Below, in pieces: positions 1 to 64,000 of a stretch of DNA of 64,000 nt. The position numbers and the translations under genes are program-made. The notes beneath the pieces are model-generated. The model had not been told where the DNA came from and did no database searches. It saw only the letters and a list, made by a program, of their open reading frames with translations. The DNA comes from Candidatus Omnitrophota bacterium (GTDB lineage Bacteria; Omnitrophota; Gorgyraeia; Gygaellales; JBFMHM01), in contig JBFMHM010000007.1 of the NCBI GenBank assembly GCA_040753015.1, positions 2,076-66,075 on the forward strand, written 5' to 3'. Positions within the stretch are counted from its first letter, which is position 1. Every line of letters starts with the position of its first letter.

Positions 1-473
1 AATAAGAACGATACACCATAAACACCTGTGATATCTGCAATTTGAATTATCGGTAAATTATTATATTGAGAATACCCTAAAATTGCCCAACCAAAACCTG
101 TTAGAATATAATTACGAATATATTCTAAGATAACCCAGCATGAAGAAACTAGAAGCATGTTTTTTATTTCTGGCCTATAAATATAGGAAAAAACTACACC
201 AAAAATTGCAAAATATAGCCCTAGATATAGGACTAAAATTATCAGTCCGGAAACCGTTACATGTGCTAGCCAATAGATTGCGCCTAAAAAGAATAATACC
301 CCCGTAAAATATGAAAGTAAAAATACCTGCCATTTATTTCTCTCCTGAATAGCAAAGAATAGCGGAACAAAACCAACCCAGGCAAGACCCCAGATGAACG
401 GTTTTAATGAAGTAAAAATTAAAAATATTGCGGATAAAATACTTAATAAGAAAGATAATATTTTTCTGTTCAT
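1..473 (-). CDS. lnt: Apolipoprotein N-acyltransferase (Lnt), N-terminal membrane domain; 3' end lies beyond the window start
   Basis: Manual minus-strand translation from ATG at 473: MNRKILSFLLSILSAIFLIF...GWAILGYSQYNNLPIIQIADITGVYGVSFL. It is multi-TM and shows the Lnt motifs 'LLEYIR..LTGFGW..LGYSQ' and 'GVYGVSFL'. No in-frame stop down to position 1. Confidence 0.6.
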   Translation of the reverse strand, partial: MNRKILSFLLSILSAIFLIFTSLKPFIWGLAWVGFVPLFFAIQERNKWQVFLLSYFTGVLFFLGAIYWLAHVTVSGLIILVLYLGLYFAIFGVVFSYIYRPEIKNMLLVSSCWVILEYIRNYILTGFGWAILGYSQYNNLPIIQIADITGVYGVSFL

Positions 474-532
474 AATGCCCTAATTTTATTATATTACGCG
501 TAATCTATCTTGGAAGGGAGAATTGGCAAATC

Positions 533-3439
533 TTACCTGCCACAGCATTTTTTGTACTTCCTACCGCTTTTGCATGGACAAGGCTCATTACGGCCAACTT
601 CTTTAGTTTTAACAACCGGTTTTGAAGGAGTTTCTTGAGGCATACCCGGCTCTACATGAGGCTCTTTAAAGGTCTCTTTTTCCGGATGAATATAACTTTG
701 AGGCACAGAATCGAATACGCCTTTGACCTGACGCGGCATCGATAATTTAACTTTAAATAAAGCTTGTACTGACTCAAGCTTTATGCTTTCAATCATACCA
801 CTAAACATATTGAATGCTTCGCGCTGGTATTCTATTAAAGGATCTCTTTGGCCATATGCTCTTAGACTAATTCCTTCTCTCAATGTATCCATTGCGTACA
901 AATGCTCTTTCCATTTAGTATCTATTACCTGAAGGCAAATGAACCTCTCTAAAAATTTGAGCTGCTCGGCATTAGTTATCTCTTTTTGATGGTAAACTTC
1001 TTTTATTTTTTCAAAAATATAATCCTTTAACTCTTCTTCCGCCAAAGGCGGATCCGCCTCAGGCGGAAAATTTTCTACTACTATACCAAAAGTATCTTTT
1101 AACGATCTATCTAAACCATCATAATCTCTTTCTTCTCCAGATAGGAATTGTTGGATATAAATATCTAAAATTTCATCAGCTATTATAAATATATCTTCTT
1201 TTATATCTTGTCCTTCTAAGACTTGTTTTCTTCTGCCATAGATAACTTCTCTTTGTTTATTCATAACATTATCATATTCAAGCAGCTGTTTTCTGATTTC
1301 AAAATTATGCTGCTCAACTCTTCTTTGTGCTGTTTCAATTGATTTTGATACCCAAGGATGCTCAATTGCCTGTCCAGCTTGCCAAGAAAACTTATCTAAT
1401 AGTCCGATCAAGCGATCGGAACCAAAAATACGCATTAGATCATCTTCTAACGATACATAAAATCTCGACGAACCAGGATCTCCCTGACGGCCAGACCTAC
1501 CGCGTAACTGGTTATCAATTCTACGCGCCTCATGGCGCTCTGTACCAATAACATGAAGCCCGCCGGTTTCAATTACTTTATTATGCTCATCACTAGCCTG
1601 CTTTCTAAATTTTTCAATATATAATTTAAATTTATCGTTATAATCTTTATTCTCTTGAGCTATTTTTTCCTCTCTAAGCAAAGTTTTTGTTAAAAAGTCA
1701 GGATTACCGCCTAAAAGAATATCGGTGCCGCGGCCTGCCATGTTTGTAGCAATAGTTATTGCCTTAAAGCGGCCGGCTTGAGCAATAATTTGCGCTTCCA
1801 TTTCATGGTATTTTGCATTTAAAACATTATGGGGAATACCTCTTTCTTGTAACAAATTTGAGATAATTTCGGAATTTTCAATTGAGATTGTTCCAACTAA
1901 AACAGGTTGCCCATTCTTATAGCATTCAACTATTTCCAAAATAATCGCATCAAATTTCTCTTTTTCTGTTTTATAAATTATATCGGGATAATTTTTACGG
2001 ATTAAAACACGGTTAGTCGGAATAGGAATTACATCTAATTTATAAATTTGTTTAAATTCCTGTGCCTCTGTAAAAGCAGTACCTGTCATGCCCGCTAGTT
2101 TTTCATACATCCTGAAGTAATTCTGAAATGTAATCGTAGCAAGGGTCTGATTCTCACGTTCAATCTTTAGATTTTCTTTTGCCTCTATTGCCTGGTGAAG
2201 ACCATCAGACCAACGACGCCCCGGCATAATCCTGCCAGTGAATTCATCAACAATAACAACTTTACCATCTTTAATAATGTACTGAACATCCTTGCGATAC
2301 ATTGGGCTATGCGCCATAAGCGCCTGAATTATATGATGGCGCCACTCAATAGTCTCTATTTCATGCAAGCTGGGTATTCCCAAAGACTTGCTTACCTTAA
2401 CCTCACCTTCCTCTGTCAGATGCACGGCATGGGCTTTTTCATCGATCAAATAATCATAACCTTGAGATATATCAATACCCTTATATTTTGCATCTATCTG
2501 CTCTTTCTCTGAAACAACCTTTCCTTTTAATTTAGAGATAACTTTATCTGCAATATAATATTTTTCGGTAGATTCTTCTGCTGGGCCAGAAATAATTAAA
2601 GGCGTACGCGCCTCATCAACTAATATTGAATCTACTTCATCGACAATTGCATAATGAAACGGCCGTTGAACCATTTCACTCTTATCAATAACCATATTGT
2701 CGCGCAGATAATCAAAACCAAATTCATTATTTGTTCCATAGGTAACATCTTTAGAATATTCATAGCGGCGGGCATCTGGATCTAAATCATGCTGGATTAC
2801 TCCTACGGAAAGCCCTAAAAATTCATAAATTGGGCCCATCCATTCACGGTCACGGCGCGCTAAATAATCATTGACTGTTACAATATGGACGCCTCGACCC
2901 AAAAGCGCATTTAAATAAGCTGGCAGTGTTGCAACTAATGTTTTTCCTTCACCTGTAGCCATCTCAGCAATTTTGCCTTGATGAAGAATTATACCGCCAA
3001 GCAGCTGCGAGTCAAAATGCCGCATATTACAAACTCGCCTTGCAGCCTCACGCACAACGCTAAAAGCCTCACATAAGATATTGTCAAAAACTTTATTATG
3101 TAAATTTTTTAAACTTAAATGTAGCTTATCTTTCTCTTCGGGAATAACTGCTGTATTAAAACGTTCCTTTAGTTCTATAATTTGACTTTCCAATTCTTTT
3201 TCTTTTTTAAAAACATGCTCTTTAAACTCTTCGGTTTTATCCCGAAGCCCTTGATCAGATAAAGCTTTTACTTTTTCCTCTAAACTATTTATCTGGCTAA
3301 CATATTTGGCAAGACTGCTAATTTCAGCGATTGCCGAAGTAGGAAGCTCTAATCCAAGTTTAATATTAACACTGGGTTTAAGCCGGTCAATTTTTCTTTG
3401 ATGATTTTTTAAAGTTGTTTTTTTAATAAAACTTAACAT
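533..3439 (-). CDS. secA: Preprotein translocase ATPase SecA (968 aa)
   Basis: DEAD-like motor ('MATGEGKTLVATL', 'LVDEARTPLIISG') and a C-terminal zinc-finger tail 'CPCKSGRKYKKCCG'. Confidence 0.95.
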   Translation of the reverse strand: MLSFIKKTTLKNHQRKIDRLKPSVNIKLGLELPTSAIAEISSLAKYVSQINSLEEKVKALSDQGLRDKTEEFKEHVFKKEKELESQIIELKERFNTAVIPEEKDKLHLSLKNLHNKVFDNILCEAFSVVREAARRVCNMRHFDSQLLGGIILHQGKIAEMATGEGKTLVATLPAYLNALLGRGVHIVTVNDYLARRDREWMGPIYEFLGLSVGVIQHDLDPDARRYEYSKDVTYGTNNEFGFDYLRDNMVIDKSEMVQRPFHYAIVDEVDSILVDEARTPLIISGPAEESTEKYYIADKVISKLKGKVVSEKEQIDAKYKGIDISQGYDYLIDEKAHAVHLTEEGEVKVSKSLGIPSLHEIETIEWRHHIIQALMAHSPMYRKDVQYIIKDGKVVIVDEFTGRIMPGRRWSDGLHQAIEAKENLKIERENQTLATITFQNYFRMYEKLAGMTGTAFTEAQEFKQIYKLDVIPIPTNRVLIRKNYPDIIYKTEKEKFDAIILEIVECYKNGQPVLVGTISIENSEIISNLLQERGIPHNVLNAKYHEMEAQIIAQAGRFKAITIATNMAGRGTDILLGGNPDFLTKTLLREEKIAQENKDYNDKFKLYIEKFRKQASDEHNKVIETGGLHVIGTERHEARRIDNQLRGRSGRQGDPGSSRFYVSLEDDLMRIFGSDRLIGLLDKFSWQAGQAIEHPWVSKSIETAQRRVEQHNFEIRKQLLEYDNVMNKQREVIYGRRKQVLEGQDIKEDIFIIADEILDIYIQQFLSGEERDYDGLDRSLKDTFGIVVENFPPEADPPLAEEELKDYIFEKIKEVYHQKEITNAEQLKFLERFICLQVIDTKWKEHLYAMDTLREGISLRAYGQRDPLIEYQREAFNMFSGMIESIKLESVQALFKVKLSMPRQVKGVFDSVPQSYIHPEKETFKEPHVEPGMPQETPSKPVVKTKEVGRNEPCPCKSGRKYKKCCGR

Positions 3440-4537
3440 TGCTTGCTTTTTTGAATTTTCAAATATGCTTCTATAAAATCGTCTAATTTCCCATCCATAA
3501 CCGCACTAACATTGCCGGTTTCAAAATCTGTTCGGTGATCTTTTACCATATTATAAGGATGCATCACATAACTTCTAATCTGACTGCCCCATTCAATTTT
3601 TTGCTTTAAGCCCGACTCTTTTTGTAAAACCTGTTTTTGTTCTTCTGCCCGTTTTTCGAAGAGACGCGCCTTCAAAATCTTTAAAGCTGTTTGTTTGTTT
3701 TGATATTGCGAACGTTCATTCTGACAAGAAACAACAATACCTGTAGGTAAATGAGTAATACGCACAGCAGAGTCTGTCGTATTCACACCTTGCCCTCCCG
3801 GGCCGCTTGCTCGATAAACATCAATACGCAAGTCTTCTTCTTTTACATTAACATCTCCCGCCTCTTCTACCTCTGGGATCACATCAACAGAGGCAAACGA
3901 CGTATGCCTTCTTTTATTAGAATCAAAAGGAGAAATTCTTACCAAGCGGTGCACACCGCGTTCTGCCTTTAAATATCCATAAGCATAGAATCCATCGATA
4001 AGAATAGTGGCATTCTTAATTCCTGCTTCTTCCCCAGCTAGATAATCAATTACTTTAGTTTTAAATCCTCGCAATTCTGCAAAACGTAAATACATTCGAA
4101 AAAGCATACTTGCCCAGTCACAGGATTCTGTACCCCCGGCACCTGCATTGATAGAGAGGATTGCATTACTTTTATCGAATTCTCCTGATAAAAGAGTCTG
4201 AAATTCTAAAATGTCTGCTTTTCTGATAATCTCTTCTAATTCTTTATCGAAAGAAATAAAAAAATCATCCGGCTCTTTTAGAGAAATTTCAAATAATTCT
4301 TTCAATTCCTTAAACTTAACGAAGGAAGTCTGAAAATTATCAATGGTATCTTTTAATTGTTTCAACTCAACTACAATTTTATTTGCCTCTTCTTGATTAT
4401 TCCAGAATGAAGCATTTGTCATTAAATCATTGATTTCTTTAATTCGCTTAAGCTTATTATCAACGTCAAAGATAACCTCTTAGTTGACTAAACTTATCTT
4501 CTAAATCCTGAATTTTTTTAACGATTACATCGTGCAT
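3433..4537 (-). CDS. prfB: Peptide chain release factor 2, with programmed +1 ribosomal frameshift
   Basis: The ORF 3433..4422 carries 'SGPGGQ' (GGQ motif) and SPF-like tripeptide context. Frame 0 starts at ATG 4537 (MHDVIVKKIQDLEDKFSQLRGYL) and ends at the in-frame TGA at 4468-4466. That stop lies in the sequence AGA GGU UAU CUU UGA C, nearly identical to the E. coli prfB shift site. The +1 frame (GAC = D) continues ...VDNKLKRIKEINDL into the main ORF. Confidence 0.9.
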
Positions 4538-5610
4538 TATTGCCTCTTTATTCCTTTCAAAGCTAAACTTAAATCATCTTTATTATCGGAAAAATCCATG
4601 GCTACTTCCGGGCTAATCTTTTTTTCTTTAATTAACTTCATTAAACACTGATTAAAACTTTGCATACCAAATAACTCCCCTTCTTCTATATAACGCGGAA
4701 TTTCATATTCTTTTGCCTCCCGTATAAGACGGCCGATAGTCGGCGTAAGTATCATTGTTTCATAAGCGGGAATTCTCGCCTTAACATCAATTCTTGGAAT
4801 AAGACGAAGAGAAATTACGCCTTTGAGTAACATTGATAGTTGAAGCCGAATTTGATTATGCTGGTGCGGCGGGAAAAAATTAATAATTCGCTCTATCGTC
4901 TGATAAGCATTAATTGTGTGCAATGTACTCAAAACCAAAACTCCGGTCTCTGCGGCTGTTAGAGCTGCTTTCATTGTTTCTTCGTCGCGAATATTACCAA
5001 TTAAAATAACATCGGGGCTCTGCAAAGTAAATGCCTTTAGAGCAGTAGGATAACAAGAAACATCTATCCCTAAATCCCTTTGATTAACAATTGACTTTTT
5101 ATCTGAAAAAGTGTATTCGATAGGTTCTTCGACGGTTAAGACATGCCTCTTTAAATTCTGATTTATGTATTCAATTATGCTAGCAAGCGTTGTAGATTTA
5201 CCGCTTCCCATAGATCCGGTCAACAAAACTAACCCTCTCCGCTCACAAGAGAGCCGCTTTAAAACCTCCGCGGGCAAATTCAGTTCTTCAAAGCTATCTA
5301 TTTTATTCGGGATATGCCTTACGACAAGCGAAGGTGTATTGCGCTGCTGAAATATACTAACGCGAAACCGCGTAGATAATTCTTCTGAATAATAAGCAAA
5401 ATCAATATCAAGGCATTTTTTATATTTCTCAATCTGTTCCTTAGTAGCGAGTTCCTCGATAAATTTTTGCATATCTTCGGCTGAAAGGATTTTATCATCA
5501 AATGATTCTACCTCACCATTAATCCTTAGGTGAATATTTGCAGCGCTGCGGCAAAATAAATCTGATGCCTTTTTTTCTATCATTAATTTGAATATTTCTT
5601 CTATATGCAT
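4537..5610 (-). CDS. pilT: Type IV pilus retraction ATPase PilT/PilU family (357 aa)
   Basis: Walker A 'LLTGSMGSGKSTTLA', Walker B 'ILIGNIRDEET' and PilT-like size. Its stop overlaps the prfB start (TAATG). Confidence 0.8.
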   Translation of the reverse strand: MHIEEIFKLMIEKKASDLFCRSAANIHLRINGEVESFDDKILSAEDMQKFIEELATKEQIEKYKKCLDIDFAYYSEELSTRFRVSIFQQRNTPSLVVRHIPNKIDSFEELNLPAEVLKRLSCERRGLVLLTGSMGSGKSTTLASIIEYINQNLKRHVLTVEEPIEYTFSDKKSIVNQRDLGIDVSCYPTALKAFTLQSPDVILIGNIRDEETMKAALTAAETGVLVLSTLHTINAYQTIERIINFFPPHQHNQIRLQLSMLLKGVISLRLIPRIDVKARIPAYETMILTPTIGRLIREAKEYEIPRYIEEGELFGMQSFNQCLMKLIKEKKISPEVAMDFSDNKDDLSLALKGIKRQ

Positions 5611-5668
5611 AATTACCTCTTTGTTTTATATGATTACTAGTATATCTTTTGTACTCAAGATAGCAAGA

Positions 5669-5779
5669 GTTTTATATATAATCCTTTTCTATTTTAAGTA
5701 ATCTTTTCTTCAAACTTAAACCATTAGAATATCCTCCAAGCGAGCCGTCTGAATTTATTATCCGATGGCAAGGTTTCAT
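5669..5779 (-). pseudogene. ogt: 3'-terminal remnant (36 codons) of methylated-DNA-protein-cysteine methyltransferase (Ogt/MGMT) active-site region
   Basis: Manual translation: MKPCHRIINSDGSLGGYSNGLSLKKRLLKIEKGLYI*. It holds the MGMT signature 'PCHR(V/I)I.S.GSLGGY..G...K..LL' but no N-terminal domain. Its ATG overlaps the uvrC stop (ATGA). Confidence 0.6.
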
Positions 5780-7026
5780 TTAATTAAATATTTTTTTCTT
5801 AATAATAAATTATACGAATGTGCGAAACGATGGGCTTCGTCGCGTATACGTTGAACTAATTTTAATGCTGCTGAATCTCTGGGTAGATTTACTCCAGAAG
5901 GTTTTTTAGTGCTAAATATAATTTCATTCTCCTTAGCAATACTAATTACAGGGATATCTATCCTTAATCTTTTTAAGACTTCCAGCCCAACTGATAAATG
6001 CCCTTTACCTCCATCAATTAAAATCAAATCCGGTAAAGATGCTTTTTCTCTAATCAATTTAGAATAGCGTCGGTTGAGCACTTCTTCTAAACAACTGTAA
6101 TCGTCTCTACCTGTAACAGTTTTTATTTTAAATCGTCTATACCCCGACTTATCAGCTACGCCTTTACAAAAAGATACCAACGATCCTGCTTTAAAACTTT
6201 CACCTATAGAAGAAATATCAAATGCCTCAATCCTTAAGGGTATTTTATTCAAATCTAATGTTTTTTTTAGAGACTCCAAATCGTTCTGAGCTCTATCTTC
6301 TATATTAAATAAACTTCCTAATGCATTAATTTCATCGCGTAACTCTTTTGCCTCCTCAAAATGTTTACGCTTTGCTGCTTCAAACATTTTTTTTGTTAAG
6401 CTATTAATTAATTCTTCATATCTGCCTTCTAAAAATAAAGACACGTTATTAATAATCTGGCGATATTTTAATTTAGTTTTTCTATCAGCGCATGGCGCAA
6501 AACAAAGATTAAGTTTTGAATAAAGGCAGGCCTTCCTGGCGGCAGGCAGAGATTCTTTAGGCAAGTTTTTACAAGTCCTAAACTTAAAAATTCTTCGTAA
6601 TATTTTAAAAGCCTCCCTTAGGAGCGCTGCATCAGGATAAGGGCCATAATATTTGAAGTCGCCAGTTTGTTTATAGGGCCTGCCGATAAAAACACGCGGA
6701 AATTCTTCATTTGTGATTATTATCGCCGGATAACTTTTATCATCTTTTAAAGAAATATTGTATTTTGGCTGATATTTCTTAATTAAAGCATTTTCTAAAA
6801 GTAATGCGGAAGCCTCATTAGTAGTTTTTATATATTCAACCGAAGCAATGTTATTAACTAAAGTAAAGGTTTTTAAAACCTGTTTTTGCCCCGAGGAAAA
6901 ATAGGTTGAAATCCGTTTTTTTAAATTACGCGCCTTACCAATATAAATAATGTTCTTTCTAACATCTCTCATTAAGTAAACGCCGCAAGTATTTGGAGCA
7001 TTCACTATTAGTTCTTTAAAGTCCAT
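5776..7026 (-). CDS. uvrC: Excinuclease ABC subunit C, short form (416 aa) ending after the RNase H-like endonuclease domain
   Basis: GIY-YIG N-terminus ('GVYLMRD...IIYIGKARNLKKR'), a central UvrBC-interaction region, and a C-terminal 'IDGGKGHL...EAHRFA' endonuclease domain. The C-terminal HhH region is absent. Confidence 0.85.
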   Translation of the reverse strand: MDFKELIVNAPNTCGVYLMRDVRKNIIYIGKARNLKKRISTYFSSGQKQVLKTFTLVNNIASVEYIKTTNEASALLLENALIKKYQPKYNISLKDDKSYPAIIITNEEFPRVFIGRPYKQTGDFKYYGPYPDAALLREAFKILRRIFKFRTCKNLPKESLPAARKACLYSKLNLCFAPCADRKTKLKYRQIINNVSLFLEGRYEELINSLTKKMFEAAKRKHFEEAKELRDEINALGSLFNIEDRAQNDLESLKKTLDLNKIPLRIEAFDISSIGESFKAGSLVSFCKGVADKSGYRRFKIKTVTGRDDYSCLEEVLNRRYSKLIREKASLPDLILIDGGKGHLSVGLEVLKRLRIDIPVISIAKENEIIFSTKKPSGVNLPRDSAALKLVQRIRDEAHRFAHSYNLLLRKKYLIK

Positions 7027-8564
7027 TTTATAATTTGATTAATTTTTTTAATTCCGAGTAAATTAGTGATCAACATATAAACCGCTGTACCAATAATAAT
7101 CACAAAAATAAGCTTAACAATAATATCAAATCTCACAAACCTCCAAAATACATATAAAAATAACCCCATAACCAAACTTGCATAGCAAACCTTAAGAATA
7201 AATTGCTGTAAATTTTTCGTGAATAAAGTAGTATCTGTCTTCTTATATGCTGCGTGCAGCATTAAAAAATTAAAAGCCGATGATATAGCGCTAGCTAAAG
7301 CAAGGCCACCTACTTTTAAGGGCCAGATTAATATTAAGTTTAAACATAAATTCAGCAACAATGACAAAAAAGCAATTTTTACGGGAGTAGCTGTATCTTG
7401 TCTTGAATAAAAATTTGAAGCCATAATCCTTGCGCTTGCATAAAACGGCAGGCCCAGCGAAAAAAACATTAAAGCAAAACTTGTGATATTAGTAGAATAG
7501 CTGGTGAATTTACCCCTTTGAAATAAAACCTGTATTACCGGATGAGCTAGAATAAATAGAGCCACTAAACAAGGAATCATAATAAAAAAAATTGCTTTCA
7601 AAGAAAAAATAAGAGTGTTCCTATGTTCTTCGGCTTGGCCTTGAGCAATTTTTTTTGATAATGATGGTAAAATAGCAGTCATCATCGCTGTACTAAAAAT
7701 ACCCAAAGGAAATTGAATTAAATGATTTGCATAATAAACTGCTGAAACCGCACCTTCTCCCACAATCCAAGATAAAGAAGCTAAAATAGTATCCATAAAA
7801 ACATTTAATTGATAAACAATGGTCCCAAATATTCTGGGAATAATCAACTTAAATATTTTATTTACAGCCGGATGGAAAATATCTATCTTAATCATTTTAA
7901 AATCGGCACCCTTGGATAAATCGTAGAATTTTTTAGCACTCGAAATGATATGCATTACAAACTGTAATAATCCTCCAGCTAAAACTCCTAAAGCAAGGCT
8001 AAAAATAGGTTGGTGCAATCTATTAAAAGTTAAAAATATTGCAAAAATCATAGCAATATTTAAAAAACAAGGGCTTAGTGCAGAAATAGAAAAAACTCCT
8101 TCTGTATTTAAAAATGCCATCAATAGCGCAACTAGGCCGATAAAGAATACATAAGGAAAATTTATCTTTAAAATCTCTATTGTTAGGTTCAATTTATCCG
8201 GGCTTGAAATAAAACCCGGTGCAATAACCCTTACAACGAATGGAGCCAGTAAAACACCTAAAATTACTATTATCACTAAAATAATAGATAATAGTATAAA
8301 AATACTTAAAATTAGGCTCAGGTAAGATTCTTTTTTATGTTTAACCGAATATTCTGAGAATACTGGTACTAACGCGCTGGAAGCCGCACCTTCACCTATA
8401 ATATCGCGAAAAAGATTCGGTATACGAAAAGCAACAAAAAAAGCATCTAGGCTTGAAGAAGTACCAAAGAATCCTGCAATCACGATATCACGGGCAAAAC
8501 CCAAAATACGTGAACAGAGCGTAAAAAAACTAACCCGAGAAAAAGACTTGACTATTGACTTCAT
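7008..8564 (-). CDS. murJ: Lipid II flippase MurJ/MviN (518 aa)
   Basis: Polytopic membrane protein with the MurJ N-terminus 'RILGFARDIVIAGFFG...DAFFVAFRIPNLFRDI'. Confidence 0.85.
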   Translation of the reverse strand: MKSIVKSFSRVSFFTLCSRILGFARDIVIAGFFGTSSSLDAFFVAFRIPNLFRDIIGEGAASSALVPVFSEYSVKHKKESYLSLILSIFILLSIILVIIVILGVLLAPFVVRVIAPGFISSPDKLNLTIEILKINFPYVFFIGLVALLMAFLNTEGVFSISALSPCFLNIAMIFAIFLTFNRLHQPIFSLALGVLAGGLLQFVMHIISSAKKFYDLSKGADFKMIKIDIFHPAVNKIFKLIIPRIFGTIVYQLNVFMDTILASLSWIVGEGAVSAVYYANHLIQFPLGIFSTAMMTAILPSLSKKIAQGQAEEHRNTLIFSLKAIFFIMIPCLVALFILAHPVIQVLFQRGKFTSYSTNITSFALMFFSLGLPFYASARIMASNFYSRQDTATPVKIAFLSLLLNLCLNLILIWPLKVGGLALASAISSAFNFLMLHAAYKKTDTTLFTKNLQQFILKVCYASLVMGLFLYVFWRFVRFDIIVKLIFVIIIGTAVYMLITNLLGIKKINQIIKWTLKN

Positions 8565-8610
8565 CTGTGTTATAAATTAACCCTTAACAAATTTTAAAAG
8601 GAGAAAATTA

Positions 8611-8871
8611 ATGCCTCAACGTAAGTGTGCCTTAAAAGCAATGCGCTCAAGTAAAAAAAAGCGTGTTAATAATTTAAAGATTAAAAACAATATCAAAAAA
8701 CTAATAAAAAATTTTATCAAACTGATTTCTACAAAAAAACTTGAAGAAGCTAAAAAACTACTCCCGAGTATCGCGTCTAGCCTTGACAAAGCAGCAAAAA
8801 AGAAAATTATCCATATAAATAGCGCTAAGAGGAAAATTTCCCGCCTAGCTTTAAAGCTAAAAAGTACATAA
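8611..8871 (+). CDS. rpsT: 30S ribosomal protein S20
   Basis: Lys/Arg-rich 86-aa protein of S20-like composition. There is a GGAG Shine-Dalgarno 7 nt upstream. It is the only convincing plus-strand gene in the first 36 kb. Confidence 0.8.
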   Translation: MPQRKCALKAMRSSKKKRVNNLKIKNNIKKLIKNFIKLISTKKLEEAKKLLPSIASSLDKAAKKKIIHINSAKRKISRLALKLKST

Positions 8872-9498
8872 TTTAATTAAAAACACTTCCAAAGCAACTG
8901 TTTCTGTAAGACGTCCTGTTTTTATAGCTAGATCTGTTTCTAATAACAAATTAAACCTTCTCAACCTATCTTGCAAATTTAAATTTTCTTTCTCCCATTG
9001 ATACCTAAGAGCACCAATTATCTTCTGCGCTTGAGTTCTCTGCAACATTAACTCATTTAATAGACATAAAGCTTCTTGTGTTTTTTTTTGGTCTATCAGG
9101 CGGCCTAAACTAAAAACGCTTGGATAAAAGCCGCGTTTAAAAGTAAAAACTTTTATCTGGCTGCAATTAACAAGTTTATTAATAAAGTCATCTTTTATAT
9201 CAAAGTTGTATATATCTAGAATTAATAATATATGCGCGGATGGATTTTTTATATATTCAAGCAGGAATTTCTTGGAATCTTGTGATAGATGCTCGACTTC
9301 TTTTATAACAAAAATTATTTTCTTGTCTTTGAAAGGATACTTGTGAAGGTATTCCTGTAATTCGACACAGGTCAGTTCTTTAGCAAAAACGGTTTGAAAA
9401 TTTAATTTATCCAAGCTGGTATCTAGATTTTCTTTTTTTATTAACTCAAGTTTCTTCCTCTTGGATAATTCATCTTCTCCTATAAATAAATAAGTCAC
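8857..9498 (-). CDS. holA: DNA polymerase III delta subunit (HolA)-like, short (213 aa)
   Basis: Weak delta-subunit N-terminal similarity. It sits in the holA-lptE synteny known from proteobacteria. Confidence 0.45.
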   Translation of the reverse strand: MTYLFIGEDELSKRKKLELIKKENLDTSLDKLNFQTVFAKELTCVELQEYLHKYPFKDKKIIFVIKEVEHLSQDSKKFLLEYIKNPSAHILLILDIYNFDIKDDFINKLVNCSQIKVFTFKRGFYPSVFSLGRLIDQKKTQEALCLLNELMLQRTQAQKIIGALRYQWEKENLNLQDRLRRFNLLLETDLAIKTGRLTETVALEVFLIKLCTF

Positions 9499-9504
9499 GT
9501 CTTA

Positions 9505-10059
9505 TCACCATGCTTCAACGGTTTTTTCGACAATCCTACGCACCAAATCAAAACTTGCCTCTCTGACAATCGTATCATCACTTTTCTCAAGATTGCCTTC
9601 TACAAATGTACTTGTATCGCCGCCATAATTATTTAATTCCCAAAGCATTTTATTATTACGGCTATCATAAAGCCTTACATCTACAAGAATATTTACACGA
9701 TATTCCTCAACCTCATTATCAGCATTATAACGCACTGGGTCTTTACGATAATCAATAAGTTCTCCTGATAAGATCAGATCAGCATTTTTACTAGACACCA
9801 CCCTAAGGCTTCCATCAATAATAAACCTATCAACTAAAGAATTAGTTAACGTTGTTTCAACCCCGGCAGTATATGTCTTATAAATACTGCGGCTACCTTC
9901 CGATGTAAAATTAATCTTATTCTTAAACGGATCTATATGTATTGTTTTTAAATCTGGCGCGAGGGCTGTTTTTGTTGTGTAACCACATCCGGCTAAAATT
10001 GAAACTAAGAAACAAATCTGCACAATCGGTATTATCAATCTACCTAATTTGGAATTCAT
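9505..10059 (-). CDS. lptE: LPS-assembly lipoprotein LptE-like (184 aa)
   Basis: Lipobox 'LAGCG' after a signal peptide, about 180 aa, immediately upstream of holA as in the E. coli leuS-lptE-holA arrangement. Confidence 0.45.
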   Translation of the reverse strand: MNSKLGRLIIPIVQICFLVSILAGCGYTTKTALAPDLKTIHIDPFKNKINFTSEGSRSIYKTYTAGVETTLTNSLVDRFIIDGSLRVVSSKNADLILSGELIDYRKDPVRYNADNEVEEYRVNILVDVRLYDSRNNKMLWELNNYGGDTSTFVEGNLEKSDDTIVREASFDLVRRIVEKTVEAW

Positions 10060-11033
10060 TTTTTCTTTTCCTTCATTTTTTGTGAATGCTCGAGAATTTC
10101 TATAGCCTTTAATTGCCCGCGGGATTTTTCTGCAAAATCAGTATCAGGATAATAATCAATAACTATCTGATAATAAATTTTAGCGGCACCGTAAGCTTTA
10201 TTTTTAAAATAAAATTGGGCAATATCAAAATTATTCCTGGCTTCTTTATTTTTAAGTGAACCGATGTGTTCTTGGGCTTTTTGTGTAAGTTCAGCGTCGG
10301 GATGTTTACTGACAAATTCTTCAAATTTCTCACGTGCTTCTTTAGAATATTCCTGGTCATATCCAACTTTTGGCGATACTCTTTCTAGAGATGCGGCAAT
10401 CTGGAATTTCGCAGGTTCCACCCATTCACTATTCGGATAGTTTGCAATTACTTTTTCAAATTCATCTTGCGCATCAAGATAATAACCTAAATTTTTTAAA
10501 ACAAGCCCGAGTTTATATTGCGCTTTTGCTGCAAGTTTGCCATAGGGAGCATTCTCAACAACTTTTCTTAATATTTCAATAGAAGGGTTTTCTACAGGTA
10601 AGGGTATTTTACCTATTTTCCGTGTCTCACCCTCCATAAACCTTTCAGCGATTGCATATTCTCTCTCTATAACCTCATTCACGCGGCCTGAAAAAGGGTA
10701 TTTATCAATTACCTTCTGGTAAGCAAGATACGCATCATATGAATTCCCTCTATTCTCATAAGACATCCCAATATAATATTGTGATTCCGCGGCTTCAAAA
10801 CACCCGGGAAAATATTTAATAAGTTTTTGAAATTCTTCTATCGCCTTGTCATAATCCTTAGCCTGATAATAATCCATAGCCACTAAAAATTGGTCTTTAG
10901 GATTTTTTCTAACTGTGTATTTTGGATTTACAAATTTTCCGGTTTTTGGCGTCCAAATCCAGTAGGCATAGGAAATTTTAGGCAAAAATAAGCCTAAAAT
11001 TAAAATAAGAATAGTTAGAATTCGTTTGTTCAT
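10056..11033 (-). CDS. bamD: TPR-repeat outer-membrane assembly factor, BamD/YfiO-like (325 aa)
   Basis: Signal peptide plus repeated TPR-like 'YY.A...Y..A...F..L...YP.S' units typical of BamD. Confidence 0.5.
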   Translation of the reverse strand: MNKRILTILILILGLFLPKISYAYWIWTPKTGKFVNPKYTVRKNPKDQFLVAMDYYQAKDYDKAIEEFQKLIKYFPGCFEAAESQYYIGMSYENRGNSYDAYLAYQKVIDKYPFSGRVNEVIEREYAIAERFMEGETRKIGKIPLPVENPSIEILRKVVENAPYGKLAAKAQYKLGLVLKNLGYYLDAQDEFEKVIANYPNSEWVEPAKFQIAASLERVSPKVGYDQEYSKEAREKFEEFVSKHPDAELTQKAQEHIGSLKNKEARNNFDIAQFYFKNKAYGAAKIYYQIVIDYYPDTDFAEKSRGQLKAIEILEHSQKMKEKKK

Positions 11034-11096
11034 AGTTTTAATAATTTACCATAGAGGGATGAGTGTGTAAAGCGTAATTTATATCACTATTACGCT

Positions 11097-11240
11097 ATCG
11101 CCTCGATTTGAATTAGGCTTAAGTCAATACCCCCTGGATCTGGTTGGATTTCTGTAGGGGCAGATCCATGTATCTGCCCAGATAAAATAGGCATTGCCTC
11201 GCCAGCTTGAGCTATATAAGCAACTGCTCGGTCTATGATT
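11097..11240 (-). pseudogene. 48-codon remnant homologous to the C-terminal tail of the downstream giant protein
   Basis: Manual translation: IDRAVAYIAQAGEAMPILSGQIHGSAPTEIQPDPGGIDLSLIQIEAIA*. The giant ORF C-terminus is ...VERAEAYVATVAGDRVSIEQAQGVPTEIQPDPGGIDLSLIQIQPLIS*. The nucleotide match is about 60 nt ('gaattaggcttaagtcaataccccctgg.tctggttggattt', 11110-11160 vs 12638-12690). Confidence 0.65.
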
Positions 11241-11266
11241 AAATTTTGTTTAATCCTTTCGCATCT

Positions 11267-12517
11267 TCATTCCTTTAATAAATATTTCCACGCAGGAATA
11301 ACTTCTATCATTTGGCCTGCTTCCTTCAGCATCCTCTCATTATCCTTAGAAATAACAGATATTTTTTTGTTTTTCGGAAATCTTTTTAAAAAAAGCCTTA
11401 AGCCATCAAATTTTTTGTCTTTCAGGTTAATTTCGGATTGATATTTAACTTCTACCGCACCTAGAACATGAAAATTACTAAATACAAAATCAATCTCCTT
11501 TTCACTTTCTGCAAAATAACCTATTCTGGGCTGTTTTTTAAAAAGACATAGAAATACCGCATTTTCCACTTTTACACCTAAATCACCTTTTCCTGTTAAA
11601 ACGGTTTTTATTCCACTATCAAAAAGGTAATTCTTTTTTTGTGAATATACCCGTTCATTATAAGATGTTGCCCATTTTTCAAGCGGCTTAATTAAAAAAG
11701 ATGCTTCCAAATACCCAATATATTCCTTAACTGTATCAACTGCGATTCCTAATATATTGCCAAGTTTATTAAAACTTGTCCGCGAACCAACAGAGCTAGC
11801 TATAAGCATCAAAAGATCTTTTAAAACAGATATACGTTTTATACTATGTAACCTAACAATATCTCGCACTAGAATATCATCTATCAAATTATTCAAATAA
11901 TCATCTGAAGGATGAAGCGCATTTTCAGGATATCCTCCCCGCATAAGATACTCCTCAAATAGAGCTTCAAATTTATAATCCTCAGACTTTGAAGGTAATT
12001 CTTTTTTAAAAGAAAGATATTCTTTAAAATTTAACGGATATATCACTGTAACGATTTGCCGGCCCGCAAGCCTTCCCTCTTGCCTTTTAATTAAAGAAGA
12101 TGTAGAACCGCTGCAAATTATTTTAACATTTTCTAAATCATACATCGATTTTAGCTCTATCTCCCAACCAGGAGTTTCCTGTATTTCATCCAAAAAAAGA
12201 TAAAGTTTTTTTGAACGCGAATGCATAAAAATTTTTCTAAATAATTTAAGGTGTTCCGTAATGGTAGTTTTAGATAAACGTGGATTATCAAGGCTTAAAT
12301 AAATAATATCTTTTGCCGGAATATTTTTGTGTAAGCACCATTTTATTAGCTGTTTTATAATTGTAGTTTTACCAACCCGCCTTGACCCAATAATTATATC
12401 TATTTGCTTACGGCTAAAAATTTTTTCTATTTTACCTAAATAATCTGTTCTTTGTATGCCACATTCAAATTTTTTATTCTCCCACCAAGGGTTAAAAGCA
12501 TAATACAAATCCTCCAT
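11267..12517 (-). CDS. AAA-family ATPase with DUF4143-like C-terminus (416 aa)
   Basis: Walker A 'IIIGSRRVGKTTIIKQL' and Walker B 'LFLDEIQ'. The architecture matches the widespread AAA_14/DUF4143 'ATP-binding protein' family. Confidence 0.8.
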   Translation of the reverse strand: MEDLYYAFNPWWENKKFECGIQRTDYLGKIEKIFSRKQIDIIIGSRRVGKTTIIKQLIKWCLHKNIPAKDIIYLSLDNPRLSKTTITEHLKLFRKIFMHSRSKKLYLFLDEIQETPGWEIELKSMYDLENVKIICSGSTSSLIKRQEGRLAGRQIVTVIYPLNFKEYLSFKKELPSKSEDYKFEALFEEYLMRGGYPENALHPSDDYLNNLIDDILVRDIVRLHSIKRISVLKDLLMLIASSVGSRTSFNKLGNILGIAVDTVKEYIGYLEASFLIKPLEKWATSYNERVYSQKKNYLFDSGIKTVLTGKGDLGVKVENAVFLCLFKKQPRIGYFAESEKEIDFVFSNFHVLGAVEVKYQSEINLKDKKFDGLRLFLKRFPKNKKISVISKDNERMLKEAGQMIEVIPAWKYLLKE

Positions 12518-12612
12518 AATAACCTCGCTTTCTTATTTAATATAATATATATGAAATCGAAACTTTTGTCAAATAATTTCTATTACAATCGAAACTTTTG
12601 TATTAGAAAAAT

Positions 12613-15600
12613 TCAACTAATTAAAGGTTGGATCTGAATTAGGCTTAAGTCAATACCCCCTGGGTCTGGTTGGATTTCCGTAGGAACACCCTGTGCCTGT
12701 TCAATAGACACTCTATCGCCAGCCACTGTTGCAACATATGCCTCTGCGCGCTCAACTAACGTAGGTTCAGCTTGACCAGTGCGTTCGGTAATTTCTGTTG
12801 GCGATGCACCAACTTGCCTAAGTAGCTGCTCTATTGGATTGCCTGATCTACCACCTTGAACCAATGTTAATCTTGACGGTGGATTTTTAGAATCCGAACT
12901 ACCTGGTTCGTTTCCTGATTCTAGATTAGGATCTAGTGCTTCGGACGCTAACACGCCTAACCTAATTAATTGTGGAATACATTCTGCATCGCCATGATAT
13001 CCTTGCCATTGGCCTTCGTAAAGCGAAAGATGCATCTGTCTATTAATATCTAGAGCAACAATAAAACTTATATTTTTATACTTACCCCAAAGAAATTCAG
13101 CTCTAGAATTATCTTCGTCGCTTGGCTTAACATTATGACCTTCTTCGGGATGATAATGTCCCTGGACATCCTCTATCTGCGATAAAACTCCATTGTAATG
13201 ATGATAATCACCTAGGATTTCATTAACTGAATCAAAATTTCCTGATACACATAATAATATAGTTTCTTTACCTCTTCTTATAACTCTAAAACCCTTTTCT
13301 ATAGCCATTGCGGTAGACAAGATATCTCTAAATTGCGCAACTGTTAAGCTCTTAAGAACAACTATTCTATGTTCAATTCCACTAGGCATTACCAATGATT
13401 TTCGATCTAAGGATTGTTCTATCTTACCCAATAAATCTATCAGCATATCAACTCCTTTAACTCTTTTTCTAGCCTCCTCTATTATTAATTCGCCTATTAT
13501 ATTTGAAAAAATTTCCTTATCTTCATCGATAAATATGCCGTTTTTCCCATAAACATCATTTTGAAATCTTTCAATTATTCTCGCTATCAAAATTTTTAAA
13601 TCTCTCTCATATCTTTTAGTTTTAGTACTAGGATTATCGAGATTTAATCGAATAGCCAATAATAACTCATTTCTGAATATCTCAATAACGCGCTGCATTG
13701 CTTGTTCCCTCTCTCTTTTTGGTATATCACTAGAATGGGTATTATCCAGCAGAGGCCACATTAATTCATCGCTATATTCAATATCACTACAGTCAACACT
13801 TACATCAGTGCCATCATCGAATTTAATCTCTATCATTTTACTACCAAATAAATCTATCCAATTAATTACTCCCTCTTTTCCATTAAATAAAACGCGATCT
13901 CTCTTATGATATAAAATACCCTTAATCGTTAAAGAATCTGCCAGCCCTACACCTGCCGCGGGATTTATTTCCGTATCTGCCACTTCCACACTTGGTGCTT
14001 CTTCACTTGTAGCACAGCTATATTTTGTAAGTAATGGCTCAACATTGTAAGATCGATTTGCTTGTGCATGCAGGCGATTATTTTGTGCATGAGTGATGTG
14101 ATTGCGACGATCAGCGCCGGTGTAATACTGTAATTCAGCATCCCATCCTTGTGCTTCTGTTATTTCATGGCCAAGGACTGTTTGATATTCTGGATTGCTT
14201 TCTCCTAAATTAAATATCTCTTCGTCCATATACACTACAATTTGCCCATAGCTTGCGCCTAAACCAATGTGGCCAAGCTGGCCAGCTGATGAGCCGTCGG
14301 GATGTTTTAGTTCTTTTAAGCCTTTTACTGGGATAATATAAATACCGTTTACTTCTCGAACTAAGCCCTGTTTTTCTGCTGCTTTTAAAGCGGCTAACCG
14401 TCTCGCCCAAAGCCTTGCATCGCCTTCGCCAGGGTTTCTTTCAATATACACTGCCTCTGGAATATTCCTTATACCTTTATCATCTTTACCTCTAATATGC
14501 TCACTTAGCTTTGAGTTAGGCAGCAACGCACCAGAGCCAGCTGCGGGGTTAGTGTCGTCTTTACTGAATCGCACTAAGAGTCTCTTTACCAAATCTGAAA
14601 TCCTCGTTAATATTGATTGTCTATGTCCATACCACAGTTTTAAGTTTGTAATTGAATACTTTGAATCTGCTGGAAAGTTCTCTTGAATTTTTTGTGTAAT
14701 ATTAGCTTTTTTACTAGTGAGTTTTACCATTGCTACATTGATATTAACACGATTAGAGCCTGTGCTATCGCTTACAGCTACTAACACTTGTTCATAGCCG
14801 TTTTTTTGTGCTATTTCTTGGGTTAATTTATTAAGTAACTGTTCTACGAAAGCCTCTGCATTAAGCCTATTTGCAAGAGGAGTCCTTGGCTCAATACCAA
14901 CTATAACTAAAGACTTTTTGCCATTTATAATTAGAGTAAGCGTATATATTGAACCAACAATTCTGCCGTTTTCAATTATTCTGATTGGAGTAAAATTAGG
15001 ATTAAGTAGTTCTTGCGGATAATCTTTTGTACAGTCTTCTCCAAGGTAACCAAAGAAGTAATCTAGTGATGTTTTTGCCGGAATAAATTCAAGATCTATA
15101 ACTTCTGTTCCTTGTTCGGTTGTTATTCTTTGTTTAACAATGCCGGCTACGCGGGTTAGGCCGCTTACCTCGTCAATTACTTGCCTTGTTTCAATATTTG
15201 CTTCTGGTTTTATTTCAGTGAGAATTTCTTTTAAGGTGTATAAGTTTTGCGCGGTTAAAGGATTATCTAGGCTAATTGCATCTAGGGTTTGTTTTAAATG
15301 TGGATTAACAATTAAAACTAATGTTAGCATAAGATCTAAAGAACCTTGAACTTGTTTAATAGTTGGAGTGCCTGAAGCATGTTGTGTATTTAAGGTGATA
15401 ATTTCTTTTATTATCGCGGGATAATCTATTGTTGCGGCATTGGCAGTTAGATATGTTTGGATTTCTTGTTCTATTAGAGAATAATTTCTTTCTTTAGGGG
15501 CTTTTGCTAGTTCTTCTTGTATAGCTGATTGAGTTTGTAAACTAACAACTAAGGCTCGTAAGTTTTCAGGTAATTCATCTAATCTTTGTAATTTAATAAA

Positions 15601-18600
15601 TCTCTCAGTAATTAATTTTGCTAACACCTCTGGTGGAGCTCTTTGAGATAACTGCTTAAGATGGGTAAGCTTTTCTCGGACAAAGGCCTCTTCTTCAGTA
15701 GTTATTCCTTGAAGAACCAATATTCCTGAATATGCCTGCATTGTAAAAGAAGTTGTAAAGTTTGGTTGTGGTATTACTTCATTTTTATATCGTTCTCTTG
15801 TAGAACGATAGGTTTCAAGAGGAAGATTAGTTGAGCCGACAATAGACAGATGCGTTTCTTCTATCAGCTCGTCATCAATAAGGCCTTGTTCTGGTTCGGT
15901 ACCTTCAATAAATGAATCATAATAGAGCTTATAGTTAACTATAAGCCTAGCCCGTTCTTGGCCTTGTAATTGCTTAAACCTAGCGTATAGCTTAGATAGA
16001 TATAAGGATATTTCAAATTGGCTAAAATACCTGCTTATTAAATTTAATTCTTTCTGGATATTCTCTGGAGTAAGTGTTCTTAAGAATGCGTTGTTATTCT
16101 CTAAATTTGCCCCTGATTGCCTGAAGAATCTAATTAATAAATTATAGGTGTTTTCTTCTTTTAACTGCTCTAAGGTAAAGCCATTATTAAGAAGAATTAA
16201 TAATGCCCTTGCTACTGGTGCTTCTTTAAGATTAGTTTCTCTGCAAACTTTGGTTAAAAATTTATCCATCTCATTACTTACTTCATTAACTAATGTTTTA
16301 TCTGCCGTGGTAAGCGTCTCTGCCACAGCTTGAGCAATAGAAGCGAAAGTTTTGGCTTGCAAGTAAGGATCATTAGGGAGTTTTTCTGCTGCGGCAATAG
16401 CTTTAGCAAAAACAACAGCTGCTTCTTGTTCTGGCCTACCTGCTTGTGCCACAGCTTGAGCAATAGAAGCGAAAGTTTGGGCTTGCAAGTAAGGATCATT
16501 AGGGAGTTTTTCTGCTGCTAAGGCAAGGGCTTGTTCAAACCTACCTGCTTGTGCCATAGCTTGAGCAATAGAAGCAAAAATTTGGGCTTGCAAGGAAGGA
16601 TTATTAGTGAGTTTTTCTGCTGCTAAGGCAAGGGCTTGTTCAAACCTACCTGCTTGTGCCACAGCTTGAGCAATAGAAGCGAAAGTTTTGGCTTGCAAGT
16701 AAGGATCATTAGTGAGTTTTTCTGCTGCTAAGGCAAGGGCTAAACGCAAAATTAAATTCTGTTTATGAGCTAATTTTTTAACGATTACTTGTTCATCATC
16801 TGCAACTGTAGCTACTCCTGCCGCGGGATTTGTTTCATTATCTACCACTTCCACACTTGGTGCTTCTTCACTTGTAGCACAGCCGTATTTTGCAAGTAAT
16901 GGCTCGACATTGTGAGTTTGATTTGCATTAGTGTGCAGGCGAGTATTTTGTGCGTGAGTGATGTGATTACGACGATCTGCTCCTATGTAAAATTGTAATT
17001 CAGTATCCCAACCTTGTGCTTCTGTTATTTCATGGCCAAGGACTGTTTGATATTCTGGATTGCTTTCTCCTAAATTAAATATCTCTTCGTCCACATACAC
17101 TACAATTTGCCCATAGCTTGCACCTAAACCTATGTGCCCAAGCTGGCCTGCTTTTGTACCGTCAGGATGTTTAAGATCTTTTAAACCTTTTACGGGAATG
17201 ATGTAAATACCGTTTACTTCTCGAACTAAGCCTTGTTTTTCAGCTGCTTTTAAAGCGGCTAACCGTCTCGCCCAAAGCCTTGCATCGCCTTCGCCAGGGT
17301 TTCTTTCAACATAGACTGCCTCTGGAATATTTCCGCGTTTAGCAATATGTTTACTTAACTCTGAATTAGGCAGCAACGCACCAGAGCCTGCGGCGGGGTT
17401 GATGGAAGATTTAAATGCTGTAACTTCATGATCAAGTCGTACAAGAAAGCTATCTTTCTCTAATAAATCTGTAAGAAAAATGCCTTTTGGGCTGTTTAAA
17501 ATCTCTCCTAAAAGATTAGAATCATGTATTAAAAGCCATCTTACAAAAGCAGCCGAGACAAAAATTTTTCCCTGATCCACAAAACTTATAGCAACCCCCG
17601 TTTCTGCGTCTTCAAAAATAAAATCTACATCTTTTAATAATACAACCTCTGAAGCTCTGTCTCCTAATGATTGAATAACATCCCTAAAGCCAGCGATCAT
17701 ATTATCATTAAAACCAAAATCACACCTTAATCTATTTTGGGAATCTCTAGGTTCTAAGGGCCTGAAAGTCGTTCTTTCAGGAAGAGGGTCTAGATAATCT
17801 ATAAAAGGCTCATATAAAACGATATTTCCTTCTCTAACAACAGCTCCACATGCTCTATTACGCCTTAAAGAATCGGCGATTTTTCGTTGAGCATGATTGC
17901 TGAGTGCCCTTACCTGGCGAGACCAAAGAAATTCACAAATAAATGAACCGAGCAGATCGGATAAGCGATGTCGTAAAATAGAATCGTCCAACTTAGCCCT
18001 CTCTAAATCTACCAACCTCTCTAAATCTGCCGGGCTTCTCCTTAAGATCCAAATCAAAAATTCTTCACTAATCCAAAATCTATTATCCCTAAAATGACTC
18101 ACGATAGCACTGCGTTTTTCTGAATCGTAATAAATAAATGGTCTAGATCGCAAAATAGCTAAAGATATCCCTCGGCTACGTAAATATGTTAAGAATAACT
18201 CAACTCGTCTTTTATCTAAATCGCCAAATTGAATCCCTTCTCCTTCTGGAATAATCCTTCTCACCCTAAAGCCTACTCGGCTAACCCTTGGGATAGATGT
18301 TTGAACAAGCTGATTATCGCTTCCTAAGCTCAATTCAAGAGCTTTTTCTACACCGTTTTCAACAGCACTAGCTAAAATAGAAGATATTTCTGCTTCGTAT
18401 TGCACAGTATCTTCATGAGCTACTTCGTCTTGCGGCCCTTGAACATTTTCTCTTTCTAAACCTAAGCCTTCTTCAACACTGTCTTCCTCTGCTAAGACAA
18501 TCGAAGCTAAGTCGGCTAGTTCGCTATCAGATAAATTTAATGAAAAATTCACTTTTAACTGGCGTAGTAAAATTATTAGTATTTCGTTAGGCAAAGAACC

Positions 18601-20016
18601 AGTCTTATCCCCCTGTAAACATGAAAGTTGATCTCTGTAAATTTCTAGACTCCTCTTATCAAGAGGCACTCGGCCTGGACTACTTTTATTAGACATAAGT
18701 ATAAGAATTACCTTTCCTATCATTTGTTTTTTGATTGTTCTAAGAGCAGCAAAAAACTTTAAATTATTCAATTTAACCTCGGGATACGAAAGTAATCGGG
18801 TAATCGCTACTCCTGCTGCCTCTTTAATAATACCAGCTTGTTTTCCATGTATTTTACCTAGAAATAACAAAGAGTCTCTAATGTTTGAGCTACCTCTAAA
18901 CATAATGCGAATCATAAGAACTACACCGGCTAACTTATTAAGTTCATCTAGTATTTCTTGGAAGTTCAATTTAGTATATATATGCCACATCTGGTCATAA
19001 GACATATTCAAACTTCCCGCTTGAAGGCGAACATAAACCTCTGGTAATGCTTTCTCTATTTGAAATGTTGTAATTGATTTTGCACCCGGAGAAGCTAAAT
19101 CTGAATCTTCAAAATAAGTACTCAGCATCATTTCTATTAAAAACTTTTTAGCAATACTTCTTTCAGTAGGACTAAGTTCCGACATAAAACTAATATCTAA
19201 TCTATCTGCTACACTCTGAATAACCTGACTTTTACTTAATAAACAACGTTGAAGATATCTTGAAAGTTTTTCTCGTGCTTCTGATGACCTATCTTCTAGC
19301 ATATGCAGTGGAACACGAATAATTCCATCTTCCGAAATAGCAAATTCGGTTAATTCAATATCAACTAGCAGAATTACTAAGCCTGAGCATTCATTTTCTA
19401 ACCAAGGATATAATTTAATGGCTTTCTTCAATACATCCTCAAAATAATCTAATTTTTCTTTCACAATAAGAATAGTGGCTGTGGAATCACGCGTGCCCTC
19501 TCGCTTTAATTTATTTGCGCTCATTCGATATTGAGCAAAATTTACATTAGATTGTTGTTGTCTTAATAATTCAGCTCTTACTCTTAAAGCTGTAAGGGCA
19601 TTTTCTTGCCCTGCACCAGCACGCATAGCTTGATATCCAAAATAGAACAAACGGATATACTCCCATGGATTAATGTAAGAATTATCTTGCTGGCCAACCG
19701 AAGCCGTTTGGACTTGTATTTCTTTGGTAATTTCACTAATACCAAAGATAAAAGTTAAGTAATCTTTTTCTTTTTGACTGCGCTCTTTATCAGGCGCATA
19801 ATTTGCTAAATTTCTTTGCTCATCAGACAACGGAACCCCCCAACCTAATTCTTTATTTGCCCAAAGAGCCGTATCCATCTGTTCTCTGCTTGACTTAAGC
19901 GAAACAGCCTGACAATTTGATTCAATCATTTGGATAAAACTAATTTCTGGATTAATAATAAAAACTGTTCCATTATCTAAAACCACCTCAAATGCAACTG
20001 TTTCCTTGCCGCGCAA
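12613..20016 (-). CDS. Giant protein (2467 aa), function unknown. It has an internal ~200-aa duplicated module, four 35-aa TPR-like tandem repeats, and two copies of a 'GHEITEAQ' module. No N-terminal signal peptide.
   Basis: Single uninterrupted ORF in the track. The repeats are visible at both protein and nucleotide level. One region is shared with the neighbouring 1319-aa protein ('AAFVRWLLIHDSNLLGEIL' vs 'EAFLKYLLNHDSKLLEDIF'). Confidence 0.85.
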   Translation of the reverse strand: MRGKETVAFEVVLDNGTVFIINPEISFIQMIESNCQAVSLKSSREQMDTALWANKELGWGVPLSDEQRNLANYAPDKERSQKEKDYLTFIFGISEITKEIQVQTASVGQQDNSYINPWEYIRLFYFGYQAMRAGAGQENALTALRVRAELLRQQQSNVNFAQYRMSANKLKREGTRDSTATILIVKEKLDYFEDVLKKAIKLYPWLENECSGLVILLVDIELTEFAISEDGIIRVPLHMLEDRSSEAREKLSRYLQRCLLSKSQVIQSVADRLDISFMSELSPTERSIAKKFLIEMMLSTYFEDSDLASPGAKSITTFQIEKALPEVYVRLQAGSLNMSYDQMWHIYTKLNFQEILDELNKLAGVVLMIRIMFRGSSNIRDSLLFLGKIHGKQAGIIKEAAGVAITRLLSYPEVKLNNLKFFAALRTIKKQMIGKVILILMSNKSSPGRVPLDKRSLEIYRDQLSCLQGDKTGSLPNEILIILLRQLKVNFSLNLSDSELADLASIVLAEEDSVEEGLGLERENVQGPQDEVAHEDTVQYEAEISSILASAVENGVEKALELSLGSDNQLVQTSIPRVSRVGFRVRRIIPEGEGIQFGDLDKRRVELFLTYLRSRGISLAILRSRPFIYYDSEKRSAIVSHFRDNRFWISEEFLIWILRRSPADLERLVDLERAKLDDSILRHRLSDLLGSFICEFLWSRQVRALSNHAQRKIADSLRRNRACGAVVREGNIVLYEPFIDYLDPLPERTTFRPLEPRDSQNRLRCDFGFNDNMIAGFRDVIQSLGDRASEVVLLKDVDFIFEDAETGVAISFVDQGKIFVSAAFVRWLLIHDSNLLGEILNSPKGIFLTDLLEKDSFLVRLDHEVTAFKSSINPAAGSGALLPNSELSKHIAKRGNIPEAVYVERNPGEGDARLWARRLAALKAAEKQGLVREVNGIYIIPVKGLKDLKHPDGTKAGQLGHIGLGASYGQIVVYVDEEIFNLGESNPEYQTVLGHEITEAQGWDTELQFYIGADRRNHITHAQNTRLHTNANQTHNVEPLLAKYGCATSEEAPSVEVVDNETNPAAGVATVADDEQVIVKKLAHKQNLILRLALALAAEKLTNDPYLQAKTFASIAQAVAQAGRFEQALALAAEKLTNNPSLQAQIFASIAQAMAQAGRFEQALALAAEKLPNDPYLQAQTFASIAQAVAQAGRPEQEAAVVFAKAIAAAEKLPNDPYLQAKTFASIAQAVAETLTTADKTLVNEVSNEMDKFLTKVCRETNLKEAPVARALLILLNNGFTLEQLKEENTYNLLIRFFRQSGANLENNNAFLRTLTPENIQKELNLISRYFSQFEISLYLSKLYARFKQLQGQERARLIVNYKLYYDSFIEGTEPEQGLIDDELIEETHLSIVGSTNLPLETYRSTRERYKNEVIPQPNFTTSFTMQAYSGILVLQGITTEEEAFVREKLTHLKQLSQRAPPEVLAKLITERFIKLQRLDELPENLRALVVSLQTQSAIQEELAKAPKERNYSLIEQEIQTYLTANAATIDYPAIIKEIITLNTQHASGTPTIKQVQGSLDLMLTLVLIVNPHLKQTLDAISLDNPLTAQNLYTLKEILTEIKPEANIETRQVIDEVSGLTRVAGIVKQRITTEQGTEVIDLEFIPAKTSLDYFFGYLGEDCTKDYPQELLNPNFTPIRIIENGRIVGSIYTLTLIINGKKSLVIVGIEPRTPLANRLNAEAFVEQLLNKLTQEIAQKNGYEQVLVAVSDSTGSNRVNINVAMVKLTSKKANITQKIQENFPADSKYSITNLKLWYGHRQSILTRISDLVKRLLVRFSKDDTNPAAGSGALLPNSKLSEHIRGKDDKGIRNIPEAVYIERNPGEGDARLWARRLAALKAAEKQGLVREVNGIYIIPVKGLKELKHPDGSSAGQLGHIGLGASYGQIVVYMDEEIFNLGESNPEYQTVLGHEITEAQGWDAELQYYTGADRRNHITHAQNNRLHAQANRSYNVEPLLTKYSCATSEEAPSVEVADTEINPAAGVGLADSLTIKGILYHKRDRVLFNGKEGVINWIDLFGSKMIEIKFDDGTDVSVDCSDIEYSDELMWPLLDNTHSSDIPKREREQAMQRVIEIFRNELLLAIRLNLDNPSTKTKRYERDLKILIARIIERFQNDVYGKNGIFIDEDKEIFSNIIGELIIEEARKRVKGVDMLIDLLGKIEQSLDRKSLVMPSGIEHRIVVLKSLTVAQFRDILSTAMAIEKGFRVIRRGKETILLCVSGNFDSVNEILGDYHHYNGVLSQIEDVQGHYHPEEGHNVKPSDEDNSRAEFLWGKYKNISFIVALDINRQMHLSLYEGQWQGYHGDAECIPQLIRLGVLASEALDPNLESGNEPGSSDSKNPPSRLTLVQGGRSGNPIEQLLRQVGASPTEITERTGQAEPTLVERAEAYVATVAGDRVSIEQAQGVPTEIQPDPGGIDLSLIQIQPLIS
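13940..14555 (-). repeat. Intragenic segmental duplication, copy 2 (~610 nt, ~90% identical to 16800-17405)
   Basis: Both copies encode 'NPAAGSGALLPNS..LWARRLAALKAAEKQGLVREVNGIYIIPVKGLK.LKHPDG..AGQLGHIGLGASYGQIVVY.DEEIFNLGESNPEYQTVLGHEITEAQGWD.ELQ.Y.GADRRNHITHAQN'. Confidence 0.85.
16310..16745 (-). repeat. Four tandem ~105-nt repeats encoding 35-aa TPR/HEAT-like units
   Basis: Unit 'gcttgtgccacagcttgagcaatagaagcgaaagttttggcttgcaagtaaggatcattag.gagtttttctgctgc...' at about 16315, 16443, 16551 and 16650. Encoded unit: 'EQALALAAEKL(T/P)NDPYLQAQ(T/I)FASIAQA(V/M)AQAGRF'. The antisense ORFs 16290..16499 and 16330..16521 are artefacts of the repeats. Confidence 0.85.
16800..17405 (-). repeat. Intragenic segmental duplication, copy 1
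   Basis: Long near-identical nucleotide runs, for example 'ccacttccacacttggtgcttcttcacttgtagcacagc' in both copies. Confidence 0.85.
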
Positions 20017-20177
20017 TAATCTGCGTAATGTAGCGTGATGAGCACCTTGAGCAACAGCTAATTCTTCGATATTTGTAATTCCTTGAAGTTGGTATTTTTT
20101 AGGAAGGGCTTTATGTGTTAAGTCGGGATAACTAATATTCCAATGATGTTCATTGGCAAGCTCACTAATCGCATTGG

Positions 20178-23100
20178 TTAATTCGGGTGATCGATCTTGG
20201 GGGTTATTTTTTTTGCCTCTAATTCATCGCAGAGTGTTTTGCCTGGCATACTTGTTGAAGAAATTGTAGCAAGATCTTGTAATACTAAAAGGCGTTCTTT
20301 GACTTCATGATAAAGAACTTCTTTTAATTTTGGTGGGGCTCTAAGATGGTTAACATTAAGATAAATCTGCCTGCGGCCTAAAGCATAGTGATCATCTCCA
20401 TTATAAAAAATAATGTCTGTATCTTTAAGTGCCTGCCCTAACCCTAGCTCATCGATTGTATCTTGTAGAAGTTTTAACTGCTCTTGTGATAATTGTATAT
20501 CTTGTTCTCTTATACTAATTACCTCACCTTGCTTGCGTGTTTTTCCGTCTGATTCAATAGTTGCATCTAATTTAAAATCAACTTGGCAAGTTTTGCCACT
20601 TTGCGCATCATACCTTGCCGCTGCAATTTCATTTTCTACGATTGCCTTTTGTATACCAGGTGTATAATCCACGTTCCTGCCATGCCTAAATCCTCGGTGA
20701 TCAGACATTGAGCTACCAGGATTCATAGCTAAAAGCTGTTGAGCAGTTGTGACAACATCTATATTATCACTTCTTATTTTCACCAACTTTGCACTTCTTG
20801 GGTCATCGGTAAAAACAATTCGCCCATCATAAAAATACAACTCACCAGTTAATGGACACACTAAAATCCCTACACCAGTTGGGAAGTGACTATTGGATAG
20901 TCCAACATCCAAACCAGAATATTTTCCTACCCAATAATTACTTAGTGTCTTAGGATGAATATGCCACCACCCAATGGTAATTAATTGAGGTAAAGAATGA
21001 CCGCGCTGATCATTTAACTTATTTCGAAAAGAAGTTGCAGTCGATAAATAATCCATACTAAAAACAAGGCTTCCCGGGCCACGCGTTAATCCTTCATCGA
21101 CTGAATAAATATTTGTAATTACTAAAATATCACCATCACGATAGCCAAACAACAAGCCACCATATTCATTAACATCATTATTATGCGGGTCATTTAGAAG
21201 TTCCTGGCGAAGCCTATTATCAAATCGAACAGTCCGAATACCATCTAACCCTGACAAAGGATTAGTAAGTTCAAAATCTAATAATTCTCCATCATCACTT
21301 GAAGGTGGAAGCAAAAAATCCCCGCGGGGAGATTGATGGGCTGGCTGTGTAGGGTGAACTGCTGATAATTCTGCAGTAGGTGCAGGCATTGCTGGCGGAG
21401 GCAAAGGTTGAGATGCTGGGGGTTGTGCAACTGGCTTGGTCATAATTGCATCAGTTAATTTAGCTACAAGGCTTGTATGATCACTAAAAATATCCGCGGG
21501 TGTAATTTTTCCGCTTATTGATGCATCCTTTAAGATATCCTTTACAAAACCTCTAACCATTAAATATGTAAAAATCCTTTGGTCAAGCGGATAAAACCCC
21601 GGCCAAACAAAATTAAAAAATAAATGTCTCTCAGAAGTATACCGACGACCACCAACATGTCTAGTGCCTCCCTCATAAGCCGATTTTGTTTCTACACAAA
21701 CATCGTTTAGAATAAGCTGCGGTACAATTTTTGGCTGAGCCGCCAATACAGATTGTAATCGCGATAATAAATCCTTTAGCTCTACGTCAATTGTTTCTGC
21801 ATTTAAGCCGCGTACCCTCGCGATAACTTCTTCTGCAAAAGAAAGCGCTTCTTTGTAATCTAACTGGTGTAAGTACCGCATATCGGTAGTAACACCTAAA
21901 ATATCTGTAACAAGCTCTCTAGAAACATCAACGCCTGCGCCAACGAAAAACGCAGTCATTATCGAGCCTTGTTTTACAAGTACTTCGTTTGCAATTTTTG
22001 TTCCTAATCTCCAAATTAAATTAGAAGAATCATCGGAATCTATTTCAATTACAGAACCTAATTCTTCTGGCCCTACAACAATAGAAACTCTTCTTATCCC
22101 ATTTAACATTATTTTAAGACTTGCTATTTTATCTTCTATTCTTCTAGCCCAATCACTCCAATCACTAGTATCAGTACTCATGACTAACCCAGGTCGTAGT
22201 TGAGCAACCGCTGTCCTAAGCCGTTGGCTTTCAGCCTGTTTTCTTTTAGCGCGTTCTTCAGGTGTTATAGATAATTTTTCTATAATATCATCTAACATAC
22301 GCTTTACTGGCCTATTCTGACTAGCATCAAATGATCCTGGAAGTATTACAGTAATTCCCGTCATTTTTCTAATTGCTGCTTCAACCCTCTGTAAAAGTTC
22401 ATTGTAGTCGGAATCCGTATCATGAGAATAATCTGGTTCATTCAAATGACGAAGGTCGTGGCGGAAGATGTCTTCTAGAAGTTTTGAATCATGATTTAAA
22501 AGATATTTTAGGAATGCTTCTGTAAGCCAAATTCTTCTGCGTTCTTGGCTAAAGATACCGCCAGCTACTGTTGCACCTGCATGGGTATAGGCAAAAGATG
22601 CACTATCTTGAGGTTGATAAAGCACAGGGCCCCTGCGATCAAGGCCAATACGAAAACCATTAATTTCTCCCTGAGGCAGGCTAGCCCATATTCTAACAAG
22701 TTCTCTTTGCTCTCCCTCTGTAAGATTTACTGCTTCTTGCCTAGTTAATTCACGAAGATTATCAACTGCATTATTTGGCATATTCCTTTGCACAATTCGT
22801 CCATCCTCAAAGCTCAACTCTACTACCGCGCTTGGGCCAACTGCAATTGCTGCTCTAAGATGCGGATTCACCTCTCTATTATTATCCGCATTGCCGATGT
22901 TAACAATATCACTTCTCGGCAATCGCCCCACCTCACTAACTGTTGCAGTCCGCTGGACAGAAAGCTCTCCAGTTTGCGCAAAAAGCATACCACCACTTGT
23001 GTAAGTTCTTTTAATTTTACGATTTAATTCTTTTTGATCTTGGGTATCTATAAGTTTATATTCGCCTTTTGTTGAGTTTAGGTAAGATTTATAAATTTGC

Positions 23101-24137
23101 TCTGGTTTAAATTTAAGATTATTGGTTTTTTGATAAGAATTTATTAATTGTTTTAACTTTTCGTTTTTCTCTTTACTCTTTACGCTTTTTTTGTACCACT
23201 GGGCGAGAATGAGTGCTTGATAAATTTGTCTAAGTGGTTCATAGGCTTTGTCTTGGTTTACTCGTTGAGTTAGTTCTGGGAGTATCAGTTGTTTTAGTTG
23301 AGATTCACAATATTCCTGTAGTTCTTCAGTTCGTTTGTCATTAGAAATTGGGATTTGGGATTTCTCAAGGTATTCGCTTTCTAGAAGCACCTTGAGCGTT
23401 GCTTTAACTATTGTAATTGAATCTTTAGTTTCGTAGACTTTAGCTTCATCAGGAACTATCCAGACGCGGAAGGTGGTAGGAATAGATACAGTTCGACTGT
23501 TCGTCAGTTCTTCGGTTCTTAGGTTTTGATTTTCATTTTGATTTTTGGTTTGTATATTTGATATTTGATATTTGATTTTTGATTTTTCTAAAGCTTTAGC
23601 CTTAGAAAACACTCTTTCCCAATAGGTTTTAGCATTTTTACCATAACCGGGTAATAATTCAAAGGCTGTGTCTTTCTTTAGTTTTAGGTCTAATACTAAA
23701 AGCGCTTTACCTAGGTCAGTGTCAGCAATTGAGTTACCGATGATTCTGCTTGGATCGTTTGGATTTAGGTTAACCCAAAGGTCTTTGTAGTCTATAGATA
23801 GGCTAGTAAAGAAATAATCTAGAAGCTCTTTACTTTTAAGCTTCTTCTGTTGTTCTGATATGTTGCGAGGAAGAAAGTTGAAATTAAAATTAAACCCAGA
23901 ATTTAGAGAAAGCGAAACGAATGTTGCATTTGGTTCGGGGACTTTAAGGCTAACAGCTTGGCCAAAGCTAATACTCTGGCAAAGAAATGTAAATGCCAAA
24001 AATAGACAAAAAATCCTTCTTGTAAGACTTATTTTATTCATTATAAATTTTTTGAAAAAGTGGACAAAAAATAACCCCTCACATATGCTTGGGGGTCGCC
24101 AGACTTCGTCGAACTCTGACGAGATATGTTTATTCAT
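20178..24137 (-). CDS. Giant secreted protein, function unknown, with a JAB/MPN (JAMM-like) domain near the C-terminus and a C-terminal 'YHEV' module. Annotated as 1319 aa from the track's first Met; the probable true start at the internal Met (24041) gives about 1287 aa with a signal peptide.
   Basis: An internal Met at about 24041 begins a classic signal peptide, 'MNKISLTRRIFCLFLAFTFLCQSISFGQA'. An MPN core 'EYGGLLFGYRDGDILV...GWWHIHP...YSGLD' lies at about 20880-21180. There is a low-complexity NQNENQN stretch at about 23530-23600. Confidence 0.85.
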   Translation of the reverse strand: MNKHISSEFDEVWRPPSICEGLFFVHFFKKFIMNKISLTRRIFCLFLAFTFLCQSISFGQAVSLKVPEPNATFVSLSLNSGFNFNFNFLPRNISEQQKKLKSKELLDYFFTSLSIDYKDLWVNLNPNDPSRIIGNSIADTDLGKALLVLDLKLKKDTAFELLPGYGKNAKTYWERVFSKAKALEKSKIKYQISNIQTKNQNENQNLRTEELTNSRTVSIPTTFRVWIVPDEAKVYETKDSITIVKATLKVLLESEYLEKSQIPISNDKRTEELQEYCESQLKQLILPELTQRVNQDKAYEPLRQIYQALILAQWYKKSVKSKEKNEKLKQLINSYQKTNNLKFKPEQIYKSYLNSTKGEYKLIDTQDQKELNRKIKRTYTSGGMLFAQTGELSVQRTATVSEVGRLPRSDIVNIGNADNNREVNPHLRAAIAVGPSAVVELSFEDGRIVQRNMPNNAVDNLRELTRQEAVNLTEGEQRELVRIWASLPQGEINGFRIGLDRRGPVLYQPQDSASFAYTHAGATVAGGIFSQERRRIWLTEAFLKYLLNHDSKLLEDIFRHDLRHLNEPDYSHDTDSDYNELLQRVEAAIRKMTGITVILPGSFDASQNRPVKRMLDDIIEKLSITPEERAKRKQAESQRLRTAVAQLRPGLVMSTDTSDWSDWARRIEDKIASLKIMLNGIRRVSIVVGPEELGSVIEIDSDDSSNLIWRLGTKIANEVLVKQGSIMTAFFVGAGVDVSRELVTDILGVTTDMRYLHQLDYKEALSFAEEVIARVRGLNAETIDVELKDLLSRLQSVLAAQPKIVPQLILNDVCVETKSAYEGGTRHVGGRRYTSERHLFFNFVWPGFYPLDQRIFTYLMVRGFVKDILKDASISGKITPADIFSDHTSLVAKLTDAIMTKPVAQPPASQPLPPPAMPAPTAELSAVHPTQPAHQSPRGDFLLPPSSDDGELLDFELTNPLSGLDGIRTVRFDNRLRQELLNDPHNNDVNEYGGLLFGYRDGDILVITNIYSVDEGLTRGPGSLVFSMDYLSTATSFRNKLNDQRGHSLPQLITIGWWHIHPKTLSNYWVGKYSGLDVGLSNSHFPTGVGILVCPLTGELYFYDGRIVFTDDPRSAKLVKIRSDNIDVVTTAQQLLAMNPGSSMSDHRGFRHGRNVDYTPGIQKAIVENEIAAARYDAQSGKTCQVDFKLDATIESDGKTRKQGEVISIREQDIQLSQEQLKLLQDTIDELGLGQALKDTDIIFYNGDDHYALGRRQIYLNVNHLRAPPKLKEVLYHEVKERLLVLQDLATISSTSMPGKTLCDELEAKKITPKIDHPN

Positions 24138-24294
24138 ATCTTATTATATGTTAATTATACCTTATAAATAGCCTAAAAACAAGGCTCTGGAGGCTTTTTT
24201 TGAAAGCGGTTACAACCAATTAGTATTTACATCATAACTTATTATATATCAGGTAGTTAAGCAATCATTAACTACTAATATAAAACTAATAGAA

Positions 24295-25524
24295 TTAAAA
24301 TTGATAATTCGGCTTATATACAAACTGACGGCCGTGTTTAGATTTAACAAGAATTCCCTTTACGACCAAATCCTCAAGATCATGACGTGCAGTTTCATAA
24401 ACAACCTTAAACCAACCTTCATAGGCCTTAATAATTATCATCCTTTTATCACTTACGAGAAATTTTTTAAGAAATTTATCCTGGCGCTCATTAAGCAGAA
24501 TCCCTTTTTCTCTTAGCTTAACAAAAACAAACTCACGTTGATAATGTTGAGCGATTCGCTCACTAACAAGCCGCATAGACTCTAAAATTGTATCCGATAG
24601 ATACAGTAAGAAATAAGTCAAATCAGCATTGCAATCTTCTACATCTTTAATGGCCCTGTAATACTGTATTTTTGTCTTCTGAACAACCGCTGATATAGAA
24701 AAATATTTAAAAAATTCATATCCGTGTTTAATCATAAAATAATAGAACAACGCCCGTGCAGTCCGGCCATTACCATCGAAAAATGGATGAATATAAACAA
24801 AATAAAAATGGATAAAAGACGCTCTAATTATAGGATGAATAAAACGCTCATCATCTTTACTATTAACCCACTCAACTAGTTTTCTCATTGCTGGTTCAAT
24901 CTGCTCTGCCTTAGGCGGCGTATAAATTATAATATCGCGCCGCTTGTCTTTAATATAAACCATATCATCACGGAAGCGCCCAGCATAAGCTTCATCTTCA
25001 AAAAGAGTTTCTTTAGTCACAATTTTATGCAATTGCAAAATAAAATCTAAAGATAATTCTCTATGCTTCTCTTGCAAGATAAATTGCATAGCCTTATAAT
25101 TATTTAAAACCATTTGATCATTAATATCTATAGGCGATTTTTTTTCTTCTACTAATTCACGTAAACGCTTCATAGTTGAGAAAGCCCCTTCAATAACACT
25201 TGAATAAAGCGCTTCTTCTATTAACGAATCTTTCACGAGTTCATTTTCAATTTCTTTCTTAACAACCCGATATAAAGAATCTTTACCACTCGAATCTATT
25301 TCGTAAATTCTTTTCTGTAATATTGGCGTTAAAAAATACCAAAAATTTTGATTATTTTGATCTATAAACGGCAAGCCCTCTGATTTCTGTTTTCTAAACT
25401 TAATTGCCTCTTGCCAAAACTCCTCTAAAGATAATTCGTTCGGAAGCCTATAACCAATTTCTTCTTTAGATAGATAACCTTGAACAGAAAATTTATTTAT
25501 AAATTCATTTATATTAGTATTCAT
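24295..25524 (-). CDS. fic: Fic-family protein (AMPylase-type), 409 aa
   Basis: Canonical Fic motif 'HPFFDGNGRTARALF'. It sits immediately upstream, on the same strand, of the giant secreted protein. Confidence 0.85.
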   Translation of the reverse strand: MNTNINEFINKFSVQGYLSKEEIGYRLPNELSLEEFWQEAIKFRKQKSEGLPFIDQNNQNFWYFLTPILQKRIYEIDSSGKDSLYRVVKKEIENELVKDSLIEEALYSSVIEGAFSTMKRLRELVEEKKSPIDINDQMVLNNYKAMQFILQEKHRELSLDFILQLHKIVTKETLFEDEAYAGRFRDDMVYIKDKRRDIIIYTPPKAEQIEPAMRKLVEWVNSKDDERFIHPIIRASFIHFYFVYIHPFFDGNGRTARALFYYFMIKHGYEFFKYFSISAVVQKTKIQYYRAIKDVEDCNADLTYFLLYLSDTILESMRLVSERIAQHYQREFVFVKLREKGILLNERQDKFLKKFLVSDKRMIIIKAYEGWFKVVYETARHDLEDLVVKGILVKSKHGRQFVYKPNYQF

Positions 25525-25629
25525 TATATATCTCTTTTATTTACAACATGTTAATAAATTTTATATACCATTAAACTACTAATTATCTACTAATTTAATA
25601 CTAAATTATAATTATGTCAAGCTTTTTTA

Positions 25630-27012
25630 TTAAATCCTAAAATACGCACCTGGTAACTTAGAAAACCAATAAGTTGAAATAACCATTATTTGGATTAAAA
25701 ATTCACAACTCCTTGCAAATATTGAAGTTGAAAATGGCAAGATTGAGCTAATAATTAAGAAAGCGAATCCTGCGGCTGTAATCAGACTTGAAAGTGGAAC
25801 AATTATCAGATTTGCCAAAATAGTGACCGGTGAAATCATATGAAAATTATAAATAGTTATAGGCAAAATGCTAATCCAAGCTGCAAAAGATACAGAAATG
25901 CTTTGGATAAGAAATTTTGGCTTCTCTAACTTTATCTTTGCAAAAAAATCTATAATCTTTGGGCTTAAATATACAATTGCTAAAACGCAAATAAAAGAAA
26001 GCTCAAAACCAACATCAAATAGCTGGCTAGGATTTATAAAAAGAATAATCAACGCGCTTAATCCAAGAGAATTATAAATATTTAATTCTCTTTCCAATAA
26101 CAACCCGGCCAGGAAAACACAACCCATAATTGTTGCCCTTACAACTGACGGACTTGACCCAGTTAAAATACAATAAAATATAAACAATAACATTGCAATT
26201 AAATAACGTGCTTTACGTTTTATACGCAAGATTTTCAAAACGGCTAAAAATATAAATAAAATGATGCCCACATTTAACCCGCTAATTGCCAAGATATGAA
26301 CTGTACCTGTTTGAACAAAAATATCTTGTAAATCTCGTGGTAAATTTTGTCTTTTGCCTAAAATTATTGCGCTTAATAACAAATTATTCGGATAAGAGAT
26401 ATTTTGTGTAATTAAAGTATCGAGATTTTCCCGAAGTTTAAAAATTGATTTTATTATTTTATTGCCATATGATAAATGTTGTATCTGCGATGATTGCTTA
26501 ACATTAAAAGTATAATAAATATTCTGCTGGTATAGGTATTTTCTATAATCAAACTTGCCATAATTAAATACTGGTGAAAGCTTGCCTTCTAAAATTAAAT
26601 TCTCTTGGTATAAAAAATCTTCCTTATTAAAACACTTCACTAAAACTTTCCCGCTAACTTTTAGCTTAGTTTGATTAAAAATTAAATATTTTGTATCGAA
26701 GATAAATGAACTTGTCTGATTAACCTTGGGGTCAGAAATAACTTTACCCTCTGACCTAATTGCCGTTGTCTTTATGTTTAACTTGGTAAGATGATGAGCT
26801 GGTAACTTTTCGTAATTTCTTAAAAAAACTGCGCCCAAAATGAAAAACGAAATTAGCAAAAAATATGTGGATGATTTATTATTTAAGTTTTTTAGCGATA
26901 AACTAAATAGAATAATTGCTAGAAGTAATAAAAAAATAAGTGGGATACTGATAAAACTTTCAATCAATACCCCTAAACAAAAACTACATGCAAGCCAAAA
27001 CAGAAAATACAT
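25630..27012 (-). CDS. comEC: ComEC/Rec2-family DNA-uptake channel protein; competence domain only, no metallo-beta-lactamase domain (460 aa)
   Basis: Polytopic membrane protein with ComEC-like 'HILAISGLNVGII' and conserved Asp/His. It is adjacent to comEA. Confidence 0.75.
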   Translation of the reverse strand: MYFLFWLACSFCLGVLIESFISIPLIFLLLLAIILFSLSLKNLNNKSSTYFLLISFFILGAVFLRNYEKLPAHHLTKLNIKTTAIRSEGKVISDPKVNQTSSFIFDTKYLIFNQTKLKVSGKVLVKCFNKEDFLYQENLILEGKLSPVFNYGKFDYRKYLYQQNIYYTFNVKQSSQIQHLSYGNKIIKSIFKLRENLDTLITQNISYPNNLLLSAIILGKRQNLPRDLQDIFVQTGTVHILAISGLNVGIILFIFLAVLKILRIKRKARYLIAMLLFIFYCILTGSSPSVVRATIMGCVFLAGLLLERELNIYNSLGLSALIILFINPSQLFDVGFELSFICVLAIVYLSPKIIDFFAKIKLEKPKFLIQSISVSFAAWISILPITIYNFHMISPVTILANLIIVPLSSLITAAGFAFLIISSILPFSTSIFARSCEFLIQIMVISTYWFSKLPGAYFRI

Positions 27013-27359
27013 TATTCGGCGATAAGGTAGGCTTTTATTTTCTCAAATTTATTTTCGCTGATGCCCTTAATATTCTTTATCTCTTCTATACTCGTAAAAT
27101 TACCGTTAGTTTCTCTGTATTCAATAATTGCTTGAGCAGTCTTTTCGCCAATTCCAGAAATTTTAATTAAGTCGTCTTTGGTTGCTTGATTGATATTTAA
27201 TAGTTGGCCTTTTCTAATAATATGTTTTTCGATAAATTGATTAAGTTTTTCTGTTTTTTGCGGTTGGCGTTTGTAATAATAATCTAAAGTCGCACCGCAT
27301 AAGGCAATCAAACCAACAAAGATTATGATAAGTTTTTCTTGAGGGGTAAGGTTCAACAT
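27012..27359 (-). CDS. comEA: ComEA-like helix-hairpin-helix DNA-binding protein (115 aa)
   Basis: N-terminal TM anchor and a C-terminal HhH motif 'INQATKDDLIKISGIGEKTAQAII'. Confidence 0.8.
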   Translation of the reverse strand: MLNLTPQEKLIIIFVGLIALCGATLDYYYKRQPQKTEKLNQFIEKHIIRKGQLLNINQATKDDLIKISGIGEKTAQAIIEYRETNGNFTSIEEIKNIKGISENKFEKIKAYLIAE

Positions 27360-29830
27360 TAAATAACAATGTTTACTAATTTATTTGGAACAAAAATAAA
27401 TTTTTTAAGTTGTGCGTCCTTTATGCACTCTTTAACTTTCAAATCAGAAAGGGCTATCTCTCTTACTTCTGTCTCGCTTGCATCAGCTGGCACATCAATA
27501 TTTGCCCGAAGTTTACCGTTAATTTGCACAGCAATATTTACTGTTGAGGTTTTTATTTTTGCTTCATCAAACTCTGGCCAAGTTTCTAAAAATATACTTT
27601 TTGAATGCCCCAGCATCTGCCACATCTCTTCGCACACGTGCGAGGCAAACGGACTAAGTAAAAGTACAAGCTTTTCTACTGCATCTTTTACAGTCTTATT
27701 TTTACGCTGAACTTCAGGAATTTGATAAATTTGATTAACCAATTCCATCGTTGCAGAAATTGCCGTATTAAATTTATAATCCTTTTCAAACGCACTGGTT
27801 ACTTCTTTAATTGTAAGATGTAATTTCCTGGTTAATTCATGAATCTGTCCAGTCTCTGACGGTTGGACAGATTCATCTCGAGCTCTATCGAGAGATCTCT
27901 GTTCATCAATTAACCGCCAAACGCGATTTAGAAATCTTACAATACCTTCCATGCCCTTGTCTGACCAATCAAGCTCCATTTCCGGAGGCGCAGCAAAAAG
28001 AATAAATACGCGTAAAACATCAGCACCATATTGTTTAATTATTCCGTCGGGGTCAACAATATTTCCACGTGACTTTGACATTACTTCACCTTCTTTTAAA
28101 ACCATACCTTGTGTTAAAAGGCGGTTAAACGGTTCAGCAAAAGAAACCATTCCTAAATCTTGAAAAAATTTTGTAAAGAATCTTGAATACAGAAGATGTA
28201 AAACCGCATGTTCAATGCCGCCAATATATTGGTCAACCGTCATCCAATATTTTGCCTCTTCTTTATCAAAAGGGTCATTTATATAATTCGGCGAACAGAA
28301 TCGCAAAAAATACCATGATGAATCAAAAAATGTTGCCATAGTGTCAGTTTCACGGGTTGCTGCTTGTTTACATTTCGGACAATCAACATTGACAAAATCC
28401 TTTGCTTGGTTTAACGGACTTCCACCTGTACCTGTAAATTTAACATTTTCCGGCAAAACAACTGGCAGGTTATCATAGGCAACAGGTACTGTGCCGCATT
28501 TTTTGCAATTAATAATTGGAATAGGCGTGCCCCAATAGCGCTGACGGGAAATCAACCAATCACGTAAGCGCCAATGTGTTGTAATTTTGCCCATACTATT
28601 ATTCTGAATCCATTCAGCAATTTTTGTTTTTGCCTCTTGGTTAGGTATGCCATCAAACTGCCCTGAATTCACCTGCACACCACCGCCCTCATACGCTTGA
28701 ATCATATTTTTTGGATTTTGGATTTGGTCATTGGGATTTCTGATAACGATCCTCATCGGCAAATTATGTTCTTTAGCAAATAAAAAGTCCCTCTGATCAT
28801 GCGTTGGTACAGCCATAATTGCACCAGTCCCGTATTCCATTAGAACATAATCAGCAATCCAAATTGGCACTGCTTCATTATTAACCGGATTAATTGCGTA
28901 TGCCCCAATAAATTTCCCTTCTTTTTTAACATCGCTTGCCTGACGAACAATTTTTGATTCTTTTTCAACTTTTGCAATAAATTCTAAAATCTCTTTTTCT
29001 TCTGGCGCATTCTTAATAAGTTTTTTTACTAAAGGATGTTCGCAAGCTAACACAACATAAGTTGCGCCAAAAATTGTGTCTGGCCGAGTTGTAAAAACAT
29101 TTATAATTTCACTACTATCCTTAACTTTAAAATAAATTTCACAGCCTTGGCTTTTGCCAATCCAATTTTCCTGCATTGTTAGAACCTGGGTTGGCCAATT
29201 TTTGAGCTCCTTTAAATCATCCAGCAACTTTTCTTTATACTCCGTGATCTTGATAAACCATTGCTCAAGCTCTTTTTGCTCGACAATCTCTTTACATCGC
29301 CAGCAGCCGCCATTTATAACCTCTTCATTAGCAAGGGTTGTTTCGCATTTTGGACACCAGTTTACTAAAGATTTCTTCTTATAAACAAGTCCTTTTTCCA
29401 TCATTTTTAAAAATATCCACTGGTTCCATTTATAATAATCTGGATCACAGGTTGAAAGCTCTCTTTGCCAGTCATAAGAAAAACCCATTTTCTTAAGCTC
29501 TTCTTTCATCCAATCAATACACTGGTTCGTCCAAATTTTCGGATCAGATTGGTTTTTTATTGCGGCATTTTCTGCTGGTTGACCAAAGGCATCAAACCCC
29601 ATAGGATGTAGCACATTAAAACCACACATTTTTTTATACCGGGCAATTACATCGCCAATAGAATAATTACGCACATGCCCCATGTGGATTTTACCGGATG
29701 GATAGGGAAACATCTCTAAAAGGTAGTATTTAGATTTATCTTTGTCAGGAACAGCCCTAAAAATACCCTCTTTTTCCCAAAATTCCTGCCACTTTTTATC
29801 TATTTCGTTAAAATTATATGCTACTGCCAT
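27359..29830 (-). CDS. leuS: Leucyl-tRNA synthetase
   Basis: Class I HIGH ('PYPSGKIHMGHVRNY') and KMSKS ('VMSKSRGN') motifs. The track ORF extends to 29896 only by reading through the upstream tRNA-Ala gene; the real start is the Met of 'MAVAYNFNEIDKKWQEFW'. Confidence 0.95.
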   Translation of the reverse strand: MAVAYNFNEIDKKWQEFWEKEGIFRAVPDKDKSKYYLLEMFPYPSGKIHMGHVRNYSIGDVIARYKKMCGFNVLHPMGFDAFGQPAENAAIKNQSDPKIWTNQCIDWMKEELKKMGFSYDWQRELSTCDPDYYKWNQWIFLKMMEKGLVYKKKSLVNWCPKCETTLANEEVINGGCWRCKEIVEQKELEQWFIKITEYKEKLLDDLKELKNWPTQVLTMQENWIGKSQGCEIYFKVKDSSEIINVFTTRPDTIFGATYVVLACEHPLVKKLIKNAPEEKEILEFIAKVEKESKIVRQASDVKKEGKFIGAYAINPVNNEAVPIWIADYVLMEYGTGAIMAVPTHDQRDFLFAKEHNLPMRIVIRNPNDQIQNPKNMIQAYEGGGVQVNSGQFDGIPNQEAKTKIAEWIQNNSMGKITTHWRLRDWLISRQRYWGTPIPIINCKKCGTVPVAYDNLPVVLPENVKFTGTGGSPLNQAKDFVNVDCPKCKQAATRETDTMATFFDSSWYFLRFCSPNYINDPFDKEEAKYWMTVDQYIGGIEHAVLHLLYSRFFTKFFQDLGMVSFAEPFNRLLTQGMVLKEGEVMSKSRGNIVDPDGIIKQYGADVLRVFILFAAPPEMELDWSDKGMEGIVRFLNRVWRLIDEQRSLDRARDESVQPSETGQIHELTRKLHLTIKEVTSAFEKDYKFNTAISATMELVNQIYQIPEVQRKNKTVKDAVEKLVLLLSPFASHVCEEMWQMLGHSKSIFLETWPEFDEAKIKTSTVNIAVQINGKLRANIDVPADASETEVREIALSDLKVKECIKDAQLKKFIFVPNKLVNIVI

Positions 29831-29850
29831 TGAATACCTTCTAAGAATAG

Positions 29851-29924
29851 TGGAGCTGAGGGGGATTGAACCCCTGACCCCTTGCATGCCATGCAAGTGC
29901 TCTCCCAGCTGAGCTACAGCCCCA
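29851..29924 (-). tRNA. tRNA-Ala (anticodon GGC), 74 nt, no encoded CCA
   Basis: Hand-folded cloverleaf: acceptor GGGGCUG/CAGCUCC with a G3:U70 Ala identity pair; D stem GCUC/GAGC; anticodon stem CUUGC/GCAAG with loop AUGGCAU; T stem AGGGG/CCCCU with loop UUCAAUC. Confidence 0.9.
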
Positions 29925-29993
29925 TTAATTAATTTTATTAGTTGATTTTTGTTATTTTAGAATATAAAATAGCTTGCGTCAATAAAATATATT

Positions 29994-30076
29994 GCCGAAG
30001 TGGTGGAATGGCATACACGTCCGCCTCAAAAGCGGATAGGCTTGCGCCTGTGAGGGTTCGACTCCCTCCTTCGGCA
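29994..30076 (+). tRNA. tRNA-Leu (anticodon CAA), 83 nt, long variable arm
   Basis: Hand-folded: acceptor GCCGAAG/CUUCGGC with discriminator A; D stem GUG/CAC; anticodon stem UCCGC/GCGGA with loop CUCAAAA; variable stem GGC-uugc-GCC; T stem GAGGG/CCCUC with loop UUCGACU. It is followed by a T7 run. Confidence 0.9.
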
Positions 30077-30081
30077 TTTTT

Positions 30082-30702
30082 TTACTTATGATTACCCTTC
30101 AAATATGGTTTTATCGCCTTTAGTACGCGCTGGCTCATTAACCTATAGCCCTCAGCGTTAGGATGGACGTAATCGGATTTTAATTTGGGTTGCGTAAAGA
30201 TACCATCTAGGATATTCGGAACTAAAATTGTATTATATTTTCTCGAAAGCCTTCGGTAGATTGATGAGTATTCCCCCATTACAAGCCCAGCTCTAGTTTC
30301 AACTAAAGCAATAATCGCTCCACTTGACTTGATTTGCTTAATCATTTCCTCTAAATTCTTATAAGTATCTTCCAGCGACATCTTCTCTAGGTAGTCATTA
30401 CCTCCAAATTCAATAATAACTAGATATGGGTTTTTCTCTAAGACATCGGTTTTTATACGCTTTAGTCCTTCAGTTGTACTCTCACCACTCATCCCTGCAT
30501 TAATTACCGGATAATTTACTTCTTTAGCTAACAAACTCGGGTAAGAAAATTTTGGCTCGACCCCTTCGCCTGCGGTTAAACTGTCTCCATAACAAATTAT
30601 ATTTTTCCCTTTTGAATTAAGATTAGATATTTTTGACTCACACGCAGTTAAATTGATAACGTAAAAACACAATAAACTTATAATTAATATTTTATTTTTC
30701 AT
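30082..30702 (-). CDS. GDSL/SGNH-family lipase/esterase lipoprotein (TesA-like)
   Basis: Lipobox 'LTACES' and GDSL block 'ICYGDSLTAGEG'. Confidence 0.75.
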   Translation of the reverse strand: MKNKILIISLLCFYVINLTACESKISNLNSKGKNIICYGDSLTAGEGVEPKFSYPSLLAKEVNYPVINAGMSGESTTEGLKRIKTDVLEKNPYLVIIEFGGNDYLEKMSLEDTYKNLEEMIKQIKSSGAIIALVETRAGLVMGEYSSIYRRLSRKYNTILVPNILDGIFTQPKLKSDYVHPNAEGYRLMSQRVLKAIKPYLKGNHK

Positions 30703-31711
30703 ATATTAATTTTAACTGGCCGCAAGCGGCTTCAATATCTTGCCCGCGCGGCCTTCTTACGGTTACATTAACCCCCCGATTTTTCAGCTGGTTAAAAAAA
30801 CTAGAAATTTCTTTCTTATCCGGAGGAATCAACCCAAACCCCGGAATCATATTATACACTATTAAATTAATTTTTGCGTCAAATCCTTTTAGGATTTTAG
30901 CTAAATTTTTTGCATCTTGCAAGGAAGAATTTATGTCTTTAATTAAAACATATTCAAAAGTAATTTGGCGGTTAGTGTTCTTGTAGTAATCTTTACATGC
31001 TGCAATTAATTTTTCTAAAGGATAGATTTTATTCACTGGCATTAATTTTTCTCTAATTTTATCGGAAGCAGCATGCAAAGAAACTGATAACTCAACTTGT
31101 AATTTTTCATTTGCTAGTTTATTAATTTGCGGTATTAAACCACAGGTTGAAATTGTAATTTTACGCGCGCCAATATTTAAGCCATTCTTATCGTTAATAA
31201 TCCTGATTGCTAAAAGTAGATTATCGTAGTTATCAAGCGGCTCACCAATCCCCATAAAAACAATATTACCAAGATCTTTTCTATAATCTTTTAAATATAA
31301 GATTTGGCTGACTATTTCACCGCTGGTTAAATTTCTTATAAACCCTGATTTTCCGCTTGCACAAAACAAACATTTATATTTACATCCAACCTGAGTGGAA
31401 ATACAGAAAGTTATTCTTTTATCAACTGGGATAATCACGGATTCAATTGAATTATTATCTTCTAACCTAAAAAGAAATTTTTCTGTCTTATCTTCTGATC
31501 TAAACTTATCTATTAATTCTATCTTGCTAAAATATAGATTAGCTCTAAGCAACTCTTTAAGAGCCTGTGAAAGATTCGTCATCAAAGCAAAATCTTCATT
31601 ACGTTTTTGATATATCCAAGAAAATATTTGCCTAGCGCGAAAAGCTGAATGCCCCTTTTCAATAAGAAATCTCTCTAAGTTTATTAATGTTAAATTTTTA
31701 ATGTCTTGCAT
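30692..31711 (-). CDS. rlmN: 23S rRNA/tRNA A-C2 methyltransferase RlmN (radical SAM)
   Basis: 'CISTQVGCKYKCLFCASG' CxxxCxxC cluster in an RlmN-typical layout. Confidence 0.85.
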   Translation of the reverse strand: MQDIKNLTLINLERFLIEKGHSAFRARQIFSWIYQKRNEDFALMTNLSQALKELLRANLYFSKIELIDKFRSEDKTEKFLFRLEDNNSIESVIIPVDKRITFCISTQVGCKYKCLFCASGKSGFIRNLTSGEIVSQILYLKDYRKDLGNIVFMGIGEPLDNYDNLLLAIRIINDKNGLNIGARKITISTCGLIPQINKLANEKLQVELSVSLHAASDKIREKLMPVNKIYPLEKLIAACKDYYKNTNRQITFEYVLIKDINSSLQDAKNLAKILKGFDAKINLIVYNMIPGFGLIPPDKKEISSFFNQLKNRGVNVTVRRPRGQDIEAACGQLKLIYEK

Positions 31712-32177
31712 TATTATTTATAAGCTCTATTCCGTGGATCAATACCGGTAAAATCAACGGCATAATTTGTTCTATCGCCTTTGGATTACCGGGTAAATTA
31801 ATAATTATACTTTTTTTTCTAATGCCTGATACTAAACAAGAAAGCATCGCATTTCGATTATACTTTAAACTTTTAAAACGTATGAATTCACTGATGCCGG
31901 GCAGCTCTTTGTCAATTATTTTCCTTGTTGCTTTGGCTGTTACATCTCTTAACCCTATACCTGTTCCACCAGTTGTAAGAACAATATTTATATTTAGCTC
32001 GTCTGTCATATGTTTGATTCGTTGAATAATTTTTTTTTCTTCATCAGCAATAACTTCATATTTTTTTATAGATAATTTTCCGCCTTCTAAAATTTTTCTA
32101 ATTTTTGGACCGCTTAAATCTTTATAGATACCAGAGGAAGCCCTGTCGCTTATCGTAATAATCCCAGCGCTAATCAT
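31698..32177 (-). CDS. mogA: Molybdopterin adenylyltransferase-type protein (MogA/MoaB family)
   Basis: 'LTTGGTGIGLRDVT' GGTG motif, about 160 aa. Confidence 0.7.
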   Translation of the reverse strand: MISAGIITISDRASSGIYKDLSGPKIRKILEGGKLSIKKYEVIADEEKKIIQRIKHMTDELNINIVLTTGGTGIGLRDVTAKATRKIIDKELPGISEFIRFKSLKYNRNAMLSCLVSGIRKKSIIINLPGNPKAIEQIMPLILPVLIHGIELINNNARH

Positions 32178-32596
32178 ATTATAACCCTATCGCCTATTCT
32201 TATAAGGCCGCCTTTTAAAACTTTTGTAAAAACGCCTTTTTTTGGCATAATACACTCGCCTAATTTTTTCTTAACCTCACACTGGTTATGACAAGTTTTT
32301 CCAATTTGAGTAACTTCTAAAAGACTACCAGAAATTTTTATTTTATCGCCGATATTTAATTTTGATAAATCAATATTTTTTGTAGTAATATTTTCAGCAA
32401 AGTCTCCGGATTTTAATTTATAAGATTCTATTATCTCTATAGGCAACAAACTAACCTCTCGGTGCATAAAGCCTGCGTGGGCATCACCAACTATCCCAAA
32501 ATCTTCCTTTAATTCCGCACATTTTATCGGGGTTTTGGACGTGCCTTTTTCTTTACTTATATTGATTGAGAATACTGTTGCCTGATTTTTATTCAT
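32174..32596 (-). CDS. MOSC-domain protein
   Basis: About 140 aa beta-barrel-like protein with a conserved Cys near the C-terminus, sitting in the Moco operon. Confidence 0.55.
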   Translation of the reverse strand: MNKNQATVFSINISKEKGTSKTPIKCAELKEDFGIVGDAHAGFMHREVSLLPIEIIESYKLKSGDFAENITTKNIDLSKLNIGDKIKISGSLLEVTQIGKTCHNQCEVKKKLGECIMPKKGVFTKVLKGGLIRIGDRVII

Positions 32597-33114
32597 TTAA
32601 GTATTGCACCTAATATACCAGTGGCAATTATAATAAATACAGGATCTATTTTTGTAAAAAGGAAAAGTAAAAACGCAGCCAGCACAATTAAAACATTAAT
32701 GGGGTTTAATAAACCTTTTATATTTATTACCTGGAACGCCGCAGCAATGATCATCGCAAACACAACCCATTGTATCATTGAAAATGCATTTTTAACTCTT
32801 TCTATATTTCTAAACTTCATATAAAAAGCTGAGGCGAAAACAATTAGGATAACCGGAGAAAGCATATTTGCAATATTGCTAATTACTGCCCCCCAAAACC
32901 CTCCAACTTTATTCCCCACATAAGTAGCGTATTTTATGGAAATTGCTCCGGGAAATATTTTAACAATCCCAGCAACATCCAAAAATTCTTGTTTAGTAAG
33001 CCAGTTATATTTAATAACTACCTCTTTTTCAATTAATGGTAAAAATGAATATGCCCCGCCAATTGCAAATAAACCAATTTTTAAAAAACTAAAGAATAGT
33101 TGTAAGTAAATCAT
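32593..33114 (-). CDS. ChrA-family (chromate-transporter-like) half-size membrane protein
   Basis: 173 aa with about five TM segments and a 'GGAYSFLPLIEKEVV' ChrA-like block. Confidence 0.55.
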   Translation of the reverse strand: MIYLQLFFSFLKIGLFAIGGAYSFLPLIEKEVVIKYNWLTKQEFLDVAGIVKIFPGAISIKYATYVGNKVGGFWGAVISNIANMLSPVILIVFASAFYMKFRNIERVKNAFSMIQWVVFAMIIAAAFQVINIKGLLNPINVLIVLAAFLLFLFTKIDPVFIIIATGILGAILK

Positions 33115-33541
33115 TATTTTTTAAACTAAAATCGCGCTTGCCGCCGCTTTTCTTAATTAATCTAATATCAGAAATTACCATCTTATTATCAATACTTTTT
33201 GCCATATCATATATAGTTAAAGCACAAATTGAAACCCCAGTCAATGCTTCCATTTCAAAACCAGTTTTATCACTGCCACGAACACAACAATATATCTGTA
33301 TTGAATCATTATTAAATTTATAATTTATACCGATAAAATTAGTTTTTACCGGATGGCACATTGGAATTAAATTCTGGGTTTTTTTAACCGCTAAAATTGC
33401 AGCGGTTTTCGCTGTAATAAGCGCATCCCCCTTGACTAAACGGCCTGTTTTAACTTTGGCTATCGTATTTTTTCCGGCATAAATAGCTGCACTAGCAATA
33501 GCTAATCTTTTCGTTTCTTTTTTATTGGTAATATCTATCAT
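33089..33541 (-). CDS. moaC: Cyclic pyranopterin monophosphate synthase accessory protein MoaC
   Basis: 'GFEMEALTGVSICALTIYDMAKS' MoaC signature. Confidence 0.85.
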   Translation of the reverse strand: MIDITNKKETKRLAIASAAIYAGKNTIAKVKTGRLVKGDALITAKTAAILAVKKTQNLIPMCHPVKTNFIGINYKFNNDSIQIYCCVRGSDKTGFEMEALTGVSICALTIYDMAKSIDNKMVISDIRLIKKSGGKRDFSLKNNDLLTTIL

Positions 33542-34498
33542 TTATCCTCCTACACAAGACATTTCCAGCCTACGGTCATAAACAGGCGGCTTTCTAACTT
33601 GAGATTTATTGGAAACAAAATCTTTAATTAAATATCCTAAATTTTCATCATTAATGCCCGAGCGAATTAAATTTTTCAAATCTAGATAATCCTTGGAATA
33701 AAGACATAATAAAAGCCGGCCATCGCAAGTCAAGCGAAGCCGGTTACATTGACTGCAAAAATCCTGGCTATAACCGCTAATAAAGCCAATATTGCCTGAG
33801 CTGCCTTTTATTTTATAATATCTCGCTGGGCCGTTAACTGGAATACTTTCATCAAAATAAATCATCCCGAATTTTTCTTTTAACCTTATCAATATTTCTT
33901 CACTTAAAATACCTAAATCATGAAAATCCGGCATATTATAATTCGTGGGAGAATATTCTATAAAACGTACATATATAGGCAAGTTAGAAGTTAATTTTAC
34001 TAAATCGAAAATGTCTTCTTCATTAATTTGTTTTAAAATAACCGAATTTATCTTAACAGGATTAAATCCTGACTTAAATGCATAATCTATGCCCAATAAA
34101 ACTTCATCTAATACATCTTGTCCAGATATCTTAAAAAACTTTTCTTTATCAAGCGAATTTAAACTTATATTTATACGCCTAATTCCTGCTTCTTTTAAAT
34201 ATGATGCATAATCTTTGAGCAAAATACCATTTGTCGTCAAAGATAGATCCTTAATTCCACTGGTCTTAGAAATATTTTTAACTAGGCCTATTAAATTATC
34301 TCTTAATAAAGGCTCTCCACCAGTAATACGAATACTATCAACACCTAAATTAACAAAAACTTTAATTAATCGAATAATTTCCTGATTACTTAATATACTA
34401 ATATCTCTGTAATTATTATCCTGTTTGGGCCGGCAATAAATACAATTTAAGTTACATTGATTAGTTACTGAAACCCTTAAATAATTAGGAAAACTCAT
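33542..34498 (-). CDS. moaA: GTP 3',8-cyclase MoaA (radical SAM)
   Basis: 'VTNQCNLNCIYCRP' cluster and a C-terminal second Cys cluster 'CSQCNRLRLTCDGRLLLCL'. Confidence 0.9.
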   Translation of the reverse strand: MSFPNYLRVSVTNQCNLNCIYCRPKQDNNYRDISILSNQEIIRLIKVFVNLGVDSIRITGGEPLLRDNLIGLVKNISKTSGIKDLSLTTNGILLKDYASYLKEAGIRRINISLNSLDKEKFFKISGQDVLDEVLLGIDYAFKSGFNPVKINSVILKQINEEDIFDLVKLTSNLPIYVRFIEYSPTNYNMPDFHDLGILSEEILIRLKEKFGMIYFDESIPVNGPARYYKIKGSSGNIGFISGYSQDFCSQCNRLRLTCDGRLLLCLYSKDYLDLKNLIRSGINDENLGYLIKDFVSNKSQVRKPPVYDRRLEMSCVGG

Positions 34499-35682
34499 AG
34501 AAAAATAAACTCTGCTATTGAGCCTTTCTTTAAAATATAACTACCAGGCCTAGATATAAAAAATCCGTTAGATTCGCAAATTGCCTTCATATCACCTGAA
34601 GTATTAAACTTAGTTGGTGACAACCTAAATCCTTGATTGATATAATTTATTTTACAAGGATTAAAAACCAACCTGTCCTCATCAACTTTGAACTCAAAAT
34701 TAATACTGCCTTTAAATATTTGAGGCTCAGCATATTGCCCCTGCATTTTGAAAATCACCGGTTTTATAAATAAACAAAACCCTATTAAGCTTGAGACACT
34801 ATTCCCTGGAAGGCCAAACACAAACGTATCTTTTTTTTTGCCAAACCAAATTGGCTTACCCGGCTTGATACTTACTTTATGAAAAATTTTTTTAACATTT
34901 AATTCGTTTAGAATTTGCGGCACATAATCATATTCGCCCATAGATACCCCGCCAGTAATTATAAGAATATCCGTATCTAAACTTTGCCTTAATTTATTTT
35001 TTAATATTTTTTTATTATCTTTTATAATTCCTAAATATTTAGGCTTAATATCTAAATCATTCAACAGCATTTTCAGCATGAGGCTAGTTGAATTTCTTAA
35101 AAATCCCGATTTTAATCTAACATTTGGCTCGGTAATTTCATTTCCAGTTGCAATAATCGCTACTTTTGGCTTTTTAAAAACCCTTAGATGTTTTACCCCT
35201 GCGGCGGCAAGTATACTTAATTCTTGAGCCCTAATCATCTGATTTCTATTTAGTAATAAAGATCCTTTTTTACAATCTTGGCCTTTATAGGCAATATTTT
35301 TACTAGAAGAATATTTAAAAATTCTGACTATATTTTTTTTAACTACTAAAGCTTCTTCTATCTTTACTACTCTGTCTGTGCCTCTTGGTAAAATACAACC
35401 AGTCATCACTCTGATTGCTTGATTTTTTTTGATTAGTTTACTGCTTATATTAGGGGCATTTATCGTATCAATAACTTCAAACTCTCTTGGCAAATTAATC
35501 AAATCTCTAGATCTTAAAGCATAACCGTCCATTGTAACCCGATTAAACGGAGGCATATCGATAGGACTATATACACTACAAGATGCAGCCTGTCTAAATG
35601 TATTTTCTAATTTTAGTATCTGGCTCTTAGAGCTCCTTGTATACTTTAGGACTAAATTCAAGGCTTTTTTGTATTCAATCAT
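34495..35682 (-). CDS. moeA: Molybdopterin molybdenumtransferase MoeA
   Basis: MoeA N-terminal fold and a MoCF-biosynthesis domain 'ILIITGGVSMGEYDY'. Confidence 0.8.
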   Translation of the reverse strand: MIEYKKALNLVLKYTRSSKSQILKLENTFRQAASCSVYSPIDMPPFNRVTMDGYALRSRDLINLPREFEVIDTINAPNISSKLIKKNQAIRVMTGCILPRGTDRVVKIEEALVVKKNIVRIFKYSSSKNIAYKGQDCKKGSLLLNRNQMIRAQELSILAAAGVKHLRVFKKPKVAIIATGNEITEPNVRLKSGFLRNSTSLMLKMLLNDLDIKPKYLGIIKDNKKILKNKLRQSLDTDILIITGGVSMGEYDYVPQILNELNVKKIFHKVSIKPGKPIWFGKKKDTFVFGLPGNSVSSLIGFCLFIKPVIFKMQGQYAEPQIFKGSINFEFKVDEDRLVFNPCKINYINQGFRLSPTKFNTSGDMKAICESNGFFISRPGSYILKKGSIAEFIFL

Positions 35683-35684
35683 AA

Positions 35685-36092
35685 TTATGCAACAGGCACT
35701 TCTGTATAATCTTGTTCGCCAACATGAATAAGAAGAATTTTCTCTGGCTTTAACTCAACCAATGTATAATTAGGATCGTCGGCTGTTGGAAAATAACTTC
35801 TAAGCATTGGAACTGCATTTGAAAGCCATTCTTTTTTCTTTATATCTGTGCTAATAGATGCCTTTCCGCGAATGCGCAACTGTGATAATTTTCTATCTAC
35901 AAAACAAATTTCGAAATTATTATTTTTCTCAAACTGCAATAATTTTGGCGAACCTTTTTGAGTAGCTGCAAGTATTGTTCCATCATTAAATAAAGCCGGC
36001 ATAAGCGGCCGAACACGTGGCTCATTTGCTTCTATTGTTGCAAGATATCCTAGGCCTGCATCTTTTATTATCTCTTTTATCTCATCAATCAT
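35685..36092 (-). CDS. Pyridoxamine 5'-phosphate oxidase-like FMN-binding split-barrel protein
   Basis: About 135 aa with a PNPOx-like pattern. Confidence 0.55.
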   Translation of the reverse strand: MIDEIKEIIKDAGLGYLATIEANEPRVRPLMPALFNDGTILAATQKGSPKLLQFEKNNNFEICFVDRKLSQLRIRGKASISTDIKKKEWLSNAVPMLRSYFPTADDPNYTLVELKPEKILLIHVGEQDYTEVPVA

Positions 36093-36853
36093 TTTTTCCT
36101 CCTATTTTTTATAGAAACTATTTCTGCTAATATACTAAGAGCGATTTCTTCTGGAGAATCCCCGCCAAGGTTTAGACCAATTGGAGCATAAATTTTTTTG
36201 ATTAAATTTTGGCTTATCCCAGTAACCCTCAATTTATTAAATATACTTTTTATTTTATTTTTACTACCAATCATTCCAATATAAACAACACTGCTTTTAA
36301 TAATATTCTTTAAAATAATATAATCATGCTCGTGGCCATGAGTTACAATAACGATATAACTATTTTTGTTTATATTTAATTCTTTTATTGCTTCCATGGG
36401 GCTTTTACAAATAATTTTTTTTGCATTTGGGAAAATATCTTTTTTTGCAAATTCTTTTCTCTGATCAATAATTATAATTTCAAAATCCAATACGCTAGCG
36501 AGTTTATATAATGCCTTGCCAATATGGCCTGCGCCAAAAATAATTATCTTTTCTTTCGGCTTAAACACCTCAATAAATACTGACATCTTTCCTCCGCATA
36601 AAAGCCCGCGTTCTTTATTTAAAGAATATTCTTTTAAACAAGATTGGCTGTGGCGAATAAGATACTGCGAATCCTTCTGAATATCATATTCAATCTTACC
36701 GCCGCCAATCGTACCTTCGATTGATCCATTAGAAAAAACGATCATTCTTGCGCCAATTTGACGAGGAGTTGAACCCTTAACATCAACTATCGTAACTAAA
36801 GCAAATTTCTTGCTGCTGGACAAATATTCTTCAATCTTGCTTAACAAATTCAT
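36089..36853 (-). CDS. xdhC: XdhC/CoxI-family molybdoenzyme maturation factor
   Basis: XdhC_CoxI N-domain plus a Rossmann-like 'IIIFGAGHIGKAL'. Confidence 0.7.
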   Translation of the reverse strand: MNLLSKIEEYLSSSKKFALVTIVDVKGSTPRQIGARMIVFSNGSIEGTIGGGKIEYDIQKDSQYLIRHSQSCLKEYSLNKERGLLCGGKMSVFIEVFKPKEKIIIFGAGHIGKALYKLASVLDFEIIIIDQRKEFAKKDIFPNAKKIICKSPMEAIKELNINKNSYIVIVTHGHEHDYIILKNIIKSSVVYIGMIGSKNKIKSIFNKLRVTGISQNLIKKIYAPIGLNLGGDSPEEIALSILAEIVSIKNRRKK

Positions 36854-36865
36854 CTTAGTTATAAT

Positions 36866-37447
36866 GTGTTTATGACTTCATCTATCATATTAGCTGCTGG
36901 TGCATCCAGCCGTTTTGGATCGCCAAAACAACTTGCTAAATTAAAAAATGGCCAAACTCTGATTATGCATATAATTTCTACCCTGCAAAGAACAAAAGTT
37001 GATGAAATTATCGTAGTCCTTGGCGCCTTTAAAGATCAAATTCAAAAAATCTTACCGAAAAATATAAAAATTTGTATAAATGAAAATTATCTAAAAGGCC
37101 AAACTTCATCTCTAAAGACCGGGCTAGAAAACATATCGATAAATACAGATTATTTTTTAGTTCAACCTGTAGATATACCAACGGTATCGGAAAAAACAAT
37201 TAACCAAATAATTGATAAATTTAAAATCTCAAATGCGCTAATTGGTATACCAGTTTATCAAAATAAACACGGACATCCGCCAATATATAATATAAAATTA
37301 AAAAATGAAATTTTAAGTCTTAGTGATAACCAACCGCTTTATTCAATAAATCATCGATTTTCAAATCAAACAATAAATATCGAAGTTAACGATCCGGCAA
37401 TTCTTGCCAATATCACTACCCCAAAAGACCTAGAAAAAATTAATTAA
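36866..37447 (+). CDS. Molybdenum cofactor nucleotidyltransferase (MobA/MocA family)
   Basis: 'IILAAGASSRFGSPKQL' NTP-transferase glycine-rich loop. Confidence 0.7.
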   Translation: MFMTSSIILAAGASSRFGSPKQLAKLKNGQTLIMHIISTLQRTKVDEIIVVLGAFKDQIQKILPKNIKICINENYLKGQTSSLKTGLENISINTDYFLVQPVDIPTVSEKTINQIIDKFKISNALIGIPVYQNKHGHPPIYNIKLKNEILSLSDNQPLYSINHRFSNQTINIEVNDPAILANITTPKDLEKIN

Positions 37448-39729
37448 ACTGGTTTATTTTTTAATGCCTGTAAAATTTTTTCTGGTGTTATTGGCAAACT
37501 AGTAATGCGCACTCCAACAGCATCATAGATTGCATTTGCTACTGCTGCAGATGTGGGCAAAAGTGCTGATTCGGCCATACCTTTCGCACCATACGGCCCT
37601 TCTTTATCATCAGTCTCAACAAATATAGAGTTAATTGGCGGCATATCGGTAGACCTGGGAACACGATAGCTAAAAAGTGTAGGGTTAATTCCGATGCCAT
37701 CTTTAAACTTTAAATCCTCCCAAAGCGTATAGCCAATACCTAAATAAAGGGATCCTTCAATTTGCCCTTCTACTGCTATTGGATTAATCGCCCGGCCTAT
37801 ATCATGCGCATCCGTAATATCTAAGATAGTGACCTTACCTGTTTCTTTATCTACATGCACACTAACAATCTGTGCCTCAAAACTGTAACCTGCCGAAACG
37901 TTTCCCTTACCTGTCCTTAAATCAACTGGCTTTGTTGGAGGATTATATACACCGCGCCCAATTATCATTTTTCCAAAATCAAATGAATAACACAGTTTGA
38001 CTGCATCTAAAAAACTCATTTGATTATATTCATTATCTCTATCAACAATTAATTCTTTTTTATGAACGATCCTCTCAATAGGTAAATTCCAATGTTTTGC
38101 CACAATTTCATCAATTTGTTTCCTGGCATCTTCTGCGGCGCGTTTTGTTGCATTGCCGCTAATAAAAGTAACGCGCGAAGCAAAACTTCCTGTATCGAAT
38201 GGCGTAGTTTCAGTATCCGCGGCGACGACGCGAATTCTTGATAAATCTATTCCTAAAACTTCTGCGGCGATAATCGCCATAGTTGTATTCGAACCTTGCC
38301 CAATATCTGCAGAGCCGGTAAAAATAATCACTGAACCATCTTCTTCTATTCTTATTACTGTTCCGGCGGACTCATGAGACTTGTACATTTTTGAACCCAT
38401 AACATCTGCGGCGATGGCTATACCAATTCCAAAACCTTCTTTATTCTTATCTTGTTTTAATTTTTTCCATTCAGTTTTTTCACAAGCAAGCTTAATACAA
38501 TCTTTTAGGCCATTCGAAGTAATTTCCATTCCATTAAAAGCTGTAAAATTTGGATCAGTTGCATTACGCATACGAAATTCCGCCCCGTCCATACCAATGC
38601 CACAAGCAAGCATATCCATTAAACTCTCAAAGGCAAAACCGGATTGCGCACCGCCAAAACCACGAATTGCACCTGAAATAGGATTATTTGTATAAACCCG
38701 GTAACCAAATATTTTAACGTTTTCTAGTTTATAAACCATACCGATACGCATAATAGCTGCAGCTACTACCGTAGGCCCATAACTACAATATGCCCCGCCA
38801 TCGGCGATAACTTCACCGCTTATTGCCTGGATTTTCCCATCGCGCGATGCCCCAGCTTTTAACTTAAAAATCATTGGATGTTTCCTGCGAGTATAAAGAA
38901 ACTCTTCTTCTCTAGATAGGCAAAATTTTACAGGCCGGCCGCTCTTTTTTGCAAGAAGGCAGGCGCAAAAATCAAGCGGAAGCATTTCTAGCTTTCCGCC
39001 AAAACCTCCCCCAACATGCGGCTTTATCACGCGGATATCTTTTTGATCCATCTTTAGAGTTTTTGCTAAATTCTCTCTTATACGAAATGGCGCCTGAGTT
39101 GAGGCCCAAAGAGTAATTTTTCCTTCTTCATATTTAGCTAATGCCACATGCGGCTCTAAGGACACATGCGCTTGGGATGGCAGCTTAAATTCTGCCTCAC
39201 AAATATAATCTGAATGAGCAAATCCTTTATCTACATCTCCTGCTAAAGCTGGAATCATTACAGCGACATTATTGCGTGAAGATTGAATTTTAGGTGCATC
39301 TGGTTTCATTGCTAGAATTGGATCAAATACTGCTGGCAATATTTCATATTCAACTTCAATCAGCTTGATTGCTTCCTCTGCAATTTCTTCGGTTTCAGCA
39401 CAAACTGCAGCTACCTCTTCTCCAATATAACGCACTTTGTCTGTGGCAAGGGGATACTGATCGTCGGTAAATGGAAAAAAATAAGAATTAGAGCCATATT
39501 TTATTTTATGAGTATCGTCTCTTGTGATAATTGCGTGTACGCCTTTTAGTTTAAGGGCTTTGGCTGTATTAATATTCTTTATAATTGCATGCGCATGCGC
39601 AGAACGTAAAAATTTACCAACAAGCATTCCAGGCAATTTCATATCAAAAGTATAAATTGCCTGTCCCCTTGATTTATCTTTTGCGTCTATATATGGAACA
39701 CTTTTACCTACTGACAAAAATTCATTCAT
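37444..39729 (-). CDS. Molybdopterin-binding catalytic subunit of a xanthine dehydrogenase/aldehyde oxidase/CO-dehydrogenase-family enzyme (761 aa)
   Basis: Ald_Xan_dh_C/C2 architecture: 'GGGFGGK' and 'QGSNTTMAIIAAEVLGI'. Confidence 0.85.
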   Translation of the reverse strand: MNEFLSVGKSVPYIDAKDKSRGQAIYTFDMKLPGMLVGKFLRSAHAHAIIKNINTAKALKLKGVHAIITRDDTHKIKYGSNSYFFPFTDDQYPLATDKVRYIGEEVAAVCAETEEIAEEAIKLIEVEYEILPAVFDPILAMKPDAPKIQSSRNNVAVMIPALAGDVDKGFAHSDYICEAEFKLPSQAHVSLEPHVALAKYEEGKITLWASTQAPFRIRENLAKTLKMDQKDIRVIKPHVGGGFGGKLEMLPLDFCACLLAKKSGRPVKFCLSREEEFLYTRRKHPMIFKLKAGASRDGKIQAISGEVIADGGAYCSYGPTVVAAAIMRIGMVYKLENVKIFGYRVYTNNPISGAIRGFGGAQSGFAFESLMDMLACGIGMDGAEFRMRNATDPNFTAFNGMEITSNGLKDCIKLACEKTEWKKLKQDKNKEGFGIGIAIAADVMGSKMYKSHESAGTVIRIEEDGSVIIFTGSADIGQGSNTTMAIIAAEVLGIDLSRIRVVAADTETTPFDTGSFASRVTFISGNATKRAAEDARKQIDEIVAKHWNLPIERIVHKKELIVDRDNEYNQMSFLDAVKLCYSFDFGKMIIGRGVYNPPTKPVDLRTGKGNVSAGYSFEAQIVSVHVDKETGKVTILDITDAHDIGRAINPIAVEGQIEGSLYLGIGYTLWEDLKFKDGIGINPTLFSYRVPRSTDMPPINSIFVETDDKEGPYGAKGMAESALLPTSAAVANAIYDAVGVRITSLPITPEKILQALKNKPV

Positions 39730-40198
39730 TTAAAATTCTTAGTTTTTCTGCTGCATCTTTTACGGCTTCAATAATTTTTACATACCCGGTACAGCGACAA
39801 ATATTTCCGGTTAAGCCTTGTTTTATTTCTTCCTCTGTTGGATTTGGGTTTGTATCTAGTAAATATTTTGTCGAAAGGATCATCCCCGGGGTACAAAATC
39901 CGCATTGGATTGCACCTTTATTTACAAATGCCTCCTGTATTGGATGTAAAGAATTATCTGATTCGGCTAAACCTTCGATAGTCAAAATTTCTGCGCCATC
40001 ACAATCACAAGCTAGAGTTAAACAAGAAAGTATAGACTTACCATTCATGATTACTGTACAACTACCACATTCGCCAGAATTACAGGCATTTTTAGTGCCG
40101 GTTAATAGAAGCCTATCCCGTAATAATTCAACAAGAAGTAGATTTGGCTCAACCTCTAATTCATAATTTTTAGAATTAACTTTTATTTTTATATTCAT
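39722..40198 (-). CDS. [2Fe-2S] small subunit of the molybdoenzyme
   Basis: Two Cys clusters: 'CNSGECGSCTV' and 'CGFCTPG...CRCTGY'. Confidence 0.85.
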   Translation of the reverse strand: MNIKIKVNSKNYELEVEPNLLLVELLRDRLLLTGTKNACNSGECGSCTVIMNGKSILSCLTLACDCDGAEILTIEGLAESDNSLHPIQEAFVNKGAIQCGFCTPGMILSTKYLLDTNPNPTEEEIKQGLTGNICRCTGYVKIIEAVKDAAEKLRILNE

Positions 40199-40967
40199 TT
40201 AATAAGCGCCTAAAATTTACTGAAATAATCCTACGCCTCAATTCGTCTTTCTGTAAAAGATTAAGTTCGTCATTAAATACTACTTCTATATTGCTCTCAC
40301 CATCCTGTAATGCTTTTTCAGTCTTAGGGAATCTCTGTGGGAGAGCGTTACCTAAATTACAACTAACCCTATAATCTTTATCAGCCTTAATAATACACAC
40401 CGAGGCCAATGGAATATCAGTGCTATTTGAACGAGGAATCCTTATAAAAAAGTATTTTGTTATATTTATTCTAGGAATGTTAATATATTTAAGCAAAAAC
40501 TGGGTAAAATCTTTTCTCTGTAATAAATAATCTTTTATAGAAATATTTTTTTCTGTGAATCGTAACTCTGCATCTAACGCAAGCAATAAAAATACCAAAT
40601 CCGCCCAAGGGAGACCACAGGTTATATTGCCCCCAATACTTGCCATATTACGAATTTGCGGCGTAGCTATTTCGGGAATAAATTTATTTAATACTGGGAT
40701 ATAGTTTTTAATTAAATTACTGCGCTTAATATCGTCTAAAGTTGCTGTTGAGCCTATTGAAATAAAATCATCTGTTTTTTCTATATTTTTTAGGCTTGTA
40801 ATATTCTTTAGGCCGATAATGTTTTTAGGAAAGATTTCTTGATTTTTTAAGAATGGCAAAATAAAAGTTCCGCCAGAAATAATGCGGCAATTTTCTTTTG
40901 AAGATAATAACCTTTGCGCCTCTTCTATAGTTTCCGGGCGATAATAATTAAAATTTTTAAAAATCAT
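40176..40967 (-). CDS. FAD-binding medium subunit of the molybdoenzyme
   Basis: FAD_binding_5 / CO-dehydrogenase flavoprotein layout: 'ISGGTFILP' and 'ASIGGNI'. Confidence 0.8.
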   Translation of the reverse strand: MIFKNFNYYRPETIEEAQRLLSSKENCRIISGGTFILPFLKNQEIFPKNIIGLKNITSLKNIEKTDDFISIGSTATLDDIKRSNLIKNYIPVLNKFIPEIATPQIRNMASIGGNITCGLPWADLVFLLLALDAELRFTEKNISIKDYLLQRKDFTQFLLKYINIPRINITKYFFIRIPRSNSTDIPLASVCIIKADKDYRVSCNLGNALPQRFPKTEKALQDGESNIEVVFNDELNLLQKDELRRRIISVNFRRLLNEYKNKS

Positions 40968-41255
40968 TAATGAAAAAAATGTCTTTCATGTTCGCCTAAA
41001 ATCTCCCTTACGGCTAACACTTTTTGTATTAACTAGTATTTCTTTTCTATTAAACATCGGCAACATAAAGGATTTGATTGCTAGCACTATATCGTAATTT
41101 ATTAGTATCGCAAATTCAATTTTAATTTTCCCACACAACACATACTTCTCCTTGACAACTTCTACCATATAATGTATACTTTATATGGTAAGTAAATCCT
41201 CGTTCGTGGGGTTCCGCAGGGTTCCTCGTAAATAGCGAATGAGGTTTTACCATTT
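40968..41255 (-). promoter_or_regulatory. 288-nt 5' leader of the molybdoenzyme operon with strong hairpins; possible cis-regulatory RNA
   Basis: A perfect 9-bp hairpin ACCAUAUAA-aguauaca-UUAUAUGGU and an 8/9 stem CCUCAUUCG...CGAACGAGG on the transcribed (minus) strand. Confidence 0.3.
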
Positions 41256-41891
41256 TTAGGGGAATAAAGGGTTCTCCTCTATTAATTTATGTTTAATCAT
41301 GTTGTAATAACTATCATCCCCATATTCCAACTTACGAAATATTGCCCAACTAACAAAATCAACCGCTTGTAAGCTTTTCTCTTCTGCTGGATTTTTTATC
41401 TCTATATTCAATTTTAATTTGTGAGTATTACCAATTTGATTTTTTAAATAAGAACTAAAATTTTCATTTAAGAATTTATTAGTTTCACGTTTAGATGCAA
41501 TTAAATGAATTGTTTCATTAAGTGGTATCAATTTTTTTGTAATTATTCTATCTAAAAGAATATTTGTTACATAATTATAGAGAACAGATTTTTCGTTTTG
41601 TAATTTTATATAAACTCGTTTCTTATTTAAATAAATTGTCATTAAATCACAATCTTTTGATGCGATTTTCTTTAATAATCGCTGTCGCGTAATAGGTTCT
41701 TCTTCTGTAGCATGTAAAACACTATTAACATTCTTATGCTTATTTCTTAAAATACGATGTGCCAATCTGACACACTTTTCTATCTGACGCTTATTTCTTG
41801 TAAATAAAAAAGTAATTACGAAGAATTTTGTAGTTTTTTTCTTAGAAAAATCAAAACCTAAATCGCCTGATTCATCTAAATAAATATACAT
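41256..41891 (-). CDS. DUF3800-like protein (211 aa)
   Basis: N-terminal 'MYIYLDESGDLGF' DUF3800 signature. Confidence 0.5.
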   Translation of the reverse strand: MYIYLDESGDLGFDFSKKKTTKFFVITFLFTRNKRQIEKCVRLAHRILRNKHKNVNSVLHATEEEPITRQRLLKKIASKDCDLMTIYLNKKRVYIKLQNEKSVLYNYVTNILLDRIITKKLIPLNETIHLIASKRETNKFLNENFSSYLKNQIGNTHKLKLNIEIKNPAEEKSLQAVDFVSWAIFRKLEYGDDSYYNMIKHKLIEENPLFP

Positions 41892-43336
41892 TAAATAAAA
41901 GGTATACCTTTAGTAAAACACTCTTCCACTTTAGGCACAACTTCCATATAACTTCTGCAGCAGGCGCCAACAAGAGGGCTTGTATAACCATAAAGCATAC
42001 GATGCACTCGTTCTGGCTTTGAATAAAATTCTCTATTCATCCATCCGGCAAACCGGTTTAGGTCATCTCTGGATAGATATTTTGTGGGCATAACTGCATG
42101 GGCCATATCATAAAACCTGAAATCTTTTATTTCTCTACGTGGACTATTTTTCATTTCTTCCCAAAATTCTGTACCCGGATACGGAACTAAAATCTGCACG
42201 GTCATAAGATCAGGGTCTAACCAATCAAGAGTTTCAGCACGTTTTTTTATTGTTGTTTCATCGTCTTCCCAAAAACCAATCATTACGGTGCCACAGGTAG
42301 AAATATCATTTTCACGAAGCTTAGTAATTGCCTCTTTTATTTGAGCAAGAGTTATATTTTTGCCCATCGCCTTAAGTTTTTCGTCGGTTTCTGCCTCAAT
42401 GCCGATTAAGGTAAGAATACAGCCCGACTGCCTCATTTTTTTATAAAGATGGGTTTGTTCAACAAATTTATCAGCACGCCCCAAAAACATCCAAGAAAAT
42501 TCGAGCTTTCTTTTCAAAATTTCATCACAAAATTCTTCGATACGCTCGGTTTGGCTGTTAAAATCATCGTCTTGAATCTCAAACATCTGAGTACCATATT
42601 TCTTTACTAAAAGCTCTGCCTGATCTGCAATGCGTTTACCGGATAAGCCGCGCCAACGGCCAACATTTTCTTTACGACGGCCGTCATACTGATTCCATTG
42701 AAAACAAAAATAACATCTACCAGCACAACCACGGCTAGTTACAATTCTTACCGCCTTCGGCCAATAAGTATATGAATAATATTTATCTAACGGAAATAAA
42801 TGATATGCCGGTAAGGGCAGGCTGTCTAAATCATCAATAATCGCCCTTGGCCCATTCAATATAACGTTATCTTTTTCTCTAAAACAAAGCCCGTCGATAA
42901 CTCGAAAATTAGCGTTGGGCTTTGCAAGTTCTTGAGTTAATTCTAAAAGAGTATTCTCTCCTTCGCCAATTACTGCAAAATCAATCTCTGGACATTCTCC
43001 TAGGGACTCCTTGCTTAAGGCGTTAAAATGCATTCCACCGCAGACAATTTTTACATTTGGCATAGCTTTCTTGATTTTTCTTGCCGCATCATATATACAA
43101 TGCACCCAAGTTGTTCCGCAACCCATGCCGATTAAATCAGGATTTCTTTTTTTAAGCTCTTCAATCATTTGATCATGGTTTAAATCAAATGCCGGACAAT
43201 CTAATACATCAACTTCGACATCCGTGGTTTTCTCTAACAAGTATGCGGCTAATTGTGCAAAACCCGGATAAATAGATCTCATTTTACCAAAATATACCCA
43301 CATGCCCATCGGCGGAGTTAAAAATGTAATTTTCAT
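41891..43336 (-). CDS. B12-binding radical SAM enzyme no. 1 (481 aa)
   Basis: N-terminal cobalamin-binding-like domain, 'VTSRGCAGRCYFCFQW' CxxxCxxC. It is paralogous to 52049..53515. Confidence 0.8.
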   Translation of the reverse strand: MKITFLTPPMGMWVYFGKMRSIYPGFAQLAAYLLEKTTDVEVDVLDCPAFDLNHDQMIEELKKRNPDLIGMGCGTTWVHCIYDAARKIKKAMPNVKIVCGGMHFNALSKESLGECPEIDFAVIGEGENTLLELTQELAKPNANFRVIDGLCFREKDNVILNGPRAIIDDLDSLPLPAYHLFPLDKYYSYTYWPKAVRIVTSRGCAGRCYFCFQWNQYDGRRKENVGRWRGLSGKRIADQAELLVKKYGTQMFEIQDDDFNSQTERIEEFCDEILKRKLEFSWMFLGRADKFVEQTHLYKKMRQSGCILTLIGIEAETDEKLKAMGKNITLAQIKEAITKLRENDISTCGTVMIGFWEDDETTIKKRAETLDWLDPDLMTVQILVPYPGTEFWEEMKNSPRREIKDFRFYDMAHAVMPTKYLSRDDLNRFAGWMNREFYSKPERVHRMLYGYTSPLVGACCRSYMEVVPKVEECFTKGIPFI

Positions 43337-44232
43337 TAATTAATTATCCTCTTAAAATTATCTCTCAATATAGAATCGCTAAAATTAAGATTTTTAACTA
43401 AGCTTATCGATTCAATAGCATCTTTATTGGCTGGCCAATCACTTCCCCAAAGAATATTATCTTTACTGAATACTTCAATTGCACAATTTATTACATTTAT
43501 AGAAGAAACTCCACTTGTATCAACATAAAATTTCTTTAAGATACTCGTTGGTACTTGCCCTAAATCTTTTACTACATTTATTCCTCTTAACATTGAATAT
43601 GTTGTATCAAAACGTTTTGCCAAAAATGGGATAACACCTGCAAAATGGGCAAAAACAAATTTTAAATTCGGAAATTTATTGCCAATACCCGCCATAATTA
43701 ATTTTCCCATGCACGCACTCAAATCAAAAAGATATTGCATGACAGGAGTCAACAATGGATCAAAGAATCTTTCGCTACCCAGCGGCATCTGTGTCTGCGA
43801 ATGCACAAAAATAGGGATATTATTCTGGCTTAAAAATTCATACAACTCAAAATAAAATTCATCATCTAGATACCTACTTTTATAGCTGGAAGATATTGAT
43901 AATACCTTTAGCCCTAATTCGTGAACTGCACGTTTTGTTTCTTCCAATAGAGAATGCCTGCTTGTCTGTGGAAGAATAAAAGCAGGAACCAGCTTATCCT
44001 TATATTTTTCTAAATCACAACTAAGCTCATCATTATAAATTTTTGCTTCGTTAACATCGCCTAATTTTTTGGCCGCATCTGTAGTAGGATACAAAATTAA
44101 ACTTTTTTTAATTTCATTCTTATCCATAAAATCAATTAATTTACCTAGATCTGACCAAACCGGCGGATAGAATGAAACATTTTCTCTAAATTTTACAGGC
44201 AGATAATGGCTATGTGAATCAAAAATTTGCAT
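43336..44232 (-). CDS. Amidohydrolase-2 (ACMSD-like metal-dependent hydrolase/decarboxylase) family protein
   Basis: 'MQIFDSHSHY' HxH metal ligands at the N-terminus, about 300 aa TIM-barrel pattern. Confidence 0.6.
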   Translation of the reverse strand: MQIFDSHSHYLPVKFRENVSFYPPVWSDLGKLIDFMDKNEIKKSLILYPTTDAAKKLGDVNEAKIYNDELSCDLEKYKDKLVPAFILPQTSRHSLLEETKRAVHELGLKVLSISSSYKSRYLDDEFYFELYEFLSQNNIPIFVHSQTQMPLGSERFFDPLLTPVMQYLFDLSACMGKLIMAGIGNKFPNLKFVFAHFAGVIPFLAKRFDTTYSMLRGINVVKDLGQVPTSILKKFYVDTSGVSSINVINCAIEVFSKDNILWGSDWPANKDAIESISLVKNLNFSDSILRDNFKRIIN

Positions 44233-44427
44233 TTATTTCTTAAATTTATCCCAAATATATAAAATAAATTTTCCTAAAAGCCATATTGCAAATATTATAA
44301 AAATAAAACCGATAATAAATTGCAGAAAAAAACTACCGATTAATAAGAATGGATATAGGACGATTCCGATTCCCAATAAAATTAATACAGCAAATAAGAA
44401 TAATAAACCTACTAAAAATGCTTTCAT
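44233..44427 (-). CDS. Small two-TM membrane protein (64 aa)
   Basis: Two hydrophobic helices, tightly packed between flanking genes. Confidence 0.35.
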   Translation of the reverse strand: MKAFLVGLLFLFAVLILLGIGIVLYPFLLIGSFFLQFIIGFIFIIFAIWLLGKFILYIWDKFKK

Positions 44428-44444
44428 ATCCCTCCTAATTATTG

Positions 44445-44900
44445 TTAAACTTTAATTTTTTGTGCCTGGGCCTCTTTTTCAATAATACCTTTTATTATCT
44501 TTAGATTATCCTGGGAATGCTTATTTATAAAGCCTTCCACGGTTTTATCATCAAACTTAGTTTTTTCATCCATTTCAAAATGCTGAATCCAGGTCATTTC
44601 TACTCCGTCAACTCTTTGCGTATAAAGCCAAATAATCTTCATAAATTTAAAAGGGAATTTTGGTTCTTGCCGTTCTGCATAAGTAAAGAATTTATCCTTA
44701 AATAATAATCTCCATGATTGCCAGCTTTTACTTTCATCATCAGTAAGACGAAATATAATTTTATTATCTTCCCTTTTAAGAATTTCTGCTTTTTTATATT
44801 CTCCACCAAAAAGCTCAGTCCAACGCGGAATATCATTTGTAATATCAAATACCATCTCATACGATGCATTGATTATAATTGAGTTACTTGTGTGTCCCAT
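44445..44900 (-). CDS. SRPBCC (polyketide cyclase/dehydrase-like, Bet v1 fold) protein
   Basis: About 150 aa with the start pattern of the Polyketide_cyc2 family. It sits in the KS/ACP cluster. Confidence 0.5.
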   Translation of the reverse strand: MGHTSNSIIINASYEMVFDITNDIPRWTELFGGEYKKAEILKREDNKIIFRLTDDESKSWQSWRLLFKDKFFTYAERQEPKFPFKFMKIIWLYTQRVDGVEMTWIQHFEMDEKTKFDDKTVEGFINKHSQDNLKIIKGIIEKEAQAQKIKV

Positions 44901-44971
44901 AATCTATCTCCTTTATATGATATCAACTGCCTAAATTCAACTTACCTCTATATTTTTCATTCTATAGAACT

Positions 44972-45334
44972 TTACTCACAAGTGAAACACACCGTTGTTT
45001 CAAAATCTTTTGAAGTTCTTGACGAACCAATAGCGCGCGCTGCATCATGTTGATCTAATGACCATGCGGCCTTACGTGCAGTATTGATAATTTTACTAGT
45101 ATCCTCATTACCAATACCTTTATATTCTGTAATTTCATTCACAACAACAACTTCCTTATTTATTTTCGCACAATGCACGTTTGCTTTCTTTAAGGCCGCC
45201 TCGCGTGAAAAAACTTTATCGCTACTATAACCTACTACCTTATATTCTCCGCTAGTTGTTTTAACTATTGAAGATGTGGAGGCACACCCTGCCAAAAAAC
45301 TAATTAAGAGTAGCAGTAAAATAATCCTCTCCAT
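44972..45334 (-). CDS. Small lipoprotein (120 aa)
   Basis: Signal peptide plus lipobox 'LAGCAS'. Confidence 0.5.
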   Translation of the reverse strand: MERIILLLLLISFLAGCASTSSIVKTTSGEYKVVGYSSDKVFSREAALKKANVHCAKINKEVVVVNEITEYKGIGNEDTSKIINTARKAAWSLDQHDAARAIGSSRTSKDFETTVCFTCE

Positions 45335-45347
45335 GTCTTTCTCCTTT

Positions 45348-46670
45348 TTAATTTATCACCCAATACCCGCCCTTATCTGGGCCAATACGTTTAATAATTC
45401 CCTCTTTCTTCATCTTCGCAATATGCCATTCTATTCCCTTAAGTGTAAGACAAGAACTTTTTGCAAGAACAGATATTGTTATTGCCGAATTTTCTTTAAT
45501 TAGGCGCAATATTTTCTCCCTAGTTTTCTCCCTAGTTTTCTCCCTAGTTTTATCTAAACCTTCTACAGTCTTTGCTTTTAAAAAACATACGCACAAGCCA
45601 CCTGTTATTTCTGAGAATTCAGGTTCAGGAAGTTTTGCTTGTCGGCATTTTTCTACAATCTTTATTGTACCCCTACCCCATGATTCGATAAATCCAGCTT
45701 TAAAAAATACATCGGCTAAAAGCTCATTACGCGGGCAAGATAAGTGAGGCTTTTTTAACTTATCACAAGTAATTTCGCGAGGAAGTTTACCAATATTCCA
45801 TAACCATAATTTATTATCATAGACTCGTATTTGCGTATGAGGACCTGTATAATCACGGTGTATAACTGCATTAATTATTGCCTCGCGTAAAGCATCTTCA
45901 GGATAGATAAGATCTTCTTTTCGATATATGCCTTCATAATAAAATCTATTTTCTAAATATTTTACTTTTAGAATCTCTAGCGTCTTTTCAACTTGTTCAA
46001 AAATATTTCCTTCGATGATATCAGTACTAATAACTTCGCTTTCCGATGCAAATCGTCCAATTTGAATAAATGCTGAAGTAAAGTATTTTTTAGGATTTTT
46101 ACCAAAAAGAAGAATAGCTGCGCGTTTTAATTTTCCTTTTTCCATAAGATTTAGTTTTTCTAAAATAAGTTTAACGTTTTTTTCACGATATATAAACGGA
46201 AATCTTGTTTTAGCTAATTGCTGAAAATACCTGATAGCTTTAATACTAATATCTTTGGATGAAGCCCTTGGCTCAATTATATTATCCCAAGATGTACCAG
46301 CACAAGAAAGAATAAAATGAGATAATTCTATTCCTTTCAATTCAGAAGTTGTGCTGCCAGAACGAATATAAAAGTTACCTTTATAAGAAATTGCGGCTTT
46401 GTATTTTTTAACAATTATTTTTATAATCGGACCATGTGTTTTTTTAATATCTTTTATATCGACAACAATGCCTAAAATATCTCTTATTTTATTTGGAATA
46501 TACTCTAAAAGTTTGTTTACATCTCTTAAGCCAACAACTCTACCTTCGTCATTAATACCTATATACAATATGCCACCACTTGTATTTGCAAATGCGCATA
46601 TTGTTTTAAGCGCTTCATCACTCCACTGTTCTTTAAATTCTATATTTTGATTTTCGTTTTTATAAATCAT
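45348..46670 (-). CDS. AlbA_2 (Schlafen-like) DNA-binding / HATPase-like / C-terminal HTH regulator ('RecG C-terminal-like ATP-dependent DNA helicase' family)
   Basis: N-terminal 'NIEFKEQWSDEALKTICAFANTSGGILYIGI' AlbA_2 signature. Contains an in-frame (KTRE)x3 repeat. Confidence 0.7.
   Translation of the reverse strand: MIYKNENQNIEFKEQWSDEALKTICAFANTSGGILYIGINDEGRVVGLRDVNKLLEYIPNKIRDILGIVVDIKDIKKTHGPIIKIIVKKYKAAISYKGNFYIRSGSTTSELKGIELSHFILSCAGTSWDNIIEPRASSKDISIKAIRYFQQLAKTRFPFIYREKNVKLILEKLNLMEKGKLKRAAILLFGKNPKKYFTSAFIQIGRFASESEVISTDIIEGNIFEQVEKTLEILKVKYLENRFYYEGIYRKEDLIYPEDALREAIINAVIHRDYTGPHTQIRVYDNKLWLWNIGKLPREITCDKLKKPHLSCPRNELLADVFFKAGFIESWGRGTIKIVEKCRQAKLPEPEFSEITGGLCVCFLKAKTVEGLDKTREKTREKTREKILRLIKENSAITISVLAKSSCLTLKGIEWHIAKMKKEGIIKRIGPDKGGYWVIN
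45512..45547 (-). repeat. Perfect 12-bp x3 tandem repeat (ttttctccctag), in frame, encoding TREKTREKTREK
   Basis: Seen directly in the sequence; a partial fourth unit follows. Confidence 0.9.
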
Positions 46671-47461
46671 ACAATTCCTACCGCCCTAATCCAACTTGCA
46701 CCAACATCCTTAATCTTTATCGGAAAGCAAATAAATTTAAAGCCGCTTGCTGGCAATTTATCTAAATTAGCCAAACGTTCGATATGTGCATACTCACGCT
46801 TGCGGCCATAAAAATGCGCTGGCCAAAGATATTTACTATCACGTGTACGCATAAAATCCGCCATCATAAATTTATAAGGCCGGTCAAAGCCTAGCGTGTC
46901 AATACCAATAATATTTACGCCAAAATTTAAAATATATTCAATTGCATCTACGCTAACACCGGGATAATTTGTTAAATAATCACGGGTTCCAAAAAATTTA
47001 TCTGCACCAGTGCGTAATAAAACAACATCGTTTTTCTTAATCTGATAATTTATTTTTTTTAAAGCATTTTCTATATCCGCTTTTAAAATAAGCTCCCCGG
47101 GTAATTTGCTAGTTAAATCTAAAACAACCCCGTCTGAAAAACACCATTCTAAAGGAATAGCTTCAGCAGTTTTTGAAGCGCGATTTTCTGACTTTGTTCC
47201 ATAGTGAAAAGAAAAATCAATATGTGTGCCAATATGTACCGGGCAATGCACAGTTTCGAGTGATAAAAACTCCTCATCTGGCAAATCCGTAGGTTTAATA
47301 ATGCGTTTACCCAGAAAAAAATCTATTTTCCCTTTTAATGTGCCCTTCATCATTACCCAATTTAAATGCTGGACACCTTCTTTATGTCCAAGCCTCTCTA
47401 TACTAAAAGGATGGACCTCTGGCGCTCTCTCGTCTATAGGTAAACTTAAATCGATTATCAT
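46667..47461 (-). CDS. Cyclase-family protein (kynurenine-formamidase-like fold)
   Basis: 'HIGTHIDFSFH' metal-binding His cluster typical of PF04199. Confidence 0.65.
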   Translation of the reverse strand: MIIDLSLPIDERAPEVHPFSIERLGHKEGVQHLNWVMMKGTLKGKIDFFLGKRIIKPTDLPDEEFLSLETVHCPVHIGTHIDFSFHYGTKSENRASKTAEAIPLEWCFSDGVVLDLTSKLPGELILKADIENALKKINYQIKKNDVVLLRTGADKFFGTRDYLTNYPGVSVDAIEYILNFGVNIIGIDTLGFDRPYKFMMADFMRTRDSKYLWPAHFYGRKREYAHIERLANLDKLPASGFKFICFPIKIKDVGASWIRAVGIV

Positions 47462-47694
47462 ACAATTTTTTTAGAATCTATTATTTTTGCTAAATCACTG
47501 ACTGTTGCAGAACGGGGAATTTCGCGTGCAGTTAATTTTACATTAAATTTTTTCTCTAGAGCAATCGCAAGCTCAACCATTTCTGTTGAGTCCATAGAAA
47601 CATCTTCGTAAAGACGCGAATCTAAATTAATTTCATTTGGTTTTAGCTTTAATAAGTTTATTATAATTCCTCTAATTTCTTCAGCTACTGACAT
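47458..47694 (-). CDS. acpP: Acyl carrier protein
   Basis: 78 aa; phosphopantetheine-attachment site 'DVSMDSTEMVELA'. Confidence 0.8.
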   Translation of the reverse strand: MSVAEEIRGIIINLLKLKPNEINLDSRLYEDVSMDSTEMVELAIALEKKFNVKLTAREIPRSATVSDLAKIIDSKKIV

Positions 47695-47708
47695 ATTGCT
47701 CCTTTCTT

Positions 47709-48941
47709 TTAAACTTTTCCTAGCACTAATACTGCATTTATGCCGCCCCGGCCGCGCGAAATTATAAGTGCTTTATCTATCTTTGTTTCACGCGCCTGGT
47801 TAGGTACATAATCTAAATCACACTCTGGATCAGGCGTTTGATAATTTATTGTTGCAGGGGCTAAGTTATTTTGCATTGCTAATATTGTACTAATTGTATC
47901 GACTGCTCCTGACGCACCAAGCAGATTTCCAAACATTGCCTTTGGAGCACTCACGGGGATTTTTTTAGCTCTATCTTTAAATACTTTCTTAATTGCTCGT
48001 GTTTCAGAAATATCTGCTTCATAAGTTGCAGCACCATCTGCGCAAATATAGTCAATTTCATCTGGAGTTACATTTGCATCTTTTAAAGCAAGCTCAATTG
48101 CAGCAGCAAGGCCAGCACCATTAATATCTGGCTTAATCCTATCTACTCCATCACAATTAGTTGCAAAACCTAAAATTTTTGCATAAATTTGCGCGTTTCT
48201 CTTTTTGGCGCGTTCCAAACTCTCTAAGATTAATACGCCAGAACCTTCTCCAATTGCAAAACCGTTCCTATCTTTGTCAAATGGTTTATAGGCAGTTTGC
48301 GGGCTATCATTACCATCTGACAACACTCCTGAAGTATTACAGCATAAAAGAGCATAAGGAGTAACTGGCGCCTCCATACCGCCAGCCAAAATTAAATCAA
48401 GTTTATTTTGTTTCAAAACTTTTCTAGCATAACCTATTGCCTGTAGAGAACTTGCGCGATCGCTAACAACTGTTTTACTATAACCTTTAATTTCATAATA
48501 TATTGAGATTTGCCCTTGCGGCGCAGCAGGAAACCAAGCGCTTGCCATATAGGGGCTTACACCTTCACGGCCCTCTAGATAAAGATCTCGCAATTCAGTT
48601 TCTGCATAAAGCCATCCGCCGATAGCATTACCCATAAAAATTCCGGTCCTATCTTTATTCTCATTTTGCATATCAATATTTGCATCGGTTAAAGCAGCCT
48701 CCGAAGCAACTAAAGCCATATGAGAAAATAAATCAATTTTTTTAAGCAGGCGCTCGGATAAATGGGTATAAGTATCCATGCCTTTAACTACGCCGGCAAT
48801 ATGCGATCTATAAAGCGAAGCATCAAACCGTTCAATTTTTGATATGAAAGACCTGCCGAATTTTATATTTGCCCAAAATTGGCGCTTACCCACACCTGAT
48901 GGGCTTACTACACCTAAACCTGTAATAACAACTTCATTCAT
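47709..48941 (-). CDS. Ketosynthase-like protein lacking the catalytic Cys/His/His (chain-length-factor / KS-beta-like)
   Basis: Thiolase-fold KS homologue. At the active-site position it has 'VVSDRASSLQAIGYA' where the partner has 'ISTGCTAGSDSVGFS'. Its His positions read 'ICADGAATYEAD' and 'MFGNLLGASG' where the partner has 'NAHGSSTRQND' and 'MIGHPLAAAN'. Confidence 0.75.
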   Translation of the reverse strand: MNEVVITGLGVVSPSGVGKRQFWANIKFGRSFISKIERFDASLYRSHIAGVVKGMDTYTHLSERLLKKIDLFSHMALVASEAALTDANIDMQNENKDRTGIFMGNAIGGWLYAETELRDLYLEGREGVSPYMASAWFPAAPQGQISIYYEIKGYSKTVVSDRASSLQAIGYARKVLKQNKLDLILAGGMEAPVTPYALLCCNTSGVLSDGNDSPQTAYKPFDKDRNGFAIGEGSGVLILESLERAKKRNAQIYAKILGFATNCDGVDRIKPDINGAGLAAAIELALKDANVTPDEIDYICADGAATYEADISETRAIKKVFKDRAKKIPVSAPKAMFGNLLGASGAVDTISTILAMQNNLAPATINYQTPDPECDLDYVPNQARETKIDKALIISRGRGGINAVLVLGKV

Positions 48942-50197
48942 TCATATCTCCTTAAAACAAGCGATGAGTGGATCCCAGAAAACCCGCTGCTTGTTTTTAA
49001 AATTGTATTAACTTTTTTGGATATCGCAACATTCGGTATATAATTTAAATCGCATAGCGGATCCTTTACCTCTTGATTAATCGTCGGAGGGAGTATATTT
49101 CTTTCAAAAATTAAACAACAAATAACTAATTCGACTGCATTTGCTGCAGCAAGCGGATGGCCAATCATCGATTTAAAAGAACTTATTGGAAGTTTATAAG
49201 CATAGCTGCCCAAAACTGATTTATAAGCACTTGTTTCAAAAATATCATTTTGTCTGGTTGATGAGCCATGGGCATTAAGATAATCTATTTCTTCTGGTTT
49301 CACTTTAGCATCTTCCAAAGCAAGTTTCATACAATTTTCCATCGGCTTACCATCTTGTGGTAAATCAGTCATATGATATGCATTGCAAGTTGTACCAAAA
49401 CCTAAAATTTCAGCATATATATGTGCGCCGCGCGCTTTAGCGTGATTTAATTCTTCTAAAACCAAAATTCCACAACCTTCACTTAAAACAAAGCCGTCTC
49501 TTTCTCCGTCAAACGGACGAGATGCTTTTTTGGGAGCACTATTTCTAACTGATAAAACGCTGATTACATCAAACGCGCCAAATGTAATCGGGGTGATGGG
49601 CGCTTCACTTGCCCCAGCAATCATAATATCTGCTTCATTATTTTGAATTGTCTCAAAAGAGAACCCTACGGAATCGCTTCCAGCAGTACATCCTGTTGAA
49701 ATCGTAGTACAAATTCCTTTTAGGCCATACCTACCCGAAATTTCCGAAGACGGCGTGTTAAACATTGCTGCGTCATATAAATCAGGCCTTGCCTTAGATG
49801 GATCAATTGCATCAACGCCATTATTTGTAACACGTAAAAATTCTTCTTCCATATACTTTGTACCACAGATAGCATTAGCTAAAGCAACACCTATTCTTGT
49901 TTTATCTATCTTATTAAAATCAATTTTAGAATCAATTAACGCTTCTTTTGCACTAACAACAGCAAACTGAACATATCTATCCATACGGTTAATCTCATCA
50001 TTGGTCAATCCTAATTCCTTTGGATTAAAATCGAACGCTTGAGCTGCAATCTTTGTGTTAAATTTAGATACATCAAAATTTGTTACTAGATCTACTGCTG
50101 AAACTCCTCCTGACATTCCCTTCCAAGCGTTTTCGCGGCCAATACCGTTTGGTGAAACTACACCTATGCCCGTAATAACAACACGACGTTTAGACAT
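48938..50197 (-). CDS. Beta-ketoacyl-ACP synthase (KS-alpha type, catalytic)
   Basis: Active-site Cys 'STGCTAGSD' and His motifs 'AHGSST' / 'GHPLAAA'. It overlaps the downstream CLF-like gene by 4 nt. Confidence 0.85.
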   Translation of the reverse strand: MSKRRVVITGIGVVSPNGIGRENAWKGMSGGVSAVDLVTNFDVSKFNTKIAAQAFDFNPKELGLTNDEINRMDRYVQFAVVSAKEALIDSKIDFNKIDKTRIGVALANAICGTKYMEEEFLRVTNNGVDAIDPSKARPDLYDAAMFNTPSSEISGRYGLKGICTTISTGCTAGSDSVGFSFETIQNNEADIMIAGASEAPITPITFGAFDVISVLSVRNSAPKKASRPFDGERDGFVLSEGCGILVLEELNHAKARGAHIYAEILGFGTTCNAYHMTDLPQDGKPMENCMKLALEDAKVKPEEIDYLNAHGSSTRQNDIFETSAYKSVLGSYAYKLPISSFKSMIGHPLAAANAVELVICCLIFERNILPPTINQEVKDPLCDLNYIPNVAISKKVNTILKTSSGFSGIHSSLVLRRYE

Positions 50198-50214
50198 TTA
50201 TAAAAAACCTCCAA

Positions 50215-50784
50215 TTATTCTTTTCTCTTTACTCTAAATACAATATTGCCACCATCCGGGCAAGTTACCGTATCGACGCTATTTGGGCTAGACATAAAAT
50301 GAAATTCCGCTCCAAAGTTAAGCGCAAACATTGCCGGAAATGCGGTGTGAAATGCTGCACCACAAAATCCAGGGATACATTTTAGGCCTTTAGTTTCCCA
50401 TTTATCACCCATCTTGTAACCAAACACACATTTACCTTCTTTAACAACCTCAATAATCATATCCTTTGGATTTGGAGCGTGATATTCTGAATCTTTAGGA
50501 ATAATCTCGACATTCCCATTATCATCTAAAACCTCGATTTTAAATTCGAGTTTTCCTCCATCAGGGCAGGTTGTTAAAATTGAGCGTTGATTATCCCGAA
50601 ATGGAAATTTTGCACCAAAAGTCAAAGCATAAGCACAAGGAAATATTGAATGCATTGCCCCAAGGCAGAAGTGCTTTGGCGCATGTGTAAAATCTTCTAG
50701 AATAAACTCATCGCCGACTTCATAATTATGATAGCAATATTCATTCTTCTTATTTACAGTTAATTTAAGTTTAGGAAATTTCAT
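50215..50784 (-). CDS. Tandem-duplicated small Cys/His-rich protein (two ~90-aa halves), TIGR04076-like
   Basis: First half: 'APKHFCLGAMHSIFPCAYALTFGAKFPF...TCPDGGKLEFKIE'. Second half: 'GLKCIPGFCGAAFHTAFPAMFALNFGAEFHF...TCPDGGNIVFRVK'. Confidence 0.5.
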   Translation of the reverse strand: MKFPKLKLTVNKKNEYCYHNYEVGDEFILEDFTHAPKHFCLGAMHSIFPCAYALTFGAKFPFRDNQRSILTTCPDGGKLEFKIEVLDDNGNVEIIPKDSEYHAPNPKDMIIEVVKEGKCVFGYKMGDKWETKGLKCIPGFCGAAFHTAFPAMFALNFGAEFHFMSSPNSVDTVTCPDGGNIVFRVKRKE

Positions 50785-51787
50785 CCTGTTCCTCTTTAAA
50801 TATTTCTTTTAAGTCTTTTTCATTAAAGAATTTTCCGGAATTCTCAACATTATGAACAAGTTTAACTATTTTTTTATTTAAAGGTGCGTTGAGATTTAAG
50901 CCATCAGCCAAACTAACTATCTCACCATTAATATAATCAATTTCTGACGGGCGGCGGCGCTTTATACTCTGTAGAATTGAACCGTATACGGGTTCTTTAC
51001 TTAAATTTACCATCATACTAGAGAAAATTTTAGCAGCTTCATCTTCACTAACAGTAATCAACCTTAAAAATCTTTCTTTAGGAAATTTAGGTAAAGATAC
51101 GAGCATTGCTCCACTTGCCTCTATGATATCAATACCTTCTCGAATTAAATTAATCGCAATCTTACATATATCTAGATCGCTGAATACTTCCTGCATACTC
51201 TTACCTAGAATTGCCGGAATGCAATTATTGAAATTTATAAAAAGTTTAGTCCATTTCATCCCGATTATTTCTTGAGTAATATATAGTTCGAAAGCTCCTT
51301 CTGCCGCCTGCCTTATTTTTTCTAAATTCTCAATTTTGCCTTCTTTAAACGGCAGGCCAATAATCCATTCCCCTTCAAAATTATGAATAACGCGGCCTTC
51401 TTCAATACAAGTTGAGCCAAACATAACAATACTTGAAACTATATTCTTTTTATCCACAAACAAAGAAGTAATTACATCAGACGATACACCATTTTGTATG
51501 GTTAAAATTACTGTGTCCTTTAAAAAATCTGCATTTGTTATAAGTGCTTCTTTTAAATCTTGCGTTTTAGTAGCAAGGACTATCAAATCTTTCTTTTCAT
51601 TTAGTTTGATATCGGCATCAAGAAAAATATTTTTTCGTCCGCGCACACCCTCAATAATTAAACCGTTATTTTTTATTGCCTGAATATTTTTGGGGCGGCC
51701 AACCAAAGATACATCATGACCTTTTTCTTTTAAATAACCACCGACTAAAGCCCCAATTGCGCCTGCACCGATTACACCAATTTTCAT
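50771..51787 (-). CDS. 2-dehydropantoate 2-reductase (PanE/ApbA) family NAD(P)-dependent oxidoreductase
   Basis: N-terminal Rossmann 'MKIGVIGAGAIGALVGGYL' and an ApbA_C domain. Confidence 0.7.
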   Translation of the reverse strand: MKIGVIGAGAIGALVGGYLKEKGHDVSLVGRPKNIQAIKNNGLIIEGVRGRKNIFLDADIKLNEKKDLIVLATKTQDLKEALITNADFLKDTVILTIQNGVSSDVITSLFVDKKNIVSSIVMFGSTCIEEGRVIHNFEGEWIIGLPFKEGKIENLEKIRQAAEGAFELYITQEIIGMKWTKLFINFNNCIPAILGKSMQEVFSDLDICKIAINLIREGIDIIEASGAMLVSLPKFPKERFLRLITVSEDEAAKIFSSMMVNLSKEPVYGSILQSIKRRRPSEIDYINGEIVSLADGLNLNAPLNKKIVKLVHNVENSGKFFNEKDLKEIFKEEQDEIS

Positions 51788-52086
51788 TTACTTATTCCAA
51801 ACCCATATTTTTTATAATCGAATCCTGCTTCTTCCATCACTTTTATCATCATTGCCTCAAACGGCTTTGGCACATCATTAAAAAAGGCCTTTACAACATC
51901 TTGTTCTTCTACTATGGAAGAATTTCTCTCTTGCGCAAGCTTAATCGCCTTCCCAGAAACAAGGCTTTCGGCAACCTTACGATGAAACAGAGGCATCTTA
52001 CTAATCATTAAATCAAATTTTCTCTTTGTAACTTCATCCCAGGTAATATCAGACATATAATTCTCCTTTTGTTGCAGATGCCTCAA
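51784..52086 (-). CDS. Small hypothetical protein (100 aa), possibly a PCP_red-like domain as found at the C-terminus of B12-rSAM BchE-type enzymes
   Basis: The ORF overlaps both neighbours (translational coupling). The family assignment is tentative. Confidence 0.35.
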   Translation of the reverse strand: MRHLQQKENYMSDITWDEVTKRKFDLMISKMPLFHRKVAESLVSGKAIKLAQERNSSIVEEQDVVKAFFNDVPKPFEAMMIKVMEEAGFDYKKYGFGISK

Positions 52087-53515
52087 ACTTAGAGATATTA
52101 TTCATAAAATCTTTAACGCAAAGTTTTACAAGATCAGAATAATTACTCTCCATAATTCTATGTATCCTAGAGGCTTTAGAGAAAAATTCTCTCATACACC
52201 AAGCACCTAACCTGCCAAGCTCTTCAACAGACAAATGATTTGTTGGAATTACCGGATGTAAGAAATCCCAAGTTTTTAAATCAATTTTTTGGGGATCAAA
52301 TAATTTTTGTTTTAACGCCTTCTTCCAAACAGGTGATCCGGGAACAGGTGTTACAAAATCAATTGCTAAAATATCCGGGTCAGCTTCTTCAGCAAAATTA
52401 AACCTATCTTTAATGCGCGCCTCGCTATCATCTTCAAGACCAATTAATATTGTACCAACAGTTGCAATATCGTTTTTACGTAGCTCTTCGATTGTTTGTT
52501 TGATTTGATTAACTGTAATACCTTTGCCGATACGTTTAAGCTCGTCATCACTAGAAACCTCAATACCAACCAACCCCATAAAAAGCCCAGCTTTTTTCAT
52601 TAAACCAAATATATCAATTTGTTTTACCCAATCATCGGCACGGCCTAAAATTACCCATTTAATTGCCAGCCTACGGCGCAAAATTTCATTGCAAGTCTCA
52701 ATAACCATATTTTTATCGACGTTAAAAGCATCGTCCTGAAATACTACAACTTTTATACCAAATTCTTTTTCTAAATATTCCAACTCATCTACGATCTTAT
52801 TACCTTTTTTCGAACGCCAAGAAAGAAAATCGCGAGGAGATCTTGGGTCATACTGTGACCATTCGTAACAAAATGAGCACCCGCCAGGGCAACCCCTTGA
52901 CGTAGAAAGCTCTGCAAATGGCTTCCAATAAGTATGCCCCACATATTTATCCATAGGAAATAAATCATATGCTGGCATAGGTAAAATATTTATATCTCTA
53001 ATTAACTCTCTATGTTTTCCAGCTATAATTTGATTGCCCTTACGAGATGCTAAACCATTAATACCTGAAAAATCTGTCTTTTTATCTTCTAATGCCTTAA
53101 CTAATTCTTCTAATGTAAGTTCTGCCTCTCCAATCATAACAAAATCTATATAAGAATGGCCTTCTAAAGTTTCTTTATAAATAGATGAATACCATAGGCC
53201 ACCAACAGCAATTTTAATATTCGGCATCATCCCTTTTATTGCCTTTGCAATTTCATTAAAATGCCAAATAACCGCAAGCCCGCCAGTCGAATGCAAAATC
53301 TCACCCAGCACAACTAAATCTGGATTATAATTTTTTACTTTTTCTAAAATTTGATCTTTACTAAGATTATCTGCCCGGCCGTCAATAACGCTAACCTCGC
53401 TAATTTTTTTCTCTCTTAAATATGCTGCAAGCTGTGCATAATATTGATTAGGTGCGCGATGTTCACCATGAGTTGCCCAAGCCCCAATGTTTGGCATAAC
53501 AAATAAAACTTTCAT
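52049..53515 (-). CDS. B12-binding radical SAM enzyme no. 2 (488 aa)
   Basis: 'STSRGCPGGCSFCYEW' CxxxCxxC and an N-terminal B12-binding-like domain. It is paralogous to 41891..43336. Confidence 0.8.
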   Translation of the reverse strand: MKVLFVMPNIGAWATHGEHRAPNQYYAQLAAYLREKKISEVSVIDGRADNLSKDQILEKVKNYNPDLVVLGEILHSTGGLAVIWHFNEIAKAIKGMMPNIKIAVGGLWYSSIYKETLEGHSYIDFVMIGEAELTLEELVKALEDKKTDFSGINGLASRKGNQIIAGKHRELIRDINILPMPAYDLFPMDKYVGHTYWKPFAELSTSRGCPGGCSFCYEWSQYDPRSPRDFLSWRSKKGNKIVDELEYLEKEFGIKVVVFQDDAFNVDKNMVIETCNEILRRRLAIKWVILGRADDWVKQIDIFGLMKKAGLFMGLVGIEVSSDDELKRIGKGITVNQIKQTIEELRKNDIATVGTILIGLEDDSEARIKDRFNFAEEADPDILAIDFVTPVPGSPVWKKALKQKLFDPQKIDLKTWDFLHPVIPTNHLSVEELGRLGAWCMREFFSKASRIHRIMESNYSDLVKLCVKDFMNNISKFEASATKGELYV

Positions 53516-53519
53516 TCTA

Positions 53520-54992
53520 TTATCCTCCGAACCAGCTTGACACTAATGATTTTCCACCACTAGTTAGATCAATATTAATATGTTTAGTTTGTGTATATTC
53601 CAACAAACCATCTCTACCTAATTCACGGCCAATACCACTTTGTTTATAACCACCAAAAGGCGTTTGATTAAAAAACATTCCATAGGTATTAACCCAAACC
53701 GTGCCACTACGTAATTTCTTGCTCACAATATTTGCACGCAATAAATCTTTTGTCCAAATCATTGCTGCAAGGCCATAGATAGTGTCGTTAGCGATTTCAA
53801 TTGCCTCATCTTCCGAAGAAAACTTAATTATTGATAACACGGGCCCAAAAATTTCCTCACGGGCAATGCGCATATTATTTTTTACATTATCAAAAATTGT
53901 CGGGGCTAAAAAATAACCCTTATTAAAATCTTTTGGAATATTTCCGCCGCACAAAAGCCGCGCTTCTTTCTTGCCTATCTCTATATAATCTAAAACTCTC
54001 TGCCTCTGCTGTTTTGAAACTAGCGGGCCAATATCGCTAGAGTAATCTAAAGCTGGGCCAAGTTTTAATTTCTTGGTTTTTTCAATAAGTAATTCAATAA
54101 ATTTATCGTAAATTGTATCTTGTAATAAAAGCCGCGAGCCAGCAACACACATTTGCCCCTGATTCATAAAAATTGCTGACATTGTTCCACCTACAGCTGC
54201 CTCTAAATCGCAATCATCAAATACAATGTTGGGAGATTTTCCACCTAATTCTAAAAATACTTTTTTTACATTGTTTGAAGCAAGGCTCATTACTTCTTTA
54301 CCTACCTCAGTTGAACCAGTAAAAGCAACCATATCAACGCTAGTATTCTGCGCTAATTCTTTTCCGATTTCTGCGCCGCTACCAGTTACAATATTAAACA
54401 CGCCTTTTGGTAAACCGGCTTTATCAATTATTTTTGCAAGTTCAAGACTGGTTAGACTTGCCAATTGTGACGGTTTAAAAACAATCGTATTTCCACAAGC
54501 AAGCGCTGGAGCAATTTTCCAAGCTGCCATAATTAAAGGATAATTCCACGGTGTAATTGAAGCAATAACTCCAAGCGGTTCTCTGACAACTGTACTCTGC
54601 CCACCAAATGGGACAGAAACTTGCTCGCCTTTTAACTCCGATTCAACTTTAGAAAAATAATCAAAACATTCTGCAGCCGTTGGCACATCGATAAATGTAG
54701 TTTGTTTAATTGTTTTTCCGGTATCGCGCGCCTCAAGCTCAGCTAACTTTTGTGCATTTTCTAAAATTCCTTCAGAAATCTTTTTTAAATATTCGGCGCG
54801 CTCGCTAAATGCTAAATTCGACCAATCACCTTTATCAAAAGTAGTCCTTGCAAAAGAAATCGCCTGCTTAACTAAATTATTGTCGGCCTTTGGAATTTCG
54901 GCAATAACTTCTTCAGTGGATGGATCGATCGAAGAAATCACTTCTTTCGTATCTAACCAATTACCATTAATATATAGTTGATATTTTTTCAT
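53520..54992 (-). CDS. NAD(P)-dependent aldehyde dehydrogenase
   Basis: 'FTGSTEVGK', 'ELGGKSP' and catalytic Cys 'GQMCVAGSR'. Confidence 0.9.
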   Translation of the reverse strand: MKKYQLYINGNWLDTKEVISSIDPSTEEVIAEIPKADNNLVKQAISFARTTFDKGDWSNLAFSERAEYLKKISEGILENAQKLAELEARDTGKTIKQTTFIDVPTAAECFDYFSKVESELKGEQVSVPFGGQSTVVREPLGVIASITPWNYPLIMAAWKIAPALACGNTIVFKPSQLASLTSLELAKIIDKAGLPKGVFNIVTGSGAEIGKELAQNTSVDMVAFTGSTEVGKEVMSLASNNVKKVFLELGGKSPNIVFDDCDLEAAVGGTMSAIFMNQGQMCVAGSRLLLQDTIYDKFIELLIEKTKKLKLGPALDYSSDIGPLVSKQQRQRVLDYIEIGKKEARLLCGGNIPKDFNKGYFLAPTIFDNVKNNMRIAREEIFGPVLSIIKFSSEDEAIEIANDTIYGLAAMIWTKDLLRANIVSKKLRSGTVWVNTYGMFFNQTPFGGYKQSGIGRELGRDGLLEYTQTKHINIDLTSGGKSLVSSWFGG

Positions 54993-55059
54993 ATATAATT
55001 ATCTATAACAAGCAAACAATATTTTGAACTATTTATGATTTTAGTAAAAAATTATCGTT

Positions 55060-55095
55060 AAAAAAATCGCTGACTCCGAAGGCTAGGAAGCGGTT
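55060..55095 (-). terminator. Rho-independent-terminator-like hairpin plus T-run downstream of the aldolase gene
   Basis: Minus strand reads CGCUuccuagccuucggagucAGCG followed by UUUUUUU. Confidence 0.4.
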
Positions 55096-55171
55096 TTTAG
55101 ATAATTTTTTATGTTCCCGTAAGGGAAAAATCATACTATAGTGAAAAATATTGGTTTGCTTGGCTATCATT

Positions 55172-56146
55172 TTATTCTACCGGTACATTTTGCCACAACT
55201 CAAAAAGCCTGGCAAACTGAGCATACCAACGCGATATCTTGGCAAAGTCACCTTGTAATTTTAATTTTTTCTGGGTAGTTGCAACAAACGGGTCAAGCTC
55301 TCTGTTAAAAATCATCTTCCAGTAGCTCTTTGGCCCAGAAATTAAAAATTCTACTTTTTCATCATCGCCGACATTTATAATTTTTCCCTCTCTAAACTCA
55401 AAACTATAAACTTTATTATCTTCGTCTAATTTTACAGCTAAATTTAAAGTTAAATTTGTGCGCTTGCCTTCAGACTGAAATTTATCATCGGTATTTACCA
55501 AACGGACAATTTCATCAATCTGCTCTTTCGAAAAAAGTTCATATCTTTTCGTTGAGATATTTTTTTGCACAGTTTCTTTTGCTTGTCCTTGATTAGAATA
55601 TAATTTTTTAATTATATCCATTTCAACCATTTCATCTAAAATTTGGATTAGATAAAAAGCATCTTTTAAAGTTTTACCGATTGCCACAACTCCATGATTT
55701 TTTAAAACAACAATATTGCTTTTTTTAAGCGCCTCGATTACTGGATTAATATCGCTAACTGTTGGCGTAAGCTGTTCAATTACCGGAACATCGCCAACAT
55801 AAAGTTTTGTTTCAAAAGTAAGTGGGGTAATTTTGTCATTTACGCTAAAATACGCCACAACTTTTGGCGAATGCGAATGCACAACGCAATTTGTATCAAT
55901 ATTTTTATAAATACCTAAATGCAGCGACAATTCTGATGTAGGATTTTTTTTACCATCGAGCAATTCTCCGGAGAGATTAATTTTTGCAATATCATTATCG
56001 AATAACTCACCCAAAGAACTATCGTGCGTAGTAATAAATACACTATCATTATCTTTAGCGCTGATATTTCCCGAGCGACCACAGACAAGATTCTTGCCCC
56101 ACAATAAGCTACCGATTCGTATTATATTTTGCTTGATATCGTCCAT
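55172..56146 (-). CDS. Class II (FucA/MtnB-type) aldolase fused to a C-terminal SCP2-like domain
   Basis: N-terminal domain has 'GNISAKD' and 'VVHSHSP' Zn-ligand histidines. The last ~110 aa look SCP2-like ('LAVKLDEDNKVYSFEFREGKI...KLKLQGDFAKI'). Confidence 0.7.
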   Translation of the reverse strand: MDDIKQNIIRIGSLLWGKNLVCGRSGNISAKDNDSVFITTHDSSLGELFDNDIAKINLSGELLDGKKNPTSELSLHLGIYKNIDTNCVVHSHSPKVVAYFSVNDKITPLTFETKLYVGDVPVIEQLTPTVSDINPVIEALKKSNIVVLKNHGVVAIGKTLKDAFYLIQILDEMVEMDIIKKLYSNQGQAKETVQKNISTKRYELFSKEQIDEIVRLVNTDDKFQSEGKRTNLTLNLAVKLDEDNKVYSFEFREGKIINVGDDEKVEFLISGPKSYWKMIFNRELDPFVATTQKKLKLQGDFAKISRWYAQFARLFELWQNVPVE

Positions 56147-56149
56147 ATA

Positions 56150-56268
56150 GTTTTAAATCCCAATTATCCAATGCCCAATGACAAATTAATTCCCAATTCA
56201 CCAATTACCAATTGAATAATTGGACATTGGTCATTTATTTGACATTGGGATTTGGTCATTGGTCATTT
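56150..56268. repeat. CCAAT/ATTGG-rich imperfect palindrome (~120 bp)
   Basis: Left arm 'cccaattatccaatgcccaatgacaaat...ccaattcaccaattaccaattg'. Right arm 'caattggacattggtcatttatttgacattgggatttggtcattggtcatt'. Confidence 0.6.
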
Positions 56269-56271
56269 TGT

Positions 56272-57195
56272 TTATATCAATACTGCCTTTGTTACTAATT
56301 CCCTTGGCGTTACGTCAAATCCCGGATAATACGCCTTAATTCCCTTTGGTGCAATGCGAATATTTTTTATTTTTGTAATCTCTTCGCCACTTCTAATTTC
56401 AATTGGAATATCCTTGCCTGTTTTTATATTAGGGCTTGGATGTTGTGTTAATACATAAAAAGGAATATTAAAATATTTTGCTAAAATTGCAATTTGAAAT
56501 GTTCCAATTTTATTTGCAAAATCACCGTTCATTGCCGAGCGGTCAGAGCCAACCACAACCATATTTACTAAACCCTTTTCCATAACATGCGCCACGGCAT
56601 TATCCGTAATTAAAGTTACATCAAAACCAGCACGCGCCAGTTCCCACGCAGTTAAACGTGCACCTTGAAAATATGGCCGGGTTTCTGTTGCGATAAACTT
56701 AACTTTTTTACCCGCTTTTTTGCAAAAATTTGCCGCCTCAACTAATTCACCGCTAACATTACAATGTGTTAATACAGTTGCTCCATCGGGAATAAAAGAA
56801 GCAAGCGTATTTGCACGTGTTAAACGTTTATTTTTTATATCAATAAGCATTCCCTCAATACTTCTTGTCAAATCTTTACCTTCAGCGTGCCACTTTAAAA
56901 ATAGAGATGTAATGTCACTAAAAGGAAATGTTGGCCGCGATTTATTTAAAGCTACAGCAACTTTTTTTAAATGTTCTGTGCTACTATCTTTTTTAAATTC
57001 AAGTAAAAATGTATATAACACGCACAAATATTGGCCAAAGGCGCGCGTCTTCATTGTCTTAATTGCACGCACAACATCCAAATAATTCTTTGCCTTAATA
57101 TATTTAACTTTATTTGGAATTAAAGTTTCATCGAGAATATAGAGTGCATTCCCTTTTAAACTAACCGGCCAAAAAAGCGGTGAGTGTTTTGTCAT
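56272..57195 (-). CDS. mtnA: MtnA/eIF-2B-family sugar-1-phosphate isomerase (5-methylthio- or 5-deoxy-ribose-1-phosphate isomerase)
   Basis: 'LTHCNVSGEL', 'TETRPYFQGARLTAWEL', 'VVGSDRSAMNGDFANKIGT' and 'IPFYV'. Confidence 0.8.
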   Translation of the reverse strand: MTKHSPLFWPVSLKGNALYILDETLIPNKVKYIKAKNYLDVVRAIKTMKTRAFGQYLCVLYTFLLEFKKDSSTEHLKKVAVALNKSRPTFPFSDITSLFLKWHAEGKDLTRSIEGMLIDIKNKRLTRANTLASFIPDGATVLTHCNVSGELVEAANFCKKAGKKVKFIATETRPYFQGARLTAWELARAGFDVTLITDNAVAHVMEKGLVNMVVVGSDRSAMNGDFANKIGTFQIAILAKYFNIPFYVLTQHPSPNIKTGKDIPIEIRSGEEITKIKNIRIAPKGIKAYYPGFDVTPRELVTKAVLI

Positions 57196-57941
57196 TTTCC
57201 TGCTAATGTTTTTACTGCTGCCAGCGATACTTTCACTATAGAGCTCTCAGCATCATAATATTTTGGGTTAATGAAACCAAGCTCGCCAGTAATTAAGTTA
57301 TCACTTACAGCTAAGATGCATCCTGCCCTAACCTGGTTTAACTTTGCAATTGTAAGCATTGTACTTGAAACCATATCTACCGCAATTGCCCCTTTTACAC
57401 GTTTCTCTTCAACAAGTTCTCTTGTTTCGCGAAGCAATGCATCAGTCACCCACACAGTGCCTAAATGATATTTTACACCTAAACTTTCACAAGCTTTAAC
57501 TAAAGCGCCTGTCACATTTTTATCTGCTTCTGATTTAAAATCTTCCTTAACATAATAAGGAGTTACTCCATCCCCCCTAATTACATCTTTTACAATTACT
57601 ACATCGCCAACCTGTATTTTTTCATCCATTGCACCGCAAGAACCGGCCCTTATAATATTTTTAGTACCTGCAGCACAAAGAATTTCTGCACAAATTGCCG
57701 AATCAGCAGAATACCTGCCGCCGTTTCCCGTAGTAATTTTTATTCCCTCATATTCACCGTTATACATTGTGTAATCAAAAAATGAAAACTTTTTTACTGT
57801 ATTAGTTAGATTTTTTAATACTGCTTGTGAACGCTCTACAGTGCCAGGAATAATTGCATATTCTGCTAAATCTCCCGGGCGTAAATTTAACATATAAAGC
57901 ATTTCTTTTGCTGACATATGAACATCTTTCTGCATCTGCAT
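57192..57941 (-). CDS. Family-1 nucleoside phosphorylase (PNP/UDP/MTA phosphorylase fold)
   Basis: PNP_UDP_1-like 'IIPGTVERSQ...KITTGNGG' pattern, 249 aa. Confidence 0.7.
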   Translation of the reverse strand: MQMQKDVHMSAKEMLYMLNLRPGDLAEYAIIPGTVERSQAVLKNLTNTVKKFSFFDYTMYNGEYEGIKITTGNGGRYSADSAICAEILCAAGTKNIIRAGSCGAMDEKIQVGDVVIVKDVIRGDGVTPYYVKEDFKSEADKNVTGALVKACESLGVKYHLGTVWVTDALLRETRELVEEKRVKGAIAVDMVSSTMLTIAKLNQVRAGCILAVSDNLITGELGFINPKYYDAESSIVKVSLAAVKTLAGK

Positions 57942-57956
57942 ATCTTTTCTCCTTTT

Positions 57957-58677
57957 CTATTTCAATTCTTCCTGTATTGGTAATTTTAATGCACTTGCAT
58001 CAGGAATTTTCCCAGATAAGTACTTAGGTAATTTTTTAGTAAGATAATATTCAGCGATACCTACTGGTTTTTTAACACTACGCAATGCGTACTCTACAAC
58101 GATATCATCTTTATCTGCACATAAAATAATACCTATTGACGGATTCTCATCTTTTAACTTTATTTGCTCATCTAAAAGTTGCAAATAAAAATCCATTTTA
58201 GCAGCATATTCTGGTTCAAATTTACCCGTTTTAAGTTCAATCGCCACAAGAGACTTTAATTCACGATTAAAAAATAAAAGGTCTATGAGAATATTTAATA
58301 TAGAATTCACGCTCTCTATCATTAGCTATTTTTTCCATAATTAAGAGATTATGCCCCCATGGTATTTCTGCAACAAGTTGTTGCAGAAATGGTTTATTTT
58401 TATATTCTTCGTAGAATCTCCGCATATTCCAAACATTTCTTTCCGAAAACCCATAAGTTTGTGGAAATACCTTTTTCAAATCGCGGGCAAGCAATACAAT
58501 AACATTATCACCCCATTTATATTTTTGCTGACGTTCGAAAATACTTTTACCAATATCCCAATAAAGTTTTATAAGCTCTTTATTAACCGTCTTTATTGCC
58601 CGAATGCGTGAAGCAACAATACGCGATTTAATCTCACTCAAAAATTTAATATATTCTTTATTAACAATACTACTCAT
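57957..58677 (-). pseudogene. Frameshifted DUF1016/YhcG-family PDDEXK nuclease, split into two overlapping ORFs
   Basis: ORF 58267..58677 is the N-terminal part ('...EREFYIKYSHRP'). ORF 57957..58322 carries the nuclease core ('LVAIELKTGKFEPEYAAKMDFYLQLLDE...IGIILCADKDDIVVEYAL'). They are in different frames and overlap by 56 nt. Confidence 0.65.
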
Positions 58678-58689
58678 ATTACAGCTTTT

Positions 58690-60189
58690 TTATCCCTTTA
58701 ATGCTTTTTTATCTATCTTATCTGTTCTTGTTTTGGGTAACCTATCACGAATTTCTATATAATGCGGTACTTTAAAATTTGCTAAATGTGAACGGCAAAA
58801 ATGCCTGATATCATCTTCGGATAGTTTTACGCCTTCCTTAAAACTTACAACCGCTTTAACTACCTCGCCTCGTAACTTATCCTCTACGCCAATTACTGCC
58901 ACCTCATTAATCTCGGGAATTTTGTGGATTACATTCTCAACTTCTGTAGCATAAACAATCTCCCCTCCTACCTTAATCATTTCTTTAATTCGGCCCATAA
59001 TATAGAGGTAGCCATCTTCATCAATTTTACCTAAGTCTCCGGTATGAAACCAACCGTTACGCATTACACGTGCAGTTTCTTCCTCGTCTTTGTAGTAGCC
59101 AACCATCACCGCCCAGCTTCTCATTGTAATTTCGCCAACTTCACCACACGACAATTCCTTATCATCTTCATCAACAATTTTTAATTCCACCCAAGGAGCA
59201 GGTAAACCAACAGAGCGAACTTTCGGGCTGCCCATTGGTATTACTGTGTTTGGCGGTGAGGTTTCGGTCATTCCCCAACCATGTAATAATTTTGCCTTTG
59301 GGCAATATTGCATAAACCTCTGTAAAACTTCTGGAGAGCTAGGAGCACCAAAAACATTTACCCAGCGAATACTAGATAAATCATATTTTTCGAATTCTTT
59401 CAACTGTAAAAGTGCAATATACATCGAGGGAACAAGATGAAAGCAGGTAACTTTGTAAGTTTCGATATTGCGTAAAAATTCAATTGGGCTAAAACGGTCC
59501 ATTACAATTAAAGTAATGCCATAATAAATGCAATTTTGCAAATAAACCAAACCGCCAAAATGTGTCAACGGCAATGCGCAAAGCTTAACATCTTTGTCAG
59601 ATAAATCTACAAAATAATCCATTGCTTGAGGCGAACCATCAAGATGCCTATAATTTAAAAGCACACCTTTGGGCCGTCCGGTTGTGCCAGAAGTATAGAA
59701 AATTAAAGCATTATCTGTTTCTTCTACTTTAACATTCGGTTCTTTAATCTCACCACGGCTTAAAAAATCTGAGAATAAATAAAATCCATTATGTTTTTCT
59801 TCATAAGAAACAATTACGTCTTTAAGGGTAGGAATTCTCTCCTTAAGGCTCAACACCGTTACACCGTCTTTTGGCCGAATAATTAAAAGTTTTGCCTCGG
59901 AGTGCGTAATACAAGAAACTAATTCTTCTTCTTTGAGCATATAATCAAGAGGAACAACTACCGCACCTAAACAAAAAAGGGCTAAGTAACTATAAATACA
60001 CTCTAGAGAATTAGGCATAAATAAAGCGACTTTGTCGCCTTTCTGAATACCAATTTCTTGCAGACTATGGCAAAATTTGTAAACTTGCTCTAAAAGTTCG
60101 CCAAAAGTAACGGTTTTTTCTTTAAATACTAACGCGGGTTTGTTTGGATACTTTTTTGCTTTATCCTTAAGTATTTCTTTAACTTGCAT
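58690..60189 (-). CDS. AMP-dependent acyl-CoA synthetase/ligase
   Basis: 'IFYTSGTTGRPKGV' AMP-binding motif, 'GWGMTE' and 'HTGDLG'. Confidence 0.85.
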   Translation of the reverse strand: MQVKEILKDKAKKYPNKPALVFKEKTVTFGELLEQVYKFCHSLQEIGIQKGDKVALFMPNSLECIYSYLALFCLGAVVVPLDYMLKEEELVSCITHSEAKLLIIRPKDGVTVLSLKERIPTLKDVIVSYEEKHNGFYLFSDFLSRGEIKEPNVKVEETDNALIFYTSGTTGRPKGVLLNYRHLDGSPQAMDYFVDLSDKDVKLCALPLTHFGGLVYLQNCIYYGITLIVMDRFSPIEFLRNIETYKVTCFHLVPSMYIALLQLKEFEKYDLSSIRWVNVFGAPSSPEVLQRFMQYCPKAKLLHGWGMTETSPPNTVIPMGSPKVRSVGLPAPWVELKIVDEDDKELSCGEVGEITMRSWAVMVGYYKDEEETARVMRNGWFHTGDLGKIDEDGYLYIMGRIKEMIKVGGEIVYATEVENVIHKIPEINEVAVIGVEDKLRGEVVKAVVSFKEGVKLSEDDIRHFCRSHLANFKVPHYIEIRDRLPKTRTDKIDKKALKG

Positions 60190-60305
60190 AAATTCGCCTC
60201 CAAATATAGTAAAATTTTACTAATCTAATTTTTATATATTGTATATTATCCAGGAATTATGTCAAGAAAAATTTAGAAGATCTAAGAAAAGTGTTTTTTA
60301 TTTAG

Positions 60306-60722
60306 CTAAATATCAATAATATTTTTTTTAATAAATTTCTCAATTGCTTTTACGGTTTCATCTTTTAATTGTGGTGGGCTTTGAGCAATCCAAACAGTAA
60401 AGTTATATAGTCCTTGAACATCTACTTCTATCCATTTTTTATTTCTATATAAGAGAACTAATAAACTAGTCAAAGCAATCCTTTTATTGCCGTTCCGGAA
60501 AGGATGATTCTTAATCATCAGATAAAAGAATATACTTGCCTTGGAGATCAAGCTAGGATACAGAGATTTACCACCAAAACTTTGGAAAGGTACGGCTAAA
60601 CAGCTCTCTAGGATATTTACAAAACGTGTAGAAAAATCCGGAATTGGTTCGTTGAAAGAAAGCATGTCTTGCGCCATCTCAAAAGCAATGAATTCTATTT
60701 CTTTAACATTAATTTGCTTCAT
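60306..60722 (-). CDS. doc: Doc-family (Fic-fold) toxin
   Basis: 'HPFRNGNKRIALTS' Doc motif; 138 aa. Confidence 0.8.
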   Translation of the reverse strand: MKQINVKEIEFIAFEMAQDMLSFNEPIPDFSTRFVNILESCLAVPFQSFGGKSLYPSLISKASIFFYLMIKNHPFRNGNKRIALTSLLVLLYRNKKWIEVDVQGLYNFTVWIAQSPPQLKDETVKAIEKFIKKNIIDI

Positions 60723-60979
60723 TCTTTTCCTAAAAGCCTAAGAACTTCACCATAATCTTTGATTACCTTCTTAACCGCGTTCTCAATTTCTGTTTTGTCT
60801 TCTTCTTTTAACTCTTGGCTAAATATAGCCGTAAGCTCCTTTTTAGAAACAGCATAGTTTCTACCAATTCTTATTGCTTTTATTTTTCCAGCCTTAACTT
60901 TTTTAAAAACAGCTACTCTTGTAATTCCCAAAATTTTTGCAAGCATCGGTAATGTTATATACTCATTTTTCTCTTCCAT
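60719..60979 (-). CDS. HTH (excisionase/MerR-like) DNA-binding protein; putative antitoxin for Doc
   Basis: 'ITLPMLAKILGITRVAVFKKVKAGKIKAIRIG' HTH. It overlaps the doc start by 4 nt. Confidence 0.6.
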   Translation of the reverse strand: MEEKNEYITLPMLAKILGITRVAVFKKVKAGKIKAIRIGRNYAVSKKELTAIFSQELKEEDKTEIENAVKKVIKDYGEVLRLLGKE

Positions 60980-61087
60980 ATATTTTCCTCTGTTAACTAA
61001 TATTAATACGATTAACCTACGTTAACTTATATATCAAAGATTAACATAATCTTGCCAAAAAATCAAGTTTATTTATATTATAGCGTA

Positions 61088-64000
61088 TTAGAAGGAAAGT
61101 GTCGTAAGGTCTATACCGCCGTTTTCGGCAACTTCTCTGGCTACTTCAGAATTTACGGCTATTAATTGTCCATGATAAACAACGGTGGATATCTTCTTAC
61201 CTAAACCTGTTTGATCTAAAGCAAGGTTTAAGTTTGCCTGCGTTGCTTCATTTGAAACAATTACGCTTCGTAAGCCAACATTTTCATCTAGCTCGCCATT
61301 TAAAGCTGCAACTATCTCTTGCTCATTAGCGCCATCAAATAATGGTATCTCTTTGCCTTGAAATATAAATTCTCTTACAACCCTAAATTCTCTACCAGCC
61401 ATTTCAAACCCAGGTAATGTCGAAACGGCTAATCTTTCTAGCGGAATAACTAATTCGATAGTTGTGCCCCTTGTTAATCTATTGCCTAACAAAATATCTA
61501 TATTACTATTTCTTTCTCCAACTTTTTCTAATTTATTCGACGGAGAACCATCAATACAACTACTGTCTATAATAATCGCACCGTTATAATCACGTAAAAC
61601 CTTCGTCTGTATAAAGAATAAAAAACCAAGTCCGCGCCTTCCCATAAGGCCATCATCAAGACGCCCTCTTTTACCATGGCCTAACCAGCCTAATCTATGC
61701 ATCTCTGCAATATTATCTAGATTTTCTGCAAGTAGAAACAAATCGTCTAACTCTATACCACATCCATCATCACTAACTTCAATAATAAGATCTTTGCCTC
61801 TTATGTACAATTTAACTTTAATTATACTGGATGTTTTCTTTTTTAGCTTAAGATTTACTTCTCTGCTAGCATCGTATGCATTTGCAATAAGCTCTCTAAC
61901 AATTTTCTCAATATCATTTCTCTGATTATTACTAAACATTGTTAACTTTTCTTTTAAAACATTTATTTTAAAATATTTATCTATAAAATTTTCTCCAACA
62001 CTATCGCCGTCAAAAGTTACGATCTCACCTTCATCACCAAATATATAATCTTTATATACATCTCCACCTATATATAATCTTTGATCACTATCAAATCTTA
62101 CTTCAACAACATCTTCAAATATTAGTATTTCTTCTTTAGGAATTTCTTTTCTGGTGATTCGCATATTCCCCTCAGCATGTGCAATAATAGAGCCGGGAAT
62201 CCTCTCAAGCCGAGCTTGCTGTAATTTACGTCTATATTCAATAGCTAATCTAATAACTACCCCTAAAACTTCCCTATAATCACCAGCCATATGTAGACCA
62301 TCTAAATCAGTGCGTGAGCCTGCACCAATTTCATTTAATGCGGCGATAAGTTGATCGAAAGATTCACTATAATGTTCATCGGCGGTGAGGATTCCAACCA
62401 CTGCCTTTGCGCGGTCTTGCGCTGAAGTATTTGCTAATCCTGGGCTATTAAGCCTATCTATAATTTTTTGCTTTAACCCAGCTGTAAATTCTGGCGCAGA
62501 CATTTGATGCTCAAGAAACAAACTATTATCTTCTATCCTAAAATGTTCTTCGGCAAGGCTAGGCTCATCAGCAATACCATAGGTTTTAAACCATTCCTCT
62601 TCTTTATCTCGATAAAGTTTTTTTATTGCTGCTGAATCATCCGCTTCAAGCTCAGCACGTAAATTTGCAAGTGCCTCGTTTAATTCTATATGGTTTATTA
62701 TTAATGGTAATTTACCCCTCTTCTCTAAAATGCGCCTTCTTACTTCATGCTCGACCTCATGATAAATTACAAATTTTTTACGCGCCACTCCCTCAGTGGT
62801 ATTATCATAATATCCGTCATCAAAAACAATCACATCATCGTTATAATGATAAGAAATTCCTGCGAGTTTTTTTATACCATTTGGGGCCGCTTCTCGATTA
62901 ACTATATCTACAGAATAAACTTCTACTGTGCCTTGGCTAGTACCTACATCTAATACAGAATTAATTTTACAGATTATTATCTTTGACGTTTCTTTATCTG
63001 GCAGAACTATATAATTATGTTTTTTTAGGATAGAATTAAGAGCATCCAGCGTGCGAGGGAATCTTCCAACGAAAACAATATTATCAGCACTAAATTCTTT
63101 TTCAAAATTATCTAACAGCCGCTTTAATTCATTAAGTTTTTTATCATGGGTAATTGAAAGAGTAAAAACTCTATCGATTTCCCTGCACAGTAAACGCACT
63201 GTCCTTCTAAGGATTAATTCTGAAATATAGATTGTAAAATTAAGCAAATATTGTTCTAATAGAAGAATGGGCCCTGTCAATGAAGGCATAATACTTGCTT
63301 GGGCTAACTGGCTTAGGCGCTCACTTTCCATACCTATAGCATGATTTATTTCGTGTGAGTAGAGTTCTTTGCGGTCAGATAAACTTAGTTGGCTTAATGC
63401 CGAAAGATTTGCATGTAATGTGTTGCCTTGAACAAACATTATGTTATTAGCGTATTGTGTGTCTTCAACTGTAATATGCGTAATACCGTGCTGCGCTAAG
63501 TATGCCTCAATTTCGGCTTTAATTCCAGGCCCTTTTTGATCCCTAACTTGCCCTACATAAATAAACTTTTGATCCGGAGGATCAACATATATTAAAGCAT
63601 GTATTTCATCTATAAGGCTTTGGTCTGTAATTGGCCCGTCCACCAATAGATCAAAATGTTTTTTCATTAAGTGAGGAATAACCTTAAAATTTTTTCTTTC
63701 ATGCTCTTCTAATGCAACAGCAACTACCCTCATTCCAGAACAATGCTTCTCTAGCTCTAAAACAAGTTTACCGAAAGCCTCTGAAGAAATACCCTGGCTT
63801 TCTAAAAAATTGGTACTCTGCCTTTGACCTATAGACCCAAGATCTAACTGAACCAACCTCTGAGATGAAAATATTTTAAATTTTAAAATAAACTGAAACT
63901 CATTAAGCCTTACATTTCCAGTTACCACTGAAAGAAAGCGTTCTGTATTTTTTAGATGAGCTACTTTATCTACAATAACTGTATAGACATCGCGACCATT
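61088..64000 (-). CDS. Large GHKL-ATPase-containing protein (>970 aa; 5' end beyond the window)
   Basis: C-terminal HATPase_c: N-box 'IVRELIANAYDAS', G1 'VSDDGCGIE', G2 'GRRGLGF'. Two HExxH motifs ('YSHEINHAIG' and 'VIYHEVEHEV'). The frame stays open from 63928 to 64000 (NGRDVYTVIVDKVAHLKNTERFLSVVTGNV...), so the true start is upstream of the window. Confidence 0.75.
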   Translation of the reverse strand, partial: NGRDVYTVIVDKVAHLKNTERFLSVVTGNVRLNEFQFILKFKIFSSQRLVQLDLGSIGQRQSTNFLESQGISSEAFGKLVLELEKHCSGMRVVAVALEEHERKNFKVIPHLMKKHFDLLVDGPITDQSLIDEIHALIYVDPPDQKFIYVGQVRDQKGPGIKAEIEAYLAQHGITHITVEDTQYANNIMFVQGNTLHANLSALSQLSLSDRKELYSHEINHAIGMESERLSQLAQASIMPSLTGPILLLEQYLLNFTIYISELILRRTVRLLCREIDRVFTLSITHDKKLNELKRLLDNFEKEFSADNIVFVGRFPRTLDALNSILKKHNYIVLPDKETSKIIICKINSVLDVGTSQGTVEVYSVDIVNREAAPNGIKKLAGISYHYNDDVIVFDDGYYDNTTEGVARKKFVIYHEVEHEVRRRILEKRGKLPLIINHIELNEALANLRAELEADDSAAIKKLYRDKEEEWFKTYGIADEPSLAEEHFRIEDNSLFLEHQMSAPEFTAGLKQKIIDRLNSPGLANTSAQDRAKAVVGILTADEHYSESFDQLIAALNEIGAGSRTDLDGLHMAGDYREVLGVVIRLAIEYRRKLQQARLERIPGSIIAHAEGNMRITRKEIPKEEILIFEDVVEVRFDSDQRLYIGGDVYKDYIFGDEGEIVTFDGDSVGENFIDKYFKINVLKEKLTMFSNNQRNDIEKIVRELIANAYDASREVNLKLKKKTSSIIKVKLYIRGKDLIIEVSDDGCGIELDDLFLLAENLDNIAEMHRLGWLGHGKRGRLDDGLMGRRGLGFLFFIQTKVLRDYNGAIIIDSSCIDGSPSNKLEKVGERNSNIDILLGNRLTRGTTIELVIPLERLAVSTLPGFEMAGREFRVVREFIFQGKEIPLFDGANEQEIVAALNGELDENVGLRSVIVSNEATQANLNLALDQTGLGKKISTVVYHGQLIAVNSEVAREVAENGGIDLTTLSF

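Follow-up and report, generated by a model that had tools for sequence, protein, structure and literature searches.

A mosaic protein of Candidatus Omnitrophota with three Hsp90-N-like GHKL domains, a divergent GNAT-like module and two HExxH motifs

The N box of GHKL ATPases reads NAxDA in Hsp90, MutL and GyrB, and NAxxH/K in kinases. Human sacsin is a giant chain with three incomplete regions of Hsp90-N homology and is proposed to be ATP-driven (PMC9880540), and MORC proteins are defined in PMC2292703 by the combination of a GHKL and an S5 domain. In the accessible sections of bioRxiv 10.64898/2026.06.07.730766, long Omnitrophota proteins are reported to combine PF02518, GNAT and methyltransferase domains, and the TM-only long proteins are read as anchored in the inner membrane with their bulk in the cytoplasm. 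Here we compare with these systems a protein encoded at the edge of a 64,000-nucleotide stretch of Candidatus Omnitrophota DNA (the window).

Completed gene and its neighbourhood

A frame on the minus strand runs without a stop from position 64000 down to the stop codon at 61088-61090 (970 codons), for which the probability by chance is about 1e-35 at the base composition of the window. The frame is still open at the window edge and the protein is longer, as had been proposed: the translation of 61088..64000 (minus strand), which comprises the C-terminal 970 codons and the stop of a 1,656-aa ORF, is identical to residues 687-1656 of NCBI MEW5759008.1, an exact match of 1,656 aa titled "MAG: ATP-binding protein, Candidatus Omnitrophota bacterium". 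The window part represents the C-terminal 59% of MEW5759008.1, and 686 more codons, the 5' 2,058 nt of the gene, lie beyond the window. The GC content of the gene, a 4,968-nt open frame in DNA of 35% GC, agrees with that of its surroundings. Completion of the gene, which the original prediction had named as its check, was achieved at the protein level through this entry, and the added part contains two further GHKL domains. The complete protein begins with GHKL-1 and hydrophobic segment(s), continues with GHKL-2 and a hydrophobic stretch of 44 residues, and then carries, in this order, a module of divergent GNAT fold, a 535-residue orphan region that holds two HExxH motifs, GHKL-3 and a tail of 115 residues. 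The completed gene shows neither a standard sensor-kinase nor a MutL architecture, and the original prediction of a non-classical GHKL protein therefore stands; three GHKL domains in one chain were found instead. No orthologue of MEW5759008.1 was found anywhere in sequence databases or in genome and metagenome contigs, and the protein forms a singleton cluster seen on one contig. MEW5759008.1 is a lineage-specific orphan mosaic that belongs neither with the two-component sensor kinases nor with MutL or other DNA-repair proteins, and it is not recognisable as a defence protein.

Downstream lie a Doc toxin-antitoxin pair and genes of housekeeping metabolism, and a broken YhcG nuclease is also found nearby. 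The adjacent Fic gene carries the motif HPFRNGNKR of the Doc kinase type; a functional tie to this gene was considered and rejected, with no evidence of coupling and with an HTH partner and a promoter-like site of its own. A shared "YHEV" module had been thought to tie the protein to the giant ORFs of the window, at 12613-20016 and 20178-24137. This resemblance is attributable to chance: the best BLASTP E-values were 0.88 and 0.09, not significant and off that motif, and the count of HExxH motifs in both giant ORFs is zero. A false lead is removed, with neither a defence island nor a link to the giant ORFs of the window.

GHKL domains and membrane segments

GHKL-3, a Bergerat-fold ATP-binding domain of Hsp90-N-like type, lies at 61436..61921 (minus strand) and is matched by Pfam HATPase_c over window residues 694-855 (E 2e-7, 31.8 bits against a cut-off of 26.4). 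It contains the N box RELIANAYDA (window residues 702-711, nt 61868-61897), the G1 box SDDGCGI (residues 743-749, nt 61754-61774), the G2 box GRRGLGF (residues 787-793, nt 61622-61642) and the closing motif TRGTTIELVIPL (nt 61439-61474), all on the minus strand. The original prediction had described the C-terminus as a Bergerat-fold ATPase; the three boxes and the HATPase_c match bear out the fold, but a further 115 residues separate the domain from the actual C-terminus. This tail (61091..61435, minus strand) is without a match in PDB, Pfam or NCBIfam.

GHKL-1 and GHKL-2 are two paralogous copies in the residues outside the window, each followed by a hydrophobic membrane segment. Over the full protein, Pfam finds three HATPase_c stretches (119.9 bits, overall E 9e-35) as well as HATPase_c_3 (E 9e-14). 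Pairwise identities among the three domains amount to 30-33% (E 4e-11 to 5e-19), and GHKL-3 shares 30-31% identity with GHKL-1 and GHKL-2 (E 4e-11 and 5e-19, respectively). In each domain the N box is of the catalytic type (ExxxNAxDA), and the G1 box (DxGCGI) and the G2 box are also preserved; purifying selection is indicated because nine ATP-binding boxes remain intact at 30% identity. The best solved relatives of GHKL-2 are the N-domains of HtpG, Hsp90 and TRAP1 (PDB, E 4.7e-6), and the best PDB match of GHKL-3 is the TRAP1 N-domain, although weak. HtpG is also the top NCBIfam family for MEW5759008.1, with 61 bits against an equivalog cut-off of 371, and a profile built from the three domains retrieves short proteins with Pfam HSP90 or SACS. 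GHKL-1 scores about equally with histidine-kinase and anti-sigma-kinase models. Judged by sequence, the three GHKL domains are paralogues that are most closely related to N-terminal domains of Hsp90/HtpG type.

The partner domains of the classic GHKL families were sought with Pfam in the window part and in the full protein, and no HisKA/DHp, HSP90 middle, MutL or gyrase domain was found at E<=1. The Pfam HSP90 family (PF00183), with the Hsp90 middle and C-terminal dimerisation region, is likewise absent at E<=1, and the families DNA_mis_repair, MutL_C, DNA_gyraseB and Topo VI were not found in MEW5759008.1. The NCBIfam scores are 27 bits for MutL (against 180) and 31-43 bits for top6B (against 274-381). 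Pfam SACS (PF25794), which matches some of the nearest GHKL relatives, has no match in the full protein at E<=1. The absence of a DHp domain and of a gyrase, MutL or Hsp90 middle domain had been correctly noted from the window part, and the description as a large GHKL protein outside the classic families holds for the complete chain. As a separate observation, a nucleotide-driven clamp would be a mechanism borrowed from GHKL families whose middle or transducer domain supplies a catalytic Arg or Lys, and none was detected in this protein.

According to hydropathy, MEW5759008.1 contains hydrophobic segments of the TM type at residues 256-275 and 535-578, both outside the window. The original prediction had excluded TM segments; the segments lie in residues beyond the window, therefore the statement holds for the window part only and is wrong for the full protein. 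The motif ELPLRKPRG ends each of the first two GHKL units, before both hydrophobic regions. The first hydrophobic region shows just one clear TM helix by hydropathy, and a single crossing would split GHKL-1 and GHKL-2 across the membrane, which would be odd for ATPases.

GNAT-like module and orphan region

The first part of the window sequence (63536..64000, minus strand; window residues 1-155, full-length residues ~625-845) corresponds to a module of divergent GNAT fold, according to AF2 and Foldseek. Its N-terminal ~60 residues lie beyond the window, and its conservation begins at residue ~623-662 (BLASTP). The AF2 model, obtained from an alignment of seven sequences, has a pLDDT of 82 and a pTM of 0.76, and when the predicted structure was compared with PDB by Foldseek the best 50 matches were all GNATs, including GCN5/PCAF (probability 1.0, E 4e-4, TM ~0.5). 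The module contains a motif-A-like LESQGISS (nt 63782-63805, minus strand), for which the family consensus is LRGxGL, with E where the family has R, and a motif-B-like PHLMKKHF (nt 63653-63676, minus strand), for which the consensus is PxLMxKYF. No GNAT sequence model of Pfam or NCBIfam matches it, and an hhalign comparison with the canonical GNAT of the relative P0007 was not significant. The structural prediction supports a divergent GNAT-like fold for window residues 1-155.

The module is the sole part of the window sequence with homologues in an exhaustive phmmer search of 1.84e9 representative proteins. Its carriers are few, all of them long mosaics from Omnitrophota and related lineages. 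A profile search of a database of 5.8e9 sequences retrieved only two of its own members (P0002 and P0005) and no new relative. The carriers include a protein of Ca. Tantalella remota (>2,252 aa) with a methyltransferase and three HExxH motifs, Omnitrophota HPM42469 (>1,565 aa) with a canonical GNAT and two HExxH motifs, a 1,764-aa ORF of Omnitrophota STB_166 with an FHA domain, and a 3,717-aa ORF with an ABC1 kinase domain and two HExxH motifs. HExxH pairs spaced by 182-202 aa recur in three module-carrying proteins, for an expectation of 0.02-0.08.

The orphan region that follows (61931..63535, minus strand; window residues 156-690) is predicted to be mostly helical and is without relative or family. 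Its 535 residues gave no match past window residue ~152 in the exhaustive phmmer search of 1.84e9 representatives, no Pfam or NCBIfam family, peptidase families included, and no internal repeat in self-comparison. The single-sequence AF2 model (pLDDT 37) is unusable. More than 600 residues of unfamiliar sequence had been reported before the ATPase; the first ~155 of these carry the GNAT-like fold, and the claim stands for the 535 that come next. The two HExxH motifs reported there are present: HEINH at window residues 216-220 (full-length 902-906, nt 63341-63355) and HEVEH at window residues 414-418 (full-length 1100-1104, nt 62747-62761), both on the minus strand. Their occurrence is non-random, since from composition 0.027 such motifs would be expected in 970 aa and 0.045 over the whole protein. 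HEVEH is preceded by the hydrophobic, strand-like FVIY, and NEAL is found 24 residues after it (nt 62663-62683), a spacing that would be compatible with a third ligand of the gluzincin type, as far as can be read from the motifs. In P0007, HELRH is followed by NEIA 18 residues later. A faint PDB match over HEVEH, which is not significant, was obtained with 3pnn (E 0.05), an uncharacterised "conserved domain protein". Pairwise BLAST of the HExxH regions of MEW5759008.1 and the relatives P0007 and L005 returned only motif matches of 8-24 aa (E>0.4). A resemblance to zincins of the DUF4157/eCIS_core type was not supported: a Pfam search on short segments gave no match for MEW5759008.1 and only E 0.26 for L005.

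Proposed function and comparison with known systems

We favour, with a probability of roughly 40%, a membrane-tethered mosaic in which ATP-driven GHKL clamps would regulate, or serve as a scaffold for, an acyltransferase-like module and a putative module of zinc-hydrolase type. ELPLRKPRG and a hydrophobic hairpin after GHKL-1 and GHKL-2 would hold the protein at the cytoplasmic membrane, and the soluble domains would all lie in the cytoplasm. By analogy with Hsp90, MutL, GyrB and sacsin, binding of ATP would close the lid, and the GHKL domains would pair within or between chains. This nucleotide-driven clamp may in turn act as a switch or scaffold for the acyl-CoA-type transferase fold and the possible zinc hydrolase site, which lie between GHKL domains. 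A bolder version, which we consider rather doubtful, would make the protein a "bacterial sacsin": a membrane-tethered chain in which three Hsp90-type clamps drive or gate the acyltransferase-like module and the zinc-hydrolase site, as an ATP-dependent processing or quality-control machine built on GHKL and not on AAA+ chemistry, with the 535-residue region and the GNAT subfamily confined to Omnitrophota and relatives.

A membrane-bound, ATP-dependent quality-control or processing machine that is FtsH-like in function, in which Hsp90-like domains hold or remodel a client and an HExxH zinc site cleaves it, is unlikely. Membrane segments, three Hsp90-N-like ATPase domains and an unexpected HExxH pair do share one chain, FVIY and NEAL (+24) flank HEVEH, NEIA (+18) follows HELRH in P0007, and HExxH pairs are recurrent in relatives; however, no peptidase family or fold was detected, the AF2 model of the region that bears the motifs failed (pLDDT 37), the HExxH regions of different proteins do not align significantly, and 3pnn is not a peptidase and does not conserve the HExxH. 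Also unlikely are Ser/Thr kinases or partner-switching binders of the SpoIIAB/RsbW type that regulate a membrane partner. GHKL-1 is recognised by the model of the anti-sigma kinase type, HATPase_c_2 (E 2.8e-8; 34.3 bits, cut-off 27.4), and the DHp domain is absent as in those GHKL proteins, but the NCBIfam scores of 45 bits for spIIAB and 32.5 bits for RsbW are far under their cut-offs (135 and 145), the N box is NAxDA and not the kinase NAxxH/K, the best relatives among solved structures and in databases are Hsp90/HtpG N-domains, and no STAS/anti-anti-sigma or sigma gene is found downstream.

A decaying or functionless fusion without integrated function, whether an accident of evolution in a MAG or a chimera of the assembly, is quite improbable: the singleton cluster on one contig with no orthologue found and the more than 500 residues without relatives would suit it, but a 4,968-nt open frame at 35% GC is not due to chance, all nine ATP-binding boxes are intact despite divergence to 30% identity, and the GC content is like that of the surroundings. 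The original prediction had leaned towards a MORC/paraMORC-like defence or epigenetic context, and a defence or DNA-manipulating ATPase of this type now appears highly improbable. The size and non-classical nature of the protein, the match to HATPase_c_3 (the MORC/MutL/Hsp90 type) and the nearby Doc toxin-antitoxin pair and broken YhcG nuclease speak for it; however, nuclease, helicase and DNA-binding domains were all undetected, as was S5, which gave no signal in the 115-residue tail in Pfam, NCBIfam and PDB sequence searches. PADLOC gave no defence match, a scan of viral contigs with the profile of the GNAT-like module found no relatives, and the membrane anchors and the GNAT-like module fit this reading badly. 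A two-component sensor histidine kinase whose input region is unusual is the least probable of all. TM segments exist and several NCBIfam kinase models match the GHKL domains at 25-58 bits, but the cut-offs are 300-850, so that the family scores fall 5-30 times short, HisKA, HisKA_3, His_kinase and HWE are all without a match in the full protein at E<=1 (Pfam), three catalytic domains per chain are not a kinase layout, and no response regulator is present among the ten downstream genes.

Returning to the membrane-tethered mosaic, if its three GHKL domains cooperate, MEW5759008.1 would offer a compact bacterial model of how repeated Hsp90-like domains cooperate in one chain, a question that also arises for human sacsin. 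With 1.6 kaa, the protein would also be an accessible entry to the long mosaic proteins that are typical of Omnitrophota, and its GNAT-fold module, which none of the Pfam and NCBIfam models searched picks up, could give rise to a new family definition.

With Hsp90, HtpG and TRAP1, MEW5759008.1 shares the Bergerat fold, the ExxxNAxDA N box, DxGxG, a Gly-rich G2 box and a closing strand of the RGT type; it differs from them in the absence of middle and C-terminal dimerisation domains, in its three copies and membrane segments, and in an identity of only ~25%. Like MORC and paraMORC proteins, it has a GHKL ATPase outside the classic four families and a match to HATPase_c_3, but S5 is undetected and the downstream side has no restriction-modification or defence context and no PADLOC match. 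The FtsH type likewise unites a membrane anchor, an ATPase and HExxH within a single chain, but the analogy is one of function only, since MEW5759008.1 has GHKL instead of AAA+ and no M41 peptidase match. The fold predicted for window residues 1-155 agrees with that of GCN5/PCAF and of bacterial GNATs, and the LRGxGL of the module family at the start of the long helix and PxLMxKYF past the next strand resemble motifs A and B; however, the module escapes all Pfam and NCBIfam GNAT models and hhalign, and its loop reads ESQGIS against the motif A Q/RxxGxG/A.

The nearest analogy may be sacsin and not MORC, which we propose with low confidence. Both sacsin and MEW5759008.1 have three Hsp90-N-like regions per chain, and some of the nearest GHKL relatives carry Pfam SACS, whereas MEW5759008.1 is bacterial and probably membrane-anchored and lacks SACS, UbL, DnaJ and HEPN, and the likeness is one of layout, not of demonstrated homology. 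The long mosaics treated in the accessible sections of bioRxiv 10.64898/2026.06.07.730766 share with it the phylum, the domain set, the membrane anchoring and the mostly singleton clusters, although at 1,656 aa it is far under the class of at least 10,000 aa and its triple GHKL layout is without description in those sections. MEW5759008.1 is best explained as an instance of the Omnitrophota habit of building long mosaics in which domains of regulation and of catalysis (HATPase, GNAT, methyltransferase) are fused.

Complete gene and GHKL domains

The minus-strand frame at the window edge is open over 970 codons, from nt 64000 to a stop at 61088-61090. The base composition of the window predicts one stop per ~13 codons, and such a frame would therefore arise by chance with a probability of ~1e-35. 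Its 970 residues match positions 687-1656 of MEW5759008.1 exactly, which confirms the original prediction of a frame still open at nt 64000 and a longer protein. This protein, titled "MAG: ATP-binding protein, Candidatus Omnitrophota bacterium" at NCBI, has 1,656 amino acid residues, forms a singleton cluster and comes from a 68,296-bp contig.

Pfam shows one domain in the window part, HATPase_c, at window residues 694-855 (E 2e-7, 31.8 bits; gathering score 26.4 bits). The Bergerat-fold boxes originally described are present (N box RELIANAYDA, G1 box SDDGCGI, G2 box GRRGLGF, closing strand TRGTTIELVIPL), although 115 residues follow and the domain is thus not at the extreme C-terminus. The full protein shows three HATPase_c stretches (overall E 9e-35) and also matches HATPase_c_3 (E 9e-14) and HATPase_c_2 (E 2.8e-8). 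These domains, GHKL-1, GHKL-2 and GHKL-3, located at about residues 60-225, 340-530 and 1380-1541, are paralogues with 30-33% mutual identity (E 4e-11 to 5e-19), and each retains its ExxxNAxDA, DxGCGI and Gly-rich boxes.

The closest solved structures of GHKL-2 are the N-domains of HtpG, Hsp90 and TRAP1 (E 4.7e-6), while GHKL-3 gave only a non-significant TRAP1 match (E 0.14). A three-domain profile search retrieved short proteins with the Pfam HSP90 domain, some of them also with SACS (37-52 bits). Furthermore, the N box of the domains reads NAxDA, the signature of Hsp90/MutL/GyrB and not of kinases. The domains are accordingly assigned as Hsp90-N-like with moderate confidence. No HisKA/DHp, HSP90 middle, MutL, gyrase, Topo VI or SACS family was found by Pfam at E<=1 (SACS on the full protein), as expected from the initial reading that DHp and gyrase/MutL/Hsp90 middle domains are missing.

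The claimed lack of transmembrane segments holds for the window part; however, in the full protein hydropathy analysis picks out residues 256-275 and 535-578 as transmembrane-type, the second stretch being long enough for a helical hairpin. Both are preceded by ELPLRKPRG, which closes GHKL-1 and GHKL-2, which suggests that each GHKL domain and its hydrophobic segment form a duplicated unit; in the GHKL-1 unit, a weaker hydrophobic stretch, FVLERTAIVPFIPIF, lies ahead of the clear helix. We infer two membrane hairpins and an entirely cytoplasmic protein. A 2026 preprint on long Omnitrophota proteins (bioRxiv 10.64898/2026.06.07.730766) reads those that carry only transmembrane segments in agreement with such a topology.

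GNAT-like module, orphan region and HExxH motifs

For the 690 residues ahead of GHKL-3, exhaustive phmmer comparison with 1.84 billion representative proteins turned up just six others, each aligning solely to window residues ~1-152, and BLASTP extends this conserved block past the window edge by ~25-60 residues on the upstream side. The AF2 model of the block, based on a 7-sequence alignment, has a pLDDT of 82 and a pTM of 0.76, and its 50 best Foldseek matches in the PDB are all GNAT acetyltransferases, led by GCN5 and PCAF (prob 1.0, E 4e-4, TM ~0.5) and followed by bacterial GNATs. In the model, the family consensus LRGxGL begins the long helix after a beta-hairpin and PxLMxKYF follows the next strand, positions that would correspond to GNAT motifs A and B; the LRGxGL-equivalent loop of the Omnitrophota GHKL protein is LESQGIS. 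Neither the GNAT models of Pfam and NCBIfam nor hhalign matched the module, which is therefore predicted to be a very divergent GNAT-fold family. Its other carriers are two short stand-alone ORFs, a long mosaic protein of Ca. Tantalella remota (partial, 2,252 aa, with a methyltransferase), an Omnitrophota MAG protein (P0007; partial, 1,565 aa, with a canonical GNAT), a 1,764-aa ORF with FHA from another Omnitrophota MAG, and a 3,717-aa ORF with an ABC1 kinase domain (L005, = L006, 47-11200, plus strand) on a 526-kb contig labelled Planctomycetia, where the module is near the C-terminus. A profile scan of viral contigs found no relative.

The more than 600 residues before the ATPase domain, first described as unknown sequence, are thus reduced to an orphan region of 535 residues (window 156-690), which has no phmmer relative among the 1.84 billion representatives, no Pfam or NCBIfam match and no internal repeat by self-comparison. 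Its single-sequence AF2 model (pLDDT 37) is unusable.

HEINH and HEVEH are found where originally reported, at window residues 216-220 and 414-418. Composition predicts 0.027 HExxH per 970 aa and 0.045 for the full protein, so that the pair, spaced by 198 aa, is unlikely to be due to chance. Similarly spaced pairs recur among proteins with the GNAT-like module: 202 aa in P0007 (expected 0.019) and 182 aa in the 3,717-aa ORF (expected 0.081); the Ca. Tantalella remota protein P0004 has three M50B-like, membrane-embedded motifs (expected 0.087). Hydrophobic FVIY leads into HEVEH, with NEAL 24 residues beyond the motif, and HELRH of P0007 has NEIA 18 residues further on; this layout is compatible with a gluzincin-type site. 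Both motifs of the 3,717-aa ORF read VLYHExxH, the first faintly matching eCIS_core/DUF4157 (E 0.26). Comparison of the HExxH regions between proteins gave no significant alignment, and the one faint structural match over HEVEH is to an unrelated protein, 3pnn (E 0.05), that does not conserve the motif. A candidate zinc site is plausible, and there are hints that the mosaic proteins may share an HExxH module beyond sequence detection.

Chromosomal neighbourhood

The window is ordinary chromosome, with SecA, LeuRS, ComEC, xanthine-dehydrogenase-type, fatty-acid and methionine-salvage genes, nearly all on the minus strand, and a uniform GC of ~35%. The minus strand holds 42 of the 44 ORFs of at least 150 aa (one of the two exceptions is clearly spurious) and the GC skew is negative, with no switch, across 1-64000; therefore, the window lies on one replichore with a strong gene-strand bias. 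Directly downstream of the GHKL gene, HTH_17 (86 aa) and Fic-fold (138 aa) genes overlap by 4 nt (60306-60979, minus strand). They look like a self-contained toxin-antitoxin pair: the Fic-fold gene carries a Doc-type (kinase) motif, HPFRNGNKR, and a 108-bp gap separates the GHKL and HTH_17 genes, with a promoter-like site at 61105-61077.

The supposed tie to the giant ORFs (2,467 and 1,319 aa, within 12613-25524, minus strand) through a YHEV module fails, because the BLASTP matches are weak (E 0.88 and 0.09) and lie elsewhere in the sequences, the YHEV of the 1,319-aa ORF is not inside an HExxH, and neither giant ORF contains HExxH. Both are unrelated to the GHKL protein and match no Pfam family; their sole Pfam trace is a sub-threshold M48-like match at residues 972-998 of the 2,467-aa ORF. 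A 19-aa peptide, LGESNPEYQTVLGHEITEA, occurs twice in this region, ~955 residues apart, and a Fic protein of 409 aa, whose motif HPFFDGNGR is that of canonical AMPylases, lies directly upstream.

Elsewhere, DUF1016_N (58267-58677) and a YhcG PDDEXK nuclease domain (57957-58322) are in overlapping minus-strand ORFs of different frames, which looks like a YhcG-like gene frameshifted (pseudogenised) or split by sequencing error. At 29850-30077, a minus-strand tRNA-Ala(GGC), adjoined by a plus-strand tRNA-Leu(CAA), overlaps the TTG-start LeuRS call (27359-29896), whose real start is thus probably further downstream. A DUF3800 protein (41256-41891) and a Schlafen AlbA_2, HATPase_c_4 and wHTH protein (45348-46670), architectures known from defence or mobile contexts, are found on the minus strand among metabolic genes. 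A lipid or secondary-metabolite cluster may be represented by two B12-binding radical SAM enzymes and a tandem pair of beta-ketoacyl synthases (41891-43336, 47709-50197, 52049-53515, minus strand), together with a polyketide-cyclase-like protein, a cyclase, an amidohydrolase and an AMP-binding enzyme (58690-60189). A methionine-salvage-type row (55172-57941, minus strand) encodes an MTA phosphorylase family protein, an MtnA-like IF-2B family isomerase and a class II aldolase-SCP2 fusion.

Possible function and comparison with known systems

The architecture of the GHKL protein and its intact ATP-binding boxes are directly evident. In Hsp90, MutL, GyrB and MORC, a lid shuts when ATP binds, and the N-domains are thereby driven to dimerise. 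By analogy, the GHKL protein would be anchored on the cytoplasmic side of the membrane and its GHKL domains would pair ATP-dependently, within one chain or between chains; through this pairing, the GNAT-like and HExxH modules between GHKL-2 and GHKL-3 would be switched or scaffolded. We hold this reading tentatively, with a probability of about 0.4.

An FtsH-like ATP-dependent zinc protease with GHKL as its ATPase could use the HExxH pair, whose regions match no Pfam peptidase family, and is unlikely. A SpoIIAB/RsbW-type protein kinase or partner switch is equally doubtful: the N box is not of the kinase kind, and anti-sigma and histidine-kinase NCBIfam models score close behind the best one, HtpG (61 bits), all far under their cut-offs. 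Those histidine-kinase scores also bear on a sensor kinase, which, given no DHp match and no response regulator further downstream, has the smallest chance of all. Scarcely more credible is a MORC-like defence protein: PADLOC gave no match for the GHKL protein, and no restriction-modification or defence gene lies further downstream in the window. A fusion without function would suit the singleton cluster and is improbable beside boxes kept in three domains.

Human sacsin likewise has three Hsp90-N-like regions in one chain; however, the GHKL protein falls outside the sacsin family since it lacks the SACS domain, and its description as a "bacterial sacsin", or as a processing machine driven by GHKL domains, is rather unlikely to hold. 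GHKL orphans are common in MAGs. Three features seem undescribed in the searchable literature: a bacterial protein with three Hsp90-N-like domains and duplicated, putative membrane hairpins, the cryptic, predicted GNAT-fold family and the recurrent HExxH pair. Mosaics with PF02518 and GNAT are already reported for long Omnitrophota proteins in the same preprint (bioRxiv 10.64898/2026.06.07.730766).
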